Assembly: GCA_022842325.1 (NCBI GenBank)
Contig: JALHPU010000001.1
Coordinates: 144,934 to 208,933 of the forward strand
Source: Sulfuritalea sp.
GTDB taxonomy: Bacteria > Pseudomonadota > Gammaproteobacteria > Burkholderiales > Rhodocyclaceae
Length of the DNA: 64,000 nucleotides
Direction: 5' to 3'
Every line of letters begins with the position of its first letter. Positions within the stretch are counted from its first letter, which is position 1. The translations under genes and the position numbers were made by a program. Shown here one piece after another: positions 1 to 64,000 of this stretch. The notes under the pieces are model-generated. The model was not told the DNA's origin. It did not search any database and saw nothing but the letters and a program-made list of their open reading frames with translations.

Positions 1-842
1 TCGCCGTCCTGCTGCTCGCCGGCTGCAGCGCCGTGCGCCTCGGCTACGGCAATGCCGACAGCCTGGCGCGCTGGTGGATCGACCAGTACCTCGACCTCGC
101 GCCGGAGCAGGACGTACTGGTGCGCGAACGGCTCGGACGCTATTTCGCCTGGCACCGCAAAACCCAGTTAGCGGACTACGTGACCCTGATGCGTCAGGGC
201 CAGAAACTCGCCACCGCGCAGACCACGGTCGCCGATGCCCTGAGCCTGGGCGACGAACTGATCCGCCGCGGACGCATCCTCGCCGAGCAGGCCACACCGG
301 ACATCGCCGACCTGCTGCCGACCCTGACGCCGGCGCAGGTCGAGCGCATGGCGGCGCGCCAGGCGGAAAAGAACGCCGACTACGCCAAGGAGGCGCGACT
401 CGCCGAGGGTGAGGCCGGGCAGCGCAAGGCGCGCTACAAGCGCCTGCTGGAACGCGCCGAATACTGGTTCGGCGACTTCAGCAACGAACAGGAAGCGGCG
501 CTGCGGCGCATGGTCGACGCGCAGGATCCCGGCAGCCAGTTCTGGTACGAGGAAAGGCTGCGGCGCCAGCGCGACTGGCTGAGCCTGGTGCGCCAGGTGC
601 AGCGCGAACGGCTGCCGCGCGAGCGCGTGATCCAGATGTTGCGCGACTACGCGGCGCGCTTCGACCAGCCGACCGAACCGGCGCGGCTGGCGCAGGCCAT
701 CACCCTGCGCCGTGCTTCGGCGGAACTGGCCGTGGCGATCCACGCCCTGATGACGCCGGCGCAGCGCGAGCATGCCCGCTCCAAGCTGGACGACCTGATA
801 CACGATTTCACCGAGCTGTCCCGCGAAACCGCGCCAGGCTAG
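1..842 (+). CDS. Lipoprotein, 5'-partial (start lies upstream of window); Gln/Arg-rich secreted protein of unknown function
   Basis: Open frame runs from nt 3; window begins inside a signal/lipobox (AVLLLAGCS); the ORF track begins at an internal GTG at 33; no stop until 842. Confidence 0.5.
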   Translation, partial: AVLLLAGCSAVRLGYGNADSLARWWIDQYLDLAPEQDVLVRERLGRYFAWHRKTQLADYVTLMRQGQKLATAQTTVADALSLGDELIRRGRILAEQATPDIADLLPTLTPAQVERMAARQAEKNADYAKEARLAEGEAGQRKARYKRLLERAEYWFGDFSNEQEAALRRMVDAQDPGSQFWYEERLRRQRDWLSLVRQVQRERLPRERVIQMLRDYAARFDQPTEPARLAQAITLRRASAELAVAIHALMTPAQREHARSKLDDLIHDFTELSRETAPG

Positions 843-900
843 CCGCCTGCAGGGCCGGCTTCAGCCGGCCATGGCAGATGAAGTCCGCCCCGCCATGGAC
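843..900. repeat. REP-like palindromic element (GGCCGGCTTCAGCCGGCC, 853-870) plus half-site; same family as 6076-6200
   Basis: Perfect 8-bp-stem palindrome in an intergenic gap; sequence recurs at 6183-6200. Confidence 0.55.
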
Positions 901-980
901 ACCCAGCCGCCGCCCCGCTATGCTGCGCCCCTCGCGCCATGCAGCACAGCCCCCCGCCGCCGCACCCAGAGGTAATCCCC

Positions 981-2693
981 ATGCAGACAGAAAGCTTCAT
1001 CCCGGGCAAGGACGCCTCGCTCGAATCCTCGATCGCCACCATGCTGGCCGAGCTCGAAAAGCTCGACTTCCACGTCGAGCAGCGCTCCTGGCTCAATCCC
1101 GTGGATGGCGTCTGGTCGGTGCATGTGCGTGACCGCGATTGCCCGCTGCTGTTCACCAACGGCAAGGGCGGCTCGCGCCTGGCCGCTTTAGCGAGCGCGC
1201 TGGGCGAATTCTTCGAGCGCCTGTCCTGCAATTATTTCTGGACCCACTACTACCTCGGCGACCAGTTCGCCCGCCGCGATTTCGCCCACTACCCGCGCGA
1301 GCAGTGGTTTCAGCCCGGCCCCGATGGCGCATGGCCGGAGCAGTTGCTGAGCCCCGAACTGCGCCAACTGTACAACCCCGACGCCAGCATCGACGCCAAC
1401 ACCCTGGTGGACCTCAACTCGGGCGACGCCGAACGCGGTATCTGCGCCCTGCCCTATGTGCGCCAGCGCGACGGCGCGACGGTCTGGTTCCCGGTCAACA
1501 TCATCGGCAACCTGTATGTCAGCAACGGCATGTCGGCCGGCAATACCGAGATGGAGGCGCGCAGCCAGGCCCTGTCGGAAATCCTCGAACGCCACATCAA
1601 GTTCCGCATCATCAGCGAAGGCCTGTGCCTGCCCGACGTGCCCGAGGACGTGATCGCCCGCCATCCGCGCATCGCGGCCGGCATCCGCGGCCTGCGCGAG
1701 GCCGGCTTCGGCATCCTGGTCAAGGATGCCTCGCTCGGCGGCGAATACCCGGTGATGAACGTCACCCTGCTCCACCCCGAGGATCAGGGCTGCTTCTCCA
1801 GCTTCGGCGCCCACCCGCGTTTCGAGATCGCCCTCGAGCGCGCGCTGACCGAACTGCTGCAGGGCCGCGGCCTCGATGCGCTGGCCGGCTTTCCCCCGCC
1901 CGGCTTCGACCTCGACGAAATCGCCGCCTCGCCCAACATCGAAATCCACTTCGTCGATTCCAGCGGCATCATCAGCTGGAACTTCCTCGGCGCCGTGCCC
2001 GACTTCGAGTTCGTCGACTGGAACTTCAGCGACACCACAGCCGATGACTATCACTGGCTGGTGGAGCGCATCCATCGCTGCGGCCACGACATCTACATTG
2101 CCGACTTCACCCACCTCGGCGTCTATGCCTGCCGCATCCTGGTGCCGGGCATGTCGGAAATCTATCCGCTGGACGAACTGGAGTGGGAGAACAACAGCGT
2201 CGGCAACCTGATCCGCGAGGCCATCCTGCATCTGCCGGAGCTTGACGAGGACGAATGCGCCGACCTGCTGGAGACGCTCAACGAGTTCGATTTGCCGGAC
2301 CAGCGGCCGATCAGCACCCTGATCGGGCTGGCAGCGGAGGCCGATTCATTCTGGGCCGACCTGCGGGTGGGCGAACTGAAGACCATCCTGGCGCTGGCCG
2401 TCGGCGACGACGAGGCGATCCGCGAAGGCTGCGAATGGGTACGCCACTTCGAGCAGATCGACCCGGCGCGCCGCCTGGTCTATCGCTGCGTCGAAACCCT
2501 GCTCGAACTGGGCAGCGCCGACGGACACCGCAAGGCCCTCGAACACCTCTACGGCAACGCCACGCTGGCCACCGCGGAGGCCATGCTGCGCGGCGAGCAG
2601 CGCTGCTTCGGCATCGAGGCGCCGGGACTGGCGCTCAAGGGCTGCGATCTGCACCAGGCGCTGCTCGCGGCTTACGCCAAGCTGAGTCACTAG
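981..2693 (+). CDS. ycaO: YcaO-domain protein (ribosomal S12 methylthiotransferase accessory factor YcaO-like), about 570 aa
   Basis: N-terminus MQTESFIPGKDASLESSIATM...WLNPVDGVWSVHVRDRDCPLLFTNGKGGSRLAALASALGEFFERLS matches E. coli YcaO closely; start placed at ATG 981 (GAGG RBS) rather than the ORF-track start 939. Confidence 0.85.
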   Translation: MQTESFIPGKDASLESSIATMLAELEKLDFHVEQRSWLNPVDGVWSVHVRDRDCPLLFTNGKGGSRLAALASALGEFFERLSCNYFWTHYYLGDQFARRDFAHYPREQWFQPGPDGAWPEQLLSPELRQLYNPDASIDANTLVDLNSGDAERGICALPYVRQRDGATVWFPVNIIGNLYVSNGMSAGNTEMEARSQALSEILERHIKFRIISEGLCLPDVPEDVIARHPRIAAGIRGLREAGFGILVKDASLGGEYPVMNVTLLHPEDQGCFSSFGAHPRFEIALERALTELLQGRGLDALAGFPPPGFDLDEIAASPNIEIHFVDSSGIISWNFLGAVPDFEFVDWNFSDTTADDYHWLVERIHRCGHDIYIADFTHLGVYACRILVPGMSEIYPLDELEWENNSVGNLIREAILHLPELDEDECADLLETLNEFDLPDQRPISTLIGLAAEADSFWADLRVGELKTILALAVGDDEAIREGCEWVRHFEQIDPARRLVYRCVETLLELGSADGHRKALEHLYGNATLATAEAMLRGEQRCFGIEAPGLALKGCDLHQALLAAYAKLSH

Positions 2694-2720
2694 GGCCTGA
2701 CCCAGGCCCTGAGACCTGAC

Positions 2721-3086
2721 TTACTTCTTGGTGATGCTGGCGTCTTCGATCAGCAGCGGATAGGAATAACCGGCGCCGAAGTCACGGTTCACCACCACCA
2801 CGCCGGAGATCGAAACCTGGTCGCCCACGGCGGCGGTCTGCTTGCTGGTGACGATCAGGTTGTTGGTACCCTTGCCGGCCTCGCCCGTGCCGTCCTGCAC
2901 ATGGACGAAGTTGCGGCCCATGATGCCGTTATTGACCTTGACCACCTTGCCCTGGGCGCTGATGGTCTTGCCGGCCAGGCCAGCCTTGTTCTGGTTCAGT
3001 ACGGCGACGGTCTCGGCGGCGGCGTTGAAGGACGCCAGACCCAGGCTGCCGACGAAGGCAGCGACCACGACGGAAAAAATCCTCAT
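2721..3086 (-). CDS. Small secreted protein (121 aa), OB-fold BOF/YgiW-like pattern
   Basis: Signal peptide MRIFSVVVAAFVGSLGLASFNAAA; AGGAG RBS before ATG at 3086; the longer ORF 2721..3458 is an upstream read-through. Confidence 0.5.
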   Translation of the reverse strand: MRIFSVVVAAFVGSLGLASFNAAAETVAVLNQNKAGLAGKTISAQGKVVKVNNGIMGRNFVHVQDGTGEAGKGTNNLIVTSKQTAAVGDQVSISGVVVVNRDFGAGYSYPLLIEDASITKK

Positions 3087-3150
3087 CAAAAACTCCTGTG
3101 ATTGGTTGAAGGTCGGCAACGACCGGCCAGACGGCAGTATACCCGCAGCG

Positions 3151-3714
3151 TCAGGGCTTTTTCGGCTGGCCGACGCCGAGCGCCCGCCAGCCGTCGGGTC
3201 CCAGTTCGCGCAGCGTATCGATGTTGCGCTGGTAGATCTCCGCCGCATCCGGGAAGGCGGCCGTCGCCCGCTCCAGGCTGGCCTCGCGCAGCAGGTGCAG
3301 CGTCGGAAAGGGCGAGCGGTTGCTGCAGTTGGCGACGTCCTCCGCCTCGGCATCGGCAAACACGTAGTCCGGATGAAAGCTCGCCACCTGCAGCGTGCCG
3401 ACCAGCCCCTGGGTGCGCAGCACGACCTCGACCAGGTCGAGGAAGCTCGCGAATTCATCGAAATCGGCTAACACATCGGGGGTGATCAGCAGTGTGGTGT
3501 CGATCTCCTCGGGAGCCACTTCGCTGAGGAATTTCAGCTCCCGTTCGAGATCGTCGAGCAGTGCATTTTCGGTCTGCGCCGCGCTGACGCAATAGCGGAT
3601 CTGGCCCTTGACATGCACGCTCTTGGCGAAGGGACAGAGGTTGAGGCCGATCACCGCACGCTCCAGCCAGGTGCGCGTGGCGGCAATGATTTCGTCGTCG
3701 CGATCGGCTGACAT
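3151..3714 (-). CDS. DUF1415-family protein
   Basis: LNLCPFAKS motif and overall composition typical of DUF1415. Confidence 0.55.
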   Translation of the reverse strand: MSADRDDEIIAATRTWLERAVIGLNLCPFAKSVHVKGQIRYCVSAAQTENALLDDLERELKFLSEVAPEEIDTTLLITPDVLADFDEFASFLDLVEVVLRTQGLVGTLQVASFHPDYVFADAEAEDVANCSNRSPFPTLHLLREASLERATAAFPDAAEIYQRNIDTLRELGPDGWRALGVGQPKKP

Positions 3715-3741
3715 CAGGAGTCGGCGCTGGCGCTGCGGCGC

Positions 3742-4584
3742 TCAGCCGGCCTGGTACAGCAGCCGGCGCTCTTCCGCCTGCAGCGCGAGCTTGACTTCTT
3801 CGAGCACGGCGCCGACGTCGGCGATGCGATGCTCGACCTCGATGCGGCCGGTGAGTTCGCTGTCCACGGTGAGGCTGCCGGCCTGGTAGAGCTTCCAGAT
3901 TTCCTTGCCATAGTCGCGCTCCAGCAGTTCCGGCGCGAAACGGCCGAAGTAGCTGGCGAGGTTGGCGACGTCGCGCTCCAGCATGGCGCCGGCGCTGCTG
4001 TTGCCGGCGGCGTCGACCGCCTGCGGCAGGTCGATGATCACCGGCCCGTCGCTGCCGACCAGGATGTTGTACTCGGAGAGGTCGCCATGGATGATCCCGG
4101 CGCCGAGCATGCGCACCACCTGTCGCAGCAGTCCTGCATGGAACTCCAGGGCCAGTTCGGCGGAGAGTTCGATGTCGTTGAGGCGCGGCGCCGGCTGGCC
4201 GTCGGCATCGGTCACCAGCTCCATCAGCAGCACGCCCTCGTGACAGAGGTAGGGCTGCGGCACCGCCACCCCGGCGGCGGCAAGGCGATACAGGGCGTCG
4301 ACTTCGGCGCTTTGCCAGGCCTCTTCCTGCATCTGACGCCCGTAGCGCGAGCCCTTGTCCATGGCCCGCGCCTGCCGGCTATTCTTGGTCTTGCGGCCTT
4401 CCTGGTAGGACACGGCCTTGCGGAAGCTGCGCTGCGTGGCGTCCTTGTACACCTTGGCGCAGCGGATGTGCTCGCCGCAGCGCACGATATACACGGTCGC
4501 TTCCTTGCCGCTCATCAACTGGCGCAGCACTTCATCGACCAGGCCTTCGCTGACCAGCGGCTGCAGTCGTTTTGGCGTCTTCAC
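3742..4584 (-). CDS. RIO1-family atypical serine kinase/ATPase (bacterial PA4780-like)
   Basis: KEATVYIV..RCAKVYK..HGDLSEYNILV..IIDLPQAV motifs. Confidence 0.7.
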   Translation of the reverse strand: MKTPKRLQPLVSEGLVDEVLRQLMSGKEATVYIVRCGEHIRCAKVYKDATQRSFRKAVSYQEGRKTKNSRQARAMDKGSRYGRQMQEEAWQSAEVDALYRLAAAGVAVPQPYLCHEGVLLMELVTDADGQPAPRLNDIELSAELALEFHAGLLRQVVRMLGAGIIHGDLSEYNILVGSDGPVIIDLPQAVDAAGNSSAGAMLERDVANLASYFGRFAPELLERDYGKEIWKLYQAGSLTVDSELTGRIEVEHRIADVGAVLEEVKLALQAEERRLLYQAG

Positions 4585-4594
4585 GGCGGCGCGC

Positions 4595-6040
4595 TCACTC
4601 GGCGCGGTCCTGCAGCAAATGCACCTTGACCCGCTTGCCCTTGACCGTCCCCGCCGACAGCTTGCGCACCGCGTCGCGGGCGATGCTGCGCTCGACGGCG
4701 ACGTAGGTGCTGGTATCGGTGACGTTGATCTTGCCGATCTGTTCCTTGCTGAAACCGGCGTCGCCGGTCAGCGCGCCCAGCACGTCGCCGGGGCGGATCT
4801 TTTCCTTGCGTCCGCCGAGGATCAGCAGGGTCGCCATCGGCGGTTGCAGGGGCTTGCCGGACGTCGCCTCGAGTTCGCTCAGGGAGTGCCACTCGATCTC
4901 GTGACCGAGGGCCTTCTCGATGTTGTCCACGCGCGTCATCTGGTTGCCGCTGACCAGGCTGAAGGCCCAGCCCGCCTGATCCACGCGCCCGGTGCGGCCG
5001 ATGCGATGCACATGCACCTCGGTGTCCGGCGTCACGTCAACATTGATCACGGCTTCGAGCTGGTCGATGTCGAGGCCGCGCGCGGCGACGTCGGTGGCGA
5101 CCAGTACCGAGCAGCTGCGGTTGGCGAACTGGATCAGCACCTGGTCGCGCTCGCGCTGTTCCAGTTCGCCATGCAGGGCCAGGGCGACGAAGCCCTCGGC
5201 GCGCAGCACCTGCAGCAGCTCGCGGCATTGCTGCCGGGTGTTGCAGAAGGCCAGCGTGCTGACCGGCCGGTAGTGCTTGAGCAACAGGCCGACGGCCGCC
5301 AGCTTCTGCTCGGACTCCACCTCATAGAAGCGCTGGCGGATCTTGCCCGCCTCGTGCTGCTCGGTCAGCGTGATGCGCTGCGGCTGACGCAGGAAAGCCC
5401 GGCTCAGGCCGGCGATGCTTTCGGGATAAGTGGCGGAGAACAACAGCGTCTGCCGTTGCTTCGGGCAGGCCTTGGCGACGAAGGCGATGTCGTCGTAGAA
5501 GCCCATGTCCAGCATACGGTCGGCCTCGTCCAGCACTAGGGTATCCAGCGCCGACAGGTCGAGGCTTTCGCGCTGCAGGTGATCCATGATGCGTCCCGGC
5601 GTGCCGACCACGACATGGGCGCCGTGCTCGAGACTGGAAATCTGCGGCCGCATCTGGCTGCCGCCGCACAGGGTCAGCACCTTGATGTTGTCGGCGCCGC
5701 GCGCCAGGCGACGGATTTCCTGGGTCACCTGGTCGGCCAGTTCGCGCGTCGGGCACAGCACCAAGGCCTGCACCGCGAAGCGGCGCGGATTGAGTCTGGC
5801 CAGCAGGCTCAGGGCGAAGGCGGCGGTCTTGCCGCTGCCGGTCTTGGCCTGCGCGATCAGGTCATGGCCGGCCAGGGCCAGCGGCAGGCTGGCGGCCTGG
5901 ATCGGCGTCATCTGCCGGTAACCGAGCTGTTCGAGGTTGACCAGTGTCGCCGGAGCCAGCGGCAGGGAGGCGAACGACAGGCTGGGAGCGGCTGCGGGTG
6001 CGCCTTCGGCGGCGACTGCGGGGGTAGGATTCATGCGCAA
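4595..6040 (-). CDS. dbpA: ATP-dependent DEAD-box RNA helicase DbpA (with C-terminal DbpA RNA-binding domain)
   Basis: Q-motif, AKTGSGKT, DEADRMLDMGF, SAT, HRIGRTGR motifs plus C-terminal RRM-like domain. Confidence 0.85.
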   Translation of the reverse strand: MRMNPTPAVAAEGAPAAAPSLSFASLPLAPATLVNLEQLGYRQMTPIQAASLPLALAGHDLIAQAKTGSGKTAAFALSLLARLNPRRFAVQALVLCPTRELADQVTQEIRRLARGADNIKVLTLCGGSQMRPQISSLEHGAHVVVGTPGRIMDHLQRESLDLSALDTLVLDEADRMLDMGFYDDIAFVAKACPKQRQTLLFSATYPESIAGLSRAFLRQPQRITLTEQHEAGKIRQRFYEVESEQKLAAVGLLLKHYRPVSTLAFCNTRQQCRELLQVLRAEGFVALALHGELEQRERDQVLIQFANRSCSVLVATDVAARGLDIDQLEAVINVDVTPDTEVHVHRIGRTGRVDQAGWAFSLVSGNQMTRVDNIEKALGHEIEWHSLSELEATSGKPLQPPMATLLILGGRKEKIRPGDVLGALTGDAGFSKEQIGKINVTDTSTYVAVERSIARDAVRKLSAGTVKGKRVKVHLLQDRAE

Positions 6041-6075
6041 TTATACGTGGCCGTGGCGCCCGCGGCGGCATGCAG

Positions 6076-6200
6076 GGCCAACTTCAGTCGGCCAGGGGTG
6101 GATGGCGGTGTAGGGCCGACTTCAGTCGGCCAGAGGTGGCTGGCGGACTGAAGTCCGCCCATGGAGGTGAAGCTCCTGTAAGGCCGGCTTCAGCCGGCCA
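6076..6200. repeat. Cluster of four REP-like 18-bp palindromes (GGCNRRCTKMAGYYNGCC) in the dbpA-paaE intergenic gap
   Basis: Perfect hairpins at 6076-6093, 6114-6131, 6142-6159 and 6183-6200; the first two sit in a 33-bp tandem direct repeat. Confidence 0.6.
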
Positions 6201-6208
6201 TGACCATG

Positions 6209-7294
6209 TCAGCGTTCGTCGAAAGACAGCACCACGCGCTCGGTCAGCGGATGGGCCTGGCAGGCAAGGACGAAGCCGTTGGCGACCTCGACCTTGTCCA
6301 GCGCGAAGTTGCGCTCCATGCGCACCTGTCCCTCCATCACCTTGCAGCGGCAGGTACCGCACACGCCCGAGGTGCAGGAGAAGGGCACTTCCAGCCCGGC
6401 CGCCGAGGCGGCGTCGAGGATGCTCGGCTGGTCCTTGCGGAAGTCGATTTCGCGCCGCATGCCGTCGCGGATGATGACCACCTTGGCCTGCTCGGCGTCG
6501 CCCGGCAGCGCCTCGTGCACCACCGCACCCACCGGTGCACCGGCCGGCAGCGCGACACCGAAGCGTTCGATGTGGATCGCGGCCTCCGGCACGCCGGCCG
6601 CCAGCAGCGCGGCCTCGGCCTCGTCGTTCATCTGGAACGGGCCGCAGACATACACATGGTCGATAGTCGGCGCTGGCACCACGGTGGCAAGGAACTCGCC
6701 GATCTTGTCGCGGTTCATCACGCCCATGTTGAGCGGTGAATCGGTCGGCTCGTCGGAAAACACGTGCTGCAGGGCCAGGCGCGTCATGTAGCGGTTCTTC
6801 AGGTCTTCCAGTTCTTCCTTGAACATGGTCGAACGGAGCATGCGGTTGCCGTAGATCAGCGTGAAGCGGCTGAGCGGTTCGCGCGCCAGCACGGTTTTCA
6901 TGATCGAAAGTATCGGCGTGATGCCGCTACCGCCGGCGATGCCGACGTGGTGGCGCCTGGCCGTCGGCTCGATGGGAACGAAGAATCGGCCCTGCGGCGC
7001 CATGGCGCTGATGCGGTCGCCGGGACGCAGGTGTTCGTTGATCCAGTTGGAGAAGGCCCCGCCCTTGACGCGGCGCACGCCGACGCGCAGCTCGCCGTCA
7101 TCGACGCCGGCGCAGATCGAATACGAGCGGCGCAAGTCCTGGCCGTCGATGCTGGCGCGCAGCGTCAGGTACTGACCCTGGGTGAAGCCGAACACCGCGC
7201 GCAACTCGGGCGGCACGTCGAAGGAAACGATGGAGGCCTCGGCGGTATCGGGCTCGATGCTGCGCACGCGCAGGTCGTGGAAGAGTGTGCTCAT
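6209..7294 (-). CDS. paaE: Phenylacetyl-CoA 1,2-epoxidase reductase subunit PaaE (FNR-like with C-terminal 2Fe-2S ferredoxin)
   Basis: FAD/NAD-binding fold plus CxxxxCxxC...C ferredoxin tail; last gene of the paaABCDE block. Confidence 0.85.
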   Translation of the reverse strand: MSTLFHDLRVRSIEPDTAEASIVSFDVPPELRAVFGFTQGQYLTLRASIDGQDLRRSYSICAGVDDGELRVGVRRVKGGAFSNWINEHLRPGDRISAMAPQGRFFVPIEPTARRHHVGIAGGSGITPILSIMKTVLAREPLSRFTLIYGNRMLRSTMFKEELEDLKNRYMTRLALQHVFSDEPTDSPLNMGVMNRDKIGEFLATVVPAPTIDHVYVCGPFQMNDEAEAALLAAGVPEAAIHIERFGVALPAGAPVGAVVHEALPGDAEQAKVVIIRDGMRREIDFRKDQPSILDAASAAGLEVPFSCTSGVCGTCRCKVMEGQVRMERNFALDKVEVANGFVLACQAHPLTERVVLSFDER

Positions 7295-7806
7295 ATCGGC
7301 TTGAAGTGTTCGAAGGGCTCGCGGCAGTCGAGGCAGCGGTGCAGCGACTTGCAGGCGGTGGAACCAAAGGCGGACAGGCGCTCGGTATGCGCACTGCCGC
7401 AGCGCGGACAGGGCACTGCGGCCTGGCGACGACCGACGATGCGGATCGGAACCGCGCCATCGGCGAGTGCCGGACCGGGCGGCGCGATGCCGTATTCCAG
7501 CAACTTGCGCTTGCCCTCGGCGCTGATCCAGTCGCTGCTCCAGGCCGGCGCCCGGCGCATCGTGACCCGCGCCGGGCCGAGGCCGGCGGCATCGATGGCA
7601 TCGAGCACGCTGCGGGTGATGACTTCGGTCGCCGGGCAGCCGCTGTAGGTCGGCGTCAGCACGATCTCCAGGCCGTCGTCATGTTCGATGACTTCGCGCA
7701 CCAGGCCCAGGTCGACCACGGACAGCGCCGGTACCTCGGGATCGAGCACCTCATTGAGCGCGGCCCAGGCGCTGTCCGTGCGCGAAGCGACGGCGACCGT
7801 CACCAC
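7291..7806 (-). CDS. paaD: Phenylacetyl-CoA epoxidase subunit PaaD
   Basis: Conserved LSVVDLGLVREV and C-terminal CPRCGS...CKSLHRCLDC motifs; 4-bp overlap with paaE. Confidence 0.8.
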   Translation of the reverse strand: MVTVAVASRTDSAWAALNEVLDPEVPALSVVDLGLVREVIEHDDGLEIVLTPTYSGCPATEVITRSVLDAIDAAGLGPARVTMRRAPAWSSDWISAEGKRKLLEYGIAPPGPALADGAVPIRIVGRRQAAVPCPRCGSAHTERLSAFGSTACKSLHRCLDCREPFEHFKPI

Positions 7807-8573
7807 GCGCCACCGGGATAAGTGCGCTGCAGGTATTGCATCTCGACCAGCAGGTAACCCATGTGCTCGCTGTGCAGGCCGCGCTTGCCGCTGCTGCGGA
7901 AAGCCGCTTCGCCGGGAATCGTCAGCTTTGCCTCGCCGAGGATTTCGCTCATCTCGGCCAGCCAGGGCTCGCGCAGTTGCGACCAGGCCGGGCCGAGGCC
8001 GGCGGCGTTGGCGGCGGCATCCACCGCGTCGTCCTCGAACAGCTCGGGCGTATAGAGCCAGACCTGGGCTAGCGCGGCTTCGCTGCGACGGCGTGATTCA
8101 TCGGTGCCGTCGCCGAGGCGCACCGCCCAGTCGGCGGCGTGCTGCTGGTGGTAGCGGGCTTCCTTGAGGGCCTTGCCGGCGATGGCGGCGAGTTCGCTAT
8201 CGCTGGAATCGCGCAGCCGTTCCCACATCAGCTTGAGCCAGGTGGCGAGCACGGTGTTGCGCAGCACGGTGAAGGCAAAGTCGCCGCGAGGCAGTTCGGC
8301 CAGCGTCGGATTGCGGTAGTCGATTTCGTCGCGCAGGAAGGCGAGCTGATCTTCGTCATAACCCTCGCCGCTGCGCTGGCCCGCCAGCGTGAGCAGCGCG
8401 CGCGACTGGCCGATCAGGTCGAGCGCCATGTTGGACAGCGCGATGTCCTCTTCGAGGATGGGCGCGTGGCCGCACCACTCGCCGAGGCGCTGGCCCAAGA
8501 TCAGGCAGGTGTCGGAGAGGCGCAGCAGGTACTGAAATTCGGGTGCGGCAGGAATGCGGATGGAAGCGACCAT
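7800..8573 (-). CDS. paaC: Phenylacetyl-CoA epoxidase structural subunit PaaC
   Basis: Ferritin-like PaaC signature (LRLSDTCLILGQRLGEWCGHAPILEEDIALSNMALD). Confidence 0.85.
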   Translation of the reverse strand: MVASIRIPAAPEFQYLLRLSDTCLILGQRLGEWCGHAPILEEDIALSNMALDLIGQSRALLTLAGQRSGEGYDEDQLAFLRDEIDYRNPTLAELPRGDFAFTVLRNTVLATWLKLMWERLRDSSDSELAAIAGKALKEARYHQQHAADWAVRLGDGTDESRRRSEAALAQVWLYTPELFEDDAVDAAANAAGLGPAWSQLREPWLAEMSEILGEAKLTIPGEAAFRSSGKRGLHSEHMGYLLVEMQYLQRTYPGGAW

Positions 8574-8584
8574 TCAGATCTCCA

Positions 8585-8875
8585 TTACATGTGGTCTACC
8601 GAATCCGGCAGCTTGTAGAAGGTGGGATGGCGATACACCTTGTCCTCGGCGGGATCGAAGTACATGTCCTTGTCGCTCGGGTCACTGGCAACGATCTGGT
8701 CGGAACGCACCACCCAGACGCTGCTGCCCTCCTGGCGCCGGGTATACACGTCGCGCGCCATCTGCACCGCCATCTTCGGGTCGGCGGCGTGCAGGCTGCC
8801 GCAATGCTTGTGGTCGAGGCCGGCCTTGGTGCGGACGAAGACTTCCCACAAGGGCCATTCGTTTTCAGGTTTCAT
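8585..8875 (-). CDS. paaB: Phenylacetyl-CoA epoxidase subunit PaaB
   Basis: 96-aa PaaB signature WPLWEVFVR...YTRR. Confidence 0.9.
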
Positions 8876-9876
8876 GCTGCCTCCTTCAATTCAACTTTAC
8901 GGGCGTGGGCCAGCGCGGCTTCACGCACCCATTCGCCCTCTTCCCAGGCCTTGACCCGCGCCGCCAGGCGTTCGCGGTTGCAGGGGCCGTCGCCGCCGAC
9001 CACTCGCCAGAATTCGGACCAGTCGATCACGCCGTAGTCCCAGTGCTGGGTTTCCTCGTTCCAGCGCAGGTCCGGATCGGGGAAAGAAACGCCGAGCACT
9101 TCGGCCTGCTGTATGGCGGCGTCGACGAACTTCTGGCGCAGCGTGTCGTTGCTGACGCGCTTGATGCCCCAGCGCATGCCCTGCGCCGAATTCGGGCTCT
9201 GGTCGTCGGGCGGGCCGAACATCATCAGGCAGGGCCACCACCAGCGATTCACCGCTTCCTGCACCATCGCGCGCTGCGCGTCGGTGCCGTCCTTCATCAT
9301 CACCAGCAGGCTGTCGAAGCCCTGGCGCTGGTGGAAGCTTTCCTCGCGGCAGATACGCACCATGGCGCGCGCGTAGGGCGCGAACGAGCAGCGGCAGATC
9401 GGCACCTGGTTCATGATCGCCGCGCCGTCGACCAGCCAGCCGATGGCGCCGACGTCGGCCCAGGTCAGGGTCGGGTAGTTGAAGATCGAGCTGTACTTGG
9501 CCTTGCCCCTATGCAGCGCGTCGAGCATCTGGTCGCGGCTGGTACCCAGCGTCTCGGCCGCGGCGTAGAGGTAGAGGCCGTGGCCGCCCTCGTCCTGCAC
9601 CTTGGCCAGCAGGATGGACTTGCGCTTCAGCGTCGGTGCGCGGGTGATCCAGTTGCCCTCTGGCAGCATGCCGACGATCTCGGAATGCGCGTGCTGGCTG
9701 ATCTGGCGCAGCAGCGTCTTGCGGTAGTTTTCCGGCATCCAGTCTTTGGCTTCGATGAAGTCGCCGGCGTCGATGCGATTGTCGAAGCGCTGCTGCAGTT
9801 GCGCTTCCTCGGCCGTGCGCAAGGCCGGCTTGTCGCCGCCTTCGTCGCGCATGGTGTCCATGGCTTGGGTGTACAT
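8872..9876 (-). CDS. paaA: Phenylacetyl-CoA epoxidase catalytic subunit PaaA
   Basis: Di-iron oxygenase motifs [26 protein letters not shown]; start taken at MYTQAMDTM (ATG 9876) inside the longer ORF 8872..9933. Confidence 0.88.
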
Positions 9877-10090
9877 GGCTCGGTCCTTTCTGCTGCTGTA
9901 GGGGTCGTTCGCGGCACATTCCGGCGCCGCCAATGTGATACATTTTTTAATAACTCATTAAATGATAGTGTATCACTTAAATCTTGTCAATCGAAACTTC
10001 AAGCATTTGGCCGGCAGAAAACCCTGCTCGACCAAGGGCAAGCATTGACTGTACGCCGAATTGAGAAGGGCGCCGCTCAGGCGCCCTCGG

Positions 10091-10981
10091 TCAGGCCGGG
10101 AGCGGCGTGACGCGCTCGTGGTAGCGCGCGCGGTAAAGCAGGCGACGCTTTTGCGGCGTCTCGGTGAAGCCGGAACGGTCGTGCAACACGTTGTTGCAGG
10201 CCAGGCCCATGCCCGGCTCCAGGCGCCCGTGCAGGGTCCACGGCGTCGGCGTCGCCAGCAGCCTGGCCAATGCCGCGATGGCGGCCTGCGTCGCGGAGTC
10301 ATTGCGCCATTCGATGCTGATGCTGCGTGCCGTGTAGCGCATGTGCAGGAAGCCCTGACCATCGACCGAAAACACCGGGCCGGGCTGCGCGGCGCGGGCG
10401 ACGCCGGTGTCGTCCAGACGCGGCGGGATGGTCATGGCGTCGTCGCGCGACAGGGCGCGGATGAAGTCCGGATTCTCGTCGCGCAGCAGGATGTAGGCGA
10501 TCTCGTGGTCGAGCAGCTGGTTCTCGCCGCCGCTCGCGGCGCTTTCCACGCAATGCAGGACCATGCCGCGCACGGTGCGCTCGGGGACGTTGTAGTAACC
10601 GTCGGTGTGCCACTTGATCGGCTTGTCGGTGTAGGGAATGAATTCCTTGCGCTCGCCGCGCTCCTCGGCGCCGCGCACCGAGATCGGCGAGATCGCGTCG
10701 TCGTCGGTCAGCCAGTGGCTGTCGAGATGGACCAGCCCGAGCTGCCGGCCCAGCCCGCGCGGAATTTCCTTGTCCGCGTCGCCGACGGTATTGCTGGTGT
10801 AGATCGCCATGTTGGCGATGGCGCAGCGCTGCAGCAGGGCATTGCGTTCGGCCTCGCTCAGGGCGCGCGGATCGTCGAGCGCGACCACGATATCCTCGAT
10901 GCGGCGCGGCGCGCTGTCTAGCTTGTGCTCGCGCCAGCGCTGGTAGCTGGCGTTGTCGGCAAGATCGAAGGGGCTGGACAT
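10091..10981 (-). CDS. TauD/TfdA-family 2-oxoglutarate/Fe(II)-dependent dioxygenase-like protein
   Basis: WHTDGYY (HxD) motif and C-terminal His-containing region in a double-stranded beta-helix-sized protein. Confidence 0.55.
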   Translation of the reverse strand: MSSPFDLADNASYQRWREHKLDSAPRRIEDIVVALDDPRALSEAERNALLQRCAIANMAIYTSNTVGDADKEIPRGLGRQLGLVHLDSHWLTDDDAISPISVRGAEERGERKEFIPYTDKPIKWHTDGYYNVPERTVRGMVLHCVESAASGGENQLLDHEIAYILLRDENPDFIRALSRDDAMTIPPRLDDTGVARAAQPGPVFSVDGQGFLHMRYTARSISIEWRNDSATQAAIAALARLLATPTPWTLHGRLEPGMGLACNNVLHDRSGFTETPQKRRLLYRARYHERVTPLPA

Positions 10982-10991
10982 CGGGGTGCCC

Positions 10992-11603
10992 CTAGTCGCC
11001 TGTCGTTGCGCCGTGGCGCGGGCGCCGACTCTTGGCCTCGCCGGGATGAAACAGGCCGGCCAGTGTCTTGTCCAGCGCCTTGATGGCCTCCGGCGATTCG
11101 ATTTCCATGACCTGATCGACGGCCCAGAGTTGGTCCTTTTCCGGCAACACCTCTTTCAGGCAGGCCGCAAAGCAGCGGCGGAAGCCGAAGTCCGGACCCT
11201 CCTCGGTGTAGCCGTGATCGGCGTATTCCGCACCCCGCTGGTTGAAGAGGTCGAGCACGTGCTGCTGCACCTTGCCCGGCGCCACGTCGTAGAGCAGCAT
11301 GTCGCGGTTGTCGTCGATCGCGGCGGCGATGCGCTGCGCCAGCGCGGTGGTGAATTCCAGGCGCTGCTCCGGCGTCAGTTCGCGGTAGGCGATGCGATCC
11401 GCCGCCAGCGCCAGGAACACCATGAACTCACAGACGAAATCGAAATAGGCGCTGCCCAGGTCGATGTCGTACTCGGCCTCGCGCATGCGCTTGATCGAAT
11501 CGATCGCCAGTTTCCAGGCCAACATCGCAATCACGCCGGCGAGTTCGGTCATCGACCGCGGCTTGCCGCCGGCGTGGAAACTGGATCGTATGCGGATGGC
11601 CAT
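10992..11603 (-). CDS. Hypothetical protein (203 aa; a start at MTELAGV... about 11552 is also possible)
   Basis: Continuous ORF with host-like codon usage; no family recognised. Confidence 0.4.
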   Translation of the reverse strand: MAIRIRSSFHAGGKPRSMTELAGVIAMLAWKLAIDSIKRMREAEYDIDLGSAYFDFVCEFMVFLALAADRIAYRELTPEQRLEFTTALAQRIAAAIDDNRDMLLYDVAPGKVQQHVLDLFNQRGAEYADHGYTEEGPDFGFRRCFAACLKEVLPEKDQLWAVDQVMEIESPEAIKALDKTLAGLFHPGEAKSRRPRHGATTGD

Positions 11604-11658
11604 GAATTACACCGTTGAGGCGCCCTCAAACATACGAGCGCAGCGAGCTAACTGGTTA

Positions 11659-11742
11659 CCCCCGCCCCGGGGCGGGGGCCAGGGGGTGGGGGGCGATTAA
11701 TTGCCCTTGCCGAAGGCAAGGGCGGGTACGTCAGTACCCGCC
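11659..11742 (-). terminator. Three consecutive GC-rich hairpins downstream of the dsrC-like gene; the middle one (11703-11723) is followed by AATTAAT on the transcribed strand, so a likely intrinsic terminator
   Basis: CCCCCGCCCCGGGGCGGGGG; GCCCTTGCCgaaGGCAAGGGC; GGCGGGTACgtcaGTACCCGCC. Confidence 0.35.
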
Positions 11743-12069
11743 TTTGCCTAAGGGCATCGGCAGGCCACCGACCTTGCAGCCTTCCTTGGCCGCGCCGCCA
11801 TCCGGGAACAGTTCGAACAGCAGCGCGCTGTCGGCCTCGGGCATGTCGCCTTCTTCCTGCAGGCCCTTGATCAGGTTGCGCATGTTCGGCGTGTGGCCGT
11901 CTTCCTTGTATTTCTCGCGCAGAAAATTGACGACCTTCCAGTGCTGATCGGTCATGGTGATGCCGCAGGCGGCGGAAATCACGTGCACCGCCTCCTCGCT
12001 GAAATCCGGCTCCAGCAGGTAGCCGTATTCGTTCACTTCCTTTTCGACGCCGTTGATGGTGTAGCTCAT
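11731..12069 (-). CDS. DsrC/TusE-family sulfur-relay protein paralog that lacks the penultimate (CysA) cysteine
   Basis: Full-length DsrC fold (TDQHWKVVNFLREKY...) but C-terminus ...CKVGGLPMPLGKGGY versus ...CKIAGLPKPTGCV in the cluster dsrC; strong AAGGAG RBS. Confidence 0.75.
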   Translation of the reverse strand: MSYTINGVEKEVNEYGYLLEPDFSEEAVHVISAACGITMTDQHWKVVNFLREKYKEDGHTPNMRNLIKGLQEEGDMPEADSALLFELFPDGGAAKEGCKVGGLPMPLGKGGY

Positions 12070-12098
12070 GGGGATCTCCTTTTTCGGGCTAACTTGAA

Positions 12099-12581
12099 TT
12101 ATTTTCGACGCAGGTAAAACTCATGGACCCCGCGTCCGGACTCATGGGTAAACAGCAGGTCCGCCGCGCCGGCCTTGGCCCAGGACGTGATGTCGTCGGC
12201 CGAGCCGGGGCAATCGCTGACCAGTTGCAGCACTTCGCCGGCCTTCATGCCGTCGAGCAGTTTCTTGGCCTGGACGATGGGGCCGGGGCAGGACACGCCG
12301 CGCATGTCCAGCGTGACGTGGGCGACCGGCGTAGCGTTGGCGCCGCCGGCGCGCTGGATCATGTAGGCGCTCTTGTGGCCGCCCAGCTTTTCGCTGCCAA
12401 GCACCACGTTGCCGGTGACCTTGGCCCAGGCGAACAGGTCGTCGGCGGTGCCGGGGCAATCGGAAATCAGGCGCAGGGTCTGGCCCGGCTGCAGGTCGTC
12501 GATCAGTTTCTTGGCGCCGAGCAGCGGCGCCGGACAGGGCAGGCCGCAGACATCGAGCGTAACGGTGGCAACTTCGGACAT
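12099..12581 (-). CDS. Tandem two-domain TusA-like sulfurtransferase
   Basis: Two TusA repeats, each with a CPxP active-site motif (LDVCGLPCPAP and LDMRGVSCPGP); GAGGAG RBS. Confidence 0.8.
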   Translation of the reverse strand: MSEVATVTLDVCGLPCPAPLLGAKKLIDDLQPGQTLRLISDCPGTADDLFAWAKVTGNVVLGSEKLGGHKSAYMIQRAGGANATPVAHVTLDMRGVSCPGPIVQAKKLLDGMKAGEVLQLVSDCPGSADDITSWAKAGAADLLFTHESGRGVHEFYLRRK

Positions 12582-12614
12582 GAGGCGTCTCCTCGTTTGA
12601 GTAGTAGGTAGTGT

Positions 12615-13211
12615 TTAGTCGCCGACAGCGACGACCGATTTATGGGGTATGAACAGCCCGCAGCCCAGCGCGCGATGCGTACCCAGGCCGGATTCCTGCA
12701 CGGCCAGCGATTCGGCGGCAGCCAGTCCGTGCAGCATCAGGCTGAAGCCGCGCACCACGCCCTGCGCCAGGCGCAGCTCCTGCGCCTTGCCGCTGATAAG
12801 CTGCGGCGCGAGGCCACGCTCTGCCAGCAGCGCGCGGCAGCGGGCAAGAAATTCGATTTCGTCGTCGGCACCGACGCTGACGAGATGCGAATAGACCACG
12901 CCGCGCGCCGGATACAACCGACGCACGCTGCACTTGCCCAGCGTCAGCCAACTGCCATCGAGGTCGAGCCGGGTGCCGGCCAAAGAGTCGGCGCTGGCGC
13001 TACGGTGAATCGGCAGGCGCAAAGCCAGGCGGCTGCGGCGGCCGACGAAGCACACGCCGTTGTTGCCGTGCGCCACGCCGGACAACGGCAGGATGCCGGC
13101 GTCCGCTTCGTCGTCGAACCAGGGCAGCGCACGCCGCACCGCCAGCGACAAGGCATCGGCGTGGTCGTCGCGGAAGCTTCCCTCCTCGAGCGAAAACACC
13201 ACGTCCACCAT
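12615..13211 (-). CDS. Orphan Cas6e (CasE/Cse3)-like RAMP protein, about 198 aa
   Basis: C-terminal glycine-rich loop GLGTHRALGCGLF matches the Cas6 G(phi)GxxxxxG(phi)G motif and E. coli CasE GIGPAKSMGCGLL; N-terminal His plus ALPWF resembles the CasE catalytic His region; start taken at MVDVVFSL (ATG 13211) instead of the ORF-track start 13292. Confidence 0.45.
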   Translation of the reverse strand: MVDVVFSLEEGSFRDDHADALSLAVRRALPWFDDEADAGILPLSGVAHGNNGVCFVGRRSRLALRLPIHRSASADSLAGTRLDLDGSWLTLGKCSVRRLYPARGVVYSHLVSVGADDEIEFLARCRALLAERGLAPQLISGKAQELRLAQGVVRGFSLMLHGLAAAESLAVQESGLGTHRALGCGLFIPHKSVVAVGD

Positions 13212-13240
13212 AACGGTCGACGCCTCGTCCGGCGAATAAT

Positions 13241-13480
13241 TCAATCGGCCTCTCCTTGTGCCTCGGCGCCGCCCGGCTGCGTCGCGGCCCAATCGCTCAG
13301 CACCTTGCCCCAGCGGGCCGCCGTGGCCGGATCGATGTCGAAAATGGTGAAGCGGCTGCGTTCGCGAATCCGCGTGCGCAGCAATGGCATGCCGCCGGCC
13401 TCGAAGATGAACTGCTGCAGTTCGATCTCCTGGTTGCCGATGGGCACGCGAAACTTGTCGAGCGAGGTGACGGTATCCAA
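13241..13480 (-). CDS. Hypothetical 79-aa protein, first gene of the divergent operon
   Basis: AGAGGA RBS; ORF ends 29 nt before the Cas6e-like start. Confidence 0.4.
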   Translation of the reverse strand: MDTVTSLDKFRVPIGNQEIELQQFIFEAGGMPLLRTRIRERSRFTIFDIDPATAARWGKVLSDWAATQPGGAEAQGEAD

Positions 13481-13568
13481 AACTATTCCTCTATGTGGGG
13501 GCGGACTATGGCATCAGCGACGGGCATCAGCCATCACCGCGTGGGAGTGCAAGCATATAACCCTTTGG

Positions 13569-13588
13569 GGTAGGTCCATTTACCTACC
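13569..13588. promoter_or_regulatory. Perfect inverted repeat GGTAGGTccatttACCTACC in the divergent dsrA / upstream-operon promoter region (candidate operator)
   Basis: 7-bp arms with a 6-bp spacer, about 80 bp upstream of the dsrA start. Confidence 0.25.
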
Positions 13589-13666
13589 GGGAGTATGGTT
13601 TGTGCACCGCACACATCTCTATGATCGCTCCATCGAGTTTCACCCCCGACCACGAGGAGATAAACC

Positions 13667-14962
13667 ATGGCCAAGCCCATGCACCCAACACCGAACCTGG
13701 ATCAACTGGAAAGCGGCCCCTGGCCGAGTTTCGTCACCGGCCTCAAGCGCCTGGCCAAGGACAAGGACTATGTGGTCGACATTCTCGGCCACCTCGAGCA
13801 TTCCTACCAGACCCGCAAGGGCTACTGGAAGGGCGGCACGGTGGGTGTGCGCGGCTACGGCGGCGGCATCATCCCGCGTTTCACCGAGATCAAGGATGAG
13901 GCCGGCAACCCGGTTTTCAAGGACGCTGCCGAATTCCACACCCTGCGCGTCATGCCGCCCCCCGGCATGCACTACAACACCGCGACGCTGCGCCAGTTCT
14001 GCGACATCTGGGAAAAGCACGGCTCCGGCCTGATCGCCTTCCACGGCCAGTCGGGCGACATCATGTTCCAGGGCGCCACCACGGAAAACGTGCAGAAGGC
14101 CTTTGACGAAATCAACGACATGGGCTTCGACCTCGGCGGCGCCGGCCCGGCCGTGCGCACCTCGATGTCCTGCGTCGGCGCCTCGCGCTGCGAGCAGTCC
14201 TGCTACGACGAAGCCAAGGCACACCGCGAAGTGCTCAACACCTTCCTCGACGACATCCACCGTCCGGCCCTGCCCTACAAGTTCAAGTTCAAGTTCTCCG
14301 GCTGCCCCAACGACTGCATGAACTCCATCCAGCGTTCGGACATGGCCGTGATCGGCACCTGGCGCGACAACATCCGCACCGACGAAGCGCTGGCGAAGAA
14401 GTGGTTCGCCAAGCACGGCATGAACGAACTGGTGAACGACGTCGTCGCCCGCTGCCCGACCAAGGCCATCCAGATCAAGGAAATCAAGGATGTACGCAAG
14501 GCTGACAACTTCAGCAGCGTCGCCGTCAATGACACCCAGGCACTGGAAATCGACAACAAGGACTGCGTGCGCTGCATGCACTGCATCAACGTCATGACCG
14601 GCGCCCTGGCGACCGGCACCGACAAGGGTGCGACGATCCTGATGGGCGGCAAGCGCACCCTGAAGATCGGCGACCTGATGGGCACCGTGGTGGTTCCCTT
14701 CATGCCCCTGAAGACCGATGAGGACTACGAGAAGCTGGTCGAACTGGGCCAGAAGACCATCGACTTCTTCGCCGAGAACGCACTGGAGCACGAGCGCACC
14801 GGCGAAATGATCGAACGCATCGGCCTGGTCAACTTCCTCGAAGGCATCGAGGTTGATATCGACGCCAACATGGTCTCGACGCCACGCATGAATCCCTACG
14901 TCAATACCATTGGCTGGGACGACGAAGTCGCCAAGATCAACGCCAAAAAAGCTGCCGCCTGA
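13667..14962 (+). CDS. dsrA: Dissimilatory sulfite reductase alpha subunit DsrA (siroheme and [4Fe-4S])
   Basis: Siroheme-binding Cys motifs (CVGASRCEQSC, CPNDC), ferredoxin insert (CVRCMHC); GAGGAG RBS. Confidence 0.95.
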   Translation: MAKPMHPTPNLDQLESGPWPSFVTGLKRLAKDKDYVVDILGHLEHSYQTRKGYWKGGTVGVRGYGGGIIPRFTEIKDEAGNPVFKDAAEFHTLRVMPPPGMHYNTATLRQFCDIWEKHGSGLIAFHGQSGDIMFQGATTENVQKAFDEINDMGFDLGGAGPAVRTSMSCVGASRCEQSCYDEAKAHREVLNTFLDDIHRPALPYKFKFKFSGCPNDCMNSIQRSDMAVIGTWRDNIRTDEALAKKWFAKHGMNELVNDVVARCPTKAIQIKEIKDVRKADNFSSVAVNDTQALEIDNKDCVRCMHCINVMTGALATGTDKGATILMGGKRTLKIGDLMGTVVVPFMPLKTDEDYEKLVELGQKTIDFFAENALEHERTGEMIERIGLVNFLEGIEVDIDANMVSTPRMNPYVNTIGWDDEVAKINAKKAAA

Positions 14963-14975
14963 GGAGATATCGAGC

Positions 14976-16064
14976 ATGAATGCACCTACCCCCGCCGCCC
15001 CGCTGCGCAAAGCCATTGAATGCGGCGTGCCGGACAACAAGCCGCACCTGCACCCGACGTTGCTGAAGAACTACGGCAACTGGAAGTATCACGACCGGCC
15101 CCGTCCCGGCGTGCTGCACCATGTGTCGCATACCGGCGATGAAATCTGGACGGTTCGCGCCGGCACCCAGCGCCAGATGGACGTTTGGACCATCCGCACG
15201 CTGTGCGACATCGCCGACAAGTTCGCCGAAGGCTTTGTCCGCTTCACCATCCGCTCCAACATCGAGTTCATGGTCGCCGACCCGAAGAAGGTCGATCCGA
15301 TGATCGCCGAACTGGAAAAGAACGGCTTCCCCGTCGGCGGCACCGGCAACTCGGTGTCGATGGTCTCGCACACCCAGGGCTGGCTGCATTGTGACATCCC
15401 GGGCACCGACGCCTCGGGCGTGGTCAAGTCGATGATGGACGAGCTCTACGCCGAGTTCAAGAACGAGGAAATGCCCAACCGCGTGCATATGTCCACCTCC
15501 TGCTGCGAGATCAATTGCGGCGGCCAGGCCGATATCGCCGTGATCATCCAGCACACCAAGCCGCCCAAGATCAACCACGATCTGGTCGCCAACGTCTGCG
15601 AGCGCCCCACCGTCGTCGCCCGCTGCCCGGTCGCCGCGATCCGTCCGGCACTGGTCAATGGCAAGCCCTCGCTCGAAGTCGATGAAAAGAAGTGCATCTG
15701 CTGCGGCGCCTGCTATCCCCCCTGCCCGCCGATGCAGATCAACGATCCGGAGCATTCCAAGCTGGCGATCTGGGTTGGCGGCAAGAACTCCAACGCCCGC
15801 GGCAAGCCCACCTTCATGAAGATGGTCGCTTCCGGCCTGCCCAACAACGCCCCGCGCTGGCCCGAAGTCAATGCCGTGGTCGGCAACATCCTGCGCACCT
15901 ACAAGGCCGACGCCCGCCCCTGGGAACGCCTCGCCGACTGGATCGACCGCATCGGCTGGCCGCGTTTCTTCGAAAAGACCGGCCTGCCTTTCACCAAGTA
16001 CCTGATCGATGACTGGCGTGGTTCGCGTGCCAATCTCAACGCCTCGACCCACATCCGCTTCTGA
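14976..16064 (+). CDS. dsrB: Dissimilatory sulfite reductase beta subunit DsrB
   Basis: DsrB Cys motifs (CCEINCGGQADIAV, CICCGACYPPC); start at MNAPTPAAP (ATG 14976, GAGGAG RBS) rather than the overlapping ORF-track start 14910. Confidence 0.93.
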   Translation: MNAPTPAAPLRKAIECGVPDNKPHLHPTLLKNYGNWKYHDRPRPGVLHHVSHTGDEIWTVRAGTQRQMDVWTIRTLCDIADKFAEGFVRFTIRSNIEFMVADPKKVDPMIAELEKNGFPVGGTGNSVSMVSHTQGWLHCDIPGTDASGVVKSMMDELYAEFKNEEMPNRVHMSTSCCEINCGGQADIAVIIQHTKPPKINHDLVANVCERPTVVARCPVAAIRPALVNGKPSLEVDEKKCICCGACYPPCPPMQINDPEHSKLAIWVGGKNSNARGKPTFMKMVASGLPNNAPRWPEVNAVVGNILRTYKADARPWERLADWIDRIGWPRFFEKTGLPFTKYLIDDWRGSRANLNASTHIRF

Positions 16065-16087
16065 GTGGAATTTAGGATAGTCAGCTC

Positions 16088-16447
16088 ATGAAATTTGCAG
16101 TCACCATCAACGAAGGGCCCTACCAGCACCAGGCCAGCGATTCCGCTTACCTGTTCTGCAAGGCCGCGCTGGAAAAGGGTCACGAGATCCGTCGCGTGTT
16201 CTTCTACAACGACGGTGTGAACAACGCCTCCTCGCTGACCGAGCCGCCGCAGGACGACCGCAACATCGTCACGCGCTGGTCCAAACTCGCCGATGAGCAC
16301 AAGCTGGACCTCGTGGTCTGCGTTGCCGCAGCCCTGCGCCGCGGCATCCGCGACGAGAACCTGGCTGCCGGCTTTCGCATCTCCGGCCTCGGCCAGTTGG
16401 TCGAAGCCGGCATCGAAGCCGACCGCCTTGTAACCTTCGGAGACTGA
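16088..16447 (+). CDS. dsrE: DsrE (TusD-like sulfur-relay subunit)
   Basis: DsrE/TusD family, 119 aa, follows dsrB. Confidence 0.88.
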   Translation: MKFAVTINEGPYQHQASDSAYLFCKAALEKGHEIRRVFFYNDGVNNASSLTEPPQDDRNIVTRWSKLADEHKLDLVVCVAAALRRGIRDENLAAGFRISGLGQLVEAGIEADRLVTFGD

Positions 16448-16448
16448 C

Positions 16449-16820
16449 ATGAGCGAAGGAACCATCAAGAAGTTCATGTTCGTCAATCGCAAGGCGCCCT
16501 ACGGCACCATCTACGCGCTCGAATCGCTGGAAGTGGTGCTGATCACGGCGGCCTTCGACCAGGACGTCAGCCTCGTCTTCATGGACGACGGCGTGTTCCA
16601 GCTGAAGAAGGGCCAGCAAACCAAGGGCATCGAGAACAAGAACTTCTCGCCGACCTACCGCGCGCTGGACGGCTACGACATCGAGAAGCTCTATGTCGAA
16701 GAAGAAGCGCTGGCTGCCCGCGGCCTGTCCGAAGACGACCTGCTGGTCGACGTCACCGTCATGTCGCGCGCCGAACTGGGCAAGCTGATGGACGAGATGG
16801 ACGTCGTCCTCAGCTTCTAA
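16449..16820 (+). CDS. dsrF: DsrF (TusC-like)
   Basis: Family pattern and gene order. Confidence 0.88.
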   Translation: MSEGTIKKFMFVNRKAPYGTIYALESLEVVLITAAFDQDVSLVFMDDGVFQLKKGQQTKGIENKNFSPTYRALDGYDIEKLYVEEEALAARGLSEDDLLVDVTVMSRAELGKLMDEMDVVLSF

Positions 16821-16835
16821 GGGAGATAAGAATTC

Positions 16836-17135
16836 ATGTTGCACATCGTCAATAAATCGCCGGCCGAACGCAATGCGCTGGATTCATGCCTGCACGTGGC
16901 ACAGGACGGCGGCGCCATCCTGCTGATCGAGGACGCCGTGTATGCCGCCACTCGCGGCAACGAGGCGGAAGCCAGGCTGCGCCAGGCTTTGTCGCGCTTC
17001 AAGGTCTACGCCCTGGCGCCGGATCTCGAAGCGCGCGGCATGCACGAGCGCGTCATGGAAGGCGTCACCACCGTGGATTACGGCGGCTTCGTCGACCTCG
17101 TTGCAGAACACAAGAACTGCCAGTCCTGGCTGTAA
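16836..17135 (+). CDS. dsrH: DsrH (TusB-like)
   Basis: Family pattern and gene order. Confidence 0.85.
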   Translation: MLHIVNKSPAERNALDSCLHVAQDGGAILLIEDAVYAATRGNEAEARLRQALSRFKVYALAPDLEARGMHERVMEGVTTVDYGGFVDLVAEHKNCQSWL

Positions 17136-17179
17136 TCGCCAACTTTCCATTACCCCGCACCACACCAAGGAGACATTCA

Positions 17180-17514
17180 TGTCCAGCATCGAAGTCAACG
17201 GCAAGTCCTACGAAACCGACGAAGAAGGCTATCTGGTCAACCTCGCCGAATGGAACGAGGACGTCGGTACCTACCTCGCGCAAACGGAAAGCGTCGAGAT
17301 GACCGACCAGCACTGGGAAGTCATCAACTTCCTGCGCGACTACTACAACGAATTCCAGATTGCCCCGGCCGTGCGCGTGCTGACCAAGGCCATCGGCAAG
17401 AAGCTCGGCCCGGAAAAGGGCACCAGCCAATACCTGTACGACCTGTTCCCCTACGGCCCGGCCAAACAGGCGTGCAAGATCGCCGGCCTGCCGAAGCCGA
17501 CCGGCTGCGTCTGA
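17180..17514 (+). CDS. dsrC: DsrC with both conserved C-terminal cysteines (...CKIAGLPKPTGCV)
   Basis: Canonical DsrC C-terminus; start at MSSIEVNGK (ATG 17180, GGAG RBS) inside ORF 16942..17514. Confidence 0.93.
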
Positions 17515-17632
17515 ACGGAATTGGATTGATTGGGGTAGGCGCCGGCATATGGTCCTCCTTGTGCCGCCCGGCGCCTCTTTTTTCCCCGGCCTTCCTCACC
17601 CTACCGAAACCGACCTGCGCCCGCGCTGACCG

Positions 17633-18358
17633 ATGAATCTTCTCTTCGCCCTGCTGTTCTACGTTGCCACGCTGATCCTGGTGGGCGGTATCGCCTACCG
17701 GGTCTACGACTACGCACGCACGCCGGCGCCACTGAAGATTCCCACCACCCCGGCACCGACCACCAGCGGCGGCGTGGCCTTCCGCATGTTCCGCGAAGTG
17801 GTGTTTTTCGAAAGCCTGTTCAAGTCCAACCTGTGGATCTGGGCATTCGGCTGGCTGTTCCATGTCGCCCTCGCACTGGTGCTGCTGCGCCACCTGCGCT
17901 ACTTCACCGAGCCGGTGAATTTCATCATCGCCTTCATCCAGCCTTTCGGCATGTATGCCGGCTTCGCCATGGCCGCTGGCCTGGCCGGGCTCTGGGCGCG
18001 ACGCTTCCTGGTCGAGCGTATCCGCTACATTTCGACCCCATCCGATCATTTGATGCTGGCACTGCTGCTCGGCATCGCCGTCACCGGCCTGCTGATGAAA
18101 TTCGTCATGCATACCGATGTCGTCGCGGTGAAGACTTTCTTCCTCGGCCTGATGGCCTTTGAGGTCCAGCCGCTGCCAGCCGACCCCGGCCTCTATCTGC
18201 ATCTGGGCATGGTCGTACTGCTGATGATCATCTTCCCCGTCAGCAAGCTGCTGCACGCGCCCGGCCTGTTCTTCTCGCCGACCCGCAACCAGGTCGACAA
18301 CCCGCGCGAAACACGCCATCTGGCACCCTGGGCAGCCACTCTCGGAACGAAGGACTGA
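17633..18358 (+). CDS. dsrM: DsrM, NarI-like dihaem-b membrane subunit
   Basis: Five TM helices with His ligands; gene order. Confidence 0.85.
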   Translation: MNLLFALLFYVATLILVGGIAYRVYDYARTPAPLKIPTTPAPTTSGGVAFRMFREVVFFESLFKSNLWIWAFGWLFHVALALVLLRHLRYFTEPVNFIIAFIQPFGMYAGFAMAAGLAGLWARRFLVERIRYISTPSDHLMLALLLGIAVTGLLMKFVMHTDVVAVKTFFLGLMAFEVQPLPADPGLYLHLGMVVLLMIIFPVSKLLHAPGLFFSPTRNQVDNPRETRHLAPWAATLGTKD

Positions 18359-18359
18359 C

Positions 18360-19958
18360 ATGGCCGACGAAACCACACCCGTCGCCGTCGCACCAGCGCC
18401 GACTCCTGCACCGCCCGCCAAGCCAACCGAGAAGGCCAAGGTCGTCGCGCCGGCCTTCCGCGAGTATCCGACCATCCCGGCGCTGCAGATCGACTCGATG
18501 GTCGAGTCCAATCCCTATGTTTCCGCTGCCGTGCATAACGAGTCGGTCGGCTTCCCCGGCACCCTGGTCGATGGCTGGGAGCAGAAGGCCGTCGCCAAGA
18601 TGGGCGAACTGCTGGGCAAGTACCGCTCGCTCAAGGTGTACATGGACAGCTGCGTACATTGCGGCGCCTGCACCGACAAGTGCCACTATTTCATCGGCAC
18701 CGGCGATCCGAAGAACATGCCGGTGGCGCGCCAGGACTTGATGCGCTCGGTATATCGCCGTTACTACACCCTCCCGGGCAAGCTGTTCCCCAAGCTGGTC
18801 GGCGCGCGCGACATGACCAAGGACGTGCTCGACGACTGGTTCCGCTACTACAACCAGTGTTCCGAGTGCCGCCGCTGCTCGGTGTTCTGCCCCTACGGCA
18901 TCGACACCGCCGAAGTCACCATGGCGGCCAAGGAAATCATGCACAGCGTCGGTCTCGGCCACAAGTATGTGAACGAGATCATCGGCAAGGTGCACAAGAT
19001 CGGCAACAACCTCGGCCTGCCCGGCCCGGCGCTGGAAAACACGCTGGAAGGCCTGGAAGAGGACGTGCTGGAAGATACCGGCGCCGCGGTCAAGTACCCG
19101 CTCGACGTCAAGGGCGCCGAGGTATTGCTGGTTACCCCCTCGGCTGATTTCTTCGCCGAGCCGCACGTCGACAGCCTGATCGGCTACGGCAAGGTCTTCC
19201 ACGCCGCCGGCATTTCCTGGACGCTATCGTCGAAGGCCTCCGAGGCCGGCAACTTCGGCATGTTCATCGGCAACTACGAGCAGATGCAGAAGATCGCCAT
19301 GCGCGTGCGCGAAGCCGCACTGGAACTCGGCGTCAAGCGCATCGTAGTCGGCGAATGCGGCCACGCCTGGCGCGTCGCCTATGCCTTCTGGAACACCCTG
19401 ACCGGCATCGGTGCCGGCGCCGACGATCCCTTCGCGATCCAGCTGCAAAAGCAGCTCGACCCGAACTACAAGCAGCCCTCGCACATCTGCGAAGTGACCT
19501 GGGACCTGATCCAGGCCGGACGCCTGAAATTCAACAAGGAAGCCAACGATCACCGCATCGTCACCTTCCACGATTCCTGCAACGTCGCGCGCGGCTCGCG
19601 CATGGGCGATTACGCCGGCGGCCAGTTCGACATTCCGCGCAACATCATCCGCGCCGTCGCCAACCACTACGTCGACATGTCGGAAGCCACCACGCGCGAA
19701 AAGACTTTCTGCTGCGGCGGCGGCGGCGGCCTGCTGACCGACGAACTGCTCGACCTGCGGGTCAAGGGTGCCCTGCCGCGCATGGAAGCGCTCAACGAAA
19801 TCGTCCAGCACAACGGCGTCAATTTCATGGCCACCATCTGCGCCATCTGCAAGGCCCAATTCACCAAGGTGCTGCCCTACTACGGCTTCAAGATGAGCAT
19901 GGTCGGCGGCGTGCACCAACTGGTCAGTACCGCGATCGTGCTCAACAGCGAGCAATGA
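18360..19958 (+). CDS. dsrK: DsrK, HdrD-like CCG-domain iron-sulfur subunit
   Basis: CVHCGACTDKCH ferredoxin motif and two CCG domains (CCGGGGG). Confidence 0.9.
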   Translation: MADETTPVAVAPAPTPAPPAKPTEKAKVVAPAFREYPTIPALQIDSMVESNPYVSAAVHNESVGFPGTLVDGWEQKAVAKMGELLGKYRSLKVYMDSCVHCGACTDKCHYFIGTGDPKNMPVARQDLMRSVYRRYYTLPGKLFPKLVGARDMTKDVLDDWFRYYNQCSECRRCSVFCPYGIDTAEVTMAAKEIMHSVGLGHKYVNEIIGKVHKIGNNLGLPGPALENTLEGLEEDVLEDTGAAVKYPLDVKGAEVLLVTPSADFFAEPHVDSLIGYGKVFHAAGISWTLSSKASEAGNFGMFIGNYEQMQKIAMRVREAALELGVKRIVVGECGHAWRVAYAFWNTLTGIGAGADDPFAIQLQKQLDPNYKQPSHICEVTWDLIQAGRLKFNKEANDHRIVTFHDSCNVARGSRMGDYAGGQFDIPRNIIRAVANHYVDMSEATTREKTFCCGGGGGLLTDELLDLRVKGALPRMEALNEIVQHNGVNFMATICAICKAQFTKVLPYYGFKMSMVGGVHQLVSTAIVLNSEQ

Positions 19959-19985
19959 CGAACAAGACTTATATGGAGACCCCTC

Positions 19986-21956
19986 ATGTCCGCCACGCCT
20001 GAAATCACCACTGAAAAACTGACCTTCCGCCGCTACAAGGAAGGCGAGACCAAGGTCAAACGCTGGCAGGAACAGATCTTCCAGGCCAGCTACACCTACA
20101 AGTGCCCGACCTACGTCCAGTCGACACCTCCCTGCCAGGGTTCCTGCCCGTCCGGCGAGGACATCCGCGGCTACCTCAACATCGTGCGCGGCATCGAAAA
20201 GCCCCCGGTCGGCGCTGATGGCAAGCCGACCATGAGCTGGCAGGAATACGCCTGGCGTCGCCTGACCGAAGCCAATCCGCTGCCTTCGGTGATGGGCCGC
20301 GTCTGCCCCGCGCCCTGCGAAACCGGTTGCAACCGCAATGAAGTCGAAGACCACGTCGGCATCAACTCGGTCGAGCATTACCTCGGCGACTGGGCGATTG
20401 CGAACAAGCTGCAATTCAAGGCGCCGGAACACAAGACCGGCAAGAAGGTCGCGATCATCGGCGGCGGACCGGCCGGGCTCTCGGCGGCCTACCACCTGAC
20501 GCTCAAGGGCCACAGCTGCACCATTTTCGACGAGCACGAATTCCTCGGCGGCATGATGCGCTACGGCATCCCGGGTTACCGCACGCCGCGCGAAACGCTC
20601 GACGCCGAAATCCAGCGCATCCTCGACCTCGGCGTCGAAGTGCATCTGAAGACGCGCATCGGCACCGATGTCACCCTCGAACAGTTGCGCGAAAGTTATG
20701 ACGCGATCTTCCTCGGCCTCGGCGCCCAGGCCGGCCGCGCCCTGCCGCTGCCCGGCGACCCGGCTGACCATGCCGCGCCTAACGTGGTGACCGCCACGTC
20801 CTTCCTCAAGGCCTTCAACGATGGCCGCCTGAAGACCGTTGGCCACCGTGTGGTGGTGGTCGGCGGCGGCGACACCTCGATGGACGTCGCCACCGTGGCG
20901 CGTCGCCTCGGCCACATCGAGAAGGTCAATCCGACCGATTTCGAAGGCGCCATCGCCGGCCACCTGGCCCAGGATGTAGCCGACATTTCACTGCGCCAGG
21001 GTGCCGAAGTCACCCTGACCTCCGTCTATATGACCGCCAGCAAGCCCGAAATCGAGCATGCCGAAGCGGAAGGCATCACCATCATGGGCGGCTGGATGCC
21101 GATCGGTGTGGTCAAGGGCCCCGACGGCCGCGCCACCGCGCTGCGCGTCATGCAATGCGAAGCCAAGATGATCTCCGGTCGCCTCGACATCAAGAAGATC
21201 GAAGGCACGGAAAAGGAACTGCCGGCCGACCTGATCGTTTCCGCCATCGGCCAGGCCGTGGATTTCACCGGCATCGAGGAATTCAACGCCGGCAAGGGCA
21301 TGATCGCGGCCGACAAGAACTACCAGGTGAGCGGCAAGCCGGGCGTGTTCGCCGGCGGCGACGTGATCCGCCCGCACCTGCTGACCACCGCCGTGGGCCA
21401 TGGCGCGATCGCCGCCGACGGCATCGACCAGTTCCTCGCCGGCCAGGAAATGCAGCGCCGGCCGAAGATCGACGTGCATTCCTTCGACCTGATGCGCAAG
21501 TACGTCGAAAAGGGCGTCCAGCTGGGCGAAGTCAAGGGCGCGACCCACGGCACCGACAGCAACAAGGGCGTGGTGCACAACTACGAGAACCGCTCCGAGC
21601 GCTACGTGATCCCGCACGACCAGCTGTTCCTCGGCCACTTCCAATACACCGACCGCAACAAGCGCCACGTCACGCACCTGAACAAGGATTCGGCGCTGGG
21701 CAACTTCGACGAGCGCATCGACGCCCTCTCCGAAGCCGAGGTAATCGCCGAAGCCAAGCGCTGCATGAGTTGCGGCCAGTGTTTCGAGTGCGACAACTGC
21801 GTCGTGTATTGCCCGCAGACCGCCGTGTACAAGGTCAAGAAAACCGAGACCATGACCGGCCGCTACGTCGCCACCGACTACGACAAGTGCATCGGCTGCC
21901 ACATTTGTGCCGACGTCTGTCCGACCGGCTACATCCAGATGGGTTTGGGCGAGTAA
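19986..21956 (+). CDS. dsrL: DsrL, NAD(P)H:acceptor oxidoreductase (GltD-like with C-terminal ferredoxin domain)
   Basis: N-terminal Cys cluster, two GGGxxG dinucleotide folds, C-terminal CMSCGQCFECDNCVVYCP / CIGCHICADVCP. Confidence 0.9.
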   Translation: MSATPEITTEKLTFRRYKEGETKVKRWQEQIFQASYTYKCPTYVQSTPPCQGSCPSGEDIRGYLNIVRGIEKPPVGADGKPTMSWQEYAWRRLTEANPLPSVMGRVCPAPCETGCNRNEVEDHVGINSVEHYLGDWAIANKLQFKAPEHKTGKKVAIIGGGPAGLSAAYHLTLKGHSCTIFDEHEFLGGMMRYGIPGYRTPRETLDAEIQRILDLGVEVHLKTRIGTDVTLEQLRESYDAIFLGLGAQAGRALPLPGDPADHAAPNVVTATSFLKAFNDGRLKTVGHRVVVVGGGDTSMDVATVARRLGHIEKVNPTDFEGAIAGHLAQDVADISLRQGAEVTLTSVYMTASKPEIEHAEAEGITIMGGWMPIGVVKGPDGRATALRVMQCEAKMISGRLDIKKIEGTEKELPADLIVSAIGQAVDFTGIEEFNAGKGMIAADKNYQVSGKPGVFAGGDVIRPHLLTTAVGHGAIAADGIDQFLAGQEMQRRPKIDVHSFDLMRKYVEKGVQLGEVKGATHGTDSNKGVVHNYENRSERYVIPHDQLFLGHFQYTDRNKRHVTHLNKDSALGNFDERIDALSEAEVIAEAKRCMSCGQCFECDNCVVYCPQTAVYKVKKTETMTGRYVATDYDKCIGCHICADVCPTGYIQMGLGE

Positions 21957-21963
21957 ACACCCC

Positions 21964-22356
21964 ATGAAGCTGCTGCGCCTCCTCGTCACCGCCTTCACGG
22001 CTTTCATCGCCGTGTCACCAGCGCCGACTCTTGCCGGCGAAGGCGGGCGCACCGCGAAGCCGGTCATCGAGATCGCCAACCCCGGCAAGTGCGTGGCGCC
22101 GGCCGAGGAGATGCGCCGCAACCACATGGAAATGCTCAAGCACCAGCGCGACCGCACCATGCGCGCCGGCATCCGCGGCGAACCGGCCTCGCTCAATGCC
22201 TGCATCGAATGCCATGCCAGCAAGACCACCGGCTCGGTGCTGGGCGGCAAGGAAAACTTCTGCGAAAGCTGCCACAGCTACGTCGCGGTCAAGCTCGACT
22301 GCTGGGATTGCCACCAGCCCAAGGCCAAATTCAAGGCCGCAGGATTGAAGCCATGA
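21964..22356 (+). CDS. dsrJ: DsrJ, periplasmic trihaem cytochrome c
   Basis: Signal peptide; three CxxCH motifs (CIECH, CESCH, CWDCH); start at MKLLRLL inside ORF 21907..22356. Confidence 0.87.
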   Translation: MKLLRLLVTAFTAFIAVSPAPTLAGEGGRTAKPVIEIANPGKCVAPAEEMRRNHMEMLKHQRDRTMRAGIRGEPASLNACIECHASKTTGSVLGGKENFCESCHSYVAVKLDCWDCHQPKAKFKAAGLKP

Positions 22357-23114
22357 GTACCCCCGATACCAACCCGCGCCGCAAATTCATCGCCGCCGCC
22401 GGCGCCGGCGTTGCCGGCCTCGGCTTCACCGTGATTGCGCCGGGCCTGCACCTGATGGCTGTCGGCCAGGCTAACGCGGCGACCGAAGCGCGCAAGGCCG
22501 GCACGGCCGCCTCGCCCGCCGTGCGCTGGGGCCTGCTGATTGACGCCAACAAGTGCACCCCCGGCTGCACCAAGTGCATCGACGCCTGCCACACCGAAAA
22601 CGGCGTCAGCGAAAAGCTGCCCGACGCGCGGCAGAACGCACAGTGGATCCGCAAGATCGAGCTGGTCGATCGCCGCGACGGTCGCAAGACCGAATTGCCG
22701 ATGATGTGCCAGCACTGCGCCGAACCGCCCTGTGTCGATGTCTGCCCCACCGGCGCCTCGATGAAGCGTGCCGACGGCATCGTACTGGTCGATCGCCACA
22801 CCTGCATCGGTTGCCGCTACTGCATGATGGCCTGCCCGTACAAGGCGCGCTCCTTCGTCCATGCGCCGCTGACCGAGCAGAACCCCGAAGTGCCGCGCGG
22901 CCAGGGCTGCGTCGAGAGCTGTACCCTCTGCGTGCATCGCGTGGACAAGGGCCAGACCCCGGCCTGCGTCGAATCCTGCCCGACGGGCGCAATGACCTTC
23001 GGCGACCTCAACGACCCCGCCAGCGACATCGCCAAACGCATCGCCAGCGTGCCCACCACCCAGGTTCGTGCCGACCTGCGCCTCAACCAAGCCGTGCGCT
23101 ACCAGGGAATCTGA
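22353..23114 (+). CDS. dsrO: DsrO, Tat-exported [4Fe-4S] ferredoxin subunit
   Basis: RRKFIAAAGAG twin-arginine signal; multiple CxxCxxCxxxCP clusters; ATG 22353 overlaps the dsrJ stop. Confidence 0.87.
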   Translation: MSTPDTNPRRKFIAAAGAGVAGLGFTVIAPGLHLMAVGQANAATEARKAGTAASPAVRWGLLIDANKCTPGCTKCIDACHTENGVSEKLPDARQNAQWIRKIELVDRRDGRKTELPMMCQHCAEPPCVDVCPTGASMKRADGIVLVDRHTCIGCRYCMMACPYKARSFVHAPLTEQNPEVPRGQGCVESCTLCVHRVDKGQTPACVESCPTGAMTFGDLNDPASDIAKRIASVPTTQVRADLRLNQAVRYQGI

Positions 23115-23116
23115 TC

Positions 23117-24316
23117 ATGGCCGTCCTCAATCCTCGCCACGAAGAAGGCTTCTTCTACCTGCTGGCCGGCATCGGCGGCCTGGTTTCGGCCATCGGCTTC
23201 GCCGCCGCGCTCTACATGGAACATTCGGGCCATGTCGTGACCGGCATGAACAACCAGATCGTCTGGGGCCTGCCGCACGTCATCGCCATCTTTTTGATCG
23301 TCGCCGCCTCGGGCGTGCTCAACGTCGCCTCGATGGGCTCGGTGTTCGGCCGCGTGCTCTACAAGTCGCGCGCGCCGCTGTCCGGCCTGCTGGCGATCGC
23401 CATGCTCAGCGGCGGCCTGTTCGTCATCATGCTCGACCTCGGCCGCGCCGACCGCCTGATCGTCGCCGCGACGCACTTCAACCCGACCTCGGTATTCGGC
23501 TGGAACGTGATCCTCTATCCGGTGTTCTACGCCCTGGTCGGCGTCTATCTATGGACCATGATGGAACGCCGCATGAACCCCTGGTCCAAGGTGGCGGGCC
23601 TGGCGACCTTCATCTGGCGCGTGGTGCTCACCAGCGGCACCGGCTCCATCTTTGCCTTCCTGGTCGCGCGCCAGGCCTACGGCAGCGCCCTGCTGGCACC
23701 GATGTTCATCATCATGTCCTTCTCCTGGGGCCTGGCCGTATTCCTCGTGGTGCAGACCACCATGTACGCCTGGAACAACATGCAGCTGCCGCCGCTGATC
23801 CTCAAGCGCATGAAGAACCTGCTGGCGACCTTCGTCGCCGCCGTACTGTATTTCACCTTCATGCTGCACCTGGTCAACGCCTATTTCGCCAAGAACATCG
23901 CCTTCGAATATTTCATCCTGTTCGACAGCGAGTTCGCCAGCCAGTTCTGGATCGGCCAGGTGCTGCTCGGCAGCCTGCTGCCGCTGGTCCTGCTGTTCAG
24001 CCCGGGCACCCGCGACAAGGTGCTCTGGGTCAATGTCGCGGCCCTGCTGGTGATCCTCGGCGCCTATTTCCAGCTCTATGTCTTCATCATCGGCGGCCAG
24101 GCGTTCCCGCTCGACATCTTCCCCGGCTACGACGTCAAGAGCAGCTTCATGGATGGCGCCGTCGATCATTACAGTGCGAGCCTGCCGGAATTCCTGCTCG
24201 CCGTCGGCGGCTTGGGCGTCGCCTTCACCATGACCACGATCGGCGTGCGCATCCTGCACTTCCTGCCGCAGGACGATCTCGCCGAGCTGGACGCCGCCGG
24301 CCGCGTCACGGATTGA
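23117..24316 (+). CDS. dsrP: DsrP, NrfD/PsrC-like integral membrane subunit
   Basis: About 10 TM helices; start at MAVLNPRHEEG (ATG 23117). Confidence 0.85.
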   Translation: MAVLNPRHEEGFFYLLAGIGGLVSAIGFAAALYMEHSGHVVTGMNNQIVWGLPHVIAIFLIVAASGVLNVASMGSVFGRVLYKSRAPLSGLLAIAMLSGGLFVIMLDLGRADRLIVAATHFNPTSVFGWNVILYPVFYALVGVYLWTMMERRMNPWSKVAGLATFIWRVVLTSGTGSIFAFLVARQAYGSALLAPMFIIMSFSWGLAVFLVVQTTMYAWNNMQLPPLILKRMKNLLATFVAAVLYFTFMLHLVNAYFAKNIAFEYFILFDSEFASQFWIGQVLLGSLLPLVLLFSPGTRDKVLWVNVAALLVILGAYFQLYVFIIGGQAFPLDIFPGYDVKSSFMDGAVDHYSASLPEFLLAVGGLGVAFTMTTIGVRILHFLPQDDLAELDAAGRVTD

Positions 24317-24338
24317 CCTGTCGCCCGGCGCGCGCGCC

Positions 24339-25760
24339 ATGCATCGCTTCCTGATCTCGGCCGCACACAAGTCCTCGGGCAAGACCACCGTCAGCATCGG
24401 TCTGGCCGCGGCGCTGAGTTCCGGCGCGCACGGACTGCCGGCGCGGTCCGTGCAGCCGTTCAAGAAGGGCCCCGACTACATCGATCCGCTGTGGCTGTCG
24501 GTTGCCGCCGGACGCCCCTGCTACAACCTGGATTTCTTCCTCTCGCCGGATGCCGAACTGCGCGACCAGTTCGCACGCCAGGGTCACGACGCCGACGTCT
24601 GCCTGGTCGAGGGCAACAAGGGCCTCTACGACGGGCTCGACCTCGAAGGCTCCAACAGCAATGCCGCGCTGGCGCACCTGCTCGACCTGCCGGTGGTGCT
24701 GGTGCTCGACGCGCGCGGCATGACGCGCGGCATCGCGCCGCTGATCCTCGGCTACCAGGCCTTCGATCGCAACATCCGCATCGCCGGCGTGATCCTCAAC
24801 CGCCTCGGCGGCCGCCGCCACGAAGCCAAGCTGCGCGCCGTGATCGAGCACTACACCGACGTGCCGGTGATCGGCGCGGTGCAGGAAGACGCCGACCTGG
24901 CCCTGGTCGAGCGCCACCTGGGCCTGATGCCGGTCAATGAAACCGCCGAGGCCGCGCGCCACATCGCCACCATCGGCCAGCGCATCGCCGACCAGGTCGA
25001 TCTCGAGCGCCTGCTGGCGATCAGCCATACCGACCATCAACTGTCGGCGCCGGCGACACGCCGACCCAGCCAGGAAACCCCGGTGCGCATCGCCATCGCG
25101 CGCGATGCCGCCTTCGGCTTCTACTATGCCGACGACCTCGACGCACTGGCCGCCGCCGGCGCGCAAGCCGTGTTCTTCGACACCCTGAAGGACCCGAAGC
25201 TGCCGCCCTGCGACGGCCTGCTGATCGGCGGCGGCTTTCCCGAATGTTTCGTCGACGGTCTGGAAGCCAATGCCGCTTTGCGTGCCGATATTCGCCAGGC
25301 CATCGAAGGCGGCCTGCCGACTTATGCCGAATGCGGTGGCCTGATGTACCTTTCGCGCAGCATCGAATGGCATGGGCGGCGCGCGGACATGGTCGGCGTG
25401 ATTCCCGGCGACGTCACCATGCACCCCAAGCCCGTCGGCCGCGGCTACGTGATCCTCGAAGCGCAGCCCAGCCATCCCTGGCGCTCGACCGACCAGGCGC
25501 TCGGCGGCGCCCCGCTGCACGCCCACGAATTCCACTACTCGAGCCTGTCCGCCCTGCCGGCCGACACCCGTTATGCCTATGCGGTGCGCCGCGGCCACGG
25601 CATCGACGGCAGGCACGACGGCGTCCTGCTGCATCGCATGCTCGCCTCCTACACCCACTTGCGCGCCACCAGCGGCTGTGACTGGCCGGCCAAGTTCGTC
25701 CAGTACGTGCGCAATTGCCAGAACATCAACATCAAGGAAGCCATCCCATGTTCACACTGA
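24339..25760 (+). CDS. dsrN: DsrN, CobB/CbiA-like glutamine amidotransferase (siroheme amidase)
   Basis: Cobyrinic acid a,c-diamide synthase fold (SGKTTVS, GATase domain with ECGG). Confidence 0.85.
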   Translation: MHRFLISAAHKSSGKTTVSIGLAAALSSGAHGLPARSVQPFKKGPDYIDPLWLSVAAGRPCYNLDFFLSPDAELRDQFARQGHDADVCLVEGNKGLYDGLDLEGSNSNAALAHLLDLPVVLVLDARGMTRGIAPLILGYQAFDRNIRIAGVILNRLGGRRHEAKLRAVIEHYTDVPVIGAVQEDADLALVERHLGLMPVNETAEAARHIATIGQRIADQVDLERLLAISHTDHQLSAPATRRPSQETPVRIAIARDAAFGFYYADDLDALAAAGAQAVFFDTLKDPKLPPCDGLLIGGGFPECFVDGLEANAALRADIRQAIEGGLPTYAECGGLMYLSRSIEWHGRRADMVGVIPGDVTMHPKPVGRGYVILEAQPSHPWRSTDQALGGAPLHAHEFHYSSLSALPADTRYAYAVRRGHGIDGRHDGVLLHRMLASYTHLRATSGCDWPAKFVQYVRNCQNINIKEAIPCSH

Positions 25761-26086
25761 CCCCGACCGCGGCCGAGCAGATCGCGCGCGCCGCCGCCGA
25801 ACAACCCGACGGCAAACCCCTGTTGCGCATTGCCGCCAAGTACGACGAAGACGACGGCGAGCTGGTCTATGGCATGGGCTTCGACGACGAACGCGAAGAC
25901 GACCTGGCCATCGAGACCGGCGGCATCAAGATCCTGATCTCGCCGCCCAGCCAGCCCCTGCTGGAGAACACCACGCTGGACTTTACCGAGGTGCAGCCCG
26001 GCGAATTCCAGTTCATTTTCCGCGGCGGCTGCAGCAGCCCGGCCCCCAAGAGCGGCTGCGGAAGTTGCGGCGGCGGTTGTTCCTGA
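25748..26086 (+). CDS. dsrR: DsrR, IscA/HesB-like protein with an unusual Cys/Gly-rich C-terminal tail
   Basis: A-type carrier fold ([22 protein letters not shown]...); tail [20 protein letters not shown]. Confidence 0.7.
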
Positions 26087-26126
26087 TCAAGTAGCGAGCC
26101 CAAAAGCTGCGCTAGCATTCCCGTCC

Positions 26127-26894
26127 ATGAAACCAATTCCTGCTCAACCCGGCTGGGTCTACCTGGTCGGCGCCGGTCCCGGCGACCCCGAATTGTTGAC
26201 CATGAAAGCCGCGCGCCTGATCGGCGAGGCCGATGTCCTGGTCTATGACAATCTCGTCTCCAAGGCCGTGCTCGGCCTGGCCCGCCCCGACGCCGAGTGC
26301 ATCTACGCCGGCAAGGAACGTGGCAACCACTCGATACCGCAGGAACAGATCAATCAGCTGCTGGTGCGTCTGGCCAAGACCGGCAAGCGCGTGGTGCGGC
26401 TCAAGGGCGGCGACCCCTACATCTTCGGTCGCGGCGGCGAGGAAGTCGAAACCCTCCACGCCGATGGCGTCAATTTCGAAGTCGTGCCCGGCATCACCGC
26501 GGCGGCCGGCGTCGGCTCCTATGCCGGCATTCCGCTGACCCATCGCAATCACGCCCAGGCCTGCGTCTTCGTCACCGGCCACCTCAAGGACGGCAGCATG
26601 AACCTCGACTGGCCCGGTCTTGCCCGGCGGCGCCAGACGGTGGTGATCTACATGGGCCTGTCGGGCCTGTCCTACCTGTGCGAAAAACTCATGGAGCACG
26701 GCCTGCCGCCCGACTGGCCGGCCGCCATCGTGCAGCACGGCACGCAACCCACCCAACGTACCGTCACCGGCACCCTGACCACCCTGCCTGAACTGGCCAA
26801 GGCCGCCAACCTGCGCGCACCGACCCTGATCATCGTCGGCGAAGTGGTCACCCTGCGCGACAAGCTGCGCTGGTTCGCCGAAGCCAGCGACTGA
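26127..26894 (+). CDS. cobA: Uroporphyrinogen-III C-methyltransferase (SUMT; CobA / CysG C-domain)
   Basis: [29 protein letters not shown] motifs. Confidence 0.85.
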
Positions 26895-27130
26895 AGCACG
26901 GCACCGCCATCACGGCGGAATGCCGGGAGTCGGCGCCGACACTACGGCGCCGAACGCGCCCCACCGCAATGTTGTTTGCGCCAGCCTTTGGCACGCAAGG
27001 TGGGGGCGCACTTTCGGCCACAAGCGGTCCCTCGTCACGCGCTCGAAATTTGTCCCGCACTGCGCCAGGGAACGGCGGCTTTACGGCGATGAAACTGGAA
27101 CCCGGTCTGGCTTGACCCGGCCACAACCAG

Positions 27131-27235
27131 CCGGTCAAGGTAATCATCCAATTTCTACAAGCGAGGCCCCATCTGCCGCCGCTGAATGTCCGGATTACGG
27201 CGAGCAAATTGACGTCGACACTGCTTCGACTCGGC
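27131..27235. repeat. Copy 1 of an about 105-bp direct repeat (other copy 31070-31175)
   Basis: CCGGTCAAGGTAATCATC...TGAATGTCCGGATTACGGCGAGCAAATTGAC...GACTCGGC, roughly 80% identical to copy 2. Confidence 0.6.
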
Positions 27236-27464
27236 AGAAGCGGCCAACGCTGTTAAACACAATTGAAGCGATCAAATGCCCGGTCTACTGGCGGTACGAG
27301 GCGTCAATCTTCGTGTCGCAATGACACTTCCGTGCCAGGTAGATGGATAGTGCGGACCTGACCGAGAGCGGTAGCGCAGATAGGCTACCATTGGCTAAAA
27401 AGCATTCCCGTCGTTACCACCATGCAATACCGCCTACATTCCCAAAGCCCAAGAGCCTTCTGAC

Positions 27465-29195
27465 GTGGATCAAGTCAATACCCTGCTGCTGCTTTCGGGC
27501 GTCCTGCTGTTTCTCGGCGTGCTGGCCAGTACGCTGTCAGCGCGCCTCGGCCTTCCCTTCCTGCTGATCTTTCTTGTCGTCGGCATGCTGGCCGGCGAAG
27601 ATGGTCCAGGGGGCATCCGCTTCGACGATTTCGGGGTCTCGTTTTTTGTCGGCAATCTGGCGCTGGCGATCATCCTGCTCGATGGCGGCCTGCGCACGCG
27701 TATCTCTACCTTTCGCGTCGCGCTCTGGCCGGCGACGGCACTCGCCACCTGGGGCGTGATCGCCACCGCCGCACTGCTGGGGGCCTTCTGCACCTGGCTG
27801 CTCGGCGTGGACTGGCGCTATGGACTACTGATGGGGTCCATCGTCGGGTCGACCGATTCCGCCGCCGTCTTCAACCTTTTGCGCCACAGCGGCGTACGCC
27901 TTAACGAGCGGGTCGGCGCTACGCTGGAAATCGAATCCGGTGCCAATGATCCGATGGCCATCTTGCTGGTTACGGTGCTGGTGGGCATCATCGCCGGCAC
28001 CGGCGTGACCACGCCGGAGGGTGTGCTTCTGCAACTGATAACGCAGTTCGTGATCGGCGCCGCGCTCGGCATCGGCGCTGGGCGCTTGCTCGCCGAGTTG
28101 CTGCGGCGCGTGCGCCTGGCCGAGGGGCTTTCCGCCTTGTTAATCGTCTCGGGCGGGCTGACGGTATTCGCCGCCACCAACCAACTGGGCGGCAGCGGCT
28201 TCCTTGCCATTTATCTTGCCGGTGTGATCGTTGGCAACCGGCGCACGCGCGCCACCTCGCACGTGCTGAAGGTAATGGACGGCATGGCCTGGCTGGCGCA
28301 GGCCGGCATGTTCCTGCTGCTCGGCCTGCTGGTGACGCCTTCCCACCTGGTCAATTATTTCTGGGAGTCGCTCGCCGTCGCGCTGTTTCTGACCTTCGTC
28401 GCGCGGCCGCTGGTGGTTGCCGTGACACTGAAGCCTTTCCACTTTCCCAATCGAGAAATCGCCTATATCTCCTGGGTCGGCCTGCGTGGCGCGGTGCCCA
28501 TCGTGCTGGCCGTGTTTCCAGTCATGGCGGGCATTCCGGAGTCGCGCCTGCTGTTCGACGTCACCTTTGCCGTGGTGCTGTTTTCGCTGCTGGTGCAAGG
28601 CGCTACAGTGCCGTGGGCCGCGCGCCGACTTGACGTGGAAGTTCCACATAGCGCCGAACCGCTCGAATCGAAGGAAGTATGGATCGGACGGGAAACCGTG
28701 CTGGCGCTGGTCGCCTTCCGTGTCGAGACGCAGTCGCTGGCCATCGGCATGTTGCCAAGCTCGCTCACAGATCTGCGCGGTCGGCCCATGCGGTGTGCGG
28801 CCCTTGTGCGTCAGGGGCGTCCCCTGCTCGCGCCCAGTGCGACGGCGCTCAAGGTCGACGATGTTGTCTGGCTGCTGGCTTCGCCCGAACAGGTTGACAA
28901 CCTCACCGCGCTATTTAGTCGCCAAGAACAAAGCGGCCACCTCGCGGTGCGCAACTTCTTCGGCGAATTCGTGCTCGACGCCGACTCATCGGCGGCCGCA
29001 CTTGCTGCGACCTATGGCTTGGAACTCGACGCTGCCGAATCTGAGGGCAGCATTGGCGAACTGTTGGCGAAACGACTGGGGCGTCGCCCGGTGGTTGGTG
29101 ACCGCGTCGGGATTGGGAGCATGGAACTCACGGTGCGTGCGGTAAGCGGCAACCGTGTTGCCTCCGTAGGTCTCAAGATGTCGAAGAGTCACTAA
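27465..29195 (+). CDS. nhaP2: K+/H+ antiporter NhaP2/CvrA family (CPA1) with C-terminal TrkA-C domain
   Basis: 12 TM helices, conserved IESGANDPMAI motif, C-terminal RCK_C domain; GTG start. Confidence 0.8.
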   Translation: MDQVNTLLLLSGVLLFLGVLASTLSARLGLPFLLIFLVVGMLAGEDGPGGIRFDDFGVSFFVGNLALAIILLDGGLRTRISTFRVALWPATALATWGVIATAALLGAFCTWLLGVDWRYGLLMGSIVGSTDSAAVFNLLRHSGVRLNERVGATLEIESGANDPMAILLVTVLVGIIAGTGVTTPEGVLLQLITQFVIGAALGIGAGRLLAELLRRVRLAEGLSALLIVSGGLTVFAATNQLGGSGFLAIYLAGVIVGNRRTRATSHVLKVMDGMAWLAQAGMFLLLGLLVTPSHLVNYFWESLAVALFLTFVARPLVVAVTLKPFHFPNREIAYISWVGLRGAVPIVLAVFPVMAGIPESRLLFDVTFAVVLFSLLVQGATVPWAARRLDVEVPHSAEPLESKEVWIGRETVLALVAFRVETQSLAIGMLPSSLTDLRGRPMRCAALVRQGRPLLAPSATALKVDDVVWLLASPEQVDNLTALFSRQEQSGHLAVRNFFGEFVLDADSSAAALAATYGLELDAAESEGSIGELLAKRLGRRPVVGDRVGIGSMELTVRAVSGNRVASVGLKMSKSH

Positions 29196-29409
29196 ATTGT
29201 TGGGTTGCATTGATCGAGATTGCGAAACCCTTGCACGTCCCTTCACCATAGCGATGGCGGTATGACTGTCTGTGCATCGAGCAAAAACAACCGACCGCTT
29301 CCAGGAAGTGAAATCGCACAGGCCGCTTTTCGGCAATGAATTGTGGAAGGCGACGGTCGCATCGGTGCCCTTAGCAGACGTAGGCGATTTGAGAAAGCGG
29401 ACGCTCAGG

Positions 29410-29494
29410 AACGTAGAGGTGACCGGCGCAGCGCGGCTTTATCGCGCAGCGCCCAGCGACCGAAGGGGGCGAGGTTGAGCGTAGGGGGTTAGAC
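29410..29494. repeat. attC-like palindromic repeat, copy A; the i1 stop codon lies inside its GTTAGAC end
   Basis: AACGTAGAGGTGACC...GCGCAGCGCGGCTTTATCGCGCAGCGC...GGGGGTTAGAC. Confidence 0.55.
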
Positions 29495-29839
29495 ATCGGT
29501 AAATGCAAAGCACCGGTCAAAATTCATTTTGGCTAGCACTACCCTGGCTTCCTTCATTTCACCCTTGTTCACAGAGCCGACATCGAGAACGTAGCGCCGT
29601 ACGGTTGTTTGAATTTGAACTTCGATGCCACTCCAGCGCACAGAGAGAAGCATCTCCGGTTCGGAAAAGCTCGAAGCCTCAGTTCTAACGGAAACACCCC
29701 GTTCTTCCTCAGGAATCAGAGACTCATACTTCGGAGTGCGAAGCAACGTAAGACTTGTACTCGAATGCTCTCCAAGACCGAACGAAACGACCAGATCGTC
29801 TGCGTCGTCAATGGTGATGAAAGGAACGTAGGTACTCAT
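29489..29839 (-). CDS. Hypothetical 116-aa protein (island ORF i1)
   Basis: ATG sits 3 nt beyond the GTTTAAC end of repeat B; low-GC codon usage. Confidence 0.5.
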   Translation of the reverse strand: MSTYVPFITIDDADDLVVSFGLGEHSSTSLTLLRTPKYESLIPEEERGVSVRTEASSFSEPEMLLSVRWSGIEVQIQTTVRRYVLDVGSVNKGEMKEARVVLAKMNFDRCFAFTDV

Positions 29840-29842
29840 GAT

Positions 29843-29908
29843 GTTTAACGTGGAGATAAGCCACCTGCGCGGCCTTTCGCGCAGGTCGCCTCGAACGCAG
29901 GGTTAGAT
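29843..29908. repeat. attC-like palindromic repeat, copy B
   Basis: GTTTAACGTGGAGATAAGCC...CTGCGCGGCCTTTCGCGCAG...GGGTTAGAT. Confidence 0.55.
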
Positions 29909-29926
29909 TCCGGCGCTGCCATGGCC

Positions 29927-30811
29927 TTAATGACGGATCGTTTCATCTTGCGGAACAATACTTCCGACGTACTCGCCTTGCCGCCAGTAGCCCTCGTGGA
30001 CAACTTGTGAATCAGCGTCGAAATAGGTGCCCGGGCCGTCAAAAGAACCTCTCGAGAAGTTGCCTTTATACCAATCTCCGTTCACGTAACTCAACCGCCC
30101 TTGTCCAGAAAACTCCCCTCTACTGAAATCACCGACATATAGCTCGCCATTGGCACGCTTCAATTGGCCATGCCCGTGAAAGAAGCCGTACTCAAAAGTA
30201 CCCTCGTAGATGTCTCCGAGGGCGTTGATATGGCGTCCTTGCCCATGCCAAAGCCCCCCTTTGAATTCGCCGTCGTAGCGATCGGCGTTTGGAAATAATG
30301 CAGTCGCGACTCCCTGACAAACGCCTGAGTCAAAGTTTCCAGAAAGAACCGTCCCGTCTCTGTAAGTCCATGTTCCGCGGCCATGAACTGCTCCACGGAA
30401 GAAATCGCCCTCGTACCTATCTCCCGCCGCAGTAACCACGACGCCCTTTCCATCACAGTAGTCGTTCTTGAACTCCCCTTCATAGACTTGGCCAGTTTCC
30501 GACCATATTTTCCCCGCGCCATGGTATTGGCCGTTCCGAAAATCGCCTTCGTAATGGCTGCCAGAAGCGAAGGTATACGAGCCCTTTCCGGTTCTTGCGC
30601 CGTTCGTCATTGCGCCAAGATATACATCCCCAGAAGCAAATGTGGTCTTCCCTGATCCATGCATCAGTCCATTTAGGAATGTACCCTCATACACCGTACC
30701 GTCAGGCCATCGGAGAACACCACGGCCGTTAAATAGGCCGTTGGCAACTTCGCCCACGTATATCGAGCCATCCGGCAAAAGTGCTTCCTGTTCGGGTTGT
30801 GAGAAAGTCAT
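29927..30811 (-). CDS. MORN-repeat protein (about 12 repeats, cytoplasmic)
   Basis: Reiterated YxGxxxxGxxHGxG units (YEGEFKNDYCDGKGV, YEGDFRNGQYHGAGK and others). Confidence 0.8.
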   Translation of the reverse strand: MTFSQPEQEALLPDGSIYVGEVANGLFNGRGVLRWPDGTVYEGTFLNGLMHGSGKTTFASGDVYLGAMTNGARTGKGSYTFASGSHYEGDFRNGQYHGAGKIWSETGQVYEGEFKNDYCDGKGVVVTAAGDRYEGDFFRGAVHGRGTWTYRDGTVLSGNFDSGVCQGVATALFPNADRYDGEFKGGLWHGQGRHINALGDIYEGTFEYGFFHGHGQLKRANGELYVGDFSRGEFSGQGRLSYVNGDWYKGNFSRGSFDGPGTYFDADSQVVHEGYWRQGEYVGSIVPQDETIRH

Positions 30812-30836
30812 CGTATGGCGGAACAGAGGAATCTAA

Positions 30837-30910
30837 ACGTGGAGATGGCCGGCGCTGCGCGGCCTCATCGCGCATTTCTTCTTCGGGTGAGAGGCAGCGC
30901 ATTTTTAACC
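30837..30910. repeat. attC-like palindromic repeat, copy C (immediately upstream of the MORN gene start)
   Basis: AACGTGGAGATGGCCGGCGCTGCGCGGCCTCATCGCGCA... Confidence 0.5.
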
Positions 30911-31069
30911 CCTTCTCCGAAGATCGTTACATTATTTTCAGTCACATGGTATTTTTACGGTCAGTATGACAACTCCTATATGCCTGACACCTGTGGATAG
31001 TTTTCCGAATGCGGGAGTACGGGGACGAGTGTCCGCGCAGGGGTAGCAATCATTTAGGTCCGCCTTTGG

Positions 31070-31175
31070 CCGGTCAAAGTAGTCATCAAGTTCCCCCAGG
31101 CGAAGCACCCGCCGCCCGTGTTGAATGTCCAGATTTACGGCGAGCAAATTGACACCTGCACTGCCCCGACTCGGC
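31070..31175. repeat. Copy 2 of the about 105-bp direct repeat (see 27131-27235)
   Basis: CCGGTCAAAGTAGTCATC...TGAATGTCCAGATTTACGGCGAGCAAATTGAC...GACTCGGC. Confidence 0.6.
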
Positions 31176-31306
31176 CATCAAAAGACATTTCCCCAAAGAT
31201 CTGAATTAGCGCTTCAGGCGCAACGACCATTCGGATAAGCCTAAAACGGTGGATAAAGCGACCGCCACGATCCATGCGGCGACATTCGAGGTATCGGTGA
31301 GCGTGC

Positions 31307-32695
31307 TCATTTTCCGCTGCCGGCTACCGCAGTTATTTTGTTCAGCAAACTCTTGCCCTCATCGGTCTGAGCCAAGGCCGTCAGCATGCCAGAAATGTTG
31401 GTTCCACCCTGAGGCGTGAACATGTCACCAAGCTTGACGACGCCCCCTTGGATGTCACCGGCATTGGCGATGACTTTCAATTCGGCGCTTTGCATGGCTT
31501 TCGCCATCTCGATACCCACATCCTTGCCAGCCTTGACCTGTTCGATAGTCACCAAATACTTCTGGTAGCCCTCGTTGCTGCCGATTTCCTTGGCCAGCGT
31601 GATCTGCGTTTCAACAGGCGCCAACAGCATCGCCTTCTCGGCAGCCGCGTGGGCTTCACCCTTGGCCTTGATGCCTTCCGCTTCTTTTAGTGACGCCGCC
31701 AGATCACCTTCCGCTTTGACAGTCATTGACCGGCTGTCCGCCTCGGCCCCGACAACCAGCGCCTGCCGGTCGGCTTCGGCATTCACGATCTTGACCTGCT
31801 TGTTTTGCTCCGCCAACACTATGGCGACTTCTTTGCCAATCTCGGCTGCCCGCACCTTTTCAACTTGACTGACCGACATGTTGCGTTCGGCGGTGGTTTT
31901 GGCTTCCACCTGAATCTGTTGGCGCGACTGCTCGTTGGCAATGCCAACTACCTGGTCCTTCTGCGCCGTCCTTAGCCCCACCTGTTGCTCGGCGTCTTGG
32001 CGTTGTACTTCAACCGTACGCTTGGCATCGATCTCTGCCATCTCGGCTGCCTGATGATTGCTAGCGACGGCGATCCGACTTTCCTTCTCGATACGGGACT
32101 TCTCTTTCTCCATGATATTGGCGATCACTTGCCCTTTGCTCGAATCACGGATATCCATGAACTCAATGGTCTTGACTGGAAGCACTCCCCACTCCGCGAT
32201 CTGGTTCTTTACTTCCATCGTGAATTGGTTACCAAGGTCGGAACGCGACTGAAGAATGATCTCAAGAGGATTGGTCGCAAGGATGCGGCGAACAGCGCCC
32301 TGTAGCACTGATGTCAGTTGGCTCTGAAGTTCGCCAAACGATGCCACACGCTGTGCCGCGGTCTCCGCCAACTCAACACGAAAGAATGCCGAGACATCGA
32401 CCGTGAAAGGCAGCCGTGCCTGATCGTAGGCTTCGTACGCATCGAGGTTGATCTGAAATATAGACTCCGGGAACTCGATGATCGACACGCCAAGACTGGG
32501 CACGCGCGTCGGCCAGGCGTAGTAAGAATTGCCGGAAGCTTTGCCGCGCCCGTAGGGTGTGGTACTGGACGACGACTGGACAATGTGCACCATGTTGGTA
32601 GGCACCACCCGACGCAACATCATGGCAACGAGGAAACCCGCAAATGCCAGTGCGAGGACTAGTAAAAGCAACAACGGAACAAGAAATTCAAACAT
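31307..32695 (-). CDS. Flotillin-like SPFH/band-7 domain protein (YqiK/FloT-like)
   Basis: N-terminal TM, SPFH domain, long Ala/Glu/Gln-rich coiled-coil flotillin region. Confidence 0.8.
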   Translation of the reverse strand: MFEFLVPLLLLLVLALAFAGFLVAMMLRRVVPTNMVHIVQSSSSTTPYGRGKASGNSYYAWPTRVPSLGVSIIEFPESIFQINLDAYEAYDQARLPFTVDVSAFFRVELAETAAQRVASFGELQSQLTSVLQGAVRRILATNPLEIILQSRSDLGNQFTMEVKNQIAEWGVLPVKTIEFMDIRDSSKGQVIANIMEKEKSRIEKESRIAVASNHQAAEMAEIDAKRTVEVQRQDAEQQVGLRTAQKDQVVGIANEQSRQQIQVEAKTTAERNMSVSQVEKVRAAEIGKEVAIVLAEQNKQVKIVNAEADRQALVVGAEADSRSMTVKAEGDLAASLKEAEGIKAKGEAHAAAEKAMLLAPVETQITLAKEIGSNEGYQKYLVTIEQVKAGKDVGIEMAKAMQSAELKVIANAGDIQGGVVKLGDMFTPQGGTNISGMLTALAQTDEGKSLLNKITAVAGSGK

Positions 32696-33205
32696 AGGAT
32701 CGGCCTTACGAAAGTAAATGGAATGAGGAATACGTCAGAAGACTTCGTGCCCAATGGGCGGGAATTGTTCTGGACATTCAGTCCCAAAGTCCAATGGCGA
32801 AAACAAACCTCTAAAGGATAGAAAATACAGTGGGCATTCAGGAAGTATGGCTGATGCCGTATGCCGCAGTCAATCGTCGATTCCACACGGAGAAGCATCT
32901 GAATCCGCCGAAATGCCTTCCGCAGTGGCCCGCGCGCTGGGGCAATGCGCGGTGATGGAACGGCAGCAATGAGTCAAGCACTTCGGCAATTAGACGTTTA
33001 TCTTCCATGCTATCTGGGAAGTGCTTTGCCGCGACTGAAATGGGCGTCGGGGGGGGCTGTGGTTGGTGTGGCCGGCGCGGACAAAAAGGCAGCCCCGCAC
33101 TTAGCGCAATCTGACGCACCCAATGAGACCATTAAGTGGCAGTTCGGACAGATCATGAGGCTCAACGTGCTAGCGCAGAGGTGCGAAGCCGGCTTCCGCT
33201 TGCAC

Positions 33206-34060
33206 CTAGTTAACTCGTATCTCTTCTATGAGGAAACCAAAGAGAGAACTTCTCCCTGCAACTGTGATCGAGTCGCCGATTTTTGGAGTACGGCCAATGA
33301 CTCGCCCTTCAATACAAATTTTTACATCAATTCCTTCAATACTAATTTTCGCCGTTTGGTCGCATTTCATGCTTCTGCGTGGTTCGCGCATCACCTCCAC
33401 TGACACTACTTTCGCTGCTTTAGGCGCTGAACGAGTTCCGATTGCCCAACCTGCCAATGCCGACCATCCCAACGGCGAGAAGATCACCATAGCTGACGAC
33501 ATAACGACAACCAGCGGAAACATAAGCAGCCATCGCACCAGCCAAGTAGGGTATCGGTAAGCCAGGGTGCGTTGTTTCCGTTCAAGTCGAAACCACATGA
33601 TCGCGAATGCCGGCAATAGAACAGCAAACAGATATGGCAATGCGACGCGGTATTGGTTGGTGTACGAAAAGACAAAATTTTCCCCAACGGTGAACTCAAG
33701 AGGAACGCTTAGGAAGGCGAACAACGCAAGCACTAATGCTGTTTTCTGCCACACACCAGGACGCGGAGTCGTTGGATGCTGCGTTTTGATTTCAGCAATA
33801 CTATCGGCTACCTCCTTGTCCAAACGGTCCGAGATCGACTGTAACCGGGCCTCTATGCGCTTTGTGGCGTCCGCGTCGAGTTTTCCTTGGCGCTCAAGTT
33901 CCGATCCTTCTCGAAAGACAGCCTCCATTTCGGCAGATGCACGCTTAAAGGCTGCATTTGCGTTCCCATCCAAGTCATTAAGTGGTTTGTCCGGCAGACG
34001 AGCCTGGCAATCTTGGACTGGGACTTGGTTACTCATTTTGGAGACGCCAAACGTAAACAT
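33206..34060 (-). CDS. Hypothetical membrane protein (island ORF i4); coiled-coil N-terminus, about 4 TM helices, C-terminal beta-rich domain
   Basis: ORF with TM segments; alternative start at MSNQ (34036). Confidence 0.45.
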   Translation of the reverse strand: MFTFGVSKMSNQVPVQDCQARLPDKPLNDLDGNANAAFKRASAEMEAVFREGSELERQGKLDADATKRIEARLQSISDRLDKEVADSIAEIKTQHPTTPRPGVWQKTALVLALFAFLSVPLEFTVGENFVFSYTNQYRVALPYLFAVLLPAFAIMWFRLERKQRTLAYRYPTWLVRWLLMFPLVVVMSSAMVIFSPLGWSALAGWAIGTRSAPKAAKVVSVEVMREPRRSMKCDQTAKISIEGIDVKICIEGRVIGRTPKIGDSITVAGRSSLFGFLIEEIRVN

Positions 34061-34108
34061 GATCTGCGCTTCGCGGCATCGTCGCGTAGCATCCGGGGGA
34101 ATGATTCG

Positions 34109-34534
34109 TTATGCCTTTGTAGCGACAAGATAGACCCAGCCACCAGCAGGCTCACGCTTTACAGTGGCCTGCGAACGAGGAAGGCACCGCGGCTGAAGTT
34201 TCGAGAAGTCACCCTTGTTTCTTGGGTGCTCCGTATATGCAACGACTTGTTGTTTCTGAACGAAGACAAGCACGTTAATTCCATCGCTTCCAGCAATTGA
34301 TGTTTTTGATTCTGCGTCCCACCTGAAGCCCAGAACCTGTTCGGCAGTTTGGTTGGTTGTGTACGGCGACAACACACAAACACGCTCCCACGACGCTGGC
34401 CCGACGAGTGACAAATCAATCGGGGCAGTCTTGCTGGCCTCAAATTGCATTGCGATCTGCTTACTTATGGGCGAGCTACCACTGGAACACCCTAATAACA
34501 AAATCAGTGGCAAGACGAGCGAAGTTAGTCTCAT
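34109..34534 (-). CDS. Lipoprotein (island ORF i5, 141 aa)
   Basis: Signal peptide with LLGC lipobox. Confidence 0.5.
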   Translation of the reverse strand: MRLTSLVLPLILLLGCSSGSSPISKQIAMQFEASKTAPIDLSLVGPASWERVCVLSPYTTNQTAEQVLGFRWDAESKTSIAGSDGINVLVFVQKQQVVAYTEHPRNKGDFSKLQPRCLPRSQATVKREPAGGWVYLVATKA

Positions 34535-34613
34535 AGGGCAGAATTAATTCACAGGCCAGCGAGGATTTTTAGCGCTGGTCCGGTGGAATGATGGGCTACG
34601 CCGAAACCTGGTA

Positions 34614-35519
34614 TCAGTTCTTAGTCGTCCTATGCCTCTCGAAGTAGCTAATAAGACCTTCCAGTTCTTGATCAGATAATGCCCGAGGAGTGCTATAGCC
34701 AAGTGTCGGGAACGGGCCTAGGTAGACGAATACTGCTTCAAATGACCATGACTGGCGATGTCTTTTACAGGTGAATGAACACGTACTCCATCTATCACCA
34801 ATCCTTCCCATATGTGCATATAGGCGGGCGCAGAAGTAGTGAAGTGCCAAGGAAGGCTCGATTCGTTCCGCGGAACCACCGTCACCGTTAATTTGGCATC
34901 GAATTGAAATCCCATCGCAGTCGACAACTAGTTCGGCGCCACGCCAAGATTGTGGGAGCGCAGCAACTAATTCACAGATCAACGGCTGGATAGTTGTTTC
35001 GTAGTCAGAAGCTCGACTAACAATACGATGATCTGAACTCTTATTGCGCCATATTGGAAGAGGATTGATAGTTCTCGGCTGGCTGCGCTCCTTTAGCGCT
35101 TCAACGAGGGAAACAGCCTGCCACTCACGGCGCGAAAACAGATTTCGAACACTCCTACGTTTTACCAATACAAACACCCCAGACATGAAAACTACCAAGC
35201 CAATCAGGACCACCAACATCGAAATTGAAGAAATTCGAGCCGCTGACTGCACGCTTACGATAGAAATGGCAATAGCCACCATGCCAAGGCCAGCCACTAC
35301 GGCAGTTCTGCCCCCACGTTGTAAGCCTGAAGCCTTCCTGCGGTCATAACTTTCAATGGCAGAATCAAGGCGATCAGAAGTCGCCATGCTTCTTATCATT
35401 TCGTCAACCGCAGCTAACATTTCTTGCTTTTCAGGGTTATCCGGAAGTGCGTGGAGTTCTTTACGGAAAGATTCGGTCTCCACGAGCATGTGTTCGCTTT
35501 GAAAGGGTTTAGTGTTCAT
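34614..35519 (-). CDS. Hypothetical membrane protein with Cys-rich C-terminal domain (island ORF i6, about 301 aa)
   Basis: Start at MNTKPFQ (ATG 35519), immediately 3' of repeat D; the longer ORF 34614..35630 reads into the repeat. Confidence 0.45.
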   Translation of the reverse strand: MNTKPFQSEHMLVETESFRKELHALPDNPEKQEMLAAVDEMIRSMATSDRLDSAIESYDRRKASGLQRGGRTAVVAGLGMVAIAISIVSVQSAARISSISMLVVLIGLVVFMSGVFVLVKRRSVRNLFSRREWQAVSLVEALKERSQPRTINPLPIWRNKSSDHRIVSRASDYETTIQPLICELVAALPQSWRGAELVVDCDGISIRCQINGDGGSAERIEPSLALHYFCARLYAHMGRIGDRWSTCSFTCKRHRQSWSFEAVFVYLGPFPTLGYSTPRALSDQELEGLISYFERHRTTKN

Positions 35520-35528
35520 TGGGAGATG

Positions 35529-35644
35529 ACTGTGGAGATATACCAAAGGCAACACAGGGCTTACCGTGAGGCGACCGGCGCTGCGCGGCTTCATCGCGCA
35601 GCGTCCAGAGATCGAAGCGAACGGGACCAACCGCAGGGTTAGCC
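35529..35644. repeat. attC-like palindromic repeat, copy D; the i7 stop codon lies inside its GTTAGCC end
   Basis: ACTGTGGAGATATACC...GCTGCGCGGCTTCATCGCGCAGC...CAGGGTTAGCC. Confidence 0.55.
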
Positions 35645-36088
35645 ATCGGATTTGACGGAGACATATTCAACCTTGACGTCTCGACGGAGAGGCTCGGCTT
35701 TGAAAAGGCGGACGAGCGGATGATGCTCAATACGCAAGTGATGGTCAGAAACCCAACTTACGGCGATAGCTGGCCCACCACTTGGACCAGCGGGGGCTTT
35801 GCCGTGATCGCGGTCTGCGACGAAGATGTTTCCTCCTTCATTAGGGAGCGAGTCAGTACCCCTGAGAATGGAAACCTGAGTTGAAAAATCCGTGGTGGCG
35901 CCACAGTCGCGACTGAAAACAACAGCATTGATTTGGCCACCGGGAGCGCCAGACTCAGCAAGGATGGAATTTCCGCAGAGATCCGGAACGAGAAGCGAGA
36001 ATGCGGTGACGGCCAAAGCAACAAGGCCAGCGACAACACCCGCGATAACGCCACGTACCTTCAACCAATAAAAGAGCCGCGGGTTCAT
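35639..36088 (-). CDS. Hypothetical membrane-anchored protein (island ORF i7, 149 aa)
   Basis: N-terminal TM helix; ORF bounded by repeats D and E. Confidence 0.45.
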   Translation of the reverse strand: MNPRLFYWLKVRGVIAGVVAGLVALAVTAFSLLVPDLCGNSILAESGAPGGQINAVVFSRDCGATTDFSTQVSILRGTDSLPNEGGNIFVADRDHGKAPAGPSGGPAIAVSWVSDHHLRIEHHPLVRLFKAEPLRRDVKVEYVSVKSDG

Positions 36089-36241
36089 GTCAGATGGCTA
36101 ACGAAGCTGTAGAAAAAGTCTTTTCATAGTCGCATCGTGCCGCGAACCAAATGGAATATCAATACTCGAAGCATGAGTTATTGCGCAGATGTAATCATGG
36201 CCCGCTACAAACACATCAATAACGTAGAGCTGACGATGCCG

Positions 36242-36763
36242 TCAACGTGAAGTGGACCGGTTCTGCGCGGCTTCATCACGCGACACCTGGTGGCTTGATA
36301 GCGCAGAGGGGAATTGAGTTCCGTCATGCCACAGGCGTCGCGCAACATAGAGAAATGCCAAGCCTAATGGTAAGAAGGCAATCAGCAAGCCGCGACTTGC
36401 GGCAACGTAAGCTGAAATTGAATCAACTGGTAATGACTGACCCATTTCTTTCTGATTGAATCGAATTTCAATCGTACTTCCTAAATAGATGTCTGGCCGT
36501 ATCGGTGCCTGGGCGGTACCGAGATTCAAATTGCCCTTTGAGTCGGTGTAGTTGTACCGGATAAGTGAGTAGCGAGTATCACGGACAAAACAATAGAACG
36601 AAGGCAATCTAACGTCGGTCCGTTCAGTGACTCGGCCATATGCTGTTTCCCAGTTGTATGCATCGGAACTTTGCCGATAATCAGACACGGCTCCGGGTAC
36701 CGATACGAATAAACCCAAAGCCATCAAGGCAGCGAGTATCGCAACTACGCGTTCAGCGTTCAT
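36242..36763 (-). CDS. Hypothetical protein with N- and C-terminal TM helices (island ORF i8); the true 3' end may lie upstream of repeat E
   Basis: ORF with TM segments; C-terminal codons run through the repeat. Confidence 0.4.
   Translation of the reverse strand: MNAERVVAILAALMALGLFVSVPGAVSDYRQSSDAYNWETAYGRVTERTDVRLPSFYCFVRDTRYSLIRYNYTDSKGNLNLGTAQAPIRPDIYLGSTIEIRFNQKEMGQSLPVDSISAYVAASRGLLIAFLPLGLAFLYVARRLWHDGTQFPSALSSHQVSRDEAAQNRSTSR
36244..36310. repeat. attC-like repeat, copy E (degenerate; overlaps the 3' end of ORF i8)
   Basis: AACGTGAAGTGGACC...CTGCGCGGCTTCATCACGCGAC...AGCGCAGAGGGG. Confidence 0.4.
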
Positions 36764-37158
36764 AGCTCTAGCTTCCTTTTTTATGTCACGCCAATTCTTA
36801 TTTTGAACAACGCCGTTTTGATCGACATTGTGCCGACAAATCGAGGAGACAACAATGCCTCTGACATGCTGAATGGCAGGTTACTGCCATATATATGAAG
36901 GACCGCTCCTGGCCGGTAGGTTGAGGTCGACAATGGCCGGTTCGGAGCATCCAAGTCGCAAAGTCAGGATTTGGCTGACTGGCCGGTATGGAGAAATGCG
37001 ACTGGCCGGAATGGGCACATAGCGCCAGTCCGCGATACTGGATGCAACCACGATGGAGTTCCGAGGAACGGACCCTGACCAACTACCAAAGCGTCGCGCC
37101 GCCACTGCGTTGACGTGCCGAAAGTCGGCGCTGACAACACGGCACCAGTCGTGCGTCG

Positions 37159-39744
37159 CTAGGCCTTCCTGACCCGCATCGCCTCGGCCATCGAAATGTT
37201 CGGCCGATGGATGTAGAAGCCCTGCGCCAGATCGATGCCCTGCACGATCACCTGATCGAGCACCTCCTGGTCCTCGACATATTCGGCCACGGTGCGGATG
37301 CCGAGATCCTTGCTCAGCGTGACGATGCTGCGCACCAGCGCGCGGTCCTTCTCGCTGTGCTTCATGCCGAGGATGAAGTCGCCTTCGATCTTGAGGAAAT
37401 CGATCGGGAAGCGCTTGACGTAATGGAAGGACGAAAAGCCGGAACCGAAATCGTCGATCGCCAGCTTGAAGCCTTCGTTGCGCAGTGTGCCTATGAAGCG
37501 TTCCAGCAGCGCCATGTTCTTGATCGTCTCGCGTTCGGTGATCTCGAACACCAGCCGGGTCGGATCGATCTTGAACTGGCTGGCGATGCGCCGCGTCTGC
37601 TGGACGAAATCGTTGAGCACCAGCGCGCGCGGCGACATGTTGATGAACAGGTAGCCACCGTAGCCGGTCTGCTCCACCGCTTCCAGGGTCTTTTCCAGCT
37701 GGATGAAATCCAGCTTGTGCATGACGCCCATCTTTTCGGCGATGGCCACGTACTCGTCGGCGATGACATAACTGCCATCCTCCATGCGGATGCGCGAGAG
37801 GATCTCGATCGCCTCGACCTGGCCGCTGAGCACATTGACGATGGGCTGGAAGAAAGGCACCACGCTGCGCTTTTCGACCGCATTCAGGATCAGCATGCTC
37901 TTCTCGCCGAGGGTGCGGAAGACGTCGATCACGTCCTGCGCATCGGGTACCACCACACGATTCTTGCCCTCGGCCTTGGCCCGGTACATCATGTTGTCGG
38001 CGAACAGGAACAGGTCCTTCATGGCCTGCGCATGATCGGGATAGGTGGCCATGCCGATCGACACCGAGCCGCACATCACCGCACCGTCGGGCGCGGTCAT
38101 GCTCACCGCGGCGACCGATTCGATGATGCGCCGCGCCACCGCCTCGCCGGCTTTCAGATCGGTTTCCGGCAGGATCGCAACGAACTCGTCGCCGCCGTAG
38201 CGCGACAGCAGGTCGTCGTCGCGGATCGCCGCCTTGATGCCGCCGACCACCAGTTGCAACATCGAATCGCCGATGCCATGGCCGTAGGAATCGTTGATCG
38301 ACTTGAAGTTGTCGGCGTCGATCACCAGCAGGGTGAACTTGTTGCCATGGCGCGAGGAACGCAACACTTCGTTCTCGATCAGTTCCCAGAATACGCGCTG
38401 GTTGTAGAGGTTGGTCAGCGGGTCGCGCGTCGCGTAGTACTCGAGGTCCTTGGTGTATTTGTCGATCGCCTTGACCGAGCCGACCACGTTGAGCAGCGTG
38501 GTGAGGATGCTTTCCACCACCAGCAGGCGCATCGGGTCGGTCTCGAACTGCGGCTGCATGCCGATGCCGACGATGCCGCCGATCTTGGGCGCATCGACCA
38601 TCAGCGACTTGATCTGCACGTCGATGTCCTCCTCGCGCAATTCCGCGATGTTGCCGGCCATGTCGGCGATGTTGTGGCGGATGCGGATCGCCAGGCCGGC
38701 CTCGAAATGCTCGGCGCGCTGGAGGATGTGCTGCAGGCAGTTCTCGAATACCTGCCTGGTGGCTTCGGACGGCCGGGCGCGCCAGAAGATCTCCAGGTCG
38801 TAGGCCTCGTCGCTGATCTTGAACACCGAGAACATCACATAGGCCGGCACCACGCTGTCGATGTCGAGGATCAGGCGGCTGACGTAGGCCCGCCAGTCCT
38901 TGATCACCTCCGTGGTGAGGATGAATTTCTCGAGCAGCCGGATCTCGAATTCGAGCATGTCCTTGTCGACGGCAATGGTCCGTATGCGCTCGGTGAGTTG
39001 CCTCACTTCACTGGCCACGGCATCGAACTCGGCAAAGCCCAGGTCGGGCTGCCGGGCTTCCAGCGCGCGCAGGTCCGAGATGCGGTTCACCGCACGGATG
39101 CTCTTCGCCAGCGACTCGATCGGGCCTTCCAGGCGGCGACGGATGTAGAGCACCATCAGGAAAGTCACGATCAGCATCACCGGAATGATCGGGGCGAAGG
39201 CATAGCTGAAACGCGCGCGGTGCGATTCGATTGCGGCGCCGACGTTCTGCTGCACGTCGATCACACCCAGCACGTCGCCGACCGCGGCATTGACATGGCA
39301 CTTGAGGCAGACCTCCTGCGCGCGCAGGGGATACACCACGCGGATCAAGTCACCGGTTTCGAGATGCTGGCGATTGCCTTCCCTCAGCGCGCGCAGGATC
39401 TCGGCATCCGGGGTTTTCTGCGCGATCTCGCCGAACAGCGCGCTGACCTTGGGCCCACGATAGATGTCGATCTGGCGCTGGGTGTTATCGACGGATTTCT
39501 GGATGGCCCGCAGGTAGCCTTCGAGCTGCTGACGATTCCATCCGGTGCTCATCAGCTCGAACATGGCGTTGAAGGTCAGCTCGGCAAACACCGAGGCGTC
39601 CTCGACCGCATCGTCGCGTACCGAACGGTCGTAGATTCCCGAAACCACGAAAAGTGTCGTGGCAAATATCGCAATCGAGAAAACCGCGCCGGCAGCGAGC
39701 AGTAGTCCCTTGATGCTGCGGACAAGATTCATGTTTTGTTTCAA
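37159..39744 (-). CDS. Membrane-anchored sensor diguanylate cyclase/phosphodiesterase (periplasmic/HAMP-like N-terminus, GGDEF and EAL domains)
   Basis: GGDEF (RYGGDEF) and EAL (EAL...DDFGSG) motifs; 861 aa. Confidence 0.85.
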   Translation of the reverse strand: MKQNMNLVRSIKGLLLAAGAVFSIAIFATTLFVVSGIYDRSVRDDAVEDASVFAELTFNAMFELMSTGWNRQQLEGYLRAIQKSVDNTQRQIDIYRGPKVSALFGEIAQKTPDAEILRALREGNRQHLETGDLIRVVYPLRAQEVCLKCHVNAAVGDVLGVIDVQQNVGAAIESHRARFSYAFAPIIPVMLIVTFLMVLYIRRRLEGPIESLAKSIRAVNRISDLRALEARQPDLGFAEFDAVASEVRQLTERIRTIAVDKDMLEFEIRLLEKFILTTEVIKDWRAYVSRLILDIDSVVPAYVMFSVFKISDEAYDLEIFWRARPSEATRQVFENCLQHILQRAEHFEAGLAIRIRHNIADMAGNIAELREEDIDVQIKSLMVDAPKIGGIVGIGMQPQFETDPMRLLVVESILTTLLNVVGSVKAIDKYTKDLEYYATRDPLTNLYNQRVFWELIENEVLRSSRHGNKFTLLVIDADNFKSINDSYGHGIGDSMLQLVVGGIKAAIRDDDLLSRYGGDEFVAILPETDLKAGEAVARRIIESVAAVSMTAPDGAVMCGSVSIGMATYPDHAQAMKDLFLFADNMMYRAKAEGKNRVVVPDAQDVIDVFRTLGEKSMLILNAVEKRSVVPFFQPIVNVLSGQVEAIEILSRIRMEDGSYVIADEYVAIAEKMGVMHKLDFIQLEKTLEAVEQTGYGGYLFINMSPRALVLNDFVQQTRRIASQFKIDPTRLVFEITERETIKNMALLERFIGTLRNEGFKLAIDDFGSGFSSFHYVKRFPIDFLKIEGDFILGMKHSEKDRALVRSIVTLSKDLGIRTVAEYVEDQEVLDQVIVQGIDLAQGFYIHRPNISMAEAMRVRKA

Positions 39745-40092
39745 TGAATTACCAAGGAAGACCAGTCTAGGTTACGGCAACACGGAATGAGAACGTAAGC
39801 AATTTTAGTGCAAGCCCTGCGGGTAGAACTCTCTGACCAGCCCCTGCGGCCGCGCCACAAACCGGCCGCGACGCCTTGGCCCTGGCCAACAGCACGCTGA
39901 CTTCGTGACCCGCGCCATAGCGGTCGCGCACCTTGGCCGGAATCGGGCCGATGCAAAACCCGGCGGATTCATATCGCCGGGAACGCCGATACGCATTGCA
40001 CCACCCTGCAAATGGAATATTTTTTCCAGCATGCCGCAGCCTTGCTCCCGGCATTCTTTTCGATGCCGGCAACTGGTAAGATGGCCTTGATG

Positions 40093-40491
40093 ATGACATG
40101 GACACCCGACCTCAGCACCGGTGTACCAAGGCTCGACGAGCAGCACAGGGAGATTTTCCAGTGGCTCGCCGAATTGCAGAGCGCCACGGCCGACGAGCGA
40201 ACCTTGTTCGGGGTGTACGTCATTACCCGCTTGAAGCATTACATGCGCGAGCACTTCGCCACCGAGGAAGCAATGATGCGAGCCGCCGGCTACCCCGGTC
40301 TGGTTCAGCACATGGCGAAGCATGCGGAGTTTCGCGCCAAGCTCGAAGAACTCCAGCTGAAGTCGATCGCCCAGGACATTTCGGAAGATACCGTGAACTT
40401 TCTTACCGAATGGCTGACCCATCACATCGCCGAGACCGACATGGCATATGTGCCCTATCTCAAGCGGCCGGCGACCGGTGCAGAAAACTAG
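40093..40491 (+). CDS. Bacteriohemerythrin (hemerythrin-like metal-binding protein)
   Basis: MMTWTPDLSTGVPRLDEQHREIF...H..E...H motifs; start at ATG 40093 inside ORF 40012..40491. Confidence 0.8.
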   Translation: MTWTPDLSTGVPRLDEQHREIFQWLAELQSATADERTLFGVYVITRLKHYMREHFATEEAMMRAAGYPGLVQHMAKHAEFRAKLEELQLKSIAQDISEDTVNFLTEWLTHHIAETDMAYVPYLKRPATGAEN

Positions 40492-40533
40492 GCCTGCGTT
40501 GTACGCAAGCGGCCGACGATCCGTGATGAAGCC

Positions 40534-40971
40534 ATGAAACGGTTACGCTCCATCGGCGGTTTCGTGATGCTCCTGGCTGCGGCGGCGATCGCCTTTGGCC
40601 AGACCACGGAAGCAACCTCTGCCACGACGGGATTCGACTGCTGGATAGGCTCCAACGGCCCACCCCTGCATACGCGGTTCATCCGCTGCATGACGGACCG
40701 GGATTTGCCGCATGTCGAACTGAGCAACACCCAGACCGAAGAAGTGATGCACCTGCTGCATCAGGAATTTCACAGCAAGTCGGGGGCCGCTGCGGAAACC
40801 ATGTTCAAGGCAAACATCGAACTGATCCGGATGTCCCCCTCGGTGTGGAGCATCCGGATCTTTTCCTACCCGTCCGACTGGTCCTGGCAGGAAGGCACAC
40901 CGGAACGGCTGGTACGGGCGGTGCTTTGCCCCAGCGAGGGCAGCTGCACGGTGATGATCCGCAAGGACTAG
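40534..40971 (+). CDS. Secreted hypothetical protein (145 aa, 5 Cys)
   Basis: Cleavable signal peptide MKRLRSIGGFVMLLAAAAIAFG. Confidence 0.45.
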   Translation: MKRLRSIGGFVMLLAAAAIAFGQTTEATSATTGFDCWIGSNGPPLHTRFIRCMTDRDLPHVELSNTQTEEVMHLLHQEFHSKSGAAAETMFKANIELIRMSPSVWSIRIFSYPSDWSWQEGTPERLVRAVLCPSEGSCTVMIRKD

Positions 40972-41825
40972 TACAGGAGTTCGCTCCAGCGTCCGCTGGA
41001 GCGCAGCTTGGCGTGCAAGGAGGCCCAGTCCCGCGCCGAGCCGGCCAGCTCGACCATGGCCTTGTCGACCGCGGCGAGCATGTTTCCGGTGCCGGCGATG
41101 AAGACCCGGGTGTCGGGCCGCTGCAGCATCTCCCAGACCTCCGCCGCGTTCTGTTCCAGTGCCTCGTCCAATGTTGCCGGCGCATCGAAAGCCGGACGCG
41201 GGCTGACCGCCTGGAAGGCCTTGAAGGTGGGCTGGTCGAAGTAGTTGGCGAGGTCGTTGTTTTCGTCGTTCATGTAGAGCATTTCGAGCGGACTCCTGGC
41301 GCCGTAGAACAGCCGCACCTTGCCCTTCCAGCCGCCGATCTTTTCGTAGATCTGCCGGATCAGAGTGCGAAAGGGCGCGATGCCGGTGCCCATGCCGAGC
41401 ATCAGGATGTCGGCGTTCTTGTCCTCCGGGATCACGAACGGATAGCCCACCGGACCGGCGAACGCGAGTACGTCGTCGGGTCGCATGTCGCACAGGTAGT
41501 TCGAGGCGACACCCTTGTATTCCTCGCCGTTGAAATCATCGATGTAGGAGCAGCGCCGCACGCAGATGGCGAACTCGGTCGCATTGCCGCGCCGCTCGAG
41601 GTCCATGATCGAGTAGATGCGCGTGTGGTGGGCGTTGCCGAACTGGCCCGGCGCCATGACGCGAACGCAGTTGCCGACGGCGGCGTCGAAGGACAGGTCG
41701 TCGGTACGAAATACCAGATGTCGCACCTCCTCGCGCGAAGCGGGCGGTGTAATGCGGCGCGACTCGGTCAGGACCGCGGCATAGGTTTTGGCAGGGGGCG
41801 GTGAGGGTGGCTTCGAGATCTGCAT
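40968..41825 (-). CDS. fpr: Ferredoxin-NADP+ reductase (plant-type FNR)
   Basis: FAD-binding RIYSI and NAD(P)-binding GMGTGIAPF motifs. Confidence 0.8.
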   Translation of the reverse strand: MQISKPPSPPPAKTYAAVLTESRRITPPASREEVRHLVFRTDDLSFDAAVGNCVRVMAPGQFGNAHHTRIYSIMDLERRGNATEFAICVRRCSYIDDFNGEEYKGVASNYLCDMRPDDVLAFAGPVGYPFVIPEDKNADILMLGMGTGIAPFRTLIRQIYEKIGGWKGKVRLFYGARSPLEMLYMNDENNDLANYFDQPTFKAFQAVSPRPAFDAPATLDEALEQNAAEVWEMLQRPDTRVFIAGTGNMLAAVDKAMVELAGSARDWASLHAKLRSSGRWSELLY

Positions 41826-41849
41826 GGCATTGGCTCCGATAAAAGTTGA

Positions 41850-42062
41850 TCAGCGGCGAGGCGCGGCAGGCTGTGCGGCATCGGCGGCGCAGGACGCATC
41901 GCTGCAGCCGCTGCCGGCCGCGCAGCAGCCGCATTTGCTGTTGTCGCGAAAGGGACCGAGTTGCGGATTTCGTGCCGCAAATCGCTGATAGATGCGGTCG
42001 ACCAGAATCCCGCCGCAGAGGACGGCGAAGATGATGGCGATGGTGGTCAGATAGAGGCCCAT
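41850..42062 (-). CDS. Small membrane protein with Cys-rich tail (FeoB-associated Cys-rich membrane protein-like), 70 aa, distal gene of the rnf operon
   Basis: MGLYLTTIAIIFAVLCGGILV (TM) then ...NSKCGCCAAGSGCSDASC; start overlaps the rnfA stop. Confidence 0.45.
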   Translation of the reverse strand: MGLYLTTIAIIFAVLCGGILVDRIYQRFAARNPQLGPFRDNSKCGCCAAGSGCSDASCAADAAQPAAPRR

Positions 42063-42640
42063 CAGCCGCCCAGTCCGGCGAAGCCCATGAAGGACAGCGA
42101 CAGGATGCCCGCCAGCATCAGCGACAGGGCGGTGCCCTGCGCCAGATCGGGCACGTTGGACAATTGCAGGCGCTCGCGCACACTGGCCATCAGCACCAGC
42201 GCCAGGGTGAAGCCGGCACCACCGCCGATGCTGAAGGTGACCGACTGGATGAAGTCGTACTCGCGCGCGGTCTGGAACAGCGCGACGCCGAGCACGGCGC
42301 AATTGGTGGTGATCAACGGCAGGTAGATGCCCAGCGCGCGGAACAGTTTCGGGCTGTATTTCTTCAGCACCATCTCGACCAGTTGCACCGAGGAGGCGAT
42401 GATCACGATGTAGGAGATCAGGCGCAGGAACTCGAGGTGGAAGTAGCCCAGCAGCAGATTCAGGCCGTAGGCGCAAAGCGAGGCCACCAGCATCACAAAG
42501 GTGGTCGCCACACCCATCGGGAAGGCCGTATCGAGCCGCCCGGAGACGCCGAGGAAAGGGCACAGGCCGAGAAACATCGCCAGCACGAAATTGTTGGCGA
42601 GCAGCGCATTGATAAAAATCTGGAAGGCCGACTCATGCAT
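42062..42640 (-). CDS. rnfA: Rnf electron-transport complex subunit A
   Basis: RnfA/NqrE family six-TM protein. Confidence 0.9.
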   Translation of the reverse strand: MHESAFQIFINALLANNFVLAMFLGLCPFLGVSGRLDTAFPMGVATTFVMLVASLCAYGLNLLLGYFHLEFLRLISYIVIIASSVQLVEMVLKKYSPKLFRALGIYLPLITTNCAVLGVALFQTAREYDFIQSVTFSIGGGAGFTLALVLMASVRERLQLSNVPDLAQGTALSLMLAGILSLSFMGFAGLGG

Positions 42641-43283
42641 TTTGCGTCGCCTCCGTCAGTTTGGCTTGCTGCTTGCGCAACTTCCTGCGCTCGATCCAGG
42701 CGAACAGCAGCAGCCAGGCACCGAGCACGAAGAAGCCGCCCGGCGGCAGCACCATGATGACCCAGGGCTGGAAACCGGCACCGAACAGCCCGATGCCGAA
42801 CAAGGTACCGGCGCCGAGGATTTCGCGCACCACGCCCAGCGCCAGCAGGCCGATGACGAAGCCGATGCTCATGCCCAGCGCATTGATCATCGCCGGCAAC
42901 GGCGGATTCTTCGAGGCGTGGGCCTCGGCCCGGCCGAGGATGATGCAGTTCACCACGATCAGCTGGATGAAGGCGCCCAACGCATCGTAGAGCGTCAGGC
43001 TGATCGCCTGGATCGCGTAGTCGACCACGGTGACGAAGGTGGCAATGATCACGATGTAGACGGCGATGCGCACTTCCTTGGGCGTGAACTTGCGCATCAG
43101 CGACACCAGGCCGCAGGAGCAGACCAGCACGAACAGCGTCGCCAACCCCATCGACAGCGCATTCACGGCCGAGACCGTCACCGCCAGCGTCGGGCACATG
43201 CCGAGCACCATGACGAACACCGGGTTCTGGCGCCAGACGCCCTCCATGAATTCGTCCCAGGTCGCGACGGTGGACGGATTCAT
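42633..43283 (-). CDS. rnfE: Rnf complex subunit E
   Basis: RnfE/NqrD family; start at MNPSTVATW (ATG 43283) inside ORF 42633..43586. Confidence 0.9.
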   Translation of the reverse strand: MNPSTVATWDEFMEGVWRQNPVFVMVLGMCPTLAVTVSAVNALSMGLATLFVLVCSCGLVSLMRKFTPKEVRIAVYIVIIATFVTVVDYAIQAISLTLYDALGAFIQLIVVNCIILGRAEAHASKNPPLPAMINALGMSIGFVIGLLALGVVREILGAGTLFGIGLFGAGFQPWVIMVLPPGGFFVLGAWLLLFAWIERRKLRKQQAKLTEATQNA

Positions 43284-44020
43284 GATTTGCTCCCGAGCTT
43301 GTCGATGTTTGGAACCAGGCGCGGCAGCAAAGCCTGCGCCGAATCGTTGATGGCCTTGCCCACGGCGCGCGAAGTGATCGTCGCGCCGGCGATGGCGTCG
43401 ATCTGCCATGCGCTGGTCTTGGCGCCGTGCTTGACCGCCCTGACCTCGTTGGCCAGCGCCGACAGGTCGCCCTTGAGCTTGACGTCCAGCGCCGTGAAGT
43501 TGGCCAGGAAGTCCTTGTCGGTGATGATCTTGTCGCCGATGCCCGGCGTCTCGCGCATGGCCACCACGCCGATGCCGACCACGCACTGGCAGTCGGGCGA
43601 ATAGCCGAACATGATGCGCACCGTGTCGGCATAGCCTTTGGCGCCGCCCTCGGCGGCGATGCCGGCGAGCTTGCCATCCGCGTCGTAGGCGGCGAAGAAC
43701 TTGACCGCGCCGGGCGCGCTCGCCGTGTCGCCAGCGCCGACTCTTGGTTCGATGCCCCCACCGGGAAGTGCGACGTACTCGGCAATCGACTTCGCCGCCG
43801 GAATCACCTTGAACACCGCGCGCTCGGTAGCGATGCGCTTGTTGGCAGCGACCGCATCGTAGGTGCCCTGGTAGGCGCCGACGATGATCAGGCCGCAGAT
43901 CGCCGAGACCAGACCCAGGGTGCGGATCATGCCGACCGTCGGCGAGGCCGGCGGCGCAGCGCCAGGCGCGACCGCGATCGGGATCACCTTGTGTTCAGTG
44001 GGCTTGTCTGGCGTGTTCAT
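43280..44020 (-). CDS. rnfG: Rnf complex subunit G (FMN-binding)
   Basis: RnfG/NqrC FMN-binding domain (SGATITSRAV); start at MNTPDKP (ATG 44020). Confidence 0.85.
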   Translation of the reverse strand: MNTPDKPTEHKVIPIAVAPGAAPPASPTVGMIRTLGLVSAICGLIIVGAYQGTYDAVAANKRIATERAVFKVIPAAKSIAEYVALPGGGIEPRVGAGDTASAPGAVKFFAAYDADGKLAGIAAEGGAKGYADTVRIMFGYSPDCQCVVGIGVVAMRETPGIGDKIITDKDFLANFTALDVKLKGDLSALANEVRAVKHGAKTSAWQIDAIAGATITSRAVGKAINDSAQALLPRLVPNIDKLGSKS

Positions 44021-45165
44021 TTTTTCGGCTTCTTCGGCAGGAAGCGCTTCTTCGGCGTCACCGCGCCGGCTTCTTCGCGCGAGATGTAACCCGGGTTCAG
44101 CGGATAGGTGGCGCGCTTCCTGACGCGGTCGAGCACGCCGCGGCCGAAGGGCACCGGCTGGGTGATCTTCTCGATCAGCGGCGAGGCGGCATTGGCGATC
44201 AGGATCGCGTACATCACGCCTTCCGGCAGGCCGCTGTAGTAGCGGATCACCACCGTCAGGAGGCCGATCAGCGCGCCATACACCCACATGCCCTTGGGCG
44301 TCACCGGCGAGGTCGCCATGTCGGTCGCCATGTACACCGCACCGAGGATCAGGCCGCCGGAGAACAACATGAAGAAGGGATTCGGATAGCGCGTCGGATC
44401 GAACGCGAACAGCAGCCAGGCGGTCAGCGCCGCACTGCCGAGGATGGCCAGCGGAATGCGCCAGTCCATGAAGCGGCGCGCCGCAAGATAGGCGCCGCAG
44501 ACCAGGATCAGGACCGGCGCCGGACCCACCGCCATATGGCCGGAGAGCGATGTCAGCAGTTCGTCGGCATTGGCGATGACGCCATCGAACTTCCATTTCG
44601 CCAGCGGCGTCGCACCGGCCAGGGCATCGAGATTCTTCGCCTTGAGCCAGGTCGCGGTATCGGCCGGAATCATCAGCGGCCAGGCCAGCGTGGACGGAAT
44701 GAACTCGGTGAAGCGGCCGGCGAGGAAGGACGGCGTATAGGTGGCAATTGCCGTGGGAAACGCGGCCTGGACGAAGGCGCGGCCGACCAGCGCCGGGTTG
44801 AAAACATTGAAACCGATGCCGCCGAACAACGCCTTGCCCAGCGCGATGGCGACCATGCCGGCGACCGTGCCCATCCACAGCGGGAAGCCGGGCGGCAGCG
44901 TCAGCGCCAGCAGCAGGCCGGTGATCACGGCGGAGTAATCCGACAGGCGTCCGGCCTGCGTCCCGGTGCCGACGAAGAGGCGCTCGGTCAGCAGGCAGGC
45001 GGCAGTGACGACAAGGATCGATGCCAGCGCCGAGATTCCGTACTGGAAGACATAGAAGGCGCAGATCGGCAGCAGCGAGTACACCACGTGGCGCATGATG
45101 GTCTCGACGGTCTTCGCCGCCTGTACATGCGGCGCGGAACGGATTTCAATGAGCGGCTGGTTCAT
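44017..45165 (-). CDS. rnfD: Rnf complex subunit D
   Basis: RnfD/NqrB family; start at MNQPLIEIR (ATG 45165). Confidence 0.9.
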   Translation of the reverse strand: MNQPLIEIRSAPHVQAAKTVETIMRHVVYSLLPICAFYVFQYGISALASILVVTAACLLTERLFVGTGTQAGRLSDYSAVITGLLLALTLPPGFPLWMGTVAGMVAIALGKALFGGIGFNVFNPALVGRAFVQAAFPTAIATYTPSFLAGRFTEFIPSTLAWPLMIPADTATWLKAKNLDALAGATPLAKWKFDGVIANADELLTSLSGHMAVGPAPVLILVCGAYLAARRFMDWRIPLAILGSAALTAWLLFAFDPTRYPNPFFMLFSGGLILGAVYMATDMATSPVTPKGMWVYGALIGLLTVVIRYYSGLPEGVMYAILIANAASPLIEKITQPVPFGRGVLDRVRKRATYPLNPGYISREEAGAVTPKKRFLPKKPKK

Positions 45166-46538
45166 GCGGCCTTCTCGCGCAGGATCTGCTTGGCGACGCG
45201 GAACTGCTGCACCAGCGGAATGTTGGACGGGCAGACGTAAGTGCAACAGCCGCACTCGAAGCAGTCGCCGAGGAAAAACTGCTCGCCCATCAGGTCGTAT
45301 TCGCGCTTGGCGGCGAGCATGCCCAGCGTCGACGGATTGAGGCCCATCGGGCAGGATTCGACGCATTCGCCGCATTTGATGCAGGGATAGGTCTGGCGCC
45401 CCTCGCGCGCCGCCATGTCCTCGTGGCGGAATACCAGCACGCCGGAAACGCCCTTGGTGATCGGCACCTCGAGCGAGCCGACGGCCTGGCCCATCATCGG
45501 CCCGCCGAGGATCACCTGGCGCGCGTCGAGCGCATCGACCGCCGGCACACCGGCGTAGTCGAGCACGAACTTGAGCGGCGTGCCGAGGATCACGCGATAG
45601 TCGCCGGGGCGCGCCACGCCGGAACCGGTGACGGTCACCACGCGCTCGGTCAGGCCCTGCCCGGCCGGCAGCAACTTGCCCAGCGCGGCCAGCGTGCCGA
45701 CGTTGCTGACCACCATGCCCAGGGCGATGGGCAGGCCGCCGGCCGGCATCTCGGCGCCGAATAGCGCCATGATCAGCATCCGTTCGGCGCCCTGCGGATA
45801 CTTGGTCGGCACCGCCTCGACGTGGATTTCGCCTTCCGGAAACGCACCGCCGGCGCCGGCCCAGGCGATGGCCTGGCGCAGCGTAGCCACGGCGTCGGGC
45901 TTGTTGTCCTCGATGCCGATGATGGCGCGCACGGCACCGGTGGCGCGCATGGCATAGCGTGTGCCGGCAATCAGGTCGTCGGCATGCTCGACCATGACGC
46001 GATGATCACAGGTCAGGTAGGGCTCGCACTCGCAACCATTCACCACCAGCGTGTGCACCTTCGCCTGCTTCGGCACCGAGAGCTTGGCATGGGTCGGGAA
46101 GGCGGCGCCGCCCAAGCCGACCATGCCGGTGTCCCAGATCGCCTGCAGGATGTCCTGGCCGCTGGCCTGCGACAGGTCGCGCGACTGGCCCCACAGATCC
46201 TCCTGCGTCGCGCCGGGATGGGCGCGGATCACGATCGACTCGACCCAGGTGCCGCGCATGCCGGGGCGCAGGCCGATGAATTCGACCACGCCCGACAGCG
46301 GCGCGTGGTGCGGCACCGACAGCCACTCGTCGCTGCGGGCGATCGGCTGGCCGCGCACCACGTCCTGACCGACCCGGACGATGGGCCGCGGCGCCTTGCC
46401 GATGTGCTGCGACAGCGGCACCGTCACCTTGGGCGGAAACGGCAGGCGGCGGATCTTGCTGTCCGCCGTCAGCTTGCAGGACGGCGGATGCACGCCGCGC
46501 TGAAAGGCGCCGCCGCGAAAGTAGGAAATCAGCTTCAT
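45162..46538 (-). CDS. rnfC: Rnf complex subunit C (NADH-binding, two 4Fe-4S)
   Basis: RnfC family with CIKCGECVESCP / CFECGCCTYVCP; start at MKLISYFRGG (ATG 46538). Confidence 0.9.
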   Translation of the reverse strand: MKLISYFRGGAFQRGVHPPSCKLTADSKIRRLPFPPKVTVPLSQHIGKAPRPIVRVGQDVVRGQPIARSDEWLSVPHHAPLSGVVEFIGLRPGMRGTWVESIVIRAHPGATQEDLWGQSRDLSQASGQDILQAIWDTGMVGLGGAAFPTHAKLSVPKQAKVHTLVVNGCECEPYLTCDHRVMVEHADDLIAGTRYAMRATGAVRAIIGIEDNKPDAVATLRQAIAWAGAGGAFPEGEIHVEAVPTKYPQGAERMLIMALFGAEMPAGGLPIALGMVVSNVGTLAALGKLLPAGQGLTERVVTVTGSGVARPGDYRVILGTPLKFVLDYAGVPAVDALDARQVILGGPMMGQAVGSLEVPITKGVSGVLVFRHEDMAAREGRQTYPCIKCGECVESCPMGLNPSTLGMLAAKREYDLMGEQFFLGDCFECGCCTYVCPSNIPLVQQFRVAKQILREKAA

Positions 46539-46549
46539 GCCGGATAGGG

Positions 46550-49500
46550 TCAGTTGAACTTCGCCGCCCGCGTCATGAGCTTCTCGATGCCCGGCTCGCT
46601 CATGTTCCAGGGCGTGCCGGGATGGATGCAGCCGGCCGTGCACTTCTCCGCGGCCTTGACGATGTCGGCGAACTTGCCGCCCTTCGGATTGATGACGATG
46701 GCAAGCTTCTGGTCGTTGTAGGCGAAGGTCTTCGGCGCCAGCGTGGTGCACTCGTCGCAGGCCGTGCATTCGGGGGTTTCGATCCAGACCGGGTCGTAAT
46801 CGCCGCCACCCGCTGTCGCCGCCGCCGTGTCGCCAGCGCCGACTGTTGCCGTCGGAGCGGCGTCCGCCAGGCCGCCGAGACCGAGGCTGGCAGAAATCTT
46901 CGCCAGCAGTTCGGCGCGCACGCGCTCCGTCACTTCGACGGCGTCGGTTGCCTGAACGCCGAGACCGGCCAGATCGCGAAGCTGCCGCCAGAAATTCAGC
47001 CGCTCCTCGGCCGAGCGCACCAGTTCTTCGGTCACCAGCAGGCGCATCAGGCGGTTCTTCTTGTCCACCGCCCAGATGAAGGGGAAGCGGCCTTCGCGCG
47101 CATCCTTGTCGAGTTCGATGAACTCGGCGATCGGCAGCATGTTCTCGTTCCAGGTATCGGCCGGCGCCTTCTTGAAGTGCTTGAGGAAGCGCGCCTCGGT
47201 CGCGGCGAAGTCGGCGAAGGTCATCGGCAGCGTCATGCTCTGCTCCGCCCCTGCCTCGTCGAGATACTTGAGCGTATAGGTCGGCCAGTCGGTGTCGAGC
47301 GAGGGGTTGCCTTCGAGACTGACGCATTCGCTGAAGGTGGTGCCGGCATCGGGATCGAAGCGGAACAGCGGATAGGCACGGCCTTCCACCGCCAGCTTGC
47401 TCTGGTCCACGCTCTTGTCGTCGCCGACGCCGTGTTCCGGCGGGCACACGGCGTAGATGTTGAACACCGCCGGGCGGCGGCTGTTGAGGCCGTCGATGTA
47501 GCTTTCGATCAGGTGATTGACGTGGGCGATGGTGCCCTGCATGACGTAGGAGGTGCGATGCGCCATTCCGATCAGCGACATTTCCTTGCGCGTTTCCTGC
47601 TTGCCGCGCGACGCGCTGCCGAAAGGCGCCATGTCGGACACCTGGCTGATGAAGCCCGAGGTACAGGCCTGGCCGCCGGTGTTCGAATACACCTGGGTGT
47701 CGACCACCAGCACCTTGATCGGCATGCCGGACATCAGTGCGCGCGACAGGTTCTGGAAGCCGATGTCATACATCGCGCCGTCGCCGCCGATAGCTACCAC
47801 CGGCGGACAAAGCTCCCACTCGTCGGCCGTAAACTTGCTCCAGGTGAAGCGGCGGAAGAAATCGTCGTCGCGATCGGGCAGGTAATCGCCCGCCAGCTCC
47901 TGCTCGGCGATGCGCACCGCCTTGAAGCCGTCGGCCATCTTCGCCATGTGGCCCTCGAAGATGCCCATCGCCACCGAGGGCGAATCCTGGAACAGGTGCG
48001 AGGTCCAGGGGAAGGGATAGGGGTGGAAGGGATAGGTCGAGCCCCACACCGAGGTGCAGCCCGTGGAATTGACGATGCCCATTTCGGCGCGGCCGCGCTT
48101 GGTCGGGCCTTCGACATAGCGCCACTTCAGGTCCTTGAGCTTTTCCAGCAACTGGGCGGTGTTCTTGACCCAGGCCGGATCGAGCAATTGCGATGGCTTG
48201 TCGGCATTCAGCTTGTCGGCCAGGCTGGACAGCGTCAGGTCGTGCAATCCGGTGGAATTCACGGCGCGCACCACGGCGCCGGTGTCGCTGAGATCCACGG
48301 CGGAGGCCAGCTTGATGCGCATGTGCTGTTCGAGGCGCAGGATCAGGTCGTCGAGCTTGTCGACGAAGGCCGCCACGCGCGGCTGCATCAGCGCAGTCAC
48401 GGTCGAGGTGAACAAGTGGATCGCGGTCTTCTCGCCGCAGCCGAGGCAGGCGCCGTCGCCGCAGTTCATCGAACCGTAGTTGCGCTTGTCCAGCAGCAGG
48501 GTTTCCAGCGCGCCGATCTTCTCGTCGAGGCTGTCGATGCGGCTGTATTCCTTGGGCGTGGTCGGCAGTTCCAGCCAGGTGTTCCAGTCGCGGCGCAGGC
48601 GCTCGACCGAATCCTCGGTCTGGGTCACCATTTTCAGCGCATTGTCTTCGCAGACCGTGACGCACAGCGCGCAGCCCTTGCAGGTGTAAGGATTGACGGT
48701 GATCGAGAACAGGCCGCCGCTGCCTTTGGATTTCTTCTCCTTCTGCGACCAGTAGGGCTTGGTTGCGGCGAACTGGAAACCGCCGAGATGGATCTGCAAC
48801 TGCGTGAATTCGGCGGCGAGGCCGGCGCGCTCGGCTTCCGGCGTGTCGGCCAGCACGGCGTCCATGGCGCGGTCGATCAGCGGGCGGACGAAGCCACCTT
48901 CGTTGTCGACCAGTGCGCGCAGCTTCTTTTCGATCGAACGCGCGGCGCGGCGCAGGTAGCGCGTCGGCGTGCCGCTGGTCTCGATGCGGTTGATCGCCGT
49001 GGCGAGTACGTCGCCGATCGAGCTGACCAGGCCGGGAATCGCCGAGTCCGGGCATTCCACATAGCAGTTGCCGCAGGCCGTGCAATTCTCCGCGATCCAC
49101 TCCGGATGCTCGAAGCGGATGCCGGTCATGTCGCGGAACACACCGGTGGCGGCCGGCACCAGCGAGGCGCCGATGAAGGGATCGACCAGGTTGTCGTTGC
49201 CCTTGCCGGTCAGGTAGAAATGCCCGGTCTGTTCCCAGAAGCGATGGATGTCGCCCACCTTGGTCAGTCGAATCTCGTCACCGACCGGCAGTTGCTTCAG
49301 CATCACCGGCAGGCCGACATCCTTCTTGACGAAGCCCTTGCGCGTCACGCCTACTTGCTTGTCGGTGATCTCCGTCAGTTCGGTGAAGCCGCGCCGCACC
49401 ACGCGCAAATTGTCGGCCACCACGCGGGCACCCTTGCCGCCGAACTTGGATTGCAGCTGGGCTTCGATCGCGGTAAACAGCGCATCCTCGGTCAGCCCGG

Positions 49501-51517
49501 CATTGGCCATGGTCGGGCTGGCGGCGAAGAAGGCGCCCTGGAAGGCGATGCCCTGCATGCGCAGTTGCAGCTCGGCCGCACCGGCCTCCTCGCGGGCGAT
49601 CTGGAAGGCGTCGAGGTGGAACACGCGAATCTCGTTGTCGACGATGAACTTCTGCGCCCAGAGCGGAAAGCTGGCCCAGGTCTCATCGCCGAGATTCGAC
49701 TGGATGATGAAGAAGCCGCCCTTTTTCAGGCCCGACAGAGGATTGCTGTGGCCGAACACCGCGGGGTCGGGCGAGAGCACGACATCGACATAGACGTATT
49801 CGCAGTTGATGCGGATCGGTTCCGGCGCGGCCGAAAGGTAATAGGTGGTCGGCTGGCCCTTCTTTTCCGAGCCGTACTTAGGATTGGCCTTGATGTCCCA
49901 GCCGAGCAGTTCGAACAGGGTCATCGCCAGGTTCTTGCCGGTGGTGATGGCGCCCCAGCCGCCGACCGAGTGCATGCGCACGGTGATCGCGCCCTTGGGC
50001 AGCAGATTGGGATTCTCCGAGCCGCGCACCCCCAGTTCGCGGATGTGCGGATACTTGTCGGCGATGTCCTGCTGGTGCACCTCGTCCTTCGGGTTCAGCG
50101 GATCGCGGGCGAAGTCGATCGACAGGTAATAGAACTTGCGTTGCGTGCCCTCGGGCAACATGTTCTCGACGGCGCCGATCAGCGCCTCGGGCTGCAGGTC
50201 GCGCGAGCCCAGGCCGTAGCAGCCGGAATACAGGCGCGGCATGTCGCCGGCGCCGTAACTCGCGTAATCGGCATAGGACGGCGCTCCGCCGGCGGCGCTC
50301 ATGCCGTTCTCGAGGCACTTCATCAGCGTCGCACGCACCTCGCGCATCAGCGGCAGATCCTCGGCCAGCGGCTGGTCGGTGCGCTCCAGCACCGCCACGC
50401 CCTTCCTGCCGCGCAGCACGTGGCCCAGCAGGTCGCCGGGGAAGGGACGGAACATGGTCAGGTTCACCACGCCAACCTTGAGCTTGCGCGTCTCGCGCAG
50501 GTAATCGGCCACGGCTTCGGCCTGCACGATCATGCTGCCCATGCCGAGGATCAGGTAGTCCGCATCTTCGGCCTTGAAGGTGGCGACGCGCTGGTAGCGG
50601 CGGCCGGTGAGGCCGGCATATTCGTCGAGGCAGGCCTCGGTGATGGCTTCGATGTGATCGAAGAAGTAGGGGCGCTGGCCGGCGGTGGCCTGCATGTAGG
50701 CATCCTGGTTCTGCACCGAGCCCGACAGGAGGGGCGTATCCACATCCCAGATCGCCGGCACCCGGCGCCGCTTCGGCCCGTAGAGCATCTGCTGCGCCGG
50801 TGTCGGCGTATCGATCAGGTCGTCGGGCTTGCCGAGGAATTCGGCCACCAGTTCGCGTTCCGGCAGCAGCACCGACTCGATCAGGTGGGTGGTGAGAAAG
50901 CCGTCCTGGCCGATGATGGCCGGCGTCAGCGACAGCTCGGCGACCTTGCGCGCGATCAGGTTGAGGTCGGCAGCCTCGGTGGCATTCTTGGCCATGACCT
51001 GGATGAAGCCGGTGTCGTCGATGCAATGGTAGTCGTCGTGGCCGGCATGGACGTTGAGCGAAACCTTGGTGATGGCGCGACAACCCATGTTCAGCACATA
51101 GGGCAGGCGCTTGCCGACCGCGGCGTAGAGCGACTCGTGCATGAAGGCGACGCCCTGGCCGGAAGAGAAGTTGACCGCGCGCAGGCCGGTCATGGCCATG
51201 CCGGCGGTGACGCCCGCGGCCGCGTGTTCTGATTCCGGCTCGATGAAGATCAGCGGCTTGTCGGAAATATTGAGATGGCCCTTGGCGACCTCTTCCGCCC
51301 AATACTCGCCCATCTGCGTCGAGGGCGTGATCGGGTAGGCACCGGCGGCGTCGGACGACTCGCGTTCGACATGGATGACCGCGGTATTGCCATCGACGGC
51401 ATCGCGCACTCCCGGATATTTCACCGCCGTGGCCGCCTGGCCGGCACTGCCGCTTTCCAGAAGGGAGAACGAGAAAATTTTCTTGATCAGTGACTTGGAC
51501 ATGACGACTTCCTTCAA
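46550..51517 (-). CDS. Giant (1655 aa) pyruvate:ferredoxin/flavodoxin oxidoreductase-family protein (NifJ/YdbK-like) with inserted segments and an extra C-terminal Cys-cluster domain
   Basis: PFOR domains I-III, two ferredoxin motifs (CTACGNCYVECP, CKGCALCVTVCEDNA), ThDP motif GGDGAMYDIGF, plus C-terminal ...CTACDECTT...CTAGCIHP. Confidence 0.85.
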   Translation of the reverse strand: MKEVVMSKSLIKKIFSFSLLESGSAGQAATAVKYPGVRDAVDGNTAVIHVERESSDAAGAYPITPSTQMGEYWAEEVAKGHLNISDKPLIFIEPESEHAAAGVTAGMAMTGLRAVNFSSGQGVAFMHESLYAAVGKRLPYVLNMGCRAITKVSLNVHAGHDDYHCIDDTGFIQVMAKNATEAADLNLIARKVAELSLTPAIIGQDGFLTTHLIESVLLPERELVAEFLGKPDDLIDTPTPAQQMLYGPKRRRVPAIWDVDTPLLSGSVQNQDAYMQATAGQRPYFFDHIEAITEACLDEYAGLTGRRYQRVATFKAEDADYLILGMGSMIVQAEAVADYLRETRKLKVGVVNLTMFRPFPGDLLGHVLRGRKGVAVLERTDQPLAEDLPLMREVRATLMKCLENGMSAAGGAPSYADYASYGAGDMPRLYSGCYGLGSRDLQPEALIGAVENMLPEGTQRKFYYLSIDFARDPLNPKDEVHQQDIADKYPHIRELGVRGSENPNLLPKGAITVRMHSVGGWGAITTGKNLAMTLFELLGWDIKANPKYGSEKKGQPTTYYLSAAPEPIRINCEYVYVDVVLSPDPAVFGHSNPLSGLKKGGFFIIQSNLGDETWASFPLWAQKFIVDNEIRVFHLDAFQIAREEAGAAELQLRMQGIAFQGAFFAASPTMANAGLTEDALFTAIEAQLQSKFGGKGARVVADNLRVVRRGFTELTEITDKQVGVTRKGFVKKDVGLPVMLKQLPVGDEIRLTKVGDIHRFWEQTGHFYLTGKGNDNLVDPFIGASLVPAATGVFRDMTGIRFEHPEWIAENCTACGNCYVECPDSAIPGLVSSIGDVLATAINRIETSGTPTRYLRRAARSIEKKLRALVDNEGGFVRPLIDRAMDAVLADTPEAERAGLAAEFTQLQIHLGGFQFAATKPYWSQKEKKSKGSGGLFSITVNPYTCKGCALCVTVCEDNALKMVTQTEDSVERLRRDWNTWLELPTTPKEYSRIDSLDEKIGALETLLLDKRNYGSMNCGDGACLGCGEKTAIHLFTSTVTALMQPRVAAFVDKLDDLILRLEQHMRIKLASAVDLSDTGAVVRAVNSTGLHDLTLSSLADKLNADKPSQLLDPAWVKNTAQLLEKLKDLKWRYVEGPTKRGRAEMGIVNSTGCTSVWGSTYPFHPYPFPWTSHLFQDSPSVAMGIFEGHMAKMADGFKAVRIAEQELAGDYLPDRDDDFFRRFTWSKFTADEWELCPPVVAIGGDGAMYDIGFQNLSRALMSGMPIKVLVVDTQVYSNTGGQACTSGFISQVSDMAPFGSASRGKQETRKEMSLIGMAHRTSYVMQGTIAHVNHLIESYIDGLNSRRPAVFNIYAVCPPEHGVGDDKSVDQSKLAVEGRAYPLFRFDPDAGTTFSECVSLEGNPSLDTDWPTYTLKYLDEAGAEQSMTLPMTFADFAATEARFLKHFKKAPADTWNENMLPIAEFIELDKDAREGRFPFIWAVDKKNRLMRLLVTEELVRSAEERLNFWRQLRDLAGLGVQATDAVEVTERVRAELLAKISASLGLGGLADAAPTATVGAGDTAAATAGGGDYDPVWIETPECTACDECTTLAPKTFAYNDQKLAIVINPKGGKFADIVKAAEKCTAGCIHPGTPWNMSEPGIEKLMTRAAKFN

Positions 51518-51524
51518 TGCGAAT

Positions 51525-52403
51525 TCAATAATGCAGGGGCAACGGATCGTTGCGCAGGATTTTCTTGGCGGCGGCGCCCTTGACCGGACGGTCCGGGGTT
51601 TCGAACCAGACGATGGCGCCGGTCGGGCAGCGCTCGATCGGGGCGCGACCCGCGCGGTCGTTCCAGTCGTAATTGACCACTGCCAGGTTGTTGGCCAGTT
51701 GCATCAGCTTGAACGGCGAATCGGCGACGCACTTGCCGCAGGCGGTGCAGGCCACCTCGCAGGAGGCCTCTGCGGTATCGCCGTCCGCCTGGTTCTTGCA
51801 AGCCACCCAGAGCCGGTGACTGACCGGCTCGAGGCTGAACAGGCCCTTGGGGCAGACTTCGACGCAGTCGTTGCAGGCAGTGCATTTGTCGCTATCGACT
51901 ACAGGCAGGCCATGGGCATCCATGGCGATCGCATCGAAGGTGCAGACATTGGCGCAGTCTGCGAGGCCCAGGCAGCCCCAGGCGCATTCCTTGCCGCCAC
52001 CGGAAACCACCGCTGCGGCACGGCAGGTTTTCAGCCCCTCGTAGCGGGCGCGCAGAAACGCGACGTGATGGCCGCCGCCGCAGGCCAGGCGCGCCACGCT
52101 CTTTTCCACGCTGCCGGCGGCAACGCCGAGCAGGTCGGCGATGCCCTGGCGCTGCTGCGGTGTGCTGACGGTGCACTTGGCCGGTACCACTTCACCGCCG
52201 ACCACCTTTTCCGCGAAGTCGCGGCAACCGGCCTGACCGCAGGCGCCGCAGTTGGATTTCGGCAGCAGTTCTTCGACCTCGCCGATGCGCGGGTCTTCAT
52301 AGACGAACAGTTTCTTGTTGGCAAAGGCCAGCAGCAGCGCCAGGAGCACGCCCAGCCCCGCCATGAAGCCTCCTGCCACCGCCAGATTCGTCACCGACTC
52401 CAA
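51525..52403 (-). CDS. rnfB: Rnf complex subunit B (polyferredoxin)
   Basis: N-terminal membrane anchor, CGACGQAGC cluster and several CxxCxxCxxxCP motifs. Confidence 0.85.
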   Translation of the reverse strand: MESVTNLAVAGGFMAGLGVLLALLLAFANKKLFVYEDPRIGEVEELLPKSNCGACGQAGCRDFAEKVVGGEVVPAKCTVSTPQQRQGIADLLGVAAGSVEKSVARLACGGGHHVAFLRARYEGLKTCRAAAVVSGGGKECAWGCLGLADCANVCTFDAIAMDAHGLPVVDSDKCTACNDCVEVCPKGLFSLEPVSHRLWVACKNQADGDTAEASCEVACTACGKCVADSPFKLMQLANNLAVVNYDWNDRAGRAPIERCPTGAIVWFETPDRPVKGAAAKKILRNDPLPLHY

Positions 52404-52770
52404 GCCTGCCCACTCCCTCGCCAGCGCGGTTCGCTGATGCTTTAAATCTGAACTAAAACCGCTTTAATGTCATGGTTTTCATCCCGCGCTCCGGCGCCGA
52501 CAGAGAGATTCGGAATGACCTCTGCGGAAGCAATCGAAAGGCAGGAGAAATCGTAGAACCGCCGGCTTCCAGCCTTGAGGGCGGAAGCCGTCGGTCCCAT
52601 CACATCGCAGCCGGGAGTTGCTCCCGATCTACAGGGGAAGCCGGCGCGTTGGCACCGGCTCGGGCATACGCCTGGGGCGGGGTTTCGCCTCTGGCGTTTG
52701 TGACCAGTCAACTATAAGACTTGCGGTCCGCTGGACCTAGCGGATAATTTTATTTCGGCATTTGCCGAGT

Positions 52771-53625
52771 TCATTCCGCGGTCGCCATGGAACAGCGCGC
52801 ATGCACCCACTGCAACAGTTCCGCGGCTACCGCCTCGCGATCCAGATCATTGAGGGTTTCGTGGCGGCTGCCCGGCCACAGCCGCAGCGTACGATCCGCA
52901 CCGCCCCAGAGGTCATGGATCTCCCGGCTGCCTGCCGGATCGGTGAGGCGGTCGGCATCGCCGTGAAACAGATACACCGGCAGCGTCAAGCTGGCCGCCG
53001 CAGCGCGATTGGTCGCCATGGCTTGCAGCAATTCAGCCCCGGTGCGTGCCGGTGGCGCCGCCAGGCTCACCAGCGGATCGCCGACATAAGCCGCCACTGC
53101 CACAGGGTCGCGGCTGATCACTGCCGGATCGATGCGCGTACCACGCAGATGCGGCAACCAGCGCGAGAGAAACGGCGCCAGCCACACCAGCAGGCGCGGC
53201 ACGTCGCCGCCGATCTTGAGTGCCGCCGAGGACAGGATCAGTCCTGCCACCGGCTGGCGCCGTTGTGCTACCCAGCGCAGAACAATCGCGCCGCCCATGC
53301 TGTGGCCGAGGAGGAATACCGGACGGCCGGCGGCAAGTTCGTCCGCCTTCGTCCAGAGCGTGTCGACGTCCAGCAGGTAATCATCGAAGCGCTCGACGTA
53401 CGAGCGTTCGCCCGGTGAGCGGCCGTGGCCGCGCAAGTCGACCGATACCACACCCAGCCCCTGCCGGTTGGCCAGTTCGGCGAGAAAGGCGTAGCGCCCC
53501 GAGTGCTCCGCGATACCGTGCACCACAGCGATCACCGCGCAGAACTCAGGCGGCAGCCAGGCATGACCGGCAAGCGTCACGCCGTCGGCAGTGCGCAGTT
53601 CGAAGGAATGGTTTTCGGGATTCAT
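52771..53625 (-). CDS. Alpha/beta-hydrolase (lysophospholipase/monoacylglycerol-lipase-like)
   Basis: HGIAEHSGRY, GHSMGG nucleophile elbow; start at MNPENHSF inside the longer ORF. Confidence 0.7.
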   Translation of the reverse strand: MNPENHSFELRTADGVTLAGHAWLPPEFCAVIAVVHGIAEHSGRYAFLAELANRQGLGVVSVDLRGHGRSPGERSYVERFDDYLLDVDTLWTKADELAAGRPVFLLGHSMGGAIVLRWVAQRRQPVAGLILSSAALKIGGDVPRLLVWLAPFLSRWLPHLRGTRIDPAVISRDPVAVAAYVGDPLVSLAAPPARTGAELLQAMATNRAAAASLTLPVYLFHGDADRLTDPAGSREIHDLWGGADRTLRLWPGSRHETLNDLDREAVAAELLQWVHARCSMATAE

Positions 53626-53663
53626 ATCCGTCTCGGCTCGAGTAGCGGGGAATTGCCGTGCGG

Positions 53664-54434
53664 CTAGCGACGCTCCCTGACCACGAAAGGCTCGACCAGC
53701 GCCTCCTGCACCGACTCGTCCCTGTTGAGCGCCTTGTCGAAACTGGCGTTCCATACATCGGCGTTGGCCAGGTCGGCGCTTTTCATGTCCGCCTTGAAGA
53801 ACACCGCCTGGCGCAATGTGGCGCCCTTCAACCGCGTCTCCGTCAGATTCGCATCGGTGAAGTCAGCCTGCTCCATCGCCGCTCCGGTCAGGTCGGCGCC
53901 CGACAGATCGGTGCCGACCAAGCGGGCGCCGGAAAACACGCCGCGAAATGCGTAGCAGTTGCGGATCGAGCCACCCGAGAGGTCGATCCCCTCCATCAGC
54001 ACGTCCTTCAGATAGGCACCGGAAAAATCGGCCCGCAGCGCCCGGGTGTTGATCAGGTTGGCGCCGAACAGGTTGGCGCCCGCCAGCTTCGCGTCGCTCA
54101 GATCGCCGTCATCGAAGGTCGCATGGAACAGGTCGGCATTGCGCAGGTCTGCCCCCTTCAAATCCGTCCCGGTGAACTTGGCCCATTTGGCATTGCTGCC
54201 GCGCAGATCCGCGCCAGCCAGGTTGGCCTGGCTGAAATCGGTGCTTTCCAGCTTGGCGCCGGCCAGCCGCGCGCCGTGCAAGTCCCTGCCAGCCAGTTTC
54301 TTGCGCGAGAAATCGCAGAGCGAGAGATCGGTCGCCGCCTGCGGCGCGGCGCAGTTGCCCGCCGGCAAGTCGGCGGCCCCCGCCTCGATGGCGAACAGCA
54401 GCGGCAGCAGGATAATGATGACGTGTGATTTCAT
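53664..54434 (-). CDS. Secreted pentapeptide-repeat protein
   Basis: Signal peptide then reiterated A(D/N)LxG pentapeptides. Confidence 0.75.
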   Translation of the reverse strand: MKSHVIIILLPLLFAIEAGAADLPAGNCAAPQAATDLSLCDFSRKKLAGRDLHGARLAGAKLESTDFSQANLAGADLRGSNAKWAKFTGTDLKGADLRNADLFHATFDDGDLSDAKLAGANLFGANLINTRALRADFSGAYLKDVLMEGIDLSGGSIRNCYAFRGVFSGARLVGTDLSGADLTGAAMEQADFTDANLTETRLKGATLRQAVFFKADMKSADLANADVWNASFDKALNRDESVQEALVEPFVVRERR

Positions 54435-54458
54435 GCGGCTGTCTCCCCCTTGCGATCG

Positions 54459-54998
54459 TTAGGCTTTTTGCGGATGACGGTAGATGTGGAAGGGCGCGCC
54501 GGCGAATTCGATCTCGCGCTCCAGCGTGGCGCCGACCGCCAGCGCCAGCCGGATCGAGGCCTGGTTGCGGCTGTCGATCAGGCTGATCAGGCGCAACTGC
54601 GGCAGGCAGTCGTGCGCCATGCGCTGCACCGCGCGCACCGCCTCGCTGGCGTAGCCCTTGCCCCAGTGCCGTTGCGCCAGCGACCACTTGATTTCCGGCT
54701 CCGGCCATTCGATCGGATACCAGGGACCGACCGTGCCCAGCACGGTGCCCGTGGCCTTCTCCTCGACCGCATAGGGGCCATAGCCGCGCAGCAGCCAGTG
54801 CCCGGCCATGCTGGCCACGGCACGCCAGGTGGCGGCTTCCGTCAGGGCGCGGCGATAGGTGAAGCGTGTGCACTCGGGATCCGAGAAATGCTCGTGCAGG
54901 GCGCGCCAGTCGTCGTGTACGAAAGTCCGCAGCAGCAGGCGCTCGGTCTCCAGCAACTGCGGAATCATGAAGCTCGAAAGCTCAGGCTTCTGGCTCAT
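54459..54998 (-). CDS. GNAT-family N-acetyltransferase (RimJ/RimL-like)
   Basis: ERLLLR N-terminal motif and acetyl-CoA binding region (HWGKGYASEA). Confidence 0.7.
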   Translation of the reverse strand: MSQKPELSSFMIPQLLETERLLLRTFVHDDWRALHEHFSDPECTRFTYRRALTEAATWRAVASMAGHWLLRGYGPYAVEEKATGTVLGTVGPWYPIEWPEPEIKWSLAQRHWGKGYASEAVRAVQRMAHDCLPQLRLISLIDSRNQASIRLALAVGATLEREIEFAGAPFHIYRHPQKA

Positions 54999-55458
54999 GC
55001 TTGATCGCTCCCCTGGCTATTTCATAGCAGGCATCGATATGCGAGTTGCCCAGGTACATCATCGCCGTCACGCTGAGCGCCACCGCAGCGGCCTGCCCGG
55101 CGAAGGGGACGTACTTGAGCACCTGCTTGGTGGCAAGACGTACGCCGACCTTTCGCAGCGCCGCCACGGCAAGCTGCTTGGTGATGGCCCGTCCCGCCAG
55201 GTCGCTGCCCACCTTCTTCAGCATGGCGTAGATCAGCACCTTGTGGCGGGGATCAAGTTCGTCGATCTGCTCGGGAGTCAGTCCGAACTTCTGGTTGATC
55301 GCGGGAATCAATTGCAGCAACAGGCCGACGTCGCCGGCAATGTCCACCCCCGGAATCGGGATCAGCGACATGCCGCCGGAGGTTGCGGCGCGGCGCCTGA
55401 CCATGGTCTTGCAGGATGCGCGAATCCTGTCCAGTTCCGTCAGCGACTTCGGCAGCAT
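54982..55458 (-). CDS. Hypothetical protein (possibly DUF697-like); start taken at MLPKSL
   Basis: ORF only; the longer form would overlap the GFA gene. Confidence 0.35.
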   Translation of the reverse strand: MLPKSLTELDRIRASCKTMVRRRAATSGGMSLIPIPGVDIAGDVGLLLQLIPAINQKFGLTPEQIDELDPRHKVLIYAMLKKVGSDLAGRAITKQLAVAALRKVGVRLATKQVLKYVPFAGQAAAVALSVTAMMYLGNSHIDACYEIARGAIKHEPEA

Positions 55459-55471
55459 CTCGGTCCCGGCC

Positions 55472-55870
55472 CTAGGTCTTGCGCTCGGCGAAGCGCGGAT
55501 AGCGGTCGTTGCAATCCCACCAGGACGCCTTCGAGTCGACGAATATGTGAAATGCATTGTCGCAGACGAAGGGCGTATCGACGGTACCCAGGCGCAGGCG
55601 CTTGAGCTGCGGCAGGTCGTCCTTGGAGGAGTAGATCGGGCTGCCGCAGTTGGCGCAGAACACCCGGGCCTTGTCCGGCGTGGCGCGGAACTCCTTGAGC
55701 AGTTCGGTCCCGGCGATGAACCTGAGCCTGGCCGACTCGACCGGACTCACCGCGGCGAATGCCGAGCCCTGCGCCTTGCGGCATTGAGAGCAATGGCAGA
55801 TCGAGATCTCCTCGATCTCGCCGTCATACTGGTAGCGAATCCCGCCGCACAGACATCCACCTTCGATCAC
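55472..55870 (-). CDS. GFA (glutathione-dependent formaldehyde-activating / CENP-V) family protein
   Basis: GGCLCGGIRY...CHCSQCRK...CANCGSP zinc-binding Cys pattern. Confidence 0.75.
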   Translation of the reverse strand: MIEGGCLCGGIRYQYDGEIEEISICHCSQCRKAQGSAFAAVSPVESARLRFIAGTELLKEFRATPDKARVFCANCGSPIYSSKDDLPQLKRLRLGTVDTPFVCDNAFHIFVDSKASWWDCNDRYPRFAERKT

Positions 55871-55889
55871 GCCCCGCTCCTTTCGCCTG

Positions 55890-56435
55890 TCAGTTGCGGA
55901 TCAGGCGCTGTCCTTCGGCCAGCGCCTTGAGACTGGCCAGTCCCTGCTCGAACTGCGCCCCGACCATCCTGTCCATGCTGAAGAACAGGCCCATAAGCTT
56001 GGACATAAAGCTGTTGGGGCCGTGCATGAGCCAGGTGAACTCGGTGCCGTCGGCGGCTTCCGCCAGTACATACTCGGCGGTGTTGTGCGCCACGAAGGGT
56101 TTGAGGAAATCCAGCTTGATCACCACGCGCGCCGGTTCAACGGCATCGATGATCTCCATGCGCCCCTGCCCGACCTTGCTGTTGCCCAGCCACTCATATA
56201 CCGCGCCCTGCCCGCGCTCCGCACCGGAAAAGCGCTTCTGCATCCCGGGATCCAGCGCGGCCCAGGGCGACCATGCGTCGAACTGGTGGAAATCGCTGAC
56301 CAGCGCAAACAGCGCTTCGCGCGGGACGCCGATGCGCAGCGAGCGCTGCACGCGAAAGCTCGCCGGCCGCATCGCGACGACGATCAACAGGACCGCGACC
56401 AGCAGCAGGACGACAACGAGGATGACTCTCAGCAT
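55890..56435 (-). CDS. SRPBCC-superfamily protein with N-terminal TM anchor
   Basis: Size and pattern typical of polyketide-cyclase/START-like fold. Confidence 0.55.
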   Translation of the reverse strand: MLRVILVVVLLLVAVLLIVVAMRPASFRVQRSLRIGVPREALFALVSDFHQFDAWSPWAALDPGMQKRFSGAERGQGAVYEWLGNSKVGQGRMEIIDAVEPARVVIKLDFLKPFVAHNTAEYVLAEAADGTEFTWLMHGPNSFMSKLMGLFFSMDRMVGAQFEQGLASLKALAEGQRLIRN

Positions 56436-56526
56436 GGGGTTTCCTTTTCACGTGTACGCGCAACACCTTCCGACGCCGCCCGTGGATTCACCGCGCAAGC
56501 GCGCTGCACGGCGCTCAAGAATAGCC

Positions 56527-56856
56527 TCATTTCGGCGGCAGCGTGCCGACGAATCCGGCGCAGGCCTGGATCCAGTCCTGCAGCGCGGCATCCGATTCGA
56601 TGCCCGGCGGATCGACATAGACGTAGCCCTTCATCGGCCGCCCGGTGAAATCCATCGGCCGCACCTGCGGCAGGCGCAGCGCCTCCTCGTAACGCGCCGG
56701 CCCGACACGGGCCATCAGCGTGTCGCCGACGATGCCGACAGCCATGTGTCCGTCCAGCATGAAGGCCACGCCGCCGAACATCTTCCTCTCGCTTACGCCG
56801 ACCCGGTCGCGCAACACGTCGCGAATTCGTTCCGCCAATCCTTCGTCGTATGCCAT
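56527..56856 (-). CDS. TfoX N-terminal-domain protein
   Basis: KMFGGVAFMLDGHM motif. Confidence 0.6.
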   Translation of the reverse strand: MAYDEGLAERIRDVLRDRVGVSERKMFGGVAFMLDGHMAVGIVGDTLMARVGPARYEEALRLPQVRPMDFTGRPMKGYVYVDPPGIESDAALQDWIQACAGFVGTLPPK

Positions 56857-56953
56857 CTAGATCTCCTCCGCTTCGGGACAACAATCGCGTGATTCACCAC
56901 TTGGGCGCCGTACCGCCAGCGCCGACTCTCATTTCGCTGCCGACCCATTGCCA

Positions 56954-58471
56954 CTATGCGCCCAGCCGCTGCCGGACACGCTCCCTCTGCTCCGGCGTCA
57001 TGTGCAAGCCGCATTTACTGCGGCGCCACAGTACGTCATCCGCCGATCGTGCCCACTCGTGGGCACGCATCCATTCCAGCTCGCGTTCGCAGAGTCCGCC
57101 GCCGAAATCCTCGCCCAGATCTGCCGGCCCGCGCGCGTCGCCCAGCAACTCAGGCAGTTCGCTGCCGTGACGGCGCGCCAGCGCATCGCGCAATGGTTGC
57201 TCCAGCCAGGGATAGGGCGGCGCGACCTGCTGCCGGATGAACTGGTCGAGGCCGCCTGCCGGCATCGCGCCGCCGGGCAGGGTCGACTGTTCGGTCCACG
57301 CCGGCCGCGATTCTCCCAGCGCCGCTGCCAGGTGATCGACCACCTGCTCGGCGAGGCGCCGGTAGGTAGTGAGCTTGCCGCCGAACACCGACAGCACGGG
57401 CGCGTGGTCTGCTTGCGCCCGCGGCATGTCGAGGCGCAGGCTGTAGTCGCGCGTGATCGACGCAGGATCGCCCGAGCCGTCGTCGTACAGCGGCCGCACG
57501 CCGGCATAGCGCCATACGGCATCCTGCGGCTGCGGCGCCTGCAGCAGGTAGCGGCCGGCGGCACGGCACAGGTAGGCGGCCTCCTCCGGCGTCACTCGCG
57601 GCTGCAGGGGGTCGCCGGTTTCCAGCACGTCGGTGGTGCCGAGCAGGGTGAAGCGCCCTTCGTAGGGAATCATGAACACCACGCGGCGGTCGTCGTTCTG
57701 CAGGATGAAGGCGTGCTCCCCCTGATACAGCCGCGGCAGCACCAGGTGGCTGCCGCGCACCAGCCGCACCGAATCCGCGGAGGGCACACCGAGGCGCTGA
57801 TTGAGGACATCCTTGACCCAGGGCCCGGCGACGTTGGCGATCGCCCGCGCCTGCAGCATTTCGCCGCCGGCCAGTTGCACCTCCCAGAGGCTGCCGCGGC
57901 GCCGCGCGGCAAGCAGTTCGTTGCGCGGCAGGATGCGGGCGCCGCGCCGGGCGGCATCGCGCGCGTTGGCAATCACCAGCCGGGCGTCGTCGGTACGACA
58001 ATCGGAATAGATGAAGCCGTGCCGATAGCAATCCTGCAGGCCGGCATGAAACGGGCCGCGGTCGAGCCGCACCGACGCCGAGCCCGGCAACAGGGAATCG
58101 GCGTGATGGCCGCCCAGGTGGTCATAGAGAAACAGTCCGGCGCGGATCATCCAGCGCGGCCGCAGCGACGGTACGTGGGGCATGATGAAGCGCGCCGGCC
58201 AGACCAGATGCGGCGCCATGCGCAACAGGGTTTCGCGCTCGGCGAGGGCTTCGGCCACCAGGCGGAAAGCATACTGTTCGAGGTAACGCAGCCCGCCATG
58301 CACCAGCTTCGACGAACATGATGAGGTGGCGCCGGCCAGATCGCCGCGTTCCACCAGGGTGACCGAAAGACCACGGCCGGCGGCATCGCGGGCGATCCCC
58401 GTGCCGTTGATGCCGCCGCCGATGACCAGCAGGTCGATCGGATGGGCGGATGGATGCTGGTCAGGCGCCAT
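56954..58471 (-). CDS. glpD: Aerobic glycerol-3-phosphate dehydrogenase GlpD (FAD)
   Basis: DLLVIGGGINGTGIARDAAGRGL FAD fold, KLVHGGLRYLE; start at MAPDQ... (ATG 58471). Confidence 0.85.
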   Translation of the reverse strand: MAPDQHPSAHPIDLLVIGGGINGTGIARDAAGRGLSVTLVERGDLAGATSSCSSKLVHGGLRYLEQYAFRLVAEALAERETLLRMAPHLVWPARFIMPHVPSLRPRWMIRAGLFLYDHLGGHHADSLLPGSASVRLDRGPFHAGLQDCYRHGFIYSDCRTDDARLVIANARDAARRGARILPRNELLAARRRGSLWEVQLAGGEMLQARAIANVAGPWVKDVLNQRLGVPSADSVRLVRGSHLVLPRLYQGEHAFILQNDDRRVVFMIPYEGRFTLLGTTDVLETGDPLQPRVTPEEAAYLCRAAGRYLLQAPQPQDAVWRYAGVRPLYDDGSGDPASITRDYSLRLDMPRAQADHAPVLSVFGGKLTTYRRLAEQVVDHLAAALGESRPAWTEQSTLPGGAMPAGGLDQFIRQQVAPPYPWLEQPLRDALARRHGSELPELLGDARGPADLGEDFGGGLCERELEWMRAHEWARSADDVLWRRSKCGLHMTPEQRERVRQRLGA

Positions 58472-58659
58472 GGGGCTGCATGTTACGCGCTTGCCGTCCG
58501 CGCGGCGGTGCAACTCCGGCGACGGCAATTCCATGGCCTGGTCATGGTCTCTGGGTTTCGCGCACCATGATGCTGGCCTATTGCGGACGAGGAAATGTAG
58601 AATACTTGCTCCGACCCACACCAGACTCCCGGCATCAACCGGATGCGCGGCTGCCCAAC

Positions 58660-59979
58660 ATGGATGTCATAGGCTGGTTCGTACCGCCGGCTGCCCTGGA
58701 TGATCCGCGCAAGAACACGCGCCATCGGGGCATCGCCAAATCCCTGCTGACCATTTCGCTGGTCGTGTCGCTGATGCTCCTCGGCCTGATCGTCGTGCGT
58801 GAGGCGATGCCGGCCGCGGAGTACGCCCTGTTCGCCGCCGGCATCATTACGCCGGTCTTGGGTGCGCTGCTGATTCGCGCCACCGGCGACATCAGCCTGG
58901 GAATGGTGCTGACCAACATCGGCGGCATTGTGATCATTGGCGTCTGGGCCTTCCTCAGCGGCGGCATCAACTCGATCGCCCTGCCGGGATTCCTCGCCAA
59001 CCTGGCCCTGCAGAGCACCTTCGGCAACACGGCCATTCTGCTGGTGACGGGTGCCTTGCTGGCCGCCGTCCTGGTCTTCCTGTACGCGGCAACGATACTG
59101 GACTGGCTGCCGGTCAACATGATCACCAATGCCGAAATGCCGGGAATGATGCTGACCGCCATGCTCGGCTCGGTCGGCATGGTGGTCCTCGCCGGCGTTA
59201 CCGTGGCGCGCGACCGTTCGACGGTCAAGCGCTTGCTGCGCTCGGCGCAGCACGCTGCCGAGCAATCGAGCCGCGCCAAGACGGTATTCCTGACCTCGGT
59301 CAGCAACGAATTCCGCACCCCGCTGATCGCCATTCGCGAACTCGTCGAAAAGCTGCGTACCGAAAAGGCCAACCCGCTGACCAACGAGCAACTCGCCAGC
59401 GTCGAGCGCATCGCGACCGCCGGCGAGCACCTGCTCGGCCTGGTCACGCAGGTGCTGGACATGAGCCGCATCGAATCCGGCGAACTCCGGCTCAACATGG
59501 AACCGGTACGCTGCACCGACCTGATCCTGCCCTGCCTCGCGCTGGTGGAAATCGAAGCACAAGCCAAGCAGATTCAGCTGATCGACAAAGGCAGTGCCAT
59601 GCCAGGCTGGGTGGTCTGGGCCGACCGCGCCCTGATCAAGAAAGTACTGCTGAACCTGATTTCCAACGCGATCACGTTCAATCGTGCGGGTGGCTCGGTG
59701 ACGGTCTCCTGCGAACGTAAAGGAACCGCCTACCTGCGCATCAGCATCGCCGACACCGGTCCCGGCGTGTCCCCCGAGCGCAGGAACGATTTGTTCGAAC
59801 CCTTCTCCCGGCTTGGTGCCGAATCCGGCAACGTACAAGGCGCCGGCCTCAGTCTGGCGATCTCCAAGCAGCTCATGGACAGGATGCGCGGAAAAATCGG
59901 TTTCGATTCGGTCGAAGGCCTCGGCAGCACCTTCTGGGTCGAACTGCCGCTGGCCGAAACCCACGCCACCCAGGGCTGA
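58660..59979 (+). CDS. Membrane sensor histidine kinase (HisKA and HATPase_c); no adjacent response regulator
   Basis: Six TM helices, H-box VSNEFRTPL, G-boxes; start at MDVIGWF inside ORF 58450..59979. Confidence 0.75.
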   Translation: MDVIGWFVPPAALDDPRKNTRHRGIAKSLLTISLVVSLMLLGLIVVREAMPAAEYALFAAGIITPVLGALLIRATGDISLGMVLTNIGGIVIIGVWAFLSGGINSIALPGFLANLALQSTFGNTAILLVTGALLAAVLVFLYAATILDWLPVNMITNAEMPGMMLTAMLGSVGMVVLAGVTVARDRSTVKRLLRSAQHAAEQSSRAKTVFLTSVSNEFRTPLIAIRELVEKLRTEKANPLTNEQLASVERIATAGEHLLGLVTQVLDMSRIESGELRLNMEPVRCTDLILPCLALVEIEAQAKQIQLIDKGSAMPGWVVWADRALIKKVLLNLISNAITFNRAGGSVTVSCERKGTAYLRISIADTGPGVSPERRNDLFEPFSRLGAESGNVQGAGLSLAISKQLMDRMRGKIGFDSVEGLGSTFWVELPLAETHATQG

Positions 59980-59994
59980 TCGCGATCGCGCCGC

Positions 59995-60741
59995 TCAGCG
60001 GCCGCCGGAAACATCGATGGTCGCCCCCGTCGTATACGAAGCCTGCGCGGACAACAGCCAGAGCACTGCCTCTGCTACTTCCTCCGGATAGCCGCCGCGC
60101 TGCATCGGTACGGCATTCTTGACCCGATCGACGCGCCCCGGCTCGCCGCCGCTGGCATGGATGTCGGTGTAGATCAGTCCGGGCGATACCGCATTGACGC
60201 GGATGCCCTCGGCCGCCACTTCCTTGGCCAGGCCGATGGTCAACGTATCGACCGCCGCCTTGGAGGCCGCGTAGTCGACATATTCACCCGGTGAGCCGAG
60301 CCGCGCAGCGCGCGATGACAGGTTCACGATGGCGCCGCCCTTGCCGCCATGCCGCGTAGACATGCGGCGCACGGCCTCGCGCGCACAGATGAAGCTGCCG
60401 ACCACGTTGGTCGCAAAAACCCGGCCGATCCGTGCCGCATCCATGTCCTCGACACGCGCCTGCCGCTCGAGGATTCCGGCGTTATTGACCAGGGCGGTGA
60501 GGCGTCCCAGCGCCGAATCCGCCTGTTCGAAAAGCCGCACCACCTGCTCCTCGACGGCAACATCGGCCTGCACCGCGATGGCGCGGCCGCCTTTGCCGGT
60601 GATCGAAGCGACCACCTCCTCCGCCGCGGCGTGATTGTTCAGGTAGCTGATGCAGACCGCATAGCCCTGCCCGGCGGCCAGCCGGGCAACGGCCGCGCCG
60701 ATGCCCCTGCCGCCACCGGTAACGATCAGTACGTTTTCCAT
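59995..60741 (-). CDS. SDR-family oxidoreductase
   Basis: TGGGRGIG Rossmann motif, YxxxK; start at MENVLIVTGG (ATG 60741). Confidence 0.8.
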   Translation of the reverse strand: MENVLIVTGGGRGIGAAVARLAAGQGYAVCISYLNNHAAAEEVVASITGKGGRAIAVQADVAVEEQVVRLFEQADSALGRLTALVNNAGILERQARVEDMDAARIGRVFATNVVGSFICAREAVRRMSTRHGGKGGAIVNLSSRAARLGSPGEYVDYAASKAAVDTLTIGLAKEVAAEGIRVNAVSPGLIYTDIHASGGEPGRVDRVKNAVPMQRGGYPEEVAEAVLWLLSAQASYTTGATIDVSGGR

Positions 60742-60887
60742 GTCCTTCCTCCGCACATTTGACGCCAATTTGCCGCGCATGGCGGCGCTTGCGCCATGGT
60801 AGCGGATCGTCGCCACTGCGCCGCACGCCTGCGCCGAGGTGATGGTACTGCTAGACTCGCCACTGGCTTTCGACGGAGTAGAACAAA

Positions 60888-61874
60888 ATGAAATACATCG
60901 ACCACGGCGCGGGCGGCGACGCCGACTGCATGCGGCTGGCCGAAGGTTCGGCGCCACAGCCAGGCCCCGGCCAGATTCTGATCGAAGTGGTCTGCGCCGG
61001 AGTGAACCGGCCCGACCTGCTGCAACGCTCGGGACGCTACCCGCCGCCGCCGGATGCGTCGCCGGTGCTTGGGCTCGAAGTCGCCGGGCGCGTCGCGGCG
61101 CTGGGCGCCGGCGTCACCGAATGGAAAGTCGGCGCTGGCGTCACGGCGCTCACTCCCGGCGGCGGCTATGCCGAGTACTGCGTCGCGGCGGCCAGCCACG
61201 CGCTGCCGATTCCCGCCGGAATGGATTTCGCCACGGCGGCGGCACTGCCGGAAACCTGGTTCACGGTCTGGGCCAACCTGGTCGACCTGGGCCGCCTGAA
61301 GCGCGGCGAGCGGCTGCTGGTGCATGGCGGATCGAGCGGCATCGGCCTGGTCGCGATCCAGTTGGCGAAGCACCTCGGCGTCGAATGCATGGTCACGGTC
61401 GGCAATGACGAGAAGGCTGCGTTCTGCCGCGCCGCCGGTGCGGCGCACGCGATCAATTACCGCACGGCCGACTTCGCCGAAGAAGTGCAACGCATCACGG
61501 ACGGCGCGGGCGTGGACGTAATCCTCGACATGGTCGGCGCGCCCTACCTGCAACGCAACCTGGCCTCGCTGCGGCGCGACGGACGCCTGGTGTATGTGGC
61601 CTTCCTCGAAGGCAGCAAAGGCGAGGCCGACCTGATGCCGATCATGCTCAGGCGGCTGACCATTACCGGCTCGACCATGCGGCCGCGAACGCTGGCCGAG
61701 AAATCCGCAATCCGCGATGCACTGGCTACCAGCATCTGGCCGGCGCTGGCCCGCGGCGAGCTGCTGCCGCATCTGTTCGCCCGCTTTCCGCTGGCGCAGG
61801 CGGCCGAGGCGCACCGTTTGATGGAATCGAGCCGACATATCGGCAAGATCGTGCTGGAGGTAGGAAAACCATGA
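60888..61874 (+). CDS. qor: NAD(P)H:quinone oxidoreductase (MDR/zeta-crystallin family)
   Basis: GSSGIGL cofactor motif and MDR fold. Confidence 0.8.
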   Translation: MKYIDHGAGGDADCMRLAEGSAPQPGPGQILIEVVCAGVNRPDLLQRSGRYPPPPDASPVLGLEVAGRVAALGAGVTEWKVGAGVTALTPGGGYAEYCVAAASHALPIPAGMDFATAAALPETWFTVWANLVDLGRLKRGERLLVHGGSSGIGLVAIQLAKHLGVECMVTVGNDEKAAFCRAAGAAHAINYRTADFAEEVQRITDGAGVDVILDMVGAPYLQRNLASLRRDGRLVYVAFLEGSKGEADLMPIMLRRLTITGSTMRPRTLAEKSAIRDALATSIWPALARGELLPHLFARFPLAQAAEAHRLMESSRHIGKIVLEVGKP

Positions 61875-62542
61875 AGCCGCTGAAAATCGATGTCGTCTCC
61901 GACGTGGTCTGCCCCTGGTGCTTCATCGGCAAGCGCCATCTCGACCGCGCCCTGGAACTGTGGCGCGACGAACAGCCGGACTGCAAAGTGACCATTCATT
62001 GGCGTCCCTTCTTTCTCAACCCTGATACGCCGGAAGCCGGCGAGCCCTATCGACCGTTCCTGGAGAAAAAATTCGGCGGACCGAAACAGCTCGAAGAACT
62101 CTGGCAGCGGGTCAGCGCGGCAGGACGCACGGCAGGTATCGAGTTCGCCTTCGAGAAAATCGAGCTGCGCGCTAATACGCTGAACGCGCATCGCCTGATC
62201 CATCATGCGCAGTCGAAAGTCGGCGCTGACGCGACGGTGACTGCGGCGCTGGTAGAGGCCCTGTTCGCCGCCCAGTTCCTCCAAGGCCGCCATGTCGGGG
62301 ACCGTAGCGTGCTGGCGGACGTGGCGGCTGCCTGCGGCATGGACCGTGCGGCCGTGCTGAGCTACCTGGAAACGAACGAAGATGCCGATGCGGTACGCGG
62401 CGGCGCCAGCGAAGCCCAGCGCATGGGCGTCAGCGGCGTGCCATTCTTCATTTTCAACCAGCGTCTGGCCGCCTCCGGCGCGCAACCGCCCGAGGCCTTG
62501 CTGCAGGTGATGCGTCAGGCCACCAGCGAAGCCGCGGTCTGA
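61871..62542 (+). CDS. DsbA-family thiol oxidoreductase (FrnE / 2-hydroxychromene-2-carboxylate isomerase-like)
   Basis: CPWC active site in MKPLKIDVVSDVVCPWCFIGK. Confidence 0.75.
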   Translation: MKPLKIDVVSDVVCPWCFIGKRHLDRALELWRDEQPDCKVTIHWRPFFLNPDTPEAGEPYRPFLEKKFGGPKQLEELWQRVSAAGRTAGIEFAFEKIELRANTLNAHRLIHHAQSKVGADATVTAALVEALFAAQFLQGRHVGDRSVLADVAAACGMDRAAVLSYLETNEDADAVRGGASEAQRMGVSGVPFFIFNQRLAASGAQPPEALLQVMRQATSEAAV

Positions 62543-62548
62543 ACGCGG

Positions 62549-63220
62549 CTAGCTGCGCCGGGCCTGCCCGGCTGCCTTCTGCTCGACGGCGAAGACAGCG
62601 GCTTCGACGCGCGAGCTGAGGTTCAGCTTGGCCAGGATGTGCTTGACGTGCAGCTTGACAGTGTCATGGCTGATGTCGAGCACGCGGGCGATGGCCTTGT
62701 TCGACAGGCCTTGCGAGAGCTGCTGCAGGATCTCGTGCTCGCGCGCCGTCAGAAGCTTCAGGGTGTCGGCCTTGCTGGCGGTCGCCGTGCCTCCCTGCAG
62801 CAGGTTCACCAGCTTCAGCGTCATCGCCGGCGCCACCACGGTTTCGCCGCGCACCGCGCGCTGCACCGCGTCGACCACGTCCTCCGGCTCCATGTCCTTG
62901 AGCAGGTAACCCTTGGCGCCGGCCTGCAGCGCAGCGGCGAGATCCTCCTCGGCATCGCTGACGGTGAGGATCAGCACCGGGCCGTGCCAGCCGTCGGCCA
63001 CCAGCTGGCGCAACAGGCTGAGGCCGCCGTTGGGCGGCATGTTGAGGTCGGTGATGATGACGTCGGGCCGCGCCTCGGGCAGGATGCGACAGGCATCGTC
63101 GGCGTTGCCGGCAATGCCGGCGACCTTGATCGTGCCGCGCTGCTCCAGCAACTCGGCAAGTCCCTTGCGGAACAGGGTGTGGTCGTCGACCAGCAGAACG
63201 CGGATGGCTTCACTACTCAT
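62549..63220 (-). CDS. NarL/FixJ-family response regulator (REC plus LuxR-type HTH)
   Basis: LLVDDH...D phospho-acceptor, C-terminal LTAREHEILQQLSQGLSNKAIA HTH. Confidence 0.85.
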   Translation of the reverse strand: MSSEAIRVLLVDDHTLFRKGLAELLEQRGTIKVAGIAGNADDACRILPEARPDVIITDLNMPPNGGLSLLRQLVADGWHGPVLILTVSDAEEDLAAALQAGAKGYLLKDMEPEDVVDAVQRAVRGETVVAPAMTLKLVNLLQGGTATASKADTLKLLTAREHEILQQLSQGLSNKAIARVLDISHDTVKLHVKHILAKLNLSSRVEAAVFAVEQKAAGQARRS

Positions 63221-63222
63221 GG

Positions 63223-64000
63223 CTAGACGCCCCCCCCGGGCGGAAAGCTGAGCCTGACCCGAAATCCGCCCTGCGGCAGATTGACCACCTCGAGCCGGCC
63301 GCCGATTTTCTGCGCCCGCTCGCGCATGATGGTCAGGCCGAAATGATCGCGCAAGCCGGGATGCTCCTCAAAGCCGCCGACGCGATTGGCGATGGCGAAG
63401 AAACCCTGACCGCCCTTGCCGTTGTCCTCGACCGTCGCGGTGTAATAATCGCCTGCGGCTTCCAGGACCATGCTGGCCGCGGTCGCGCCGGAATGGCGGG
63501 CGACATTGGCCAGCGCCTCCTGCAGGATGTGAAAGACCTGGCTTTCCTGCTCCGGCGCCAGACGCAAATCGGTCAGGCGGTTGTCGTAGTGCAATGAAAT
63601 CCCGGTTCGCTCCTGGAAGCCGCAAGCCAGGCCCTGCAGGGCGTGTTCCAGCCCCATTGGATCCATGCGGCTGCGAAACTGCACCAGCAGTTCGCGCAGG
63701 TGGCCGTAGGCGTCGTCCAGTGCCTGGCCGACGTCGCCGGCATATTTGGCGGTGCGCTCGAGCGACTGGTCGGCGATCGCATCGTTGAGCATGGCCATGC
63801 GCATTTTCATGTAGGCCAGGGTCTGGGCCAGCGAATCGTGGATTTCCGCCGCCATCATCTGCCGCTCGCTGGTCAGCACGATGCGCAGGTTTTCACGCTT
63901 GAGCCGCGCATTCTCGAGCGCCATGCCGAGGTGTTCGCCGATCGAGCGGAACAGCAGCGCGACCTCCTCGGGCAGTTCGAAGGCCTCGGGCAGAAACAGG
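63223..64000 (-). CDS. NarX-like sensor histidine kinase, C-terminal portion (gene continues beyond the window end)
   Basis: HisKA_3 H-box (EIHDSLAQ) and HATPase domain; no in-frame stop before nt 64000. Confidence 0.75.
   Translation of the reverse strand, partial: LFLPEAFELPEEVALLFRSIGEHLGMALENARLKRENLRIVLTSERQMMAAEIHDSLAQTLAYMKMRMAMLNDAIADQSLERTAKYAGDVGQALDDAYGHLRELLVQFRSRMDPMGLEHALQGLACGFQERTGISLHYDNRLTDLRLAPEQESQVFHILQEALANVARHSGATAASMVLEAAGDYYTATVEDNGKGGQGFFAIANRVGGFEEHPGLRDHFGLTIMRERAQKIGGRLEVVNLPQGGFRVRLSFPPGGGV

Follow-up and report, generated by a model that had tools for sequence, protein, structure and literature searches.

The window analyzed here, a 64-kb stretch of DNA (64,000 nucleotides) from Sulfuritalea sp., carries a dsr cluster (dsrABEFHCMKL...OPN) from position 13667 onward and, transcribed divergently from dsrA, a conserved unit of six genes (Table 1). 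The unit is read in the order DUF6967, a solo Cas6/Cmx6 homolog, a tandem TusA protein (TusA2), a DsrC-like protein, which is optional, the protein x203, and the TauD-like dioxygenase DsrQ. The tandem TusA and DsrC-like genes, the third and fourth of the unit, are separated by 29 nt, and the only terminator-like site in the unit lies 3' of the TauD gene. A previous sequence-only reading of this DNA had described these two genes as a pair and missed the Cas6 homolog, DUF6967, x203, and dsrQ around them. It had also placed a genuine dsrC with both cysteines in the vicinity, and this gene indeed lies inside the dsr cluster, 5.1 kb from the DsrC-like gene (TIGR03342, 168 bits).

Table 1 Positions of the features of the six-gene unit and of the canonical dsrC in the window
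Feature	Position	Strand	Basis
DsrQ, TauD-family Fe(II)/2-oxoglutarate dioxygenase, last gene of the unit	10091..10981	-	Pfam TauD
Terminator-like hairpin with T tail, 3' of the dsrQ stop codon	10022..10044	-	End of the unit
x203, 203 aa, conserved, all-helical, without family assignment	10992..11603	-	Conservation in relatives
GC-rich spacer separating x203 from the DsrC-like gene, three hairpins	11604..11730	-	RNA fold
DsrC-family paralog, RspA type, 112 aa	11731..12069	-	Pfam DsrC, E 2.4e-27
Tandem TusA (TusA2), 160 aa	12099..12581	-	Pfam TusA, two matches; single continuous ORF
Solo Cas6/Cmx6-family protein, 198 aa from ATG	12615..13211	-	Pfam Cas6 PF09559
DUF6967 protein, 79 aa, first gene of the divergent operon	13241..13480	-	Pfam PF22295, E 2.7e-30
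Divergent dsrA/DUF6967 intergenic region with conserved sequence blocks	13481..13666	.	17-lineage alignment
Canonical dsrC with both cysteines, ending in CKIAGLPKPTGCV	17179..17514	+	Pfam DsrC, E 5.5e-48, full profile

The arrangement dsrK-M-C-E-B-A followed by the divergent DUF6967, Cas6-like, TusA2, DsrC-like, x203, and TauD genes was found in nearly all of the 80 species-level loci with enough flanking sequence, and wherever both flanks are present, DUF6967 separates dsrA from the Cas6-like gene. The TusA2/DsrC-like pair is conserved and keeps its divergent placement relative to dsrA in practically all relatives examined, a point on which the sequence-only reading had asked for a check. The operon core is kept at 49-54% TusA2 identity in lineages L081-L083 and L091. 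In the Burkholderiaceae lineage L081-L083, the operon lacks the DsrC-like gene and retains DsrQ and x203; in L081 and L082, a gene for a YeeE/YedE-family transporter is the last gene of the same operon, whereas the Rhodocyclales loci have no such gene within about 8 kb. Tandem TusA proteins are also found without a DsrC-like gene and outside dsr contexts, in some cases where dsr genes are absent altogether; in these contexts the gene accompanies DUF3579, lies beside a DsbB-like or a methyltransferase gene, or sits among housekeeping genes. A plasmid search with the tandem TusA gave no match.

With dN/dS values of 0.04-0.47 across all six genes, the genes are real and under purifying selection, and their domain make-up, cysteine patterns, synteny, and variants are established. 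The six-gene operon with its stray Cas6 homolog is hitherto undescribed; DsrQ alone had already been named, and no description of the other five genes was found in the literature searched.

The tandem TusA and the DsrC-like protein

The tandem TusA protein is encoded by a 160-codon ORF with no internal stop and with a GAGGAG Shine-Dalgarno sequence 7 nt upstream. It matches Pfam TusA (PF01206) in two stretches (E 2.5e-35, 120.6 bits against a cut-off of 28.6), in agreement with the earlier description of a 160-residue fusion of two TusA domains, each with its CPxP cysteine. The N-domain spans residues 1-80 (12342-12581) and the C-domain residues 81-160 (12099-12341), and the two halves are 43% identical to each other. 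The CPxP motifs are CGLPCPAP (Cys16) and VSCPGP (Cys98), and each half has a second cysteine in an SDCPG motif (C42 and C124). All four cysteines are conserved, each in 93-95 of 95 sequences (C16 CPAP in 93/95, C98 CPGP in 95/95). The Cys-Cys spacing within each half, 26 residues, is the same as that of C13/C39 in E. coli YeeD, and both cysteines of a half align with those of E. coli YedF (1JE3: CPYP...VSDCPQS); the site of the second cysteine is Asp in E. coli TusA.

The AlphaFold2 model of the protein (pLDDT 84, pTM 0.73) has two beta-alpha-beta-alpha-beta-beta domains, and Foldseek retrieved TusA (3LVJ_C, TM 0.85) and YeeD (8K1R) as single-domain matches only, so that model and search agree on the two-layer alpha/beta sandwich fold of the TusA family. 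The match to PF01206 is not accompanied by a match to any NCBIfam equivalog, the scores lying below the cut-offs for YedF (74.4 vs 79 bits), TusA (63.4 vs 78), and YeeD (45 vs 147.5). YedF is the best NCBIfam hit and the nearest type, and we class the tandem TusA as an ortholog of none of the three. The best 120 homologs keep the same length, and dN/dS is 0.04-0.23. At 90% identity, over 1,500 clusters contain matches to the protein, with nearly all of the best 120 listed being full-length 160-aa tandem proteins, and full-length tandem proteins fall into about 20 clusters at 50% identity. The double TusA had been called rare and uncharacterized: its rarity is only relative, and the second part of the statement stands, since Foldseek found no solved structure of a tandem TusA and the searchable literature yielded no description of one.

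Among known systems, the closest likeness is to YedF and YeeD (TsuB; E. coli 1JE3, 8K1R), in which the same fold carries a CPxP cysteine and a second cysteine (SDCP) 26 residues on. E. coli YeeD requires both C13 and C39 in vivo, binds and decomposes thiosulfate, and may dimerize transiently (PMC11073785), and PMC4175335 and PMC11073785 describe TusA-family cysteines as able to carry thiosulfonate groups. A YeeE/YedE-family transporter gene in the same operon is seen in one lineage. Unlike YedF and YeeD, TusA2, which is known from sequence, joins two domains in one chain, scores below the equivalog cut-offs, and is linked in most genomes to dsrA rather than to a transporter gene. With A. vinosum TusA, which belongs to the rhd-tusA-dsrE2 relay feeding DsrEFH and DsrC (PMC6397845), it shares the intact CPxP cysteine and a genomic tie to rDsr, but it is a tandem protein with a second cysteine where TusA has Asp, and its neighbors are the Cas6-like protein, DUF6967, x203, and DsrQ instead of a rhodanese or DsrE2.

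The DsrC-like protein, 112 residues long and ending in CKVGGLPMPLGKGGY before the stop codon, covers positions 2-104 of the 107 in the Pfam DsrC profile (PF04358, 95.9 bits against 24.9), scores 78.6 bits against the cut-off of 53.5 for TIGR03342, and is 38% identical to the window's own DsrC. It is not a TusE, as it reaches 59.4 of the 191 bits set for the equivalog NF008562 and CysA is absent as well. A functional DsrC has a penultimate cysteine, CysA, and a second one, CysB, ten residues upstream of it. In the alignment with A. vinosum DsrC (1YX3), Cys98 of the DsrC-like protein (codon 11776-11778) falls on the CysB position and Lys109 (codon 11743-11745) on the CysA position, directly after the last aligned residue, Gly108, which upholds the earlier statement that this protein of the DsrC family lacks CysA. 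Its C-terminal arm, GGLPMPLGKGGY, differs at more than one position from the DiSCo motif for the DsrC C-terminus, AGLPKPTG(not N)CA, which allows one mismatch (PMC8477390).

The best 120 homologs keep the same length, and 118 of them end in GK[GA]GY and thus have no CysA. The swinging arm is the most conserved part of the protein; its pattern GLxxPxGK[GA]GY, with Lys at the CysA position, is invariant across the orthologs, and CysB is dispensable. Among 75 species-level loci, position 98 is Cys in 45, Val in 27, and Ala in 3, and the 30 species with Val or Ala (40%) include the most distant lineages (L077-L080, L091). The retention of CysB noted previously therefore holds for the window and not for the subfamily, and a cysteine-based acceptor role cannot define the family. 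A second, non-canonical cysteine, Cys35, accompanies Cys98 in 38 of the 45 loci that have it and in none of the 30 that do not. All 75 orthologs are acidic (pI 4.4-5.1; the window's protein has a net charge of -9), and dN/dS is 0.04-0.38.

A. vinosum DsrC needs CysA, not CysB, to bind sulfur and to interact with DsrEFH, and the protein minus CysA still binds DsrEFH weakly (PMC3397948). From its residues, the DsrC paralog of the unit should be unable to run the CysA/CysB trisulfide cycle, and the Lys at the CysA site, in an arm that often has no cysteine at all, implies that it cannot carry sulfur. It is a DsrC-family protein without CysA, which is how RspA is used in PMC9371685, and its sequence fits this type and not a thiol acceptor. 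Like the RspA paralogs ('regulatory sulfur-related proteins') of Venceslau et al. 2014, as cited in PMC9371685 and PMC8477390, it has the DsrC fold, the arm scaffold GLPxPxG, no CysA, and a place beside sulfur-trafficking or dsr genes. In this it resembles MHY1_00075 of Methylovirgula, one of the CysA-less DsrC paralogs of Alphaproteobacteria; in Methylovirgula, CysA-less DsrC paralogs near tusA, dsrQ, and dsrAB were interpreted as regulatory RspA proteins (PMC9371685). Unlike DsrC, it has an invariant GK[GA]GY terminus that is two residues longer, Lys at the CysA site, and a variable CysB, and it fails the DiSCo motif.

Other genes and noncoding elements of the unit

The Cas6-like protein belongs to the family of the Cas6/Cmx6 crRNA endonuclease of type I-MYXAN CRISPR-Cas systems, and its full-length matches to the family models exceed the trusted cut-offs (Pfam PF09559, E 2e-46; TIGR02807, 128 bits vs 98.85; PADLOC Cas6 models, up to E 8e-47). 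Among PDB entries it matches a type I-B Cas6 best (8FCJ_B), again in a full-length alignment. The reading frame stays open as far as 13292, and annotated homologs measure 197-210 aa. The G-rich loop, GLGxxRxxGCGxFxP, is invariant and is shared with CRISPR-linked Cas6/Cmx6, to which the protein is 23-31% identical. The N-terminal Asp-His, with the candidate catalytic histidine, is shared with the CRISPR-linked members, but L081 and L091, two of six dsr-linked sequences in the alignment, have Asp-Tyr instead, and the pI is 6.3-9.7, compared with about 9.4 in the CRISPR-linked members. Unlike the type I-MYXAN protein, it has no cas neighbors, as the flanks in more than 80 loci are dsrA/DUF6967 and TusA2, and the 64-kb window contains no CRISPR array. 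We rejected a defense-system reading of this gene because only Cas6 models match and the other five proteins have no PADLOC match. No description of Cmx6 together with dsr was found in the literature searched. The automatic annotation of these homologs as 'type I-MYXAN CRISPR-associated', in a sulfur-oxidation operon, is an issue of annotation quality and raises the possibility of Cas exaptation.

For x203, we found no Pfam, NCBIfam, PADLOC, or PDB match, also with a 12-sequence profile. The protein recurs in L081 and L091 at identities as low as 35%, its dN/dS is 0.06-0.34, and its single-sequence AlphaFold2 model has seven helices with a pLDDT of only 60, too weak for a fold search.

DsrQ scores 53.6 bits with Pfam TauD against a cut-off of 27. 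Among PDB entries it matches TmpA (6NPB) best, and the HTD motif (HxD) and distal His of the two proteins align; the closest characterized relatives of DsrQ (TmpA, BBOX, TMLH) hydroxylate trimethylammonium compounds, not sulfonates. According to PMC7596348 and PMC9371685, Lenk et al. 2012 gave the name dsrQ to tauD-like genes that lie divergent from dsr clusters. The gene found here is of the TauD family and divergent from dsrA, and it resembles dsrQ as cited in PMC7596348, a TauD-family gene that lies upstream of dsrA in divergent orientation in a chemotrophic, facultatively aerobic sulfur oxidizer. Unlike in the earlier accounts, it closes a six-gene operon, which places DsrQ in a larger unit.

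In the intergenic region between dsrA and DUF6967, the alignment of 17 lineages reveals the conserved blocks ACTATGGCA, CCATCACCG, CATATAAC, CCTTTCGGGTAGGT, and GTATGG, and the region presumably holds shared promoters and operators. A structured RNA in this region as a Cas6 target was rejected, as RNAalifold gave only a 3-bp stem with no covariation. The spacer between the DsrC-like gene and x203 folds at -68.8 kcal/mol (z = -2.7) and is absent in L011, L031, and L032, where the two genes are 8-10 nt apart; its hairpin cluster was discarded as a repeated element or terminator because it is unique in the window, has no T tail, and is absent in other lineages. Rfam gave no credible match in 9800-14000. 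Beyond the unit, a sigma-70-like promoter for the next gene, paaA, is located at 9990-9962, with 11 of 12 positions matching.

Candidate roles of the unit

The reading that we favor, while giving it somewhat less than an even chance, is that the tandem TusA may be a sulfur handler at the entry of rDsr and that the DsrC-like protein may be a non-reactive mimic or modulator, a lineage-specific accessory. We infer every biochemical step as follows. The tandem TusA, as a covalently fused pair of YedF/YeeD-type two-cysteine domains, would be the sulfur-handling component of the unit. Its CPxP cysteines would bind sulfane sulfur or thiosulfonate, with thiosulfate as a possible substrate, and the neighboring SDCPG cysteine could serve as a resolving or second thiol, by analogy with E. 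coli YeeD, which needs both cysteines. The sulfur would then be passed into the cytoplasmic rDsr relay, from DsrEFH to DsrC and on to DsrAB. Using its arm, the DsrC mimic would dock to a protein that binds DsrC (candidates are DsrAB, DsrK, DsrEFH, and the tandem TusA itself) and modulate flux or expression, as a lineage-specific accessory rather than an obligatory acceptor of the tandem TusA. The occurrence of the tandem TusA in non-dsr contexts suggests that its chemistry may be more general than feeding rDsr. The mechanism gives no role to the Cas6-like protein, DUF6967, or x203.

The locus bears on how chemotrophic sulfur oxidizers bring sulfur into the cytoplasmic rDsr pathway and control its amount, and on the role of the many DsrC paralogs. 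Its candidates form a defined, compact, and conserved set that the cultured Sulfuritalea hydrogenivorans also carries: a TusA fusion of the two-cysteine type, a DsrC look-alike with an invariant Lys in place of the reactive Cys, and the long-unexplained DsrQ.

We consider it unlikely that the DsrC-like protein is instead a DNA-binding helix-turn-helix regulator of the dsrA and DUF6967 promoters (the RspA idea), with the tandem TusA as its sulfur-status sensor. A. vinosum DsrC reportedly binds dsr promoter DNA, which counts for this reading, as does the position of the gene near the divergent intergenic region with its strongly conserved blocks. CysA-less DsrC paralogs have also been termed probable regulators (PMC9371685). 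However, the strong acidity of all 75 orthologs argues against direct DNA binding by an RspA-type paralog, the most conserved part of the protein is the swinging arm, which is for protein docking rather than DNA binding, and the intergenic blocks are still kept in the L081 lineage, where the DsrC-like gene is missing.

We likewise doubt that the unit is a sulfonate or sulfite module, in which DsrQ would free sulfite from an organosulfonate oxygenolytically, and TusA2 and the DsrC-like protein would bind sulfite or thiosulfonate and channel it to DsrAB, or serve in sulfite protection. DsrQ is a TauD-family protein with an intact HxD...H iron site, PMC7596348 and PMC9371685 speculate that DsrQ releases sulfite from sulfonates, and the thiosulfonate carriage by TusA-family cysteines described in PMC4175335 and PMC11073785 would suit the scheme. 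However, the nearest characterized relatives of DsrQ act on trimethylammonium compounds, and the unit has no sulfonate transporter or regulator. The reaction also needs O2, and Sulfuritalea oxidizes sulfur anaerobically as well, which counts against an O2-dependent module.

It is quite unlikely, in our estimate, that the operon is a regulatory and maturation module in which a Cas6-family RNA-binding protein, domesticated from CRISPR together with DUF6967, would control dsr mRNA post-transcriptionally, with sulfur loading sensed by the four cysteines of the tandem TusA and relayed by the DsrC mimic. If true, Cas6 would here serve energy metabolism independently of CRISPR.

The sequence-only reading had proposed a dedicated pair, with the double TusA passing sulfur to an acceptor that keeps CysB. 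In such a thiol relay branch upstream of rDsr, the tandem TusA would persulfurate the retained CysB of the DsrC-like protein. Cys98 is present in the window and in close relatives, the two genes are adjacent and, at the short gap between them, probably co-transcribed, and the active-site cysteines of both TusA domains are intact. We nevertheless regard the relay as improbable. Val or Ala replaces CysB in 40% of the species, the deepest lineages included; Cys98 goes together with the non-canonical Cys35, which points to a clade-specific pair and not to a CysB function; TusA2 and the rest of the operon exist without the DsrC-like gene; and CysB of real DsrC neither binds sulfur nor mediates the contact with DsrEFH (PMC3397948).

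It is very improbable that Lys109 is post-translationally modified (by DsrQ hydroxylation or by acylation), or that the terminal Tyr is removed to expose Gly-Gly, yielding a new swinging-arm carrier. The Lys at the CysA position within the conserved GK[GA]GY, and a neighboring dioxygenase nearest to enzymes on lysine-derived or trimethylammonium substrates, would suit this idea. We downgraded it because DsrQ and x203 are conserved in the lineage without the DsrC-like gene; moreover, the unit encodes no ligase, E1-like enzyme, or protease, and the idea is pure inference.

Finally, there is next to no chance that the two proteins are artefacts, a frameshifted copy of dsrC or two tusA genes misread as one, the possibilities that the sequence-only reading had named against itself: no alternative frame after the DsrC-like arm encodes Cys-X-stop when the sequence is read directly, and both genes, the DsrC-like one with its conserved GK[GA]GY end, are continuous ORFs with the same lengths and termini in hundreds of independent assemblies, with dN/dS values that indicate purifying selection.

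Two intact genes within a six-gene operon

The sequence-only reading had described a double TusA protein beside a DsrC paralog lacking CysA, the penultimate sulfur-binding cysteine of DsrC, and the observation of these two genes is confirmed. The 160-aa protein consists of two TusA domains with CPxP motifs, as shown by two Pfam TusA matches (E 2.5e-35) and the motifs CGLPCPAP and VSCPGP. The 112-aa protein matches Pfam DsrC (E 2.4e-27, limited to profile positions 2-104 of 107) and ends in CKVGGLPMPLGKGGY directly before the stop, and the separate, genuine dsrC is present as well. We looked for both errors named beforehand, a frameshift-truncated dsrC and two tusA genes split by a stop, and both are excluded: the tandem TusA frame is uninterrupted, for each protein the top 120 homologs in the database match it in length, GK[GA]GY closes 118 of the 120 best DsrC-like homologs, and pairwise dN/dS between the window and nine loci is 0.04-0.23 (tandem TusA) and 0.04-0.38 (DsrC-like). 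Pairwise dN/dS indicates purifying selection on the other four genes too, and an artefact is practically inconceivable. The window comes from a betaproteobacterium of the Sulfuritalea type: its closest loci in public data belong to Sulfuritalea MAGs, and a 91%-identical protein is present in S. hydrogenivorans sk43H.

Features of the operon and its surroundings (window positions)
Feature	Position	Strand	Remarks
DUF6967	13480..13241	minus	first gene of unit
Cas6/Cmx6-family protein	13211..12615	minus	passes the trusted cut-offs for its Pfam, NCBIfam and PADLOC models
Tandem TusA	12581..12099	minus	160 codons; strong Shine-Dalgarno GAGGAG
DsrC-like	12069..11731	minus	112 codons; strong Shine-Dalgarno AAGGAG
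Spacer between DsrC-like and x203 genes	11604-11730	minus	GC-rich; three stable hairpins, no T tail
x203, 203 aa	11603..10992	minus	family not detectable
TauD-family dioxygenase (DsrQ)	10981..10091	minus	last gene of unit
paaA-like gene	8872-9990	minus	starts immediately after dsrQ terminator
Canonical dsrC	17179..17514		C-terminal end CKIAGLPKPTGCV
Tandem repeat	6074-6146		38-bp unit, 1.9 copies, 91% matches

The pair does not stand alone: same-strand genes flank both sides, and the unit's only hairpin with a T tail follows its last gene. A synteny scan that took a single genome for each species found the same gene order, divergent from dsrABEFHCMK, in almost all of the 80 top loci whose flanks are long enough. 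Locus L091 (54% tandem TusA identity) keeps the genes from DUF6967 to x203 beside dsrA, including a DsrC-like gene with Val at CysB, the position ten residues upstream of CysA. Burkholderiaceae loci L081-L083 (49%) keep DUF6967, Cas6, tandem TusA, x203 and TauD beside dsrA, lack the DsrC-like gene and have an added YeeE/YedE-family transporter. This sulfur-compound transporter gene (PF04143) directly follows dsrQ and closes the operon in L081 (10182-11288) and L082 (10185-11291; Burkholderiaceae MAG). In L081 (MAG GCA_041396625.1, 4400-6332) dsrA and dsrB are called as several short ORFs; the near-identical L082 genes are intact, and the breaks are probably assembly frameshifts of that MAG. 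As far as the literature was searched, neither the six-gene operon nor its solo Cas6 homolog has been described before. Each component is a variant of something known: the fused two-cysteine TusA, the DsrC paralog of RspA type, whose GKGGY end is distinctive, and dsrQ.

Cysteines of the two proteins and their possible function

The two TusA halves are 43% identical, and 95 tandem sequences show next to no variation at four cysteines: C16 and C98 (CPxP), and C42 and C124 (SDCPG). In each half the second cysteine lines up with that of E. coli YedF (1JE3, CPYP...VSDCPQS), whereas E. coli TusA has Asp at this site; the top NCBIfam match is also YedF, with a score of 74.4 bits against a cut-off of 79. 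The spacing of 26 residues equals that of C13 and C39 in E. coli YeeD, both needed in vivo in a protein that binds and decomposes thiosulfate and may work as a transient dimer (PMC11073785). The AlphaFold2 model (pLDDT 84, pTM 0.73) has two TusA-type domains, and Foldseek against the PDB returned nothing but one-domain structures of TusA and YeeD, so no structure of a tandem TusA has been solved. The literature that could be searched yielded no account of tandem TusA proteins, DUF6967 or a Cas6 homolog at dsr loci.

The DsrC-like protein shares 38% identity with the DsrC encoded in the window. Its alignment with A. vinosum DsrC continues along the arm as far as Gly108, placing Cys98 at CysB and the following Lys109 at CysA; the chain exceeds DsrC by two residues. 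Authentic DsrC strictly conserves its penultimate cysteine, the only one to bind sulfur and to mediate the DsrEFH contact (PMC3397948), and therefore the paralog cannot be DsrC or TusE. It matches instead the CysA-less 'RspA' type, which is only loosely defined (PMC9371685, PMC8477390). The claim that it keeps CysB holds in the window but not across the family: of 75 species-level orthologs, 45 have Cys at the position, 27 have Val and 3 have Ala, with the most divergent lineages among the non-Cys ones. A non-canonical Cys35 occurs in 38 of the 45 proteins with Cys98 and in 0 of the 30 lacking it, a sequence pattern which suggests that the two cysteines form a pair particular to one clade and do not serve the canonical CysB role. 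Invariant features are TPNxRN, LFP, AK and the arm GLxxPxGK[GA]GY.

With the reality of the genes, their domain make-up, conservation patterns and synteny established, we tentatively infer the following mechanism as the most plausible reading. In an accessory operon coupled to dsrA, the tandem TusA would be the constant part that does the sulfur chemistry: its two domains, each of the two-cysteine YedF/YeeD type, would bind and process sulfane sulfur or thiosulfate and pass it on to the DsrEFH-DsrC relay. The DsrC-like protein is optional and in many cases lacks Cys at the DsrC positions, but its arm is invariant; it may act as a non-reactive mimic or modulator by docking on a partner of DsrC.

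CysA-less paralogs near tusA, dsrE2, dsrQ and dsrAB in Methylovirgula were termed probable regulatory proteins (PMC9371685). A role as a DNA-binding regulator seems unlikely for the DsrC-like protein here; all its orthologs are acidic (pI 4.4-5.1), which speaks against direct DNA contact. The literature (PMC7596348, PMC9371685) uses the name dsrQ for tauD-like genes that diverge from dsr clusters, notes them in most aerobic chemotrophic sulfur oxidisers and gives them a speculative role in sulfite release from sulfonates; a DsrQ-centred sulfonate/sulfite module is about equally unlikely. The sequence-only reading, in which the double TusA feeds the DsrC-like acceptor, is partly supported, in that both genes are real and CysA is missing, but the inconstant CysB and the operons without a DsrC-like gene make a thiol relay via CysB very improbable. 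A modified-lysine swinging arm, for which Lys109 would be the candidate, is slightly less probable still.

Cas6 homolog, flanking elements and tandem TusA elsewhere

Solo Cas6/Cmx6-family and DUF6967 genes between dsrA and tandem TusA (12615-13480 in the window, minus strand) recur in every related locus. Public annotation calls the dsr-linked homolog 'type I-MYXAN CRISPR-associated protein Cas6/Cmx6'. No CRISPR array or cas neighbours were seen for these proteins, whereas the CRISPR-linked Cas6/Cmx6 of cyanobacterial plasmids (23-31% identical) lie inside full cas operons; both share a G-rich loop, and the pI of the dsr-linked proteins varies. The closest plasmid-borne relative (31%; Gloeobacter morelensis pGMOR1, L096 5974-9237) lies outside a cas operon, upstream of hypothetical genes, a PAPS-reductase-family gene and a cupin gene. 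Neither the dsrA/DUF6967 intergenic alignment nor an Rfam search gave a conserved RNA structure as a possible Cas6-like target.

This divergent intergenic region (13481-13666) has strongly conserved blocks in 17 lineages (ACTATGGCA, CCATCACCG, CATATAAC, CCTTTCGGGTAGGT...ACCT and GTATGG), probably shared promoter and operator elements; no consensus RNA fold was found in the 17-lineage alignment. The hairpin spacer is unique in the window and missing where the DsrC-like and x203 genes lie 8-10 nt apart. The paaA-like gene, for a subunit of phenylacetyl-CoA epoxidase (TIGR02156, E 4e-157), has a sigma-70-type promoter close to consensus (11/12 positions) and is metabolically unrelated to the dsr-divergent unit.

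Full-length tandem TusA proteins form about 20 clusters at 50% identity, and distant clusters have often lost the N-half cysteine. Methyloversatilis-like L052 and L067 (7100-9150) have 64-66% identical proteins without dsr or Cas6 genes; a divergent methyltransferase-like gene adjoins them, and in L067 also a DsbB-like membrane protein (CPYC motif). More distant proteins neighbour DUF3579 or housekeeping genes. A DUF3579 gene follows tandem TusA (42-44%) in L085 (8001-8833), L086, L087 (8001-8805) and L088, which represent two unrelated lineages with no dsr genes seen nearby, and appears to be a second conserved pairing. The representative library also holds 'poly-TusA' proteins, 700-824 aa long and each containing 4-6 distinct stretches that resemble TusA (P0376, P0391, P0392, P0403, P0419).

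Follow-up and report, generated by a model that had tools for sequence, protein, structure and literature searches.

A survey of 2016 counted 279 CALINs, arrays of integron cassettes without an integrase (PMC4889954), and a RefSeq survey of 2021 counted 2961 (bioRxiv 10.1101/2022.09.11.507474); 95% of CALINs contain no recognisable intI pseudogene (PMC4889954). Their origins, by loss of the integrase, rearrangement or insertion at secondary sites, have already been set out in the literature. The window analysed here, a 64-kb stretch of Sulfuritalea sp. DNA, contains an island that shares the features of this class (PMC4889954): at least two co-oriented attC sites, cassette ORFs of unknown function, none of them a resistance gene, associated IS elements, and neither intI nearby nor a recognisable intI pseudogene. 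Nothing categorical separates the island from the class; its particulars are defects in individual sites, a stump of an attC, the remnant of an IS, a non-cassette gene within the array, and a location shared with nhaP2 in a strain-specific insertion of 10 kb. The island is a common and well-described kind of element and opens no new question. It does provide a well-dissected case of the erosion of an integron array after separation from its integrase, and confirms that a cassette array can be recognised from raw sequence without tools.

A second group to compare with are the chromosomal integrons of Rhodocyclales, Nitrosomonadales and Burkholderiales, for example the complete ones in L030 (Sulfuritalea), L062, L079 (Sulfuricella) and L141, which resemble the island in their attC family, with long (~87 nt) and short (~70 nt) classes and a GCGCGATRAAGCCGCGCAGCGCC stem, in the size and spacing of the cassettes and in one common gene family (o149). 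Unlike the island, these integrons have intI (TIGR02249) divergently upstream and better conserved sites (to 91 bits), while intI and a recognisable attI are missing from the island.

Composition of the island and its repeat family

The first-pass annotation, made from the sequence alone, had described a low-GC block in which eight ORFs, all on the minus strand, are separated by a family of repeats at the ORF boundaries, and had read it as a candidate CALIN. Composition counts over the 64-kb window gave a GC content of 52.7% for positions 29196-37158 compared to 64.8% in both flanks, which rules out a uniform profile, and the GC3 of the island ORFs was 0.48–0.66 compared to 0.77 for nhaP2 and 0.86 for the GGDEF-EAL gene. 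The ORF listing contained eight island ORFs of 116–462 aa, all on the minus strand, and a 39-nt repeat unit was present in five copies, its family being placed at ORF 3' ends as described. The Pfam search supported the two proposed identities, a protein with seven MORN repeats and an SPFH/Band 7 flotillin (31307-32695), and identified the neighbours of the island as an NhaP2-type antiporter and a GGDEF+EAL protein, while the six other island ORFs gave no family in this search.

The 23-nt core of the repeat has four matches at up to three mismatches in the 64 kb, all within the island, where 0.01 would be expected. Other genomes have the core at no fewer than 119 loci, most of them in Betaproteobacteria (Rhodocyclales, Nitrosomonadales and Burkholderiales), and a full-length IntI with 52–60% identity to IntI1 was located by tblastn in 13 of these 8-kb loci, three of which gave 463–497 bits with the NCBIfam model TIGR02249 'integron integrase' (cut-off 265). 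In all 13 the core lies a few kb from intI and the layout of array and intI is divergent, as is canonical. One widespread attC family connects the integrons of the three orders. The cores RYYYAAC ... GTTRRRY are common to 66 external sites, with AAC and GTT invariant, and the L box covaries with 16–32 double changes per pair and always has an extra base in L''. Pairing across these sites held in 91.5% of cells, compared to 28–40% when the partner columns were slid.

Covariance model R1 was built from the 66 external sites, many of them next to confirmed integron integrases, with no window sequence in training, and the broader model R2 likewise from external sites of the same family; both are family-specific, the seed motif having come from the window and the training sequences from outside it. 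The models were validated using the 13 intI-linked arrays as positives and loci lacking an array as negatives. R1 gave 52 matches of 19–91 bits in the 13 intI loci, and on the better strand for each site all were opposite to the intI strand and upstream of intI, while zero attC matches were obtained with R1 in ~100 kb from relatives without the array. In the window R1 gave seven matches (60.3, 50.6, 42.2, 31.7, 23.8, 22.3 and 18.5 bits); each of them is a minus-strand match within the island, and the best score outside the island was at background (18.0 bits, E 0.01). Five solid minus-strand matches were kept with R2 (35644, 34601, 34114, 29908 and 29494). A lack of matches to an attC model, named in the first-pass annotation as a refutation, was not seen: with the externally built R1 the island matches lie between 60 bits (E 1.8e-16) and 18.5 bits (E 7e-3). 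As judged from their sequence, the repeats of the island are attC sites; solid calls are limited to five out of the eight or nine boundary repeats, and several sites are degenerate.

Imperfect palindromes at gene ends, one of which (30856-30874) is picked by a terminator-like scan, could also be REP/BIME-like elements or terminators of an ordinary membrane-protein operon with no link to integrons. This can practically be dismissed, as 13 loci have members of this family beside confirmed IntI genes, cassette-specific R''/R' complementarity exists, and there is no conserved operon, the homologues of o149 and of the flotillin being found in unrelated contexts. The dispersal expected of REP-like repeats was not seen either: there are no copies in the 56 kb of flanks within the window or in ~100 kb of chromosomal DNA from array-less relatives, and all significant matches lie in the island.

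Cassettes, attC sites and assignment as a CALIN

The features of the locus are listed in Table 1. Three of them, the 48-aa zinc-ribbon ORF, the IS remnant and the attC stump, had been overlooked in the first-pass annotation.

Table 1. Positions of the features at the Sulfuritalea sp. locus, numbered from the first nucleotide of the window (scores in bits).
Feature	Position	Strand	Description
cobA	26127-26894	+	NCBIfam
Strain-specific insertion	26957-37088	.	10.1 kb; nhaP2 module and array, between cobA and GGDEF-EAL gene
nhaP2 module	27117-29375	+	Gene 27465-29195, ~350 nt upstream, ~180 nt downstream
o116 attC	29406-29494	-	Last in array; long class; R1 50.6, E 2.5e-13; R2 45.7
o116	29489-29839	-	116 aa; no family; cassette begins G|TTAAACATC (29849)
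MORN attC	29843-29911	-	Short class; R1 42.2, E 1.4e-10; R2 47.6
MORN cassette ORF	29927-30811	-	294 aa; seven MORN repeats, Pfam MORN 157.8; cassette begins G|TTTAGATTCC (30836)
Half attC	30836-30874	-	3' half (core, L', R' GTT); exact core match; R'' and L'' missing
Composite segment	30836-33163	-	2.3 kb, in cassette position; zinc-ribbon ORF, flotillin unit, non-coding mosaic (~415 nt), half attC
o284 putative attC	33160-33214	-	Short, other type (GTTAAC ... imperfect palindrome ... CACGTTGAGC); by eye only
o284	33206-34036	-	Probably 276 aa from ATG 34036; four TM segments
o141 attC	34046-34114	-	Short class; R1 31.7, E 3.6e-7; R2 28.8
o141	34109-34534	-	141 aa; lipoprotein-type signal peptide LLLGC
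o338 attC	34536-34601	-	Short class; R1 23.8, E 1.3e-4; R2 28.7, E 3.8e-5
o338	34614-35519	-	Probably 301 aa from ATG 35519; central TM segments; no family
o149 attC	35558-35644	-	Long class, 87 nt; R1 60.3, E 1.8e-16; R2 51.9
o149	35639-36088	-	149 aa; N-terminal TM segment; cassette begins G|TTAGCCATC (36102-36093)
IS1182-family remnant	36103-36220	+	Terminal repeat GAAGCTGTAGAAAAAG and first ~8 transposase codons
attC stump	36221-36234	-	L', spacer and R' (GTCAGCTCTACGTT); read from sequence; 5' part and cassette deleted
o173 attC	36240-36303	-	Degenerate; overlaps o173 3' end; R' GTT 36246-36244
o173	36242-36763	-	173 aa; hydrophobic segments at N- and C-terminus; no family
Leader	36764-37088	-	325 nt 5' of first cassette ORF, inside insertion; four ACCGGCCA repeats
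GGDEF-EAL gene	37159-39744	-	Pfam

The full attC architecture of RYYYAAC/GTTRRRY cores, paired L''/L' with an extrahelical base and a variable stem is found in the window only in the MORN site, where AAC, GTT and the extra C of L'' are all kept and the bottom strand folds with a z of -2.45. The same architecture with defects is present at four further sites. The o149 site has GGT instead of GTT as its R' core (35565-35563) and three transitions in L'', with a bottom-strand MFE of -21.9 kcal/mol (z -2.1). In the o338 site R'' is AGC instead of AAC and the R' region is shortened and without GTT (ATTCTGCC); its L box is intact including the extra C, and the bottom-strand MFE is -10.1 kcal/mol. 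The R'' GCATAAC and R' GTT of the o141 site are intact, whereas its L box and some of its stem are mismatched, and its bottom-strand MFE is -9.1 kcal/mol, no better than shuffled sequences. The o116 site is a hybrid in which an L'' of GCTCAACC type is combined with an L' of GGTCACC type, breaking two of the seven L pairs; its spacer is 2 nt longer, its identity to dozens of external sites is 84–93%, and its bottom-strand MFE of -16.8 kcal/mol is below the family range.

The remaining sites are weaker. The o173 site matches the core at 20 of 23 positions and gave 22.3 bits with R1 (E 3.9e-4) and a background-level 18.4 bits with R2 (E 0.025), its bottom strand folding no better than shuffles, and the half site within the composite segment is a local match only (R1 18.5 bits; R2 15.9 bits, background in that model). 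The stump matches the family 3' end GGTCAGCTCTACGTT of L112 and L045. The putative o284 site, detected by neither R1 nor R2, lies at the ORF end and has AAC/GTT cores and a hairpin. Bottom-strand folding, a check suggested in the first-pass annotation, hints at use as a recombination substrate for o149 and MORN (z -2.1 to -2.5) but not for o141 and o173 (z ~0).

Three cassettes, o149, MORN and o116, keep cassette-specific R''/R' complementarity over their boundaries. The 5' end of the o149 cassette, GTTAGCCATC, is the exact reverse complement of its own R'' GATGGCTAAC (10/10), that of MORN, GTTTAGATTCC, is complementary to its R'' GGAATCTAAC at 10/10 positions with one inserted T, and that of o116, GTTAAACATC, to its R'' GATGTCTAAC at 9/10. 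The complementarity is weak (6/9) for o141 and o338 and absent for o284. About 200 homologues of o149 were found, one of which (L141, 62% identity) occupies the fifth cassette position in a complete integron, with an attC next after it.

Two ORF starts given in the first-pass annotation require correction. The TTG given as the start of the 338-aa ORF is spurious, as the first 37 codons of that ORF are translated attC and residues 2–23 match translated attC sites in 13 loci, the likely start being an ATG further downstream; for the 284-aa ORF the start at 34036 is more likely than the one listed.

A tblastn search of the 64 kb with IntI1 and four betaproteobacterial IntI sequences gave nothing below E 0.05. 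As no intI or remnant of it was detectable in the window, the array is a CALIN, and both the absence of an integrase and the CALIN reading of the first-pass annotation agree with the search and with the attC model matches. The components of a complete integron (intI, attI and Pc at the first cassette) were not found together here: there is no intI, and the leader, which contains no IntI remnant, shows no resemblance to attI regions from 14 complete integrons. The array is bounded by the native GGDEF-EAL gene. The defining arrangement of a CALIN, at least two same-strand attC less than 4 kb apart, is present with five solid, two degenerate and one putative site; if no more than the five solid sites are counted, a gap of 4.1 kb (34046-29908) slightly exceeds the 4-kb clustering rule of IntegronFinder, so this program might report two CALINs of three and two sites. 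The block is very probably what is left of an integron cassette array of betaproteobacterial (Rhodocyclales-type) origin, and the 64-kb window contains no integron integrase.

The probable 10.1-kb insertion and the flotillin segment

In the closest relative at the locus (L124, GGDEF-EAL 92% identical in amino acid sequence) window positions up to 26956 join those from 37089 directly, leaving an intergenic region of 68 bp, and L125 and L131 have other DNA between cobA and the GGDEF-EAL gene. The block is missing at the same locus in all three, as shown by the kind of synteny comparison that the first-pass annotation had suggested. These three relatives, all metagenome contigs, suggest that the 10-kb difference is an insertion here rather than a deletion in the relatives. 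The island had been delimited as the foreign block, and it is foreign, but the true segment relative to these genomes is larger and includes nhaP2.

The nhaP2 protein contains Na_H_Exchanger, TrkA_C and CorC domains (Pfam). The nhaP2 module is 92% identical in nucleotide sequence to L120-L123. In those loci it has different DNA on both sides, with ICE tra genes or integrases upstream. It belongs to the insertion, not to the array. Because the nhaP2 upstream region is duplicated at 31069-31175, the CALIN and nhaP2 may travel together as cargo of an integrative element, with that upstream region as the attachment site.

The duplicate lies within the composite segment, where the adjoining 30935-31072 resembles L016 2130-2266. 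The segment contains the zinc-ribbon ORF (48 aa, 33156-33010, minus strand; Pfam Zn_Ribbon_1 E=5.6e-5) and a flotillin unit (32897-31290, ORF 32695-31307) that is 93% identical in nucleotide and 98% in amino acid sequence to L146-L152, where it has a non-array context and no attC. The flotillin gene, with its own upstream region, appears to occupy the place of a would-be cassette. The earlier description of promoterless, tightly abutting single-ORF units does not apply throughout, as this 2.3-kb segment has several ORFs and ~750 nt of non-coding DNA.

In the history proposed here, each unit would formerly have been a circular cassette of ORF and attC, inserted by the tyrosine recombinase IntI, which recombines the folded bottom strand of attC at G|TT, and successive insertions would have given the co-oriented array. 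The array would then have arrived within the larger 10.1-kb segment with nhaP2, rather than by insertion of cassette after cassette by IntI in situ, landing in an intergenic hotspot between cobA and the GGDEF-EAL gene, and would now be apart from its integrase and eroding. If the genes are expressed, transcription would have to read through from the GGDEF-EAL gene, which has the same orientation, or start at internal promoters, such as one upstream of the flotillin gene. MORN, and perhaps o149 and o116, have the sites with the least damage, which might still be recombined by an IntI provided in trans.

Insertion of single cassettes at this chromosomal spot by IntI at a secondary (attG-type) site, the array never having moved as a whole, is improbable. 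Experiments have demonstrated that IntI can insert cassettes at positions other than att sites, and such events have been suggested to give rise to small CALINs and SALINs (bioRxiv 10.1101/2022.09.11.507474); the absence of an intI pseudogene beside the array would fit, but the foreign segment also carries nhaP2 with its flanks, the IS remnant and the non-cassette flotillin unit. The array is moreover large and old enough for decay, a 325-nt leader precedes its first cassette, and the outer junctions are without a clean G|TT joint to native DNA.

A detached part of a living integron, with intI elsewhere in the same genome and the cassettes an active reservoir moved in trans, is a more serious candidate, although we lean against it. 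Detachment from intI would have occurred by rearrangement or by the 10-kb insertion event, and to speak of a remnant would then overstate how isolated the array is. Other Sulfuritalea MAGs (L030, L064) have complete integrons with the same attC family, about half of CALINs are on IntI-encoding replicons with rearrangement listed as an origin (Cury et al. 2016, PMC4889954), and three attC sites here look usable from their sequence. However, there is no intI within 27–29 kb on either side, and most sites have core-triplet or L-box defects.

Apparent decay of the array and the IS remnant

The array appears to be partly decayed, because of the mutations in GTT/AAC cores and L boxes, the half attC, the attC stump and an IS1182-family insertion, most of which was subsequently lost by deletion. 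Mispaired positions are visible in the R1 and R2 alignments of the window sites. The bottom-strand MFE of five window sites was -7.7 to -16.8 kcal/mol compared to -15.8 to -29.1 kcal/mol for the external family, a difference that exaggerates the apparent decay because the external fold set was restricted to sites whose core is exact and stable. Erosion is seen here as mutated core triplets, mismatched L boxes, half sites, an IS that inserted and was then largely deleted, and a non-cassette gene that has intruded.

The IS remnant adjoins the GTT|AGCC boundary of the o149 cassette and has 82% identity over 120 nt to an IS end in L001, where the ORF encodes an IS1182-family transposase (NCBIfam 263 bits, E 5e-78). 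The same IS end adjoins the GTT/AAC of attC at 10 places in eight other loci. With its ends next to the attC R' GTT in a constant orientation in many arrays, the element resembles the IS1111-attC group and the group IIC-attC introns (PMC3001079). It encodes an IS1182-family transposase (DDE), in contrast to the DEDD IS1111-type enzyme or the reverse transcriptase of those elements. It is tentatively suggested, as a somewhat unlikely reading, that an IS1182-family IS and shorter derivatives specifically target attC at G|TT in one orientation across betaproteobacterial integrons, driving deletions that strip cassettes and integrases. If this were true, a third, DDE-type attC-targeting lineage would join the IS1111-attC group and the group IIC-attC introns.

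Composition and gene content of the island

The base composition of the window was measured in successive segments and gave a GC content of 0.527 for positions 29196-37158 compared with 0.648 in both 1-29195 and 37159-64000, the profile dropping near 29.2 kb and rising near 37.0 kb. GC3 was 0.48-0.66 for the eight island ORFs, lower than in nhaP2 (0.77) and in the GGDEF-EAL gene (0.86). An ORF scan placed all eight ORFs on the minus strand, with copies of a repeat family at their 3' ends. Read from the sequences, the encoded set comprises one lipoprotein, four membrane proteins, a MORN-repeat protein, a flotillin and a soluble 116-aa protein. The first-pass annotation had described a lower-GC block of eight minus-strand ORFs, coding mainly for membrane proteins and lipoproteins together with the MORN, flotillin and 116-aa proteins and bounded by a repeat family, and these measurements agree with it.

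Six of the island ORFs, named here by their length in amino acids (o173, o149, o338, o141, o284 and o116), gave no Pfam, NCBIfam or PADLOC match, and for the cassette proteins as a whole these searches yielded only MORN, SPFH and zinc ribbon. No island protein matched a known defence system in PADLOC, and Rfam returned chance-level matches alone over the island (one snoRNA model and one lncRNA model). Look-ups by identical sequence found no entry for the NhaP2, flotillin or MORN protein in the protein collection searched. The TTG start listed for o338 falls inside the preceding attC (35520-35630), and its first 37 codons are translated attC sequence with tblastn matches to attC sites in 13 other loci; gene callers are likely to mis-annotate start codons of this type.

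Coordinates of genes and attC sites in and around the island
Feature	Coordinates	Strand	R1 score (bits)	Bottom-strand MFE (kcal/mol)	Remarks
nhaP2	27465-29195				Na_H_Exchanger + TrkA_C + CorC (Pfam)
attC o116	29473-29406	minus	50.6	-16.8	long-class insert skipped by model; true R'' at 29494
attC MORN	29908-29843	minus	42.2	-14.8	
MORN ORF	29927-30811	minus			seven MORN repeats (Pfam)
Flotillin half site	30874-30856 (R1 match)	minus	18.5		local match
Flotillin unit	32897-31290	minus			ORF + 200 nt upstream
Flotillin ORF	31307-32695	minus			SPFH/Band 7 domain (Pfam)
Zinc-ribbon ORF	33010-33156	minus			48 aa, CPNC...CAKC; Zn_Ribbon_1 (Pfam), E 5.6e-5
attC o141	34114-34046	minus	31.7	-9.1	
attC o338	34601-34536	minus	23.8	-10.1	
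attC o149	35644-35558	minus	60.3	-21.9	
attC o173	36303-36240	minus	22.3	-7.7	
GGDEF-EAL gene	37159-39744				GGDEF + EAL (Pfam)

attC sites and cassette structure

On the minus strand the repeats have the layout RYYYAAC, spacer, imperfect palindrome, spacer, GTT. A 23-nt core, GCGCGATRARGCCGCGCWGCGCC, matched four times at up to 3 mismatches in 64 kb (0.01 expected), each time within the island. A scan of one genome per species found the core in at least 119 loci of other genomes (L-numbers below denote loci from this and other comparisons), nearly all of them betaproteobacterial among the matches listed, from taxa including Sulfuritalea, Thiobacillus, Thauera, Aromatoleum, Accumulibacter, Nitrosomonas and Zoogloea. 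Searches by tblastn, using an IntI1 sequence that was validated by the matches obtained, revealed full-length IntI relatives with 52-60% identity to IntI1 in 13 core-bearing 8-kb loci and frameshifted or partial copies in several more. Three IntI matches scored 463-497 bits on the NCBIfam model TIGR02249 'integron integrase' (cut-off 265).

The external attC sites fell into a long (~87 nt) and a short (~70 nt) class, both with canonical R'' (GCCTAAC / GCCCAAC) and R' (GTTAGGC / GTTGGGC) boxes. In an alignment of 66 of these sites the R box, L box and central stem were 91.5% paired, which fell to 28-40% when the 3' partners were slid by 1-3 columns, and three L-box pairs contained 16, 27 and 32 double (compensatory) changes. 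L'' invariably contained one extra base, which would be extrahelical once the strand is folded.

A covariance model trained on the 66 external sites alone (R1) was searched over the whole window with filters off, giving seven matches at E <= 0.007, every one of them within the island on the minus strand. As a control, R1 gave 52 matches of 19-91 bits in the 13 intI loci; a few strong sites also scored weakly on the reverse strand, and when the better strand of each was taken all sites lay upstream of intI and on the opposite strand. There were no R1 matches in approximately 100 kb from relatives lacking the array. A broader model (R2) was trained on 59 sites taken from complete integrons and from cassette arrays, and many of these sites lack the exact core; intI was absent from the examined DNA of two of the arrays (L142 and L144). 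R2 kept five solid window matches (51.9, 47.6, 45.7, 28.8 and 28.7 bits). With this model the o173 site, at 18.4 bits, and the flotillin half site, at 15.9 bits, fell to background level, and the o284 boundary repeat went undetected. These repeats are attC sites.

The best match outside the island, at 42954-43017 on the minus strand (18 bits, E 0.01-0.03 with both models), lies within a coding region and has no AAC/GTT cores. It is probably a chance match, and its score serves as the background for judging the o173 site. A candidate attC remnant at 37113-37133, just past the GGDEF-EAL stop, was rejected as a native intergenic hairpin, without a T-run, that is also present in the array-less locus L124.

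IntI cleaves between G and TT. A cassette therefore begins with bases derived from the attC that it carries, and these bases are complementary to the R'' of the same cassette. The 5' end of the o149 cassette, GTTAGCCATC, pairs with its R'', GATGGCTAAC, at 10/10 positions, extending to 18 nt at 83%. For the o116 cassette, GTTAAACATC pairs with GATGTCTAAC at 9/10 positions, and in the MORN cassette the pairing of GTTTAGATTCC with GGAATCTAAC is complete with one extra T. Because the variable positions differ between cassettes, this complementarity is not a by-product of repeat similarity. About 200 homologues of o149 were found, spread over Accumulibacter, Curvibacter, Methylophilaceae, Methylobacter and others. 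One of them (62% identity) is the fifth cassette of a complete integron in L141, which has a divergent 321-aa SAM_4 + Phage_integrase gene and eight model matches on the cassette strand, one directly after the homologue; further homologues (L142-L145) lie in arrays of small co-oriented ORFs with attC matches. The island units were shown to be cassettes of an integron system, and their attC family to be one used elsewhere by betaproteobacterial IntI enzymes.

Damage and rearrangement within the array

Several attC sites of the array are damaged. The o149 site has GGT as R' and three transitions in L'', while the o338 site has AGC as R'' and a shortened R' region without GTT; mismatches affect the L box and part of the stem of the o141 site. 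In the o116 site an L'' of subtype GCTCAACC is combined with an L' of subtype GGTCACC, breaking 2/7 L pairs, and the spacer is longer by 2 nt. The flotillin segment retains just the 3' half of an attC (30874-30836), and a 14-nt attC stump, GTCAGCTCTACGTT, remains at 36234-36221. Bottom-strand folding of external sites gave -21.0 +/- 2.2 kcal/mol for the long class and -21.6 +/- 3.5 kcal/mol for the short class, a set chosen for its exact core that overstates the gap to the window sites. The o141 and o173 sites folded no better than shuffled sequence.

The conserved element at 36.1-36.2 kb was considered as a group II intron or other RNA and proved to be the end of an insertion sequence. Positions 36220-36103, between the stump and the o149 cassette, match one end of an IS in L001 (713-2513) at 82% identity, and the 508-aa ORF of that IS is an IS1182-family transposase; the window remnant holds the terminal repeat and about 8 codons of one end only. 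Besides the window, eight loci (L001, L018, L053, L073, L077, L078, L087 and L101) contain a total of 10 places at which ends of this IS type, GAAGCTGTAGAAAAA, adjoin an attC R' GTT or the complementary AAC. The orientation relative to attC is constant at all 10 places and in the window, and in L078 and L101 a single cassette is flanked by two IS ends. From these junctions the element looks like a DDE-type IS that targets the attC core, and a copy would have inserted in the array and later been mostly deleted.

The first-pass annotation had described tightly abutting single-ORF units throughout, and this fails for the multi-part flotillin segment (33163-30836), which does not have the form of a normal cassette. 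A zinc-ribbon ORF missing from the earlier ORF list immediately follows the o284 boundary repeat, and next comes the flotillin unit, with a putative sigma-70-like site upstream of the ORF at 32873-32844. This unit is 93% identical in nucleotides and 98% in amino acids to a gene in other MAGs (L146-L152; e.g. GCA_947504545.1), where it is flanked by a DUF3592 gene and by radical-SAM genes, with an IS nearby and no attC. Its GC content is low in both hosts. These features indicate a unit that was recently exchanged and is not a classical cassette. The homology stops 17 nt past the flotillin stop, and a 34-aa ORF over that stop (31310-31206) is probably no gene.

The segment also holds a non-coding mosaic, in which 31069-31175 repeats the nhaP2 upstream region 27130-27235 as a 107-nt direct repeat (both plus strand, 77% identity). 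What recurs here, just downstream of the flotillin gene, is the left end of the conserved nhaP2 module, and its start, GCCGGTCAAGG, is the synteny breakpoint in all nhaP2 relatives. The repeat may be the attachment site of an integrative element; the 64-kb window contains no tRNA gene as an integration target. Non-coding positions 30935-31072 are 73% identical to 2130-2266 of L016, where the copy separates a chromosomal ATPase gene from the first cassette ORF. An exact 18-mer, TTCGGCCACAAGCGGTCC, is shared by the region upstream of nhaP2 (27013-27030) and L016 (2252-2269).

Genomic setting and classification as a CALIN

Synteny, named earlier as a check on the block, was compared with L124, whose GGDEF-EAL protein is 92% identical. 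The nhaP2 module and the array are absent from this locus: counterparts of the window up to 26956 (the cobA end) and from 37089 onwards are joined directly, with a cobA / GGDEF-EAL intergenic region of 68 bp. Relative to L124, the window therefore has an additional 10.1-kb segment (26957-37088) containing both. The loci of the GGDEF-EAL relatives would show the ancestral arrangement. Both ends of the segment resemble the single L124 intergenic hairpin; the flanking repeat (26884-26951 vs 37079-37146) scored 51 against a control maximum of 54 in 410 windows, borderline by itself, and its copies aligned better to the L124 intergenic region, with scores of 66 and 84. Other relatives have different DNA at the same spot (L125 9577-11008, with an HxxxD acyltransferase-like gene; L131 12563-13826). 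The DNA downstream of the GGDEF-EAL gene differed in every relative examined (also L126-L130, L135 and L139), which makes the intergenic region a hotspot for strain-specific DNA.

The closest NhaP2 proteins are from Sulfuritalea / Rhodocyclales MAGs (97-92% identity), and the closest nhaP2 relatives share just 27117-29375 with the window. The gene and its short flanks are 92% identical in L120, L122 and L123, in otherwise unrelated neighbourhoods. Its neighbours in relatives include ICE transfer genes (TraG, TraH, TraF), tyrosine recombinases and an IS91-type element, and nhaP2 itself sits at a mobile-element junction.

A tblastn search of the 64 kb with IntI1 and four betaproteobacterial IntI sequences gave nothing better than E 0.05, in line with the earlier claim of no integrase; the array lies 29 kb and 27 kb from the window ends. 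A CALIN has been defined as two or more attC sites with no nearby intI (Cury et al. 2016, PMC4889954), and the array is a CALIN under this definition. The five solid sites alone leave one gap of 4.1 kb, marginally above the 4-kb clustering distance of IntegronFinder. With model-called attC sites, cassette hallmarks and no IntI in the window, the first-pass reading as a CALIN is upheld. The 2016 survey found 279 CALINs, most without intI pseudogenes and many sharing a genome with integrons (PMC4889954), and a later RefSeq survey counted 2961 (bioRxiv 10.1101/2022.09.11.507474). The locus shows every testable defining feature of a CALIN and adds nothing categorically new; only the IS1182-family element with its attC targeting and the mobility of the segment linked to nhaP2 might merit further study.

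The array would have been built by IntI at the attI of some ancestral integron and later parted from intI, arriving, or being kept, within a larger mosaic in a recombination hotspot. Its present evolution would be a matter of ordinary mutation, the activity of IS elements and recombination, either illegitimate or homologous. Read-through from the co-oriented GGDEF-EAL gene, or internal promoters, would be the sole sources of cassette expression, and the cassettes with the least damage could remain mobile given IntI in trans.

When compared with the attI regions of 14 complete integrons, which are themselves barely conserved mutually, the 325-nt leader ahead of the first cassette (37088-36764) showed no similarity. 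On its minus strand 36905-37015 contains four copies of ACCGGCCA(G/T), spaced 23-70 nt, an arrangement that recalls the direct repeats bound by the integrase in attI sites.

Follow-up and report, generated by a model that had tools for sequence, protein, structure and literature searches.

A probable cluster of attC sites lacking an integron-integrase (CALIN) in a Sulfuritalea-like betaproteobacterium

The repeats at positions 29410-36310 of the window (the whole 64-kb stretch of DNA analyzed) are, with a probability of about 0.9, attC sites (59-base elements) that form an array without an integrase. The array is an ordinary representative of the CALIN (cluster of attC sites lacking an integron-integrase), a known type of element. 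In this Sulfuritalea-like betaproteobacterium, its attC sites mark the bounds of approximately eight mobile gene cassettes (Table 1). The top (coding) strand of the array corresponds to the minus strand of the window, on which some eight presumably promoterless cassettes follow one another head to tail within a low-GC island of 7.6 kb. The sequence-only reading had already interpreted the repeats as attC sites, and this interpretation was supported by their likeness to known attC sites, the link of the family to IntI genes, covariation in the L box, the position of the sites at gene ends, and differences in gene content at G|TT.

Table 1. Coordinates of the attC sites, cassette genes, and associated elements in the window
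Feature	Coordinates	Strand	Details
Low-GC island holding the array	29365..37012		GC 51-55% vs. 61-68% in flanks
attC A, long form, last site of array	29406..29494	-	R1 69.5 bits (E 1e-17); R2 45.1 bits
Cassette ORF1, 116 aa	29489..29839	-	No Pfam match
attC B, short form, best preserved	29843..29908	-	R1 33.6 bits (E 4e-7); R2 46.7 bits (E 5e-10)
Cassette ORF2, MORN-repeat protein, 294 aa	29927..30811	-	Pfam PF02493, E 8.6e-48
attC C remnant	30832..30876	-	R1/R2 local match on core only, 14-16 bits
~110-nt conserved element, copy in array	31068..31177	+	~78% identical to 27129-27237, upstream of nhaP2
Cassette ORF3, SPFH/Band 7 (flotillin-like) protein, 462 aa	31307..32695	-	Pfam PF01145, E 1.5e-13
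Element G, possible atypical attC, unconfirmed	33160..33215	-	Direct sequence reading
Cassette ORF4, ~276 aa	33206..34036	-	No Pfam match
attC F	34046..34114	-	R1 26.2 bits (E 6e-5); R2 32.6 bits (E 4e-6)
Cassette ORF5, 141 aa, probable lipoprotein	34109..34534	-	No Pfam match
attC H, degenerate	34536..34601	-	R2 24.6 bits (E 6e-4); R1 13.2 bits
Cassette ORF6, 301 aa from ATG at 35519	34614..35519	-	No Pfam match
Solo attC 3'-half remnant (...TATCTCCAC|AGT), between D and ORF6	35529..35558	-	Direct sequence reading
attC D, long form	35559..35644	-	R1 78.1 bits (E 3e-20); R2 49.1 bits
Cassette ORF7, 149 aa	35639..36088	-	No Pfam match
Truncated left end, IS1182-family insertion sequence	36098..36217	+	82-89% identical to copies in L004, L121
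Solo attC L'-R' remnant (GTCAGCTCTACGTT), abuts truncated IS	36221..36234	-	Direct sequence reading
attC E, degenerate, repeat family D7	36240..36305	-	R1 12.7 bits (E 0.58); R2 14.9 bits (E 0.25)
Cassette ORF8, 173 aa, first gene of array	36242..36763	-	No Pfam match

The bottom strand of an attC site forms an imperfect hairpin by pairing of R'' (RYYYAAC) to R' (GTTRRRY) and of L'' to L' around extrahelical bases. The integrase IntI binds the folded site, and strands are exchanged between the G and the TT of R'. By IntI recombination, cassettes are excised as circles and then re-inserted.

Two covariance models, R1 and R2, were trained exclusively on sites of other genomes and contained no window sequence. 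They called five attC sites (A, B, F, H, and D), all on the minus strand and all in the island, with E values from 1e-20 to 6e-4; the rest of the 64 kb yielded nothing comparable outside the repeat places. The models also recovered two attC sites of the class 1 integron, OXA-21 and fosX, as well as arrays of about 9-10 sites adjoining intI in two other loci (L030 and L054). A 23-nt hairpin pattern (up to two mismatches) occurred four times versus 0.73 expected, a count that none of 100 shuffles reached, and repeat clustering of the window grouped five copies into one family (D7). Shuffles, clustering, and model matches thus confirmed the claim of a non-random repeat family at these positions. 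Of the five copies initially proposed (A to E), A, B, and D were called by R1/R2, but C and E turned out to be decayed remnants, and F and H had been overlooked. A supposed degenerate sixth copy, element G, possesses R''- and R'-like ends (AGTTAAC, with the ORF4 TAA stop inside, and GTTGAGC) and a differing central hairpin; neither R1 nor R2 detected it, and this claim was not upheld.

Every repeat copy lies on the minus strand within the low-GC island, which is neighbored by nhaP2 on one side and a GGDEF-EAL gene on the other. The island edges carry a 6-bp inverted repeat, GTGCCC (29359-29364) and GGGCAC (37013-37018). Homology to relatives stops at 29370-29375. In contig L130, from a related genome, window position 29365 is joined to 37013, and the island as a whole has the opposite orientation with respect to the right flank. 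The cassette genes are co-oriented, with attC sites at their 3' ends, and six of the eight gave no Pfam match. For ORF4, the tabulated start is more likely because the listed ATG at 34060 falls within attC F. An R' box, GTTAGCC (36102-36096), precedes ORF7.

Site B has R'' = ATCTAAC and R' = GTTAAAC, and the ATG of ORF1 follows 3 nt past R'. Site A (R'' = GTCTAAC; R' = GTTCCTG) showed two L-box and four outer R-box mismatches in the model alignments, and site F (R'' = GCATAAC; R' = GTTTGGC) pairs poorly in the L box. In site D (R'' = GGCTAAC), both R' (GGTAAGC, GGT for GTT) and L'' (GGTTGGT) are mutated, and a broken A-G pair was flagged in the R box of the model alignment. A and D contain the family core, yet R2 gave them only 45-49 bits, compared with about 60-91 for typical core-bearing sites elsewhere. 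The TAA stops of ORF1 and ORF7 are embedded in the R'' boxes of A and D as described earlier, and the same is true of ORF5 and F. The right end GGGTTAG was likewise found in A, B, and D, and the proximity of the next ATG to the repeat was reflected in short R'-to-ATG gaps. Other details of the sequence-only reading had to be amended. The common left end exists as the exact 11-mer AACGTGGAGAT in B and C only, A having AACGTAGAGGT and E AACGTGAAGTG instead. A perfect 8-bp stem is present in D and, with a different sequence, in B, but A forms seven of eight pairs, and C and E do worse. Site D, previously placed at 35529-35644, is real at 35559-35644, whereas its presumed left end CTGTGGAGATA (35529-35539) is part of a distinct solo 3' remnant similar to the 3' end of site B.

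The essential boxes of D, H, C, and E contain mutations. Site H retains the L''/L' pair ATTCCAC/GTGAAT, with AAC changed to AGC and GTT gone. Site C has the exact core pattern and keeps the core hairpin, L', and R' (GTTTAGA), with unrelated sequence in place of its 5' half (R''/L''). Site E, which overlaps the 3' end of ORF8, has a mutated core, no R'', and R' = GTTGACG. The nearby solo remnant GTCAGCTCTACGTT is identical to the 3' end of the attC family, e.g. in L098. Judging from GGT for GTT in D, the loss of AAC and GTT in H, the missing 5' half of C, the degeneration of E, the IS fragment, and the solo half-sites, the array appears to be decaying. B and perhaps A and F are the only sites that still look competent for mobilization by IntI in trans.

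The L box was shown to covary. Among 52 foreign sites aligned with MAFFT, 95.5% of the L-box cells were paired, a constant bulged C was located inside the covarying box, and three pairs had changed on both sides (GC/AU 35:13; CG/GC 25:23; AU/CG/GC 26:10:10). The covariation score was 0.166 versus 0.095 for shuffled data, and none of 500 shuffles reached 0.166; it was 0.017-0.069 when the 3' partners were slid. Minimum-free-energy DNA folding of the bottom strands recovered the central stem but in most cases failed to form the R/L pairs; the fold z-scores were weak (-0.3 to -2.1). As plain minimum-free-energy folding misses the R/L pairing, this test has little power.

The sites were also shown to be members of an attC family associated with IntI genes in other genomes. 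In BLAST searches, site A matched the blaOXA-21 3' end of a class 1 integron, beside intI1, and it was 79% identical to the blaOXA-21 attC. The blaOXA-21 attC has its core and 3' half in common with site A almost base for base, and R1 scored the OXA-21 attC at 75.8 bits. The aadA1 attC, whose sequence was verified by its occurrence in R100 and 2,514 other plasmid records, resembles site B in architecture as judged by eye. Class 1 cassette attC (blaOXA-2/OXA-21 and aadA1) and window sites share the R''-L''-stem-L'-R' architecture, whereas the window cassettes carry no resistance genes and reside in a chromosome-like context of an environmental Rhodocyclales genome rather than in a Tn402-type mobile integron. 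At least 119 stretches of other genomes contained the 25-nt core GCGCGATRARGCCGCGCWGCGCCGG; most came from Betaproteobacteria (Rhodocyclales, Nitrosomonadales, and Burkholderiales). Examination of 8 kb for each revealed an encoded IntI1 homolog (44-66% identity) in 20 of the 119, and all 24 cores in these 20 stretches were situated upstream of intI on the opposite strand at a distance of 0.6-6.6 kb. The core thus tracks with IntI genes in other taxa, in the canonical layout throughout. Chromosomal integrons of Betaproteobacteria with IntI1-like integrases contain this attC family too, both as long (~88 nt) and as short (~70 nt) sites, and arrays of the family adjoin intI in Sulfuritalea, Thiobacillus, Sulfuricella, and related genomes or metagenome-assembled genomes. 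Unlike these integrons, the window has cassettes but no intI, attI, or Pc promoter.

Cassette-precise gain or loss was shown in the related metagenome contig L130. This contig contains the ORF1 cassette with 91-93% identity; homology starts at the TT of R' of site B and ends at the GTT of site A, i.e. at G|TT crossover points on both sides. One extra cassette lies past the shared one, followed by the same terminal flank. The variable unit is accordingly a gene plus its attC bounded at G|TT. The precise one-cassette difference at attC A implies that IntI was active in this lineage in the past. Homologs of ORF1 and ORF5 on other contigs and a Methylobacter plasmid have attC matches on one or both sides; the plasmid-borne ORF5 homolog (L003; 82% nucleotide identity) has them on both flanks.

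No intI or intI pseudogene was found in the 64-kb window. A tblastn search of the window with IntI1 gave nothing below E = 0.4, and an HMM of 16 IntI proteins reached a best E of 1.3 against the six-frame translation. As the 27 kb on each side contain no integrase, attI, or intI pseudogene, the array is classified as a CALIN. Known CALINs (PMC4889954) likewise comprise several same-strand attC sites bounding mostly unannotated cassettes, without an integrase or recognizable pseudogene nearby, and the window array, with its 5-8 sites, is of typical size, the reported mean being 5 (2016, PMC4889954). The window array differs by several visibly decayed sites, an IS1182-family fragment, and one inter-site gap, from B to F, of 4.1 kb; as this slightly exceeds the 4-kb clustering rule of IntegronFinder, the program might report two clusters.

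Alternatively, the array could be no fossil but a detached part of a working integron, moved by rearrangement away from an intI elsewhere in the genome, with cassettes still excised and captured in trans. About half of CALINs have IntI encoded in the same replicon or genome, and rearrangement has been proposed as one of their origins (Cury et al. 2016, PMC4889954). The island inversion and the past IntI activity implied by L130, together with the seemingly intact site B, would fit this possibility. We nevertheless regard it as rather doubtful, since essential positions are mutated in four sites and the IS fragment and solo half-sites are signs of decay. As a CALIN, the array would have been built by IntI activity and would then have lost its integrase or been separated from it.

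The repeats are also GC-rich intergenic hairpins whose energy-based folds show little beyond the central stem, as would suit ordinary REP/BIME-like palindromes or Rho-independent terminators without any role in recombination. This explanation is highly improbable, being already contradicted by four observations. The core is confined to the island in the window search, whereas true REP-like repeats (families D3-D5) differ and occur window-wide; no terminator-like T-run follows any site on the minus strand, as the sequence-only reading had argued; in 20 other genomes the family is physically linked with IntI genes, in the canonical orientation; and a class 1 integron attC belongs to it. Hardly any credence is given to the idea that the repeats form the ends of a MITE, or of some other small transposable element, spread between genes. 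Imperfect inverted symmetry and the presence of an unrelated IS1182-family element and MITE-like derivatives in these arrays are compatible with it, but the repeats lack target-site duplications and do not include paired terminal repeats around a unit, every copy has the orientation of the genes and overlaps a stop codon, and the unit varying between contigs is gene plus attC at G|TT, not the repeat alone.

The IS fragment consists of the inverted repeat GAAGCTGTAGAAAAA, the 5' UTR, and the initial ~7 codons (MARYKHI), and sits at an attC R' GTT. Weaker matches (73-84%) were seen in L046, L055, L060, and L088; the full-length L004 copy scored 263 bits against NF033551, slightly below the 270-bit cutoff. 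IS1182-family insertion sequences were observed to insert exactly at the attC GTT. Such site-specific insertion into attC is shared with IS1111-attC insertion sequences and group IIC-attC introns, from which the IS1182-family element differs in its transposase family (DDE, IS1182), its terminal inverted repeats with GTT on both flanks, and its target, the R' GTT itself. A literature search found no paper connecting IS1182 with attC targeting. The ~110-nt conserved element in the array gave no match in an Rfam search; like the copy at 27129-27237, it belongs to repeat family D14.

The repeats at 29.4-36.3 kb, which the sequence-only reading had interpreted as attC sites, form a real family. The hairpin GCTGCGCG-N7-CGCGCAGC, allowing two or fewer mismatches, occurs four times where 0.73 occurrences were expected, and none of 100 shuffled sequences reached four. 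A repeat search of the window grouped five copies as one family, D7, and paired A with D over 71 nt. The interpretation as attC sites was correct and well observed; the object is a known kind of element. Several details had to be revised. The exact 11-mer AACGTGGAGAT, thought to be the common left end, was found in B and C only. The hairpin stem, described as perfect in all copies, is perfect only in D and, with a different sequence, in B. Copy D is shorter than had been stated and truly spans 35559-35644. Two members, F and H, had been overlooked. The suspected sixth copy, G, has plausible end boxes, but neither of the two covariance models described below detects it.

The first model, R1, was built from A1, a MAFFT alignment of 52 foreign sites containing no window sequence, and was run with filters off. 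The second, R2, is broader and was derived from 76 hits from IntI-linked loci plus a class 1 integron. All significant hits of either model fell within 29.4-35.7 kb, whereas outside the island the best E-value was 0.04 or worse. Both models correctly located the attC sites of OXA-21 and fosX as well as arrays of about 9-10 same-strand sites adjoining intI in the foreign loci L030 and L054. Scores for the window are compiled in the table.

Features of the cassette array and its surroundings, with covariance-model scores in bits (E-values in parentheses); positions refer to the window unless a foreign locus is named
Feature	Position	Strand	R1	R2
attC A	29406-29494	-	69.5 (1e-17)	45.1 (1.5e-9)
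attC B	29843-29908	-	33.6 (4e-7)	46.7 (5.4e-10)
Remnant C (core only scored)	30832-30876	-	16.0 (0.06)	
Putative atypical site G	33160-33215			
attC F	34046-34114	-	26.2 (6e-5)	32.6 (3.8e-6)
attC H	34536-34601	-	13.2 (0.43)	24.6 (6e-4)
Solo 3' half-site	35529-35558			
attC D	35559-35644	-	78.1 (3e-20)	49.1 (1.2e-10)
IS1182-family fragment	36098-36217	+		
Solo 3' half-site	36221-36234			
Remnant E	36240-36305	-	12.7 (0.58)	14.9 (0.25)
Region upstream of first cassette	36764-37012	-		
nhaP2 (K+/H+ antiporter), left neighbor of array	27465-29195	+		
GGDEF-EAL gene, right neighbor, next gene beyond ORF8 upstream region	37159-39744	-		
Element upstream of nhaP2	27129-27237	+		
Second copy of that element	31068-31177	+		
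REP-like repeat CGCCGTGNCGCCAGCGCCGACT	6659, 11009, 12980, 18383, 22008, 26922, 37117, 43721, 46823, 56906, 61121, 62212	both		
IS1182-family elements and MITE-like deletion derivatives, foreign loci	L004 713-2508; L121 3106-3466; L137 4880-6718			

The foreign sites occur in a long form of about 88 nt and a short form of about 70 nt. Pairs were counted in A1 on a hand-written attC structure. Within the L box, which contains a constant unpaired (bulged) C, 95.5% of cells were paired, and three pairs changed on both sides (GC/AU 35:13, CG/GC 25:23, AU/CG/GC 26:10:10). The covariation score was 0.166 compared with 0.095 ± 0.007 for shuffled alignments, none of 500 of which reached the observed value, and with 0.017-0.069 when the 3' partners were slid. 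That AAC and GTT do not vary in A1 is by construction, as the sites were chosen on those triplets; without such selection, GTT was present at the expected offset in 108 of 125 sites. Among the window's own sites, R'' and R' with AAC and GTT intact were found in A (GTCTAAC...GTTCCTG), B (ATCTAAC...GTTAAAC), and F (GCATAAC...GTTTGGC). The L boxes pair with one mismatch in B and two in A, pair poorly in F, and pair in D on the top strand only, via G-T wobbles. Minimum-free-energy DNA folds of the bottom strands recovered the central stem, and the R and L boxes only partly in D. With z-scores from -2.1 to +0.6, plain folding had little power and did not discriminate attC from shuffled sequence; covariance models were therefore used instead.

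Several of the sites are decayed. D has GGT in place of GTT (R' is GGTAAGC) and a mutated L''; where its top strand has G-T wobbles, the recombinogenic bottom strand has A-C mismatches. Neither triplet survives in H, which has AGC and no GTT. C kept only the core and the 3' half and has no R'', and E is degenerate and likewise has no R''. Two 3' half-sites stand alone. A and D carry the family core, yet score only 45-49 bits with R2, whereas typical core-bearing sites elsewhere reach about 60-91; the few foreign sites that score lower than 55 bits have no GTT or no 5' half. Site B looks intact. We infer that the sites decayed because selection on them was relaxed once the integrase had been lost.

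As proposed earlier, the sites are not intrinsic terminators, since no terminator-like T-run on the minus strand coincides with or follows any of them. They lie at ORF boundaries, as had also been claimed: eight minus-strand ORFs are present, the stop codon falls within R'' of A, D, and F, and 3-20 nt separate R' from the next ATG. Nor are they REP/BIME palindromes: the repeat that is dispersed in the window (families D3-D5) is of another sequence, and the significant attC hits are confined to 29.4-35.7 kb. MITE ends are rejected because the unit that varies between related contigs is a gene plus its attC, not the repeat alone. For a complete integron, with intI, attI, and Pc by the first cassette, the place to look is the 250 nt upstream of that cassette (ORF8), and this region is devoid of IntI similarity. 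It is not recognizable as an attI site and matches no IntI-linked locus. Four direct copies of (A/T)(A/C)CCGGCCA(G/T) were seen in it.

A cluster of attC sites lacking integron-integrase (CALIN) is defined in part by the absence of an integrase gene, and usually of a pseudogene, within about 10 kb (Cury et al. 2016, PMC4889954). Neither intI nor an intI pseudogene was found in the 64-kb window: tblastn with IntI1 gave a best E of 0.44, and an HMM of 16 IntI proteins gave 1.3 when run on all 64 kb translated in six frames. From the canonical layout of the foreign loci, an intI of the window would be expected on the plus strand, to the right of 36.8 kb, and none is there. The sites are spaced by about 350 nt (A-B), 420 nt (F-H), and 960 nt (H-D); in the 4.1-kb gap between B and F, remnant C and the unconfirmed element G are all that bridges the distance. 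As Cury et al. 2016 (PMC4889954) define the term, the locus is a CALIN. It is thus of a known kind, a chromosomal attC cassette array without integrase, and a routine but clean example from an uncultured Sulfuritalea-like betaproteobacterium. It appears to be caught mid-decay, as core triplets that have mutated, half-sites, and the fragment of an IS show. In annotation, the eight "hypothetical" genes can be named integron cassettes.

A related contig still records a precise difference of one cassette. A metagenome scan with ORF1, the gene at the left end of the array, returned seven loci. In contig L130, an ORF1 homologue (91% amino acid identity) precedes two attC sites in a row, the nearer of which scores 70 bits. 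The nucleotide homology between L130 and the window (93%) starts exactly at TTAAAC/TTAGAC, which is the TT of the preceding R' (site B), and stops exactly at ...ACGTT of attC A. There L130 has an extra 183-aa cassette with its own attC before the same terminal flank, TTCCTGAGCGTCCGC..., resumes. Judged from this alignment, the two differ by precisely one cassette at the G/TT crossover point (the slash marking the crossover). The comparison points to cassette gain or loss at G/TT of R', as would arise from an IntI-mediated crossover. L132 has attC hits on both sides of its ORF1 homologue, and L131 has one immediately upstream. On a Methylobacter plasmid, a homologue of ORF5 (82% nucleotide identity) likewise has attC hits on each side, and these sites differ from F. 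In L130 (1190-1200), window position 29365, in the terminal flank of the array, is joined directly to position 37013, which implies that L130 and the window carry the entire 7.6-kb island in opposite orientations. The inversion breakpoints lie in a 6-bp inverted repeat (GTGCCC, 29359-29364; GGGCAC, 37013-37018). In addition, L130 is missing most of the GGDEF-EAL gene (37363-40040).

When the island was compared with plasmids by BLAST, element A aligned with the 3' end of blaOXA-21, whose class 1 integron contains fosX and intI1 as well. Written in the direction of the genes, the attC of OXA-21 reads ...GCGCGATAAAGCCGCGCAGCGCCGGTTACTTCTACGTT and element A ...GCGCGATAAAGCCGCGCTGCGCCGGTCACCTCTACGTT. 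Element B resembles the aadA1 attC in architecture when both sequences are read by eye; the aadA1 attC sequence was confirmed by a 100% match in R100 and occurred in 2,515 plasmid records in total. Among species-representative genomes, at least 119 stretches contain exact matches to the core GCGCGATRARGCCGCGCWGCGCCGG, and most of them belong to Rhodocyclales, Nitrosomonadales, and Burkholderiales. By tblastn, 20 of the 119 8-kb stretches listed contain IntI1 homologues of 44-66% identity, three of them frameshifted. Each of the 24 cores in these 20 stretches is located 0.6-6.6 kb upstream of intI and on the other strand, which is the canonical integron layout; this association holds for the site family, not for the window locus. 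The attC type of the clinical blaOXA-2-family cassette is the common attC type of environmental betaproteobacterial integrons, which fits the betaproteobacterial origin proposed for class 1 integrons (PMC8618304). The family was also seen at 7974-10596 of the Azoarcus sp. KH32C plasmid pAZKH, with three attC hits on one strand adjoining an IS3 transposase and a series of small genes on the minus strand. These hits may mark a further cassette cluster that has no integrase beside it.

The gap at 36.1 kb, where a group IIC-attC intron was considered, is instead occupied by an IS1182-type end, the truncated left end of an insertion sequence of that family. A full copy in L004 encodes a 508-aa transposase whose score against NF033551, 263 bits, falls slightly short of the 270-bit cutoff. 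The elements have the terminal repeat GA(A/G)GCTGTAGAA, are flanked by GTT on both sides, and are inserted exactly at the GTT of attC R'. Of the 19 inverted-repeat ends seen in the loci compared, 18 directly adjoin GTT, or AAC as its complement, in the R' box of an attC. A relative in Pseudoalteromonas piscicida (45% amino acid identity), found by transposase similarity alone, lies within an array of same-strand attC hits and again has GTT on both flanks. As a DNA query against plasmids the element had no match, a protein search returned only relatives of 45-50% identity, and a literature search found no paper linking IS1182 to attC targeting. We consider it possible, at somewhat less than even odds, that the fragment belongs to an undescribed IS1182-family clade, with MITE-like derivatives, that inserts exactly at GTT, the crossover triplet of attC R'. 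Such a clade would join IS1111-attC elements and group IIC-attC introns as a third class of mobile element specific to attC, might help to split and inactivate cassette arrays like that of the window, and, if it holds up, would be of interest for integron dynamics.

At about 29-38 kb, GC content drops from 61-68% to 51-55%. Between nhaP2 and the GGDEF-EAL gene, one of the eight minus-strand ORFs encodes a MORN-repeat protein, one is SPFH/flotillin-like, and six have no Pfam match. No Rfam family reached the gathering threshold over the whole window, and a scan of the window yielded no tRNA or tmRNA gene to mark an integration site. Exact matches to proteins of the window were limited to two short Logan contigs, and its taxon was deduced from NhaP2 homologues with 92-97% identity, which carry the names Sulfuritalea or Rhodocyclales. 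These close relatives have only nhaP2 and its immediate flanks (27117-29375) in common with the window and no cassette array there. Upstream of nhaP2, the relatives L125, L127, and L128 carry differing mobile elements directly before the gene (the conjugation genes TraG and TraH, tyrosine recombinases, and an IS91-type transposase). Because of these differences, the nhaP2 neighborhood seems, in this lineage, to be an insertion hotspot. An element of about 110 nt upstream of nhaP2 is conserved in all relatives, and a copy about 78% identical lies within the array between remnant C and the flotillin-like gene. It had no Rfam match at the E-value threshold and, aligned and folded, gave no convincing consensus structure. 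The REP-like dispersed repeat has about 12 copies in the window and was also seen in the Rhodocyclales loci L004, L014, L046, and L121. One copy (37117-37144) lies just beyond the right edge of the island.
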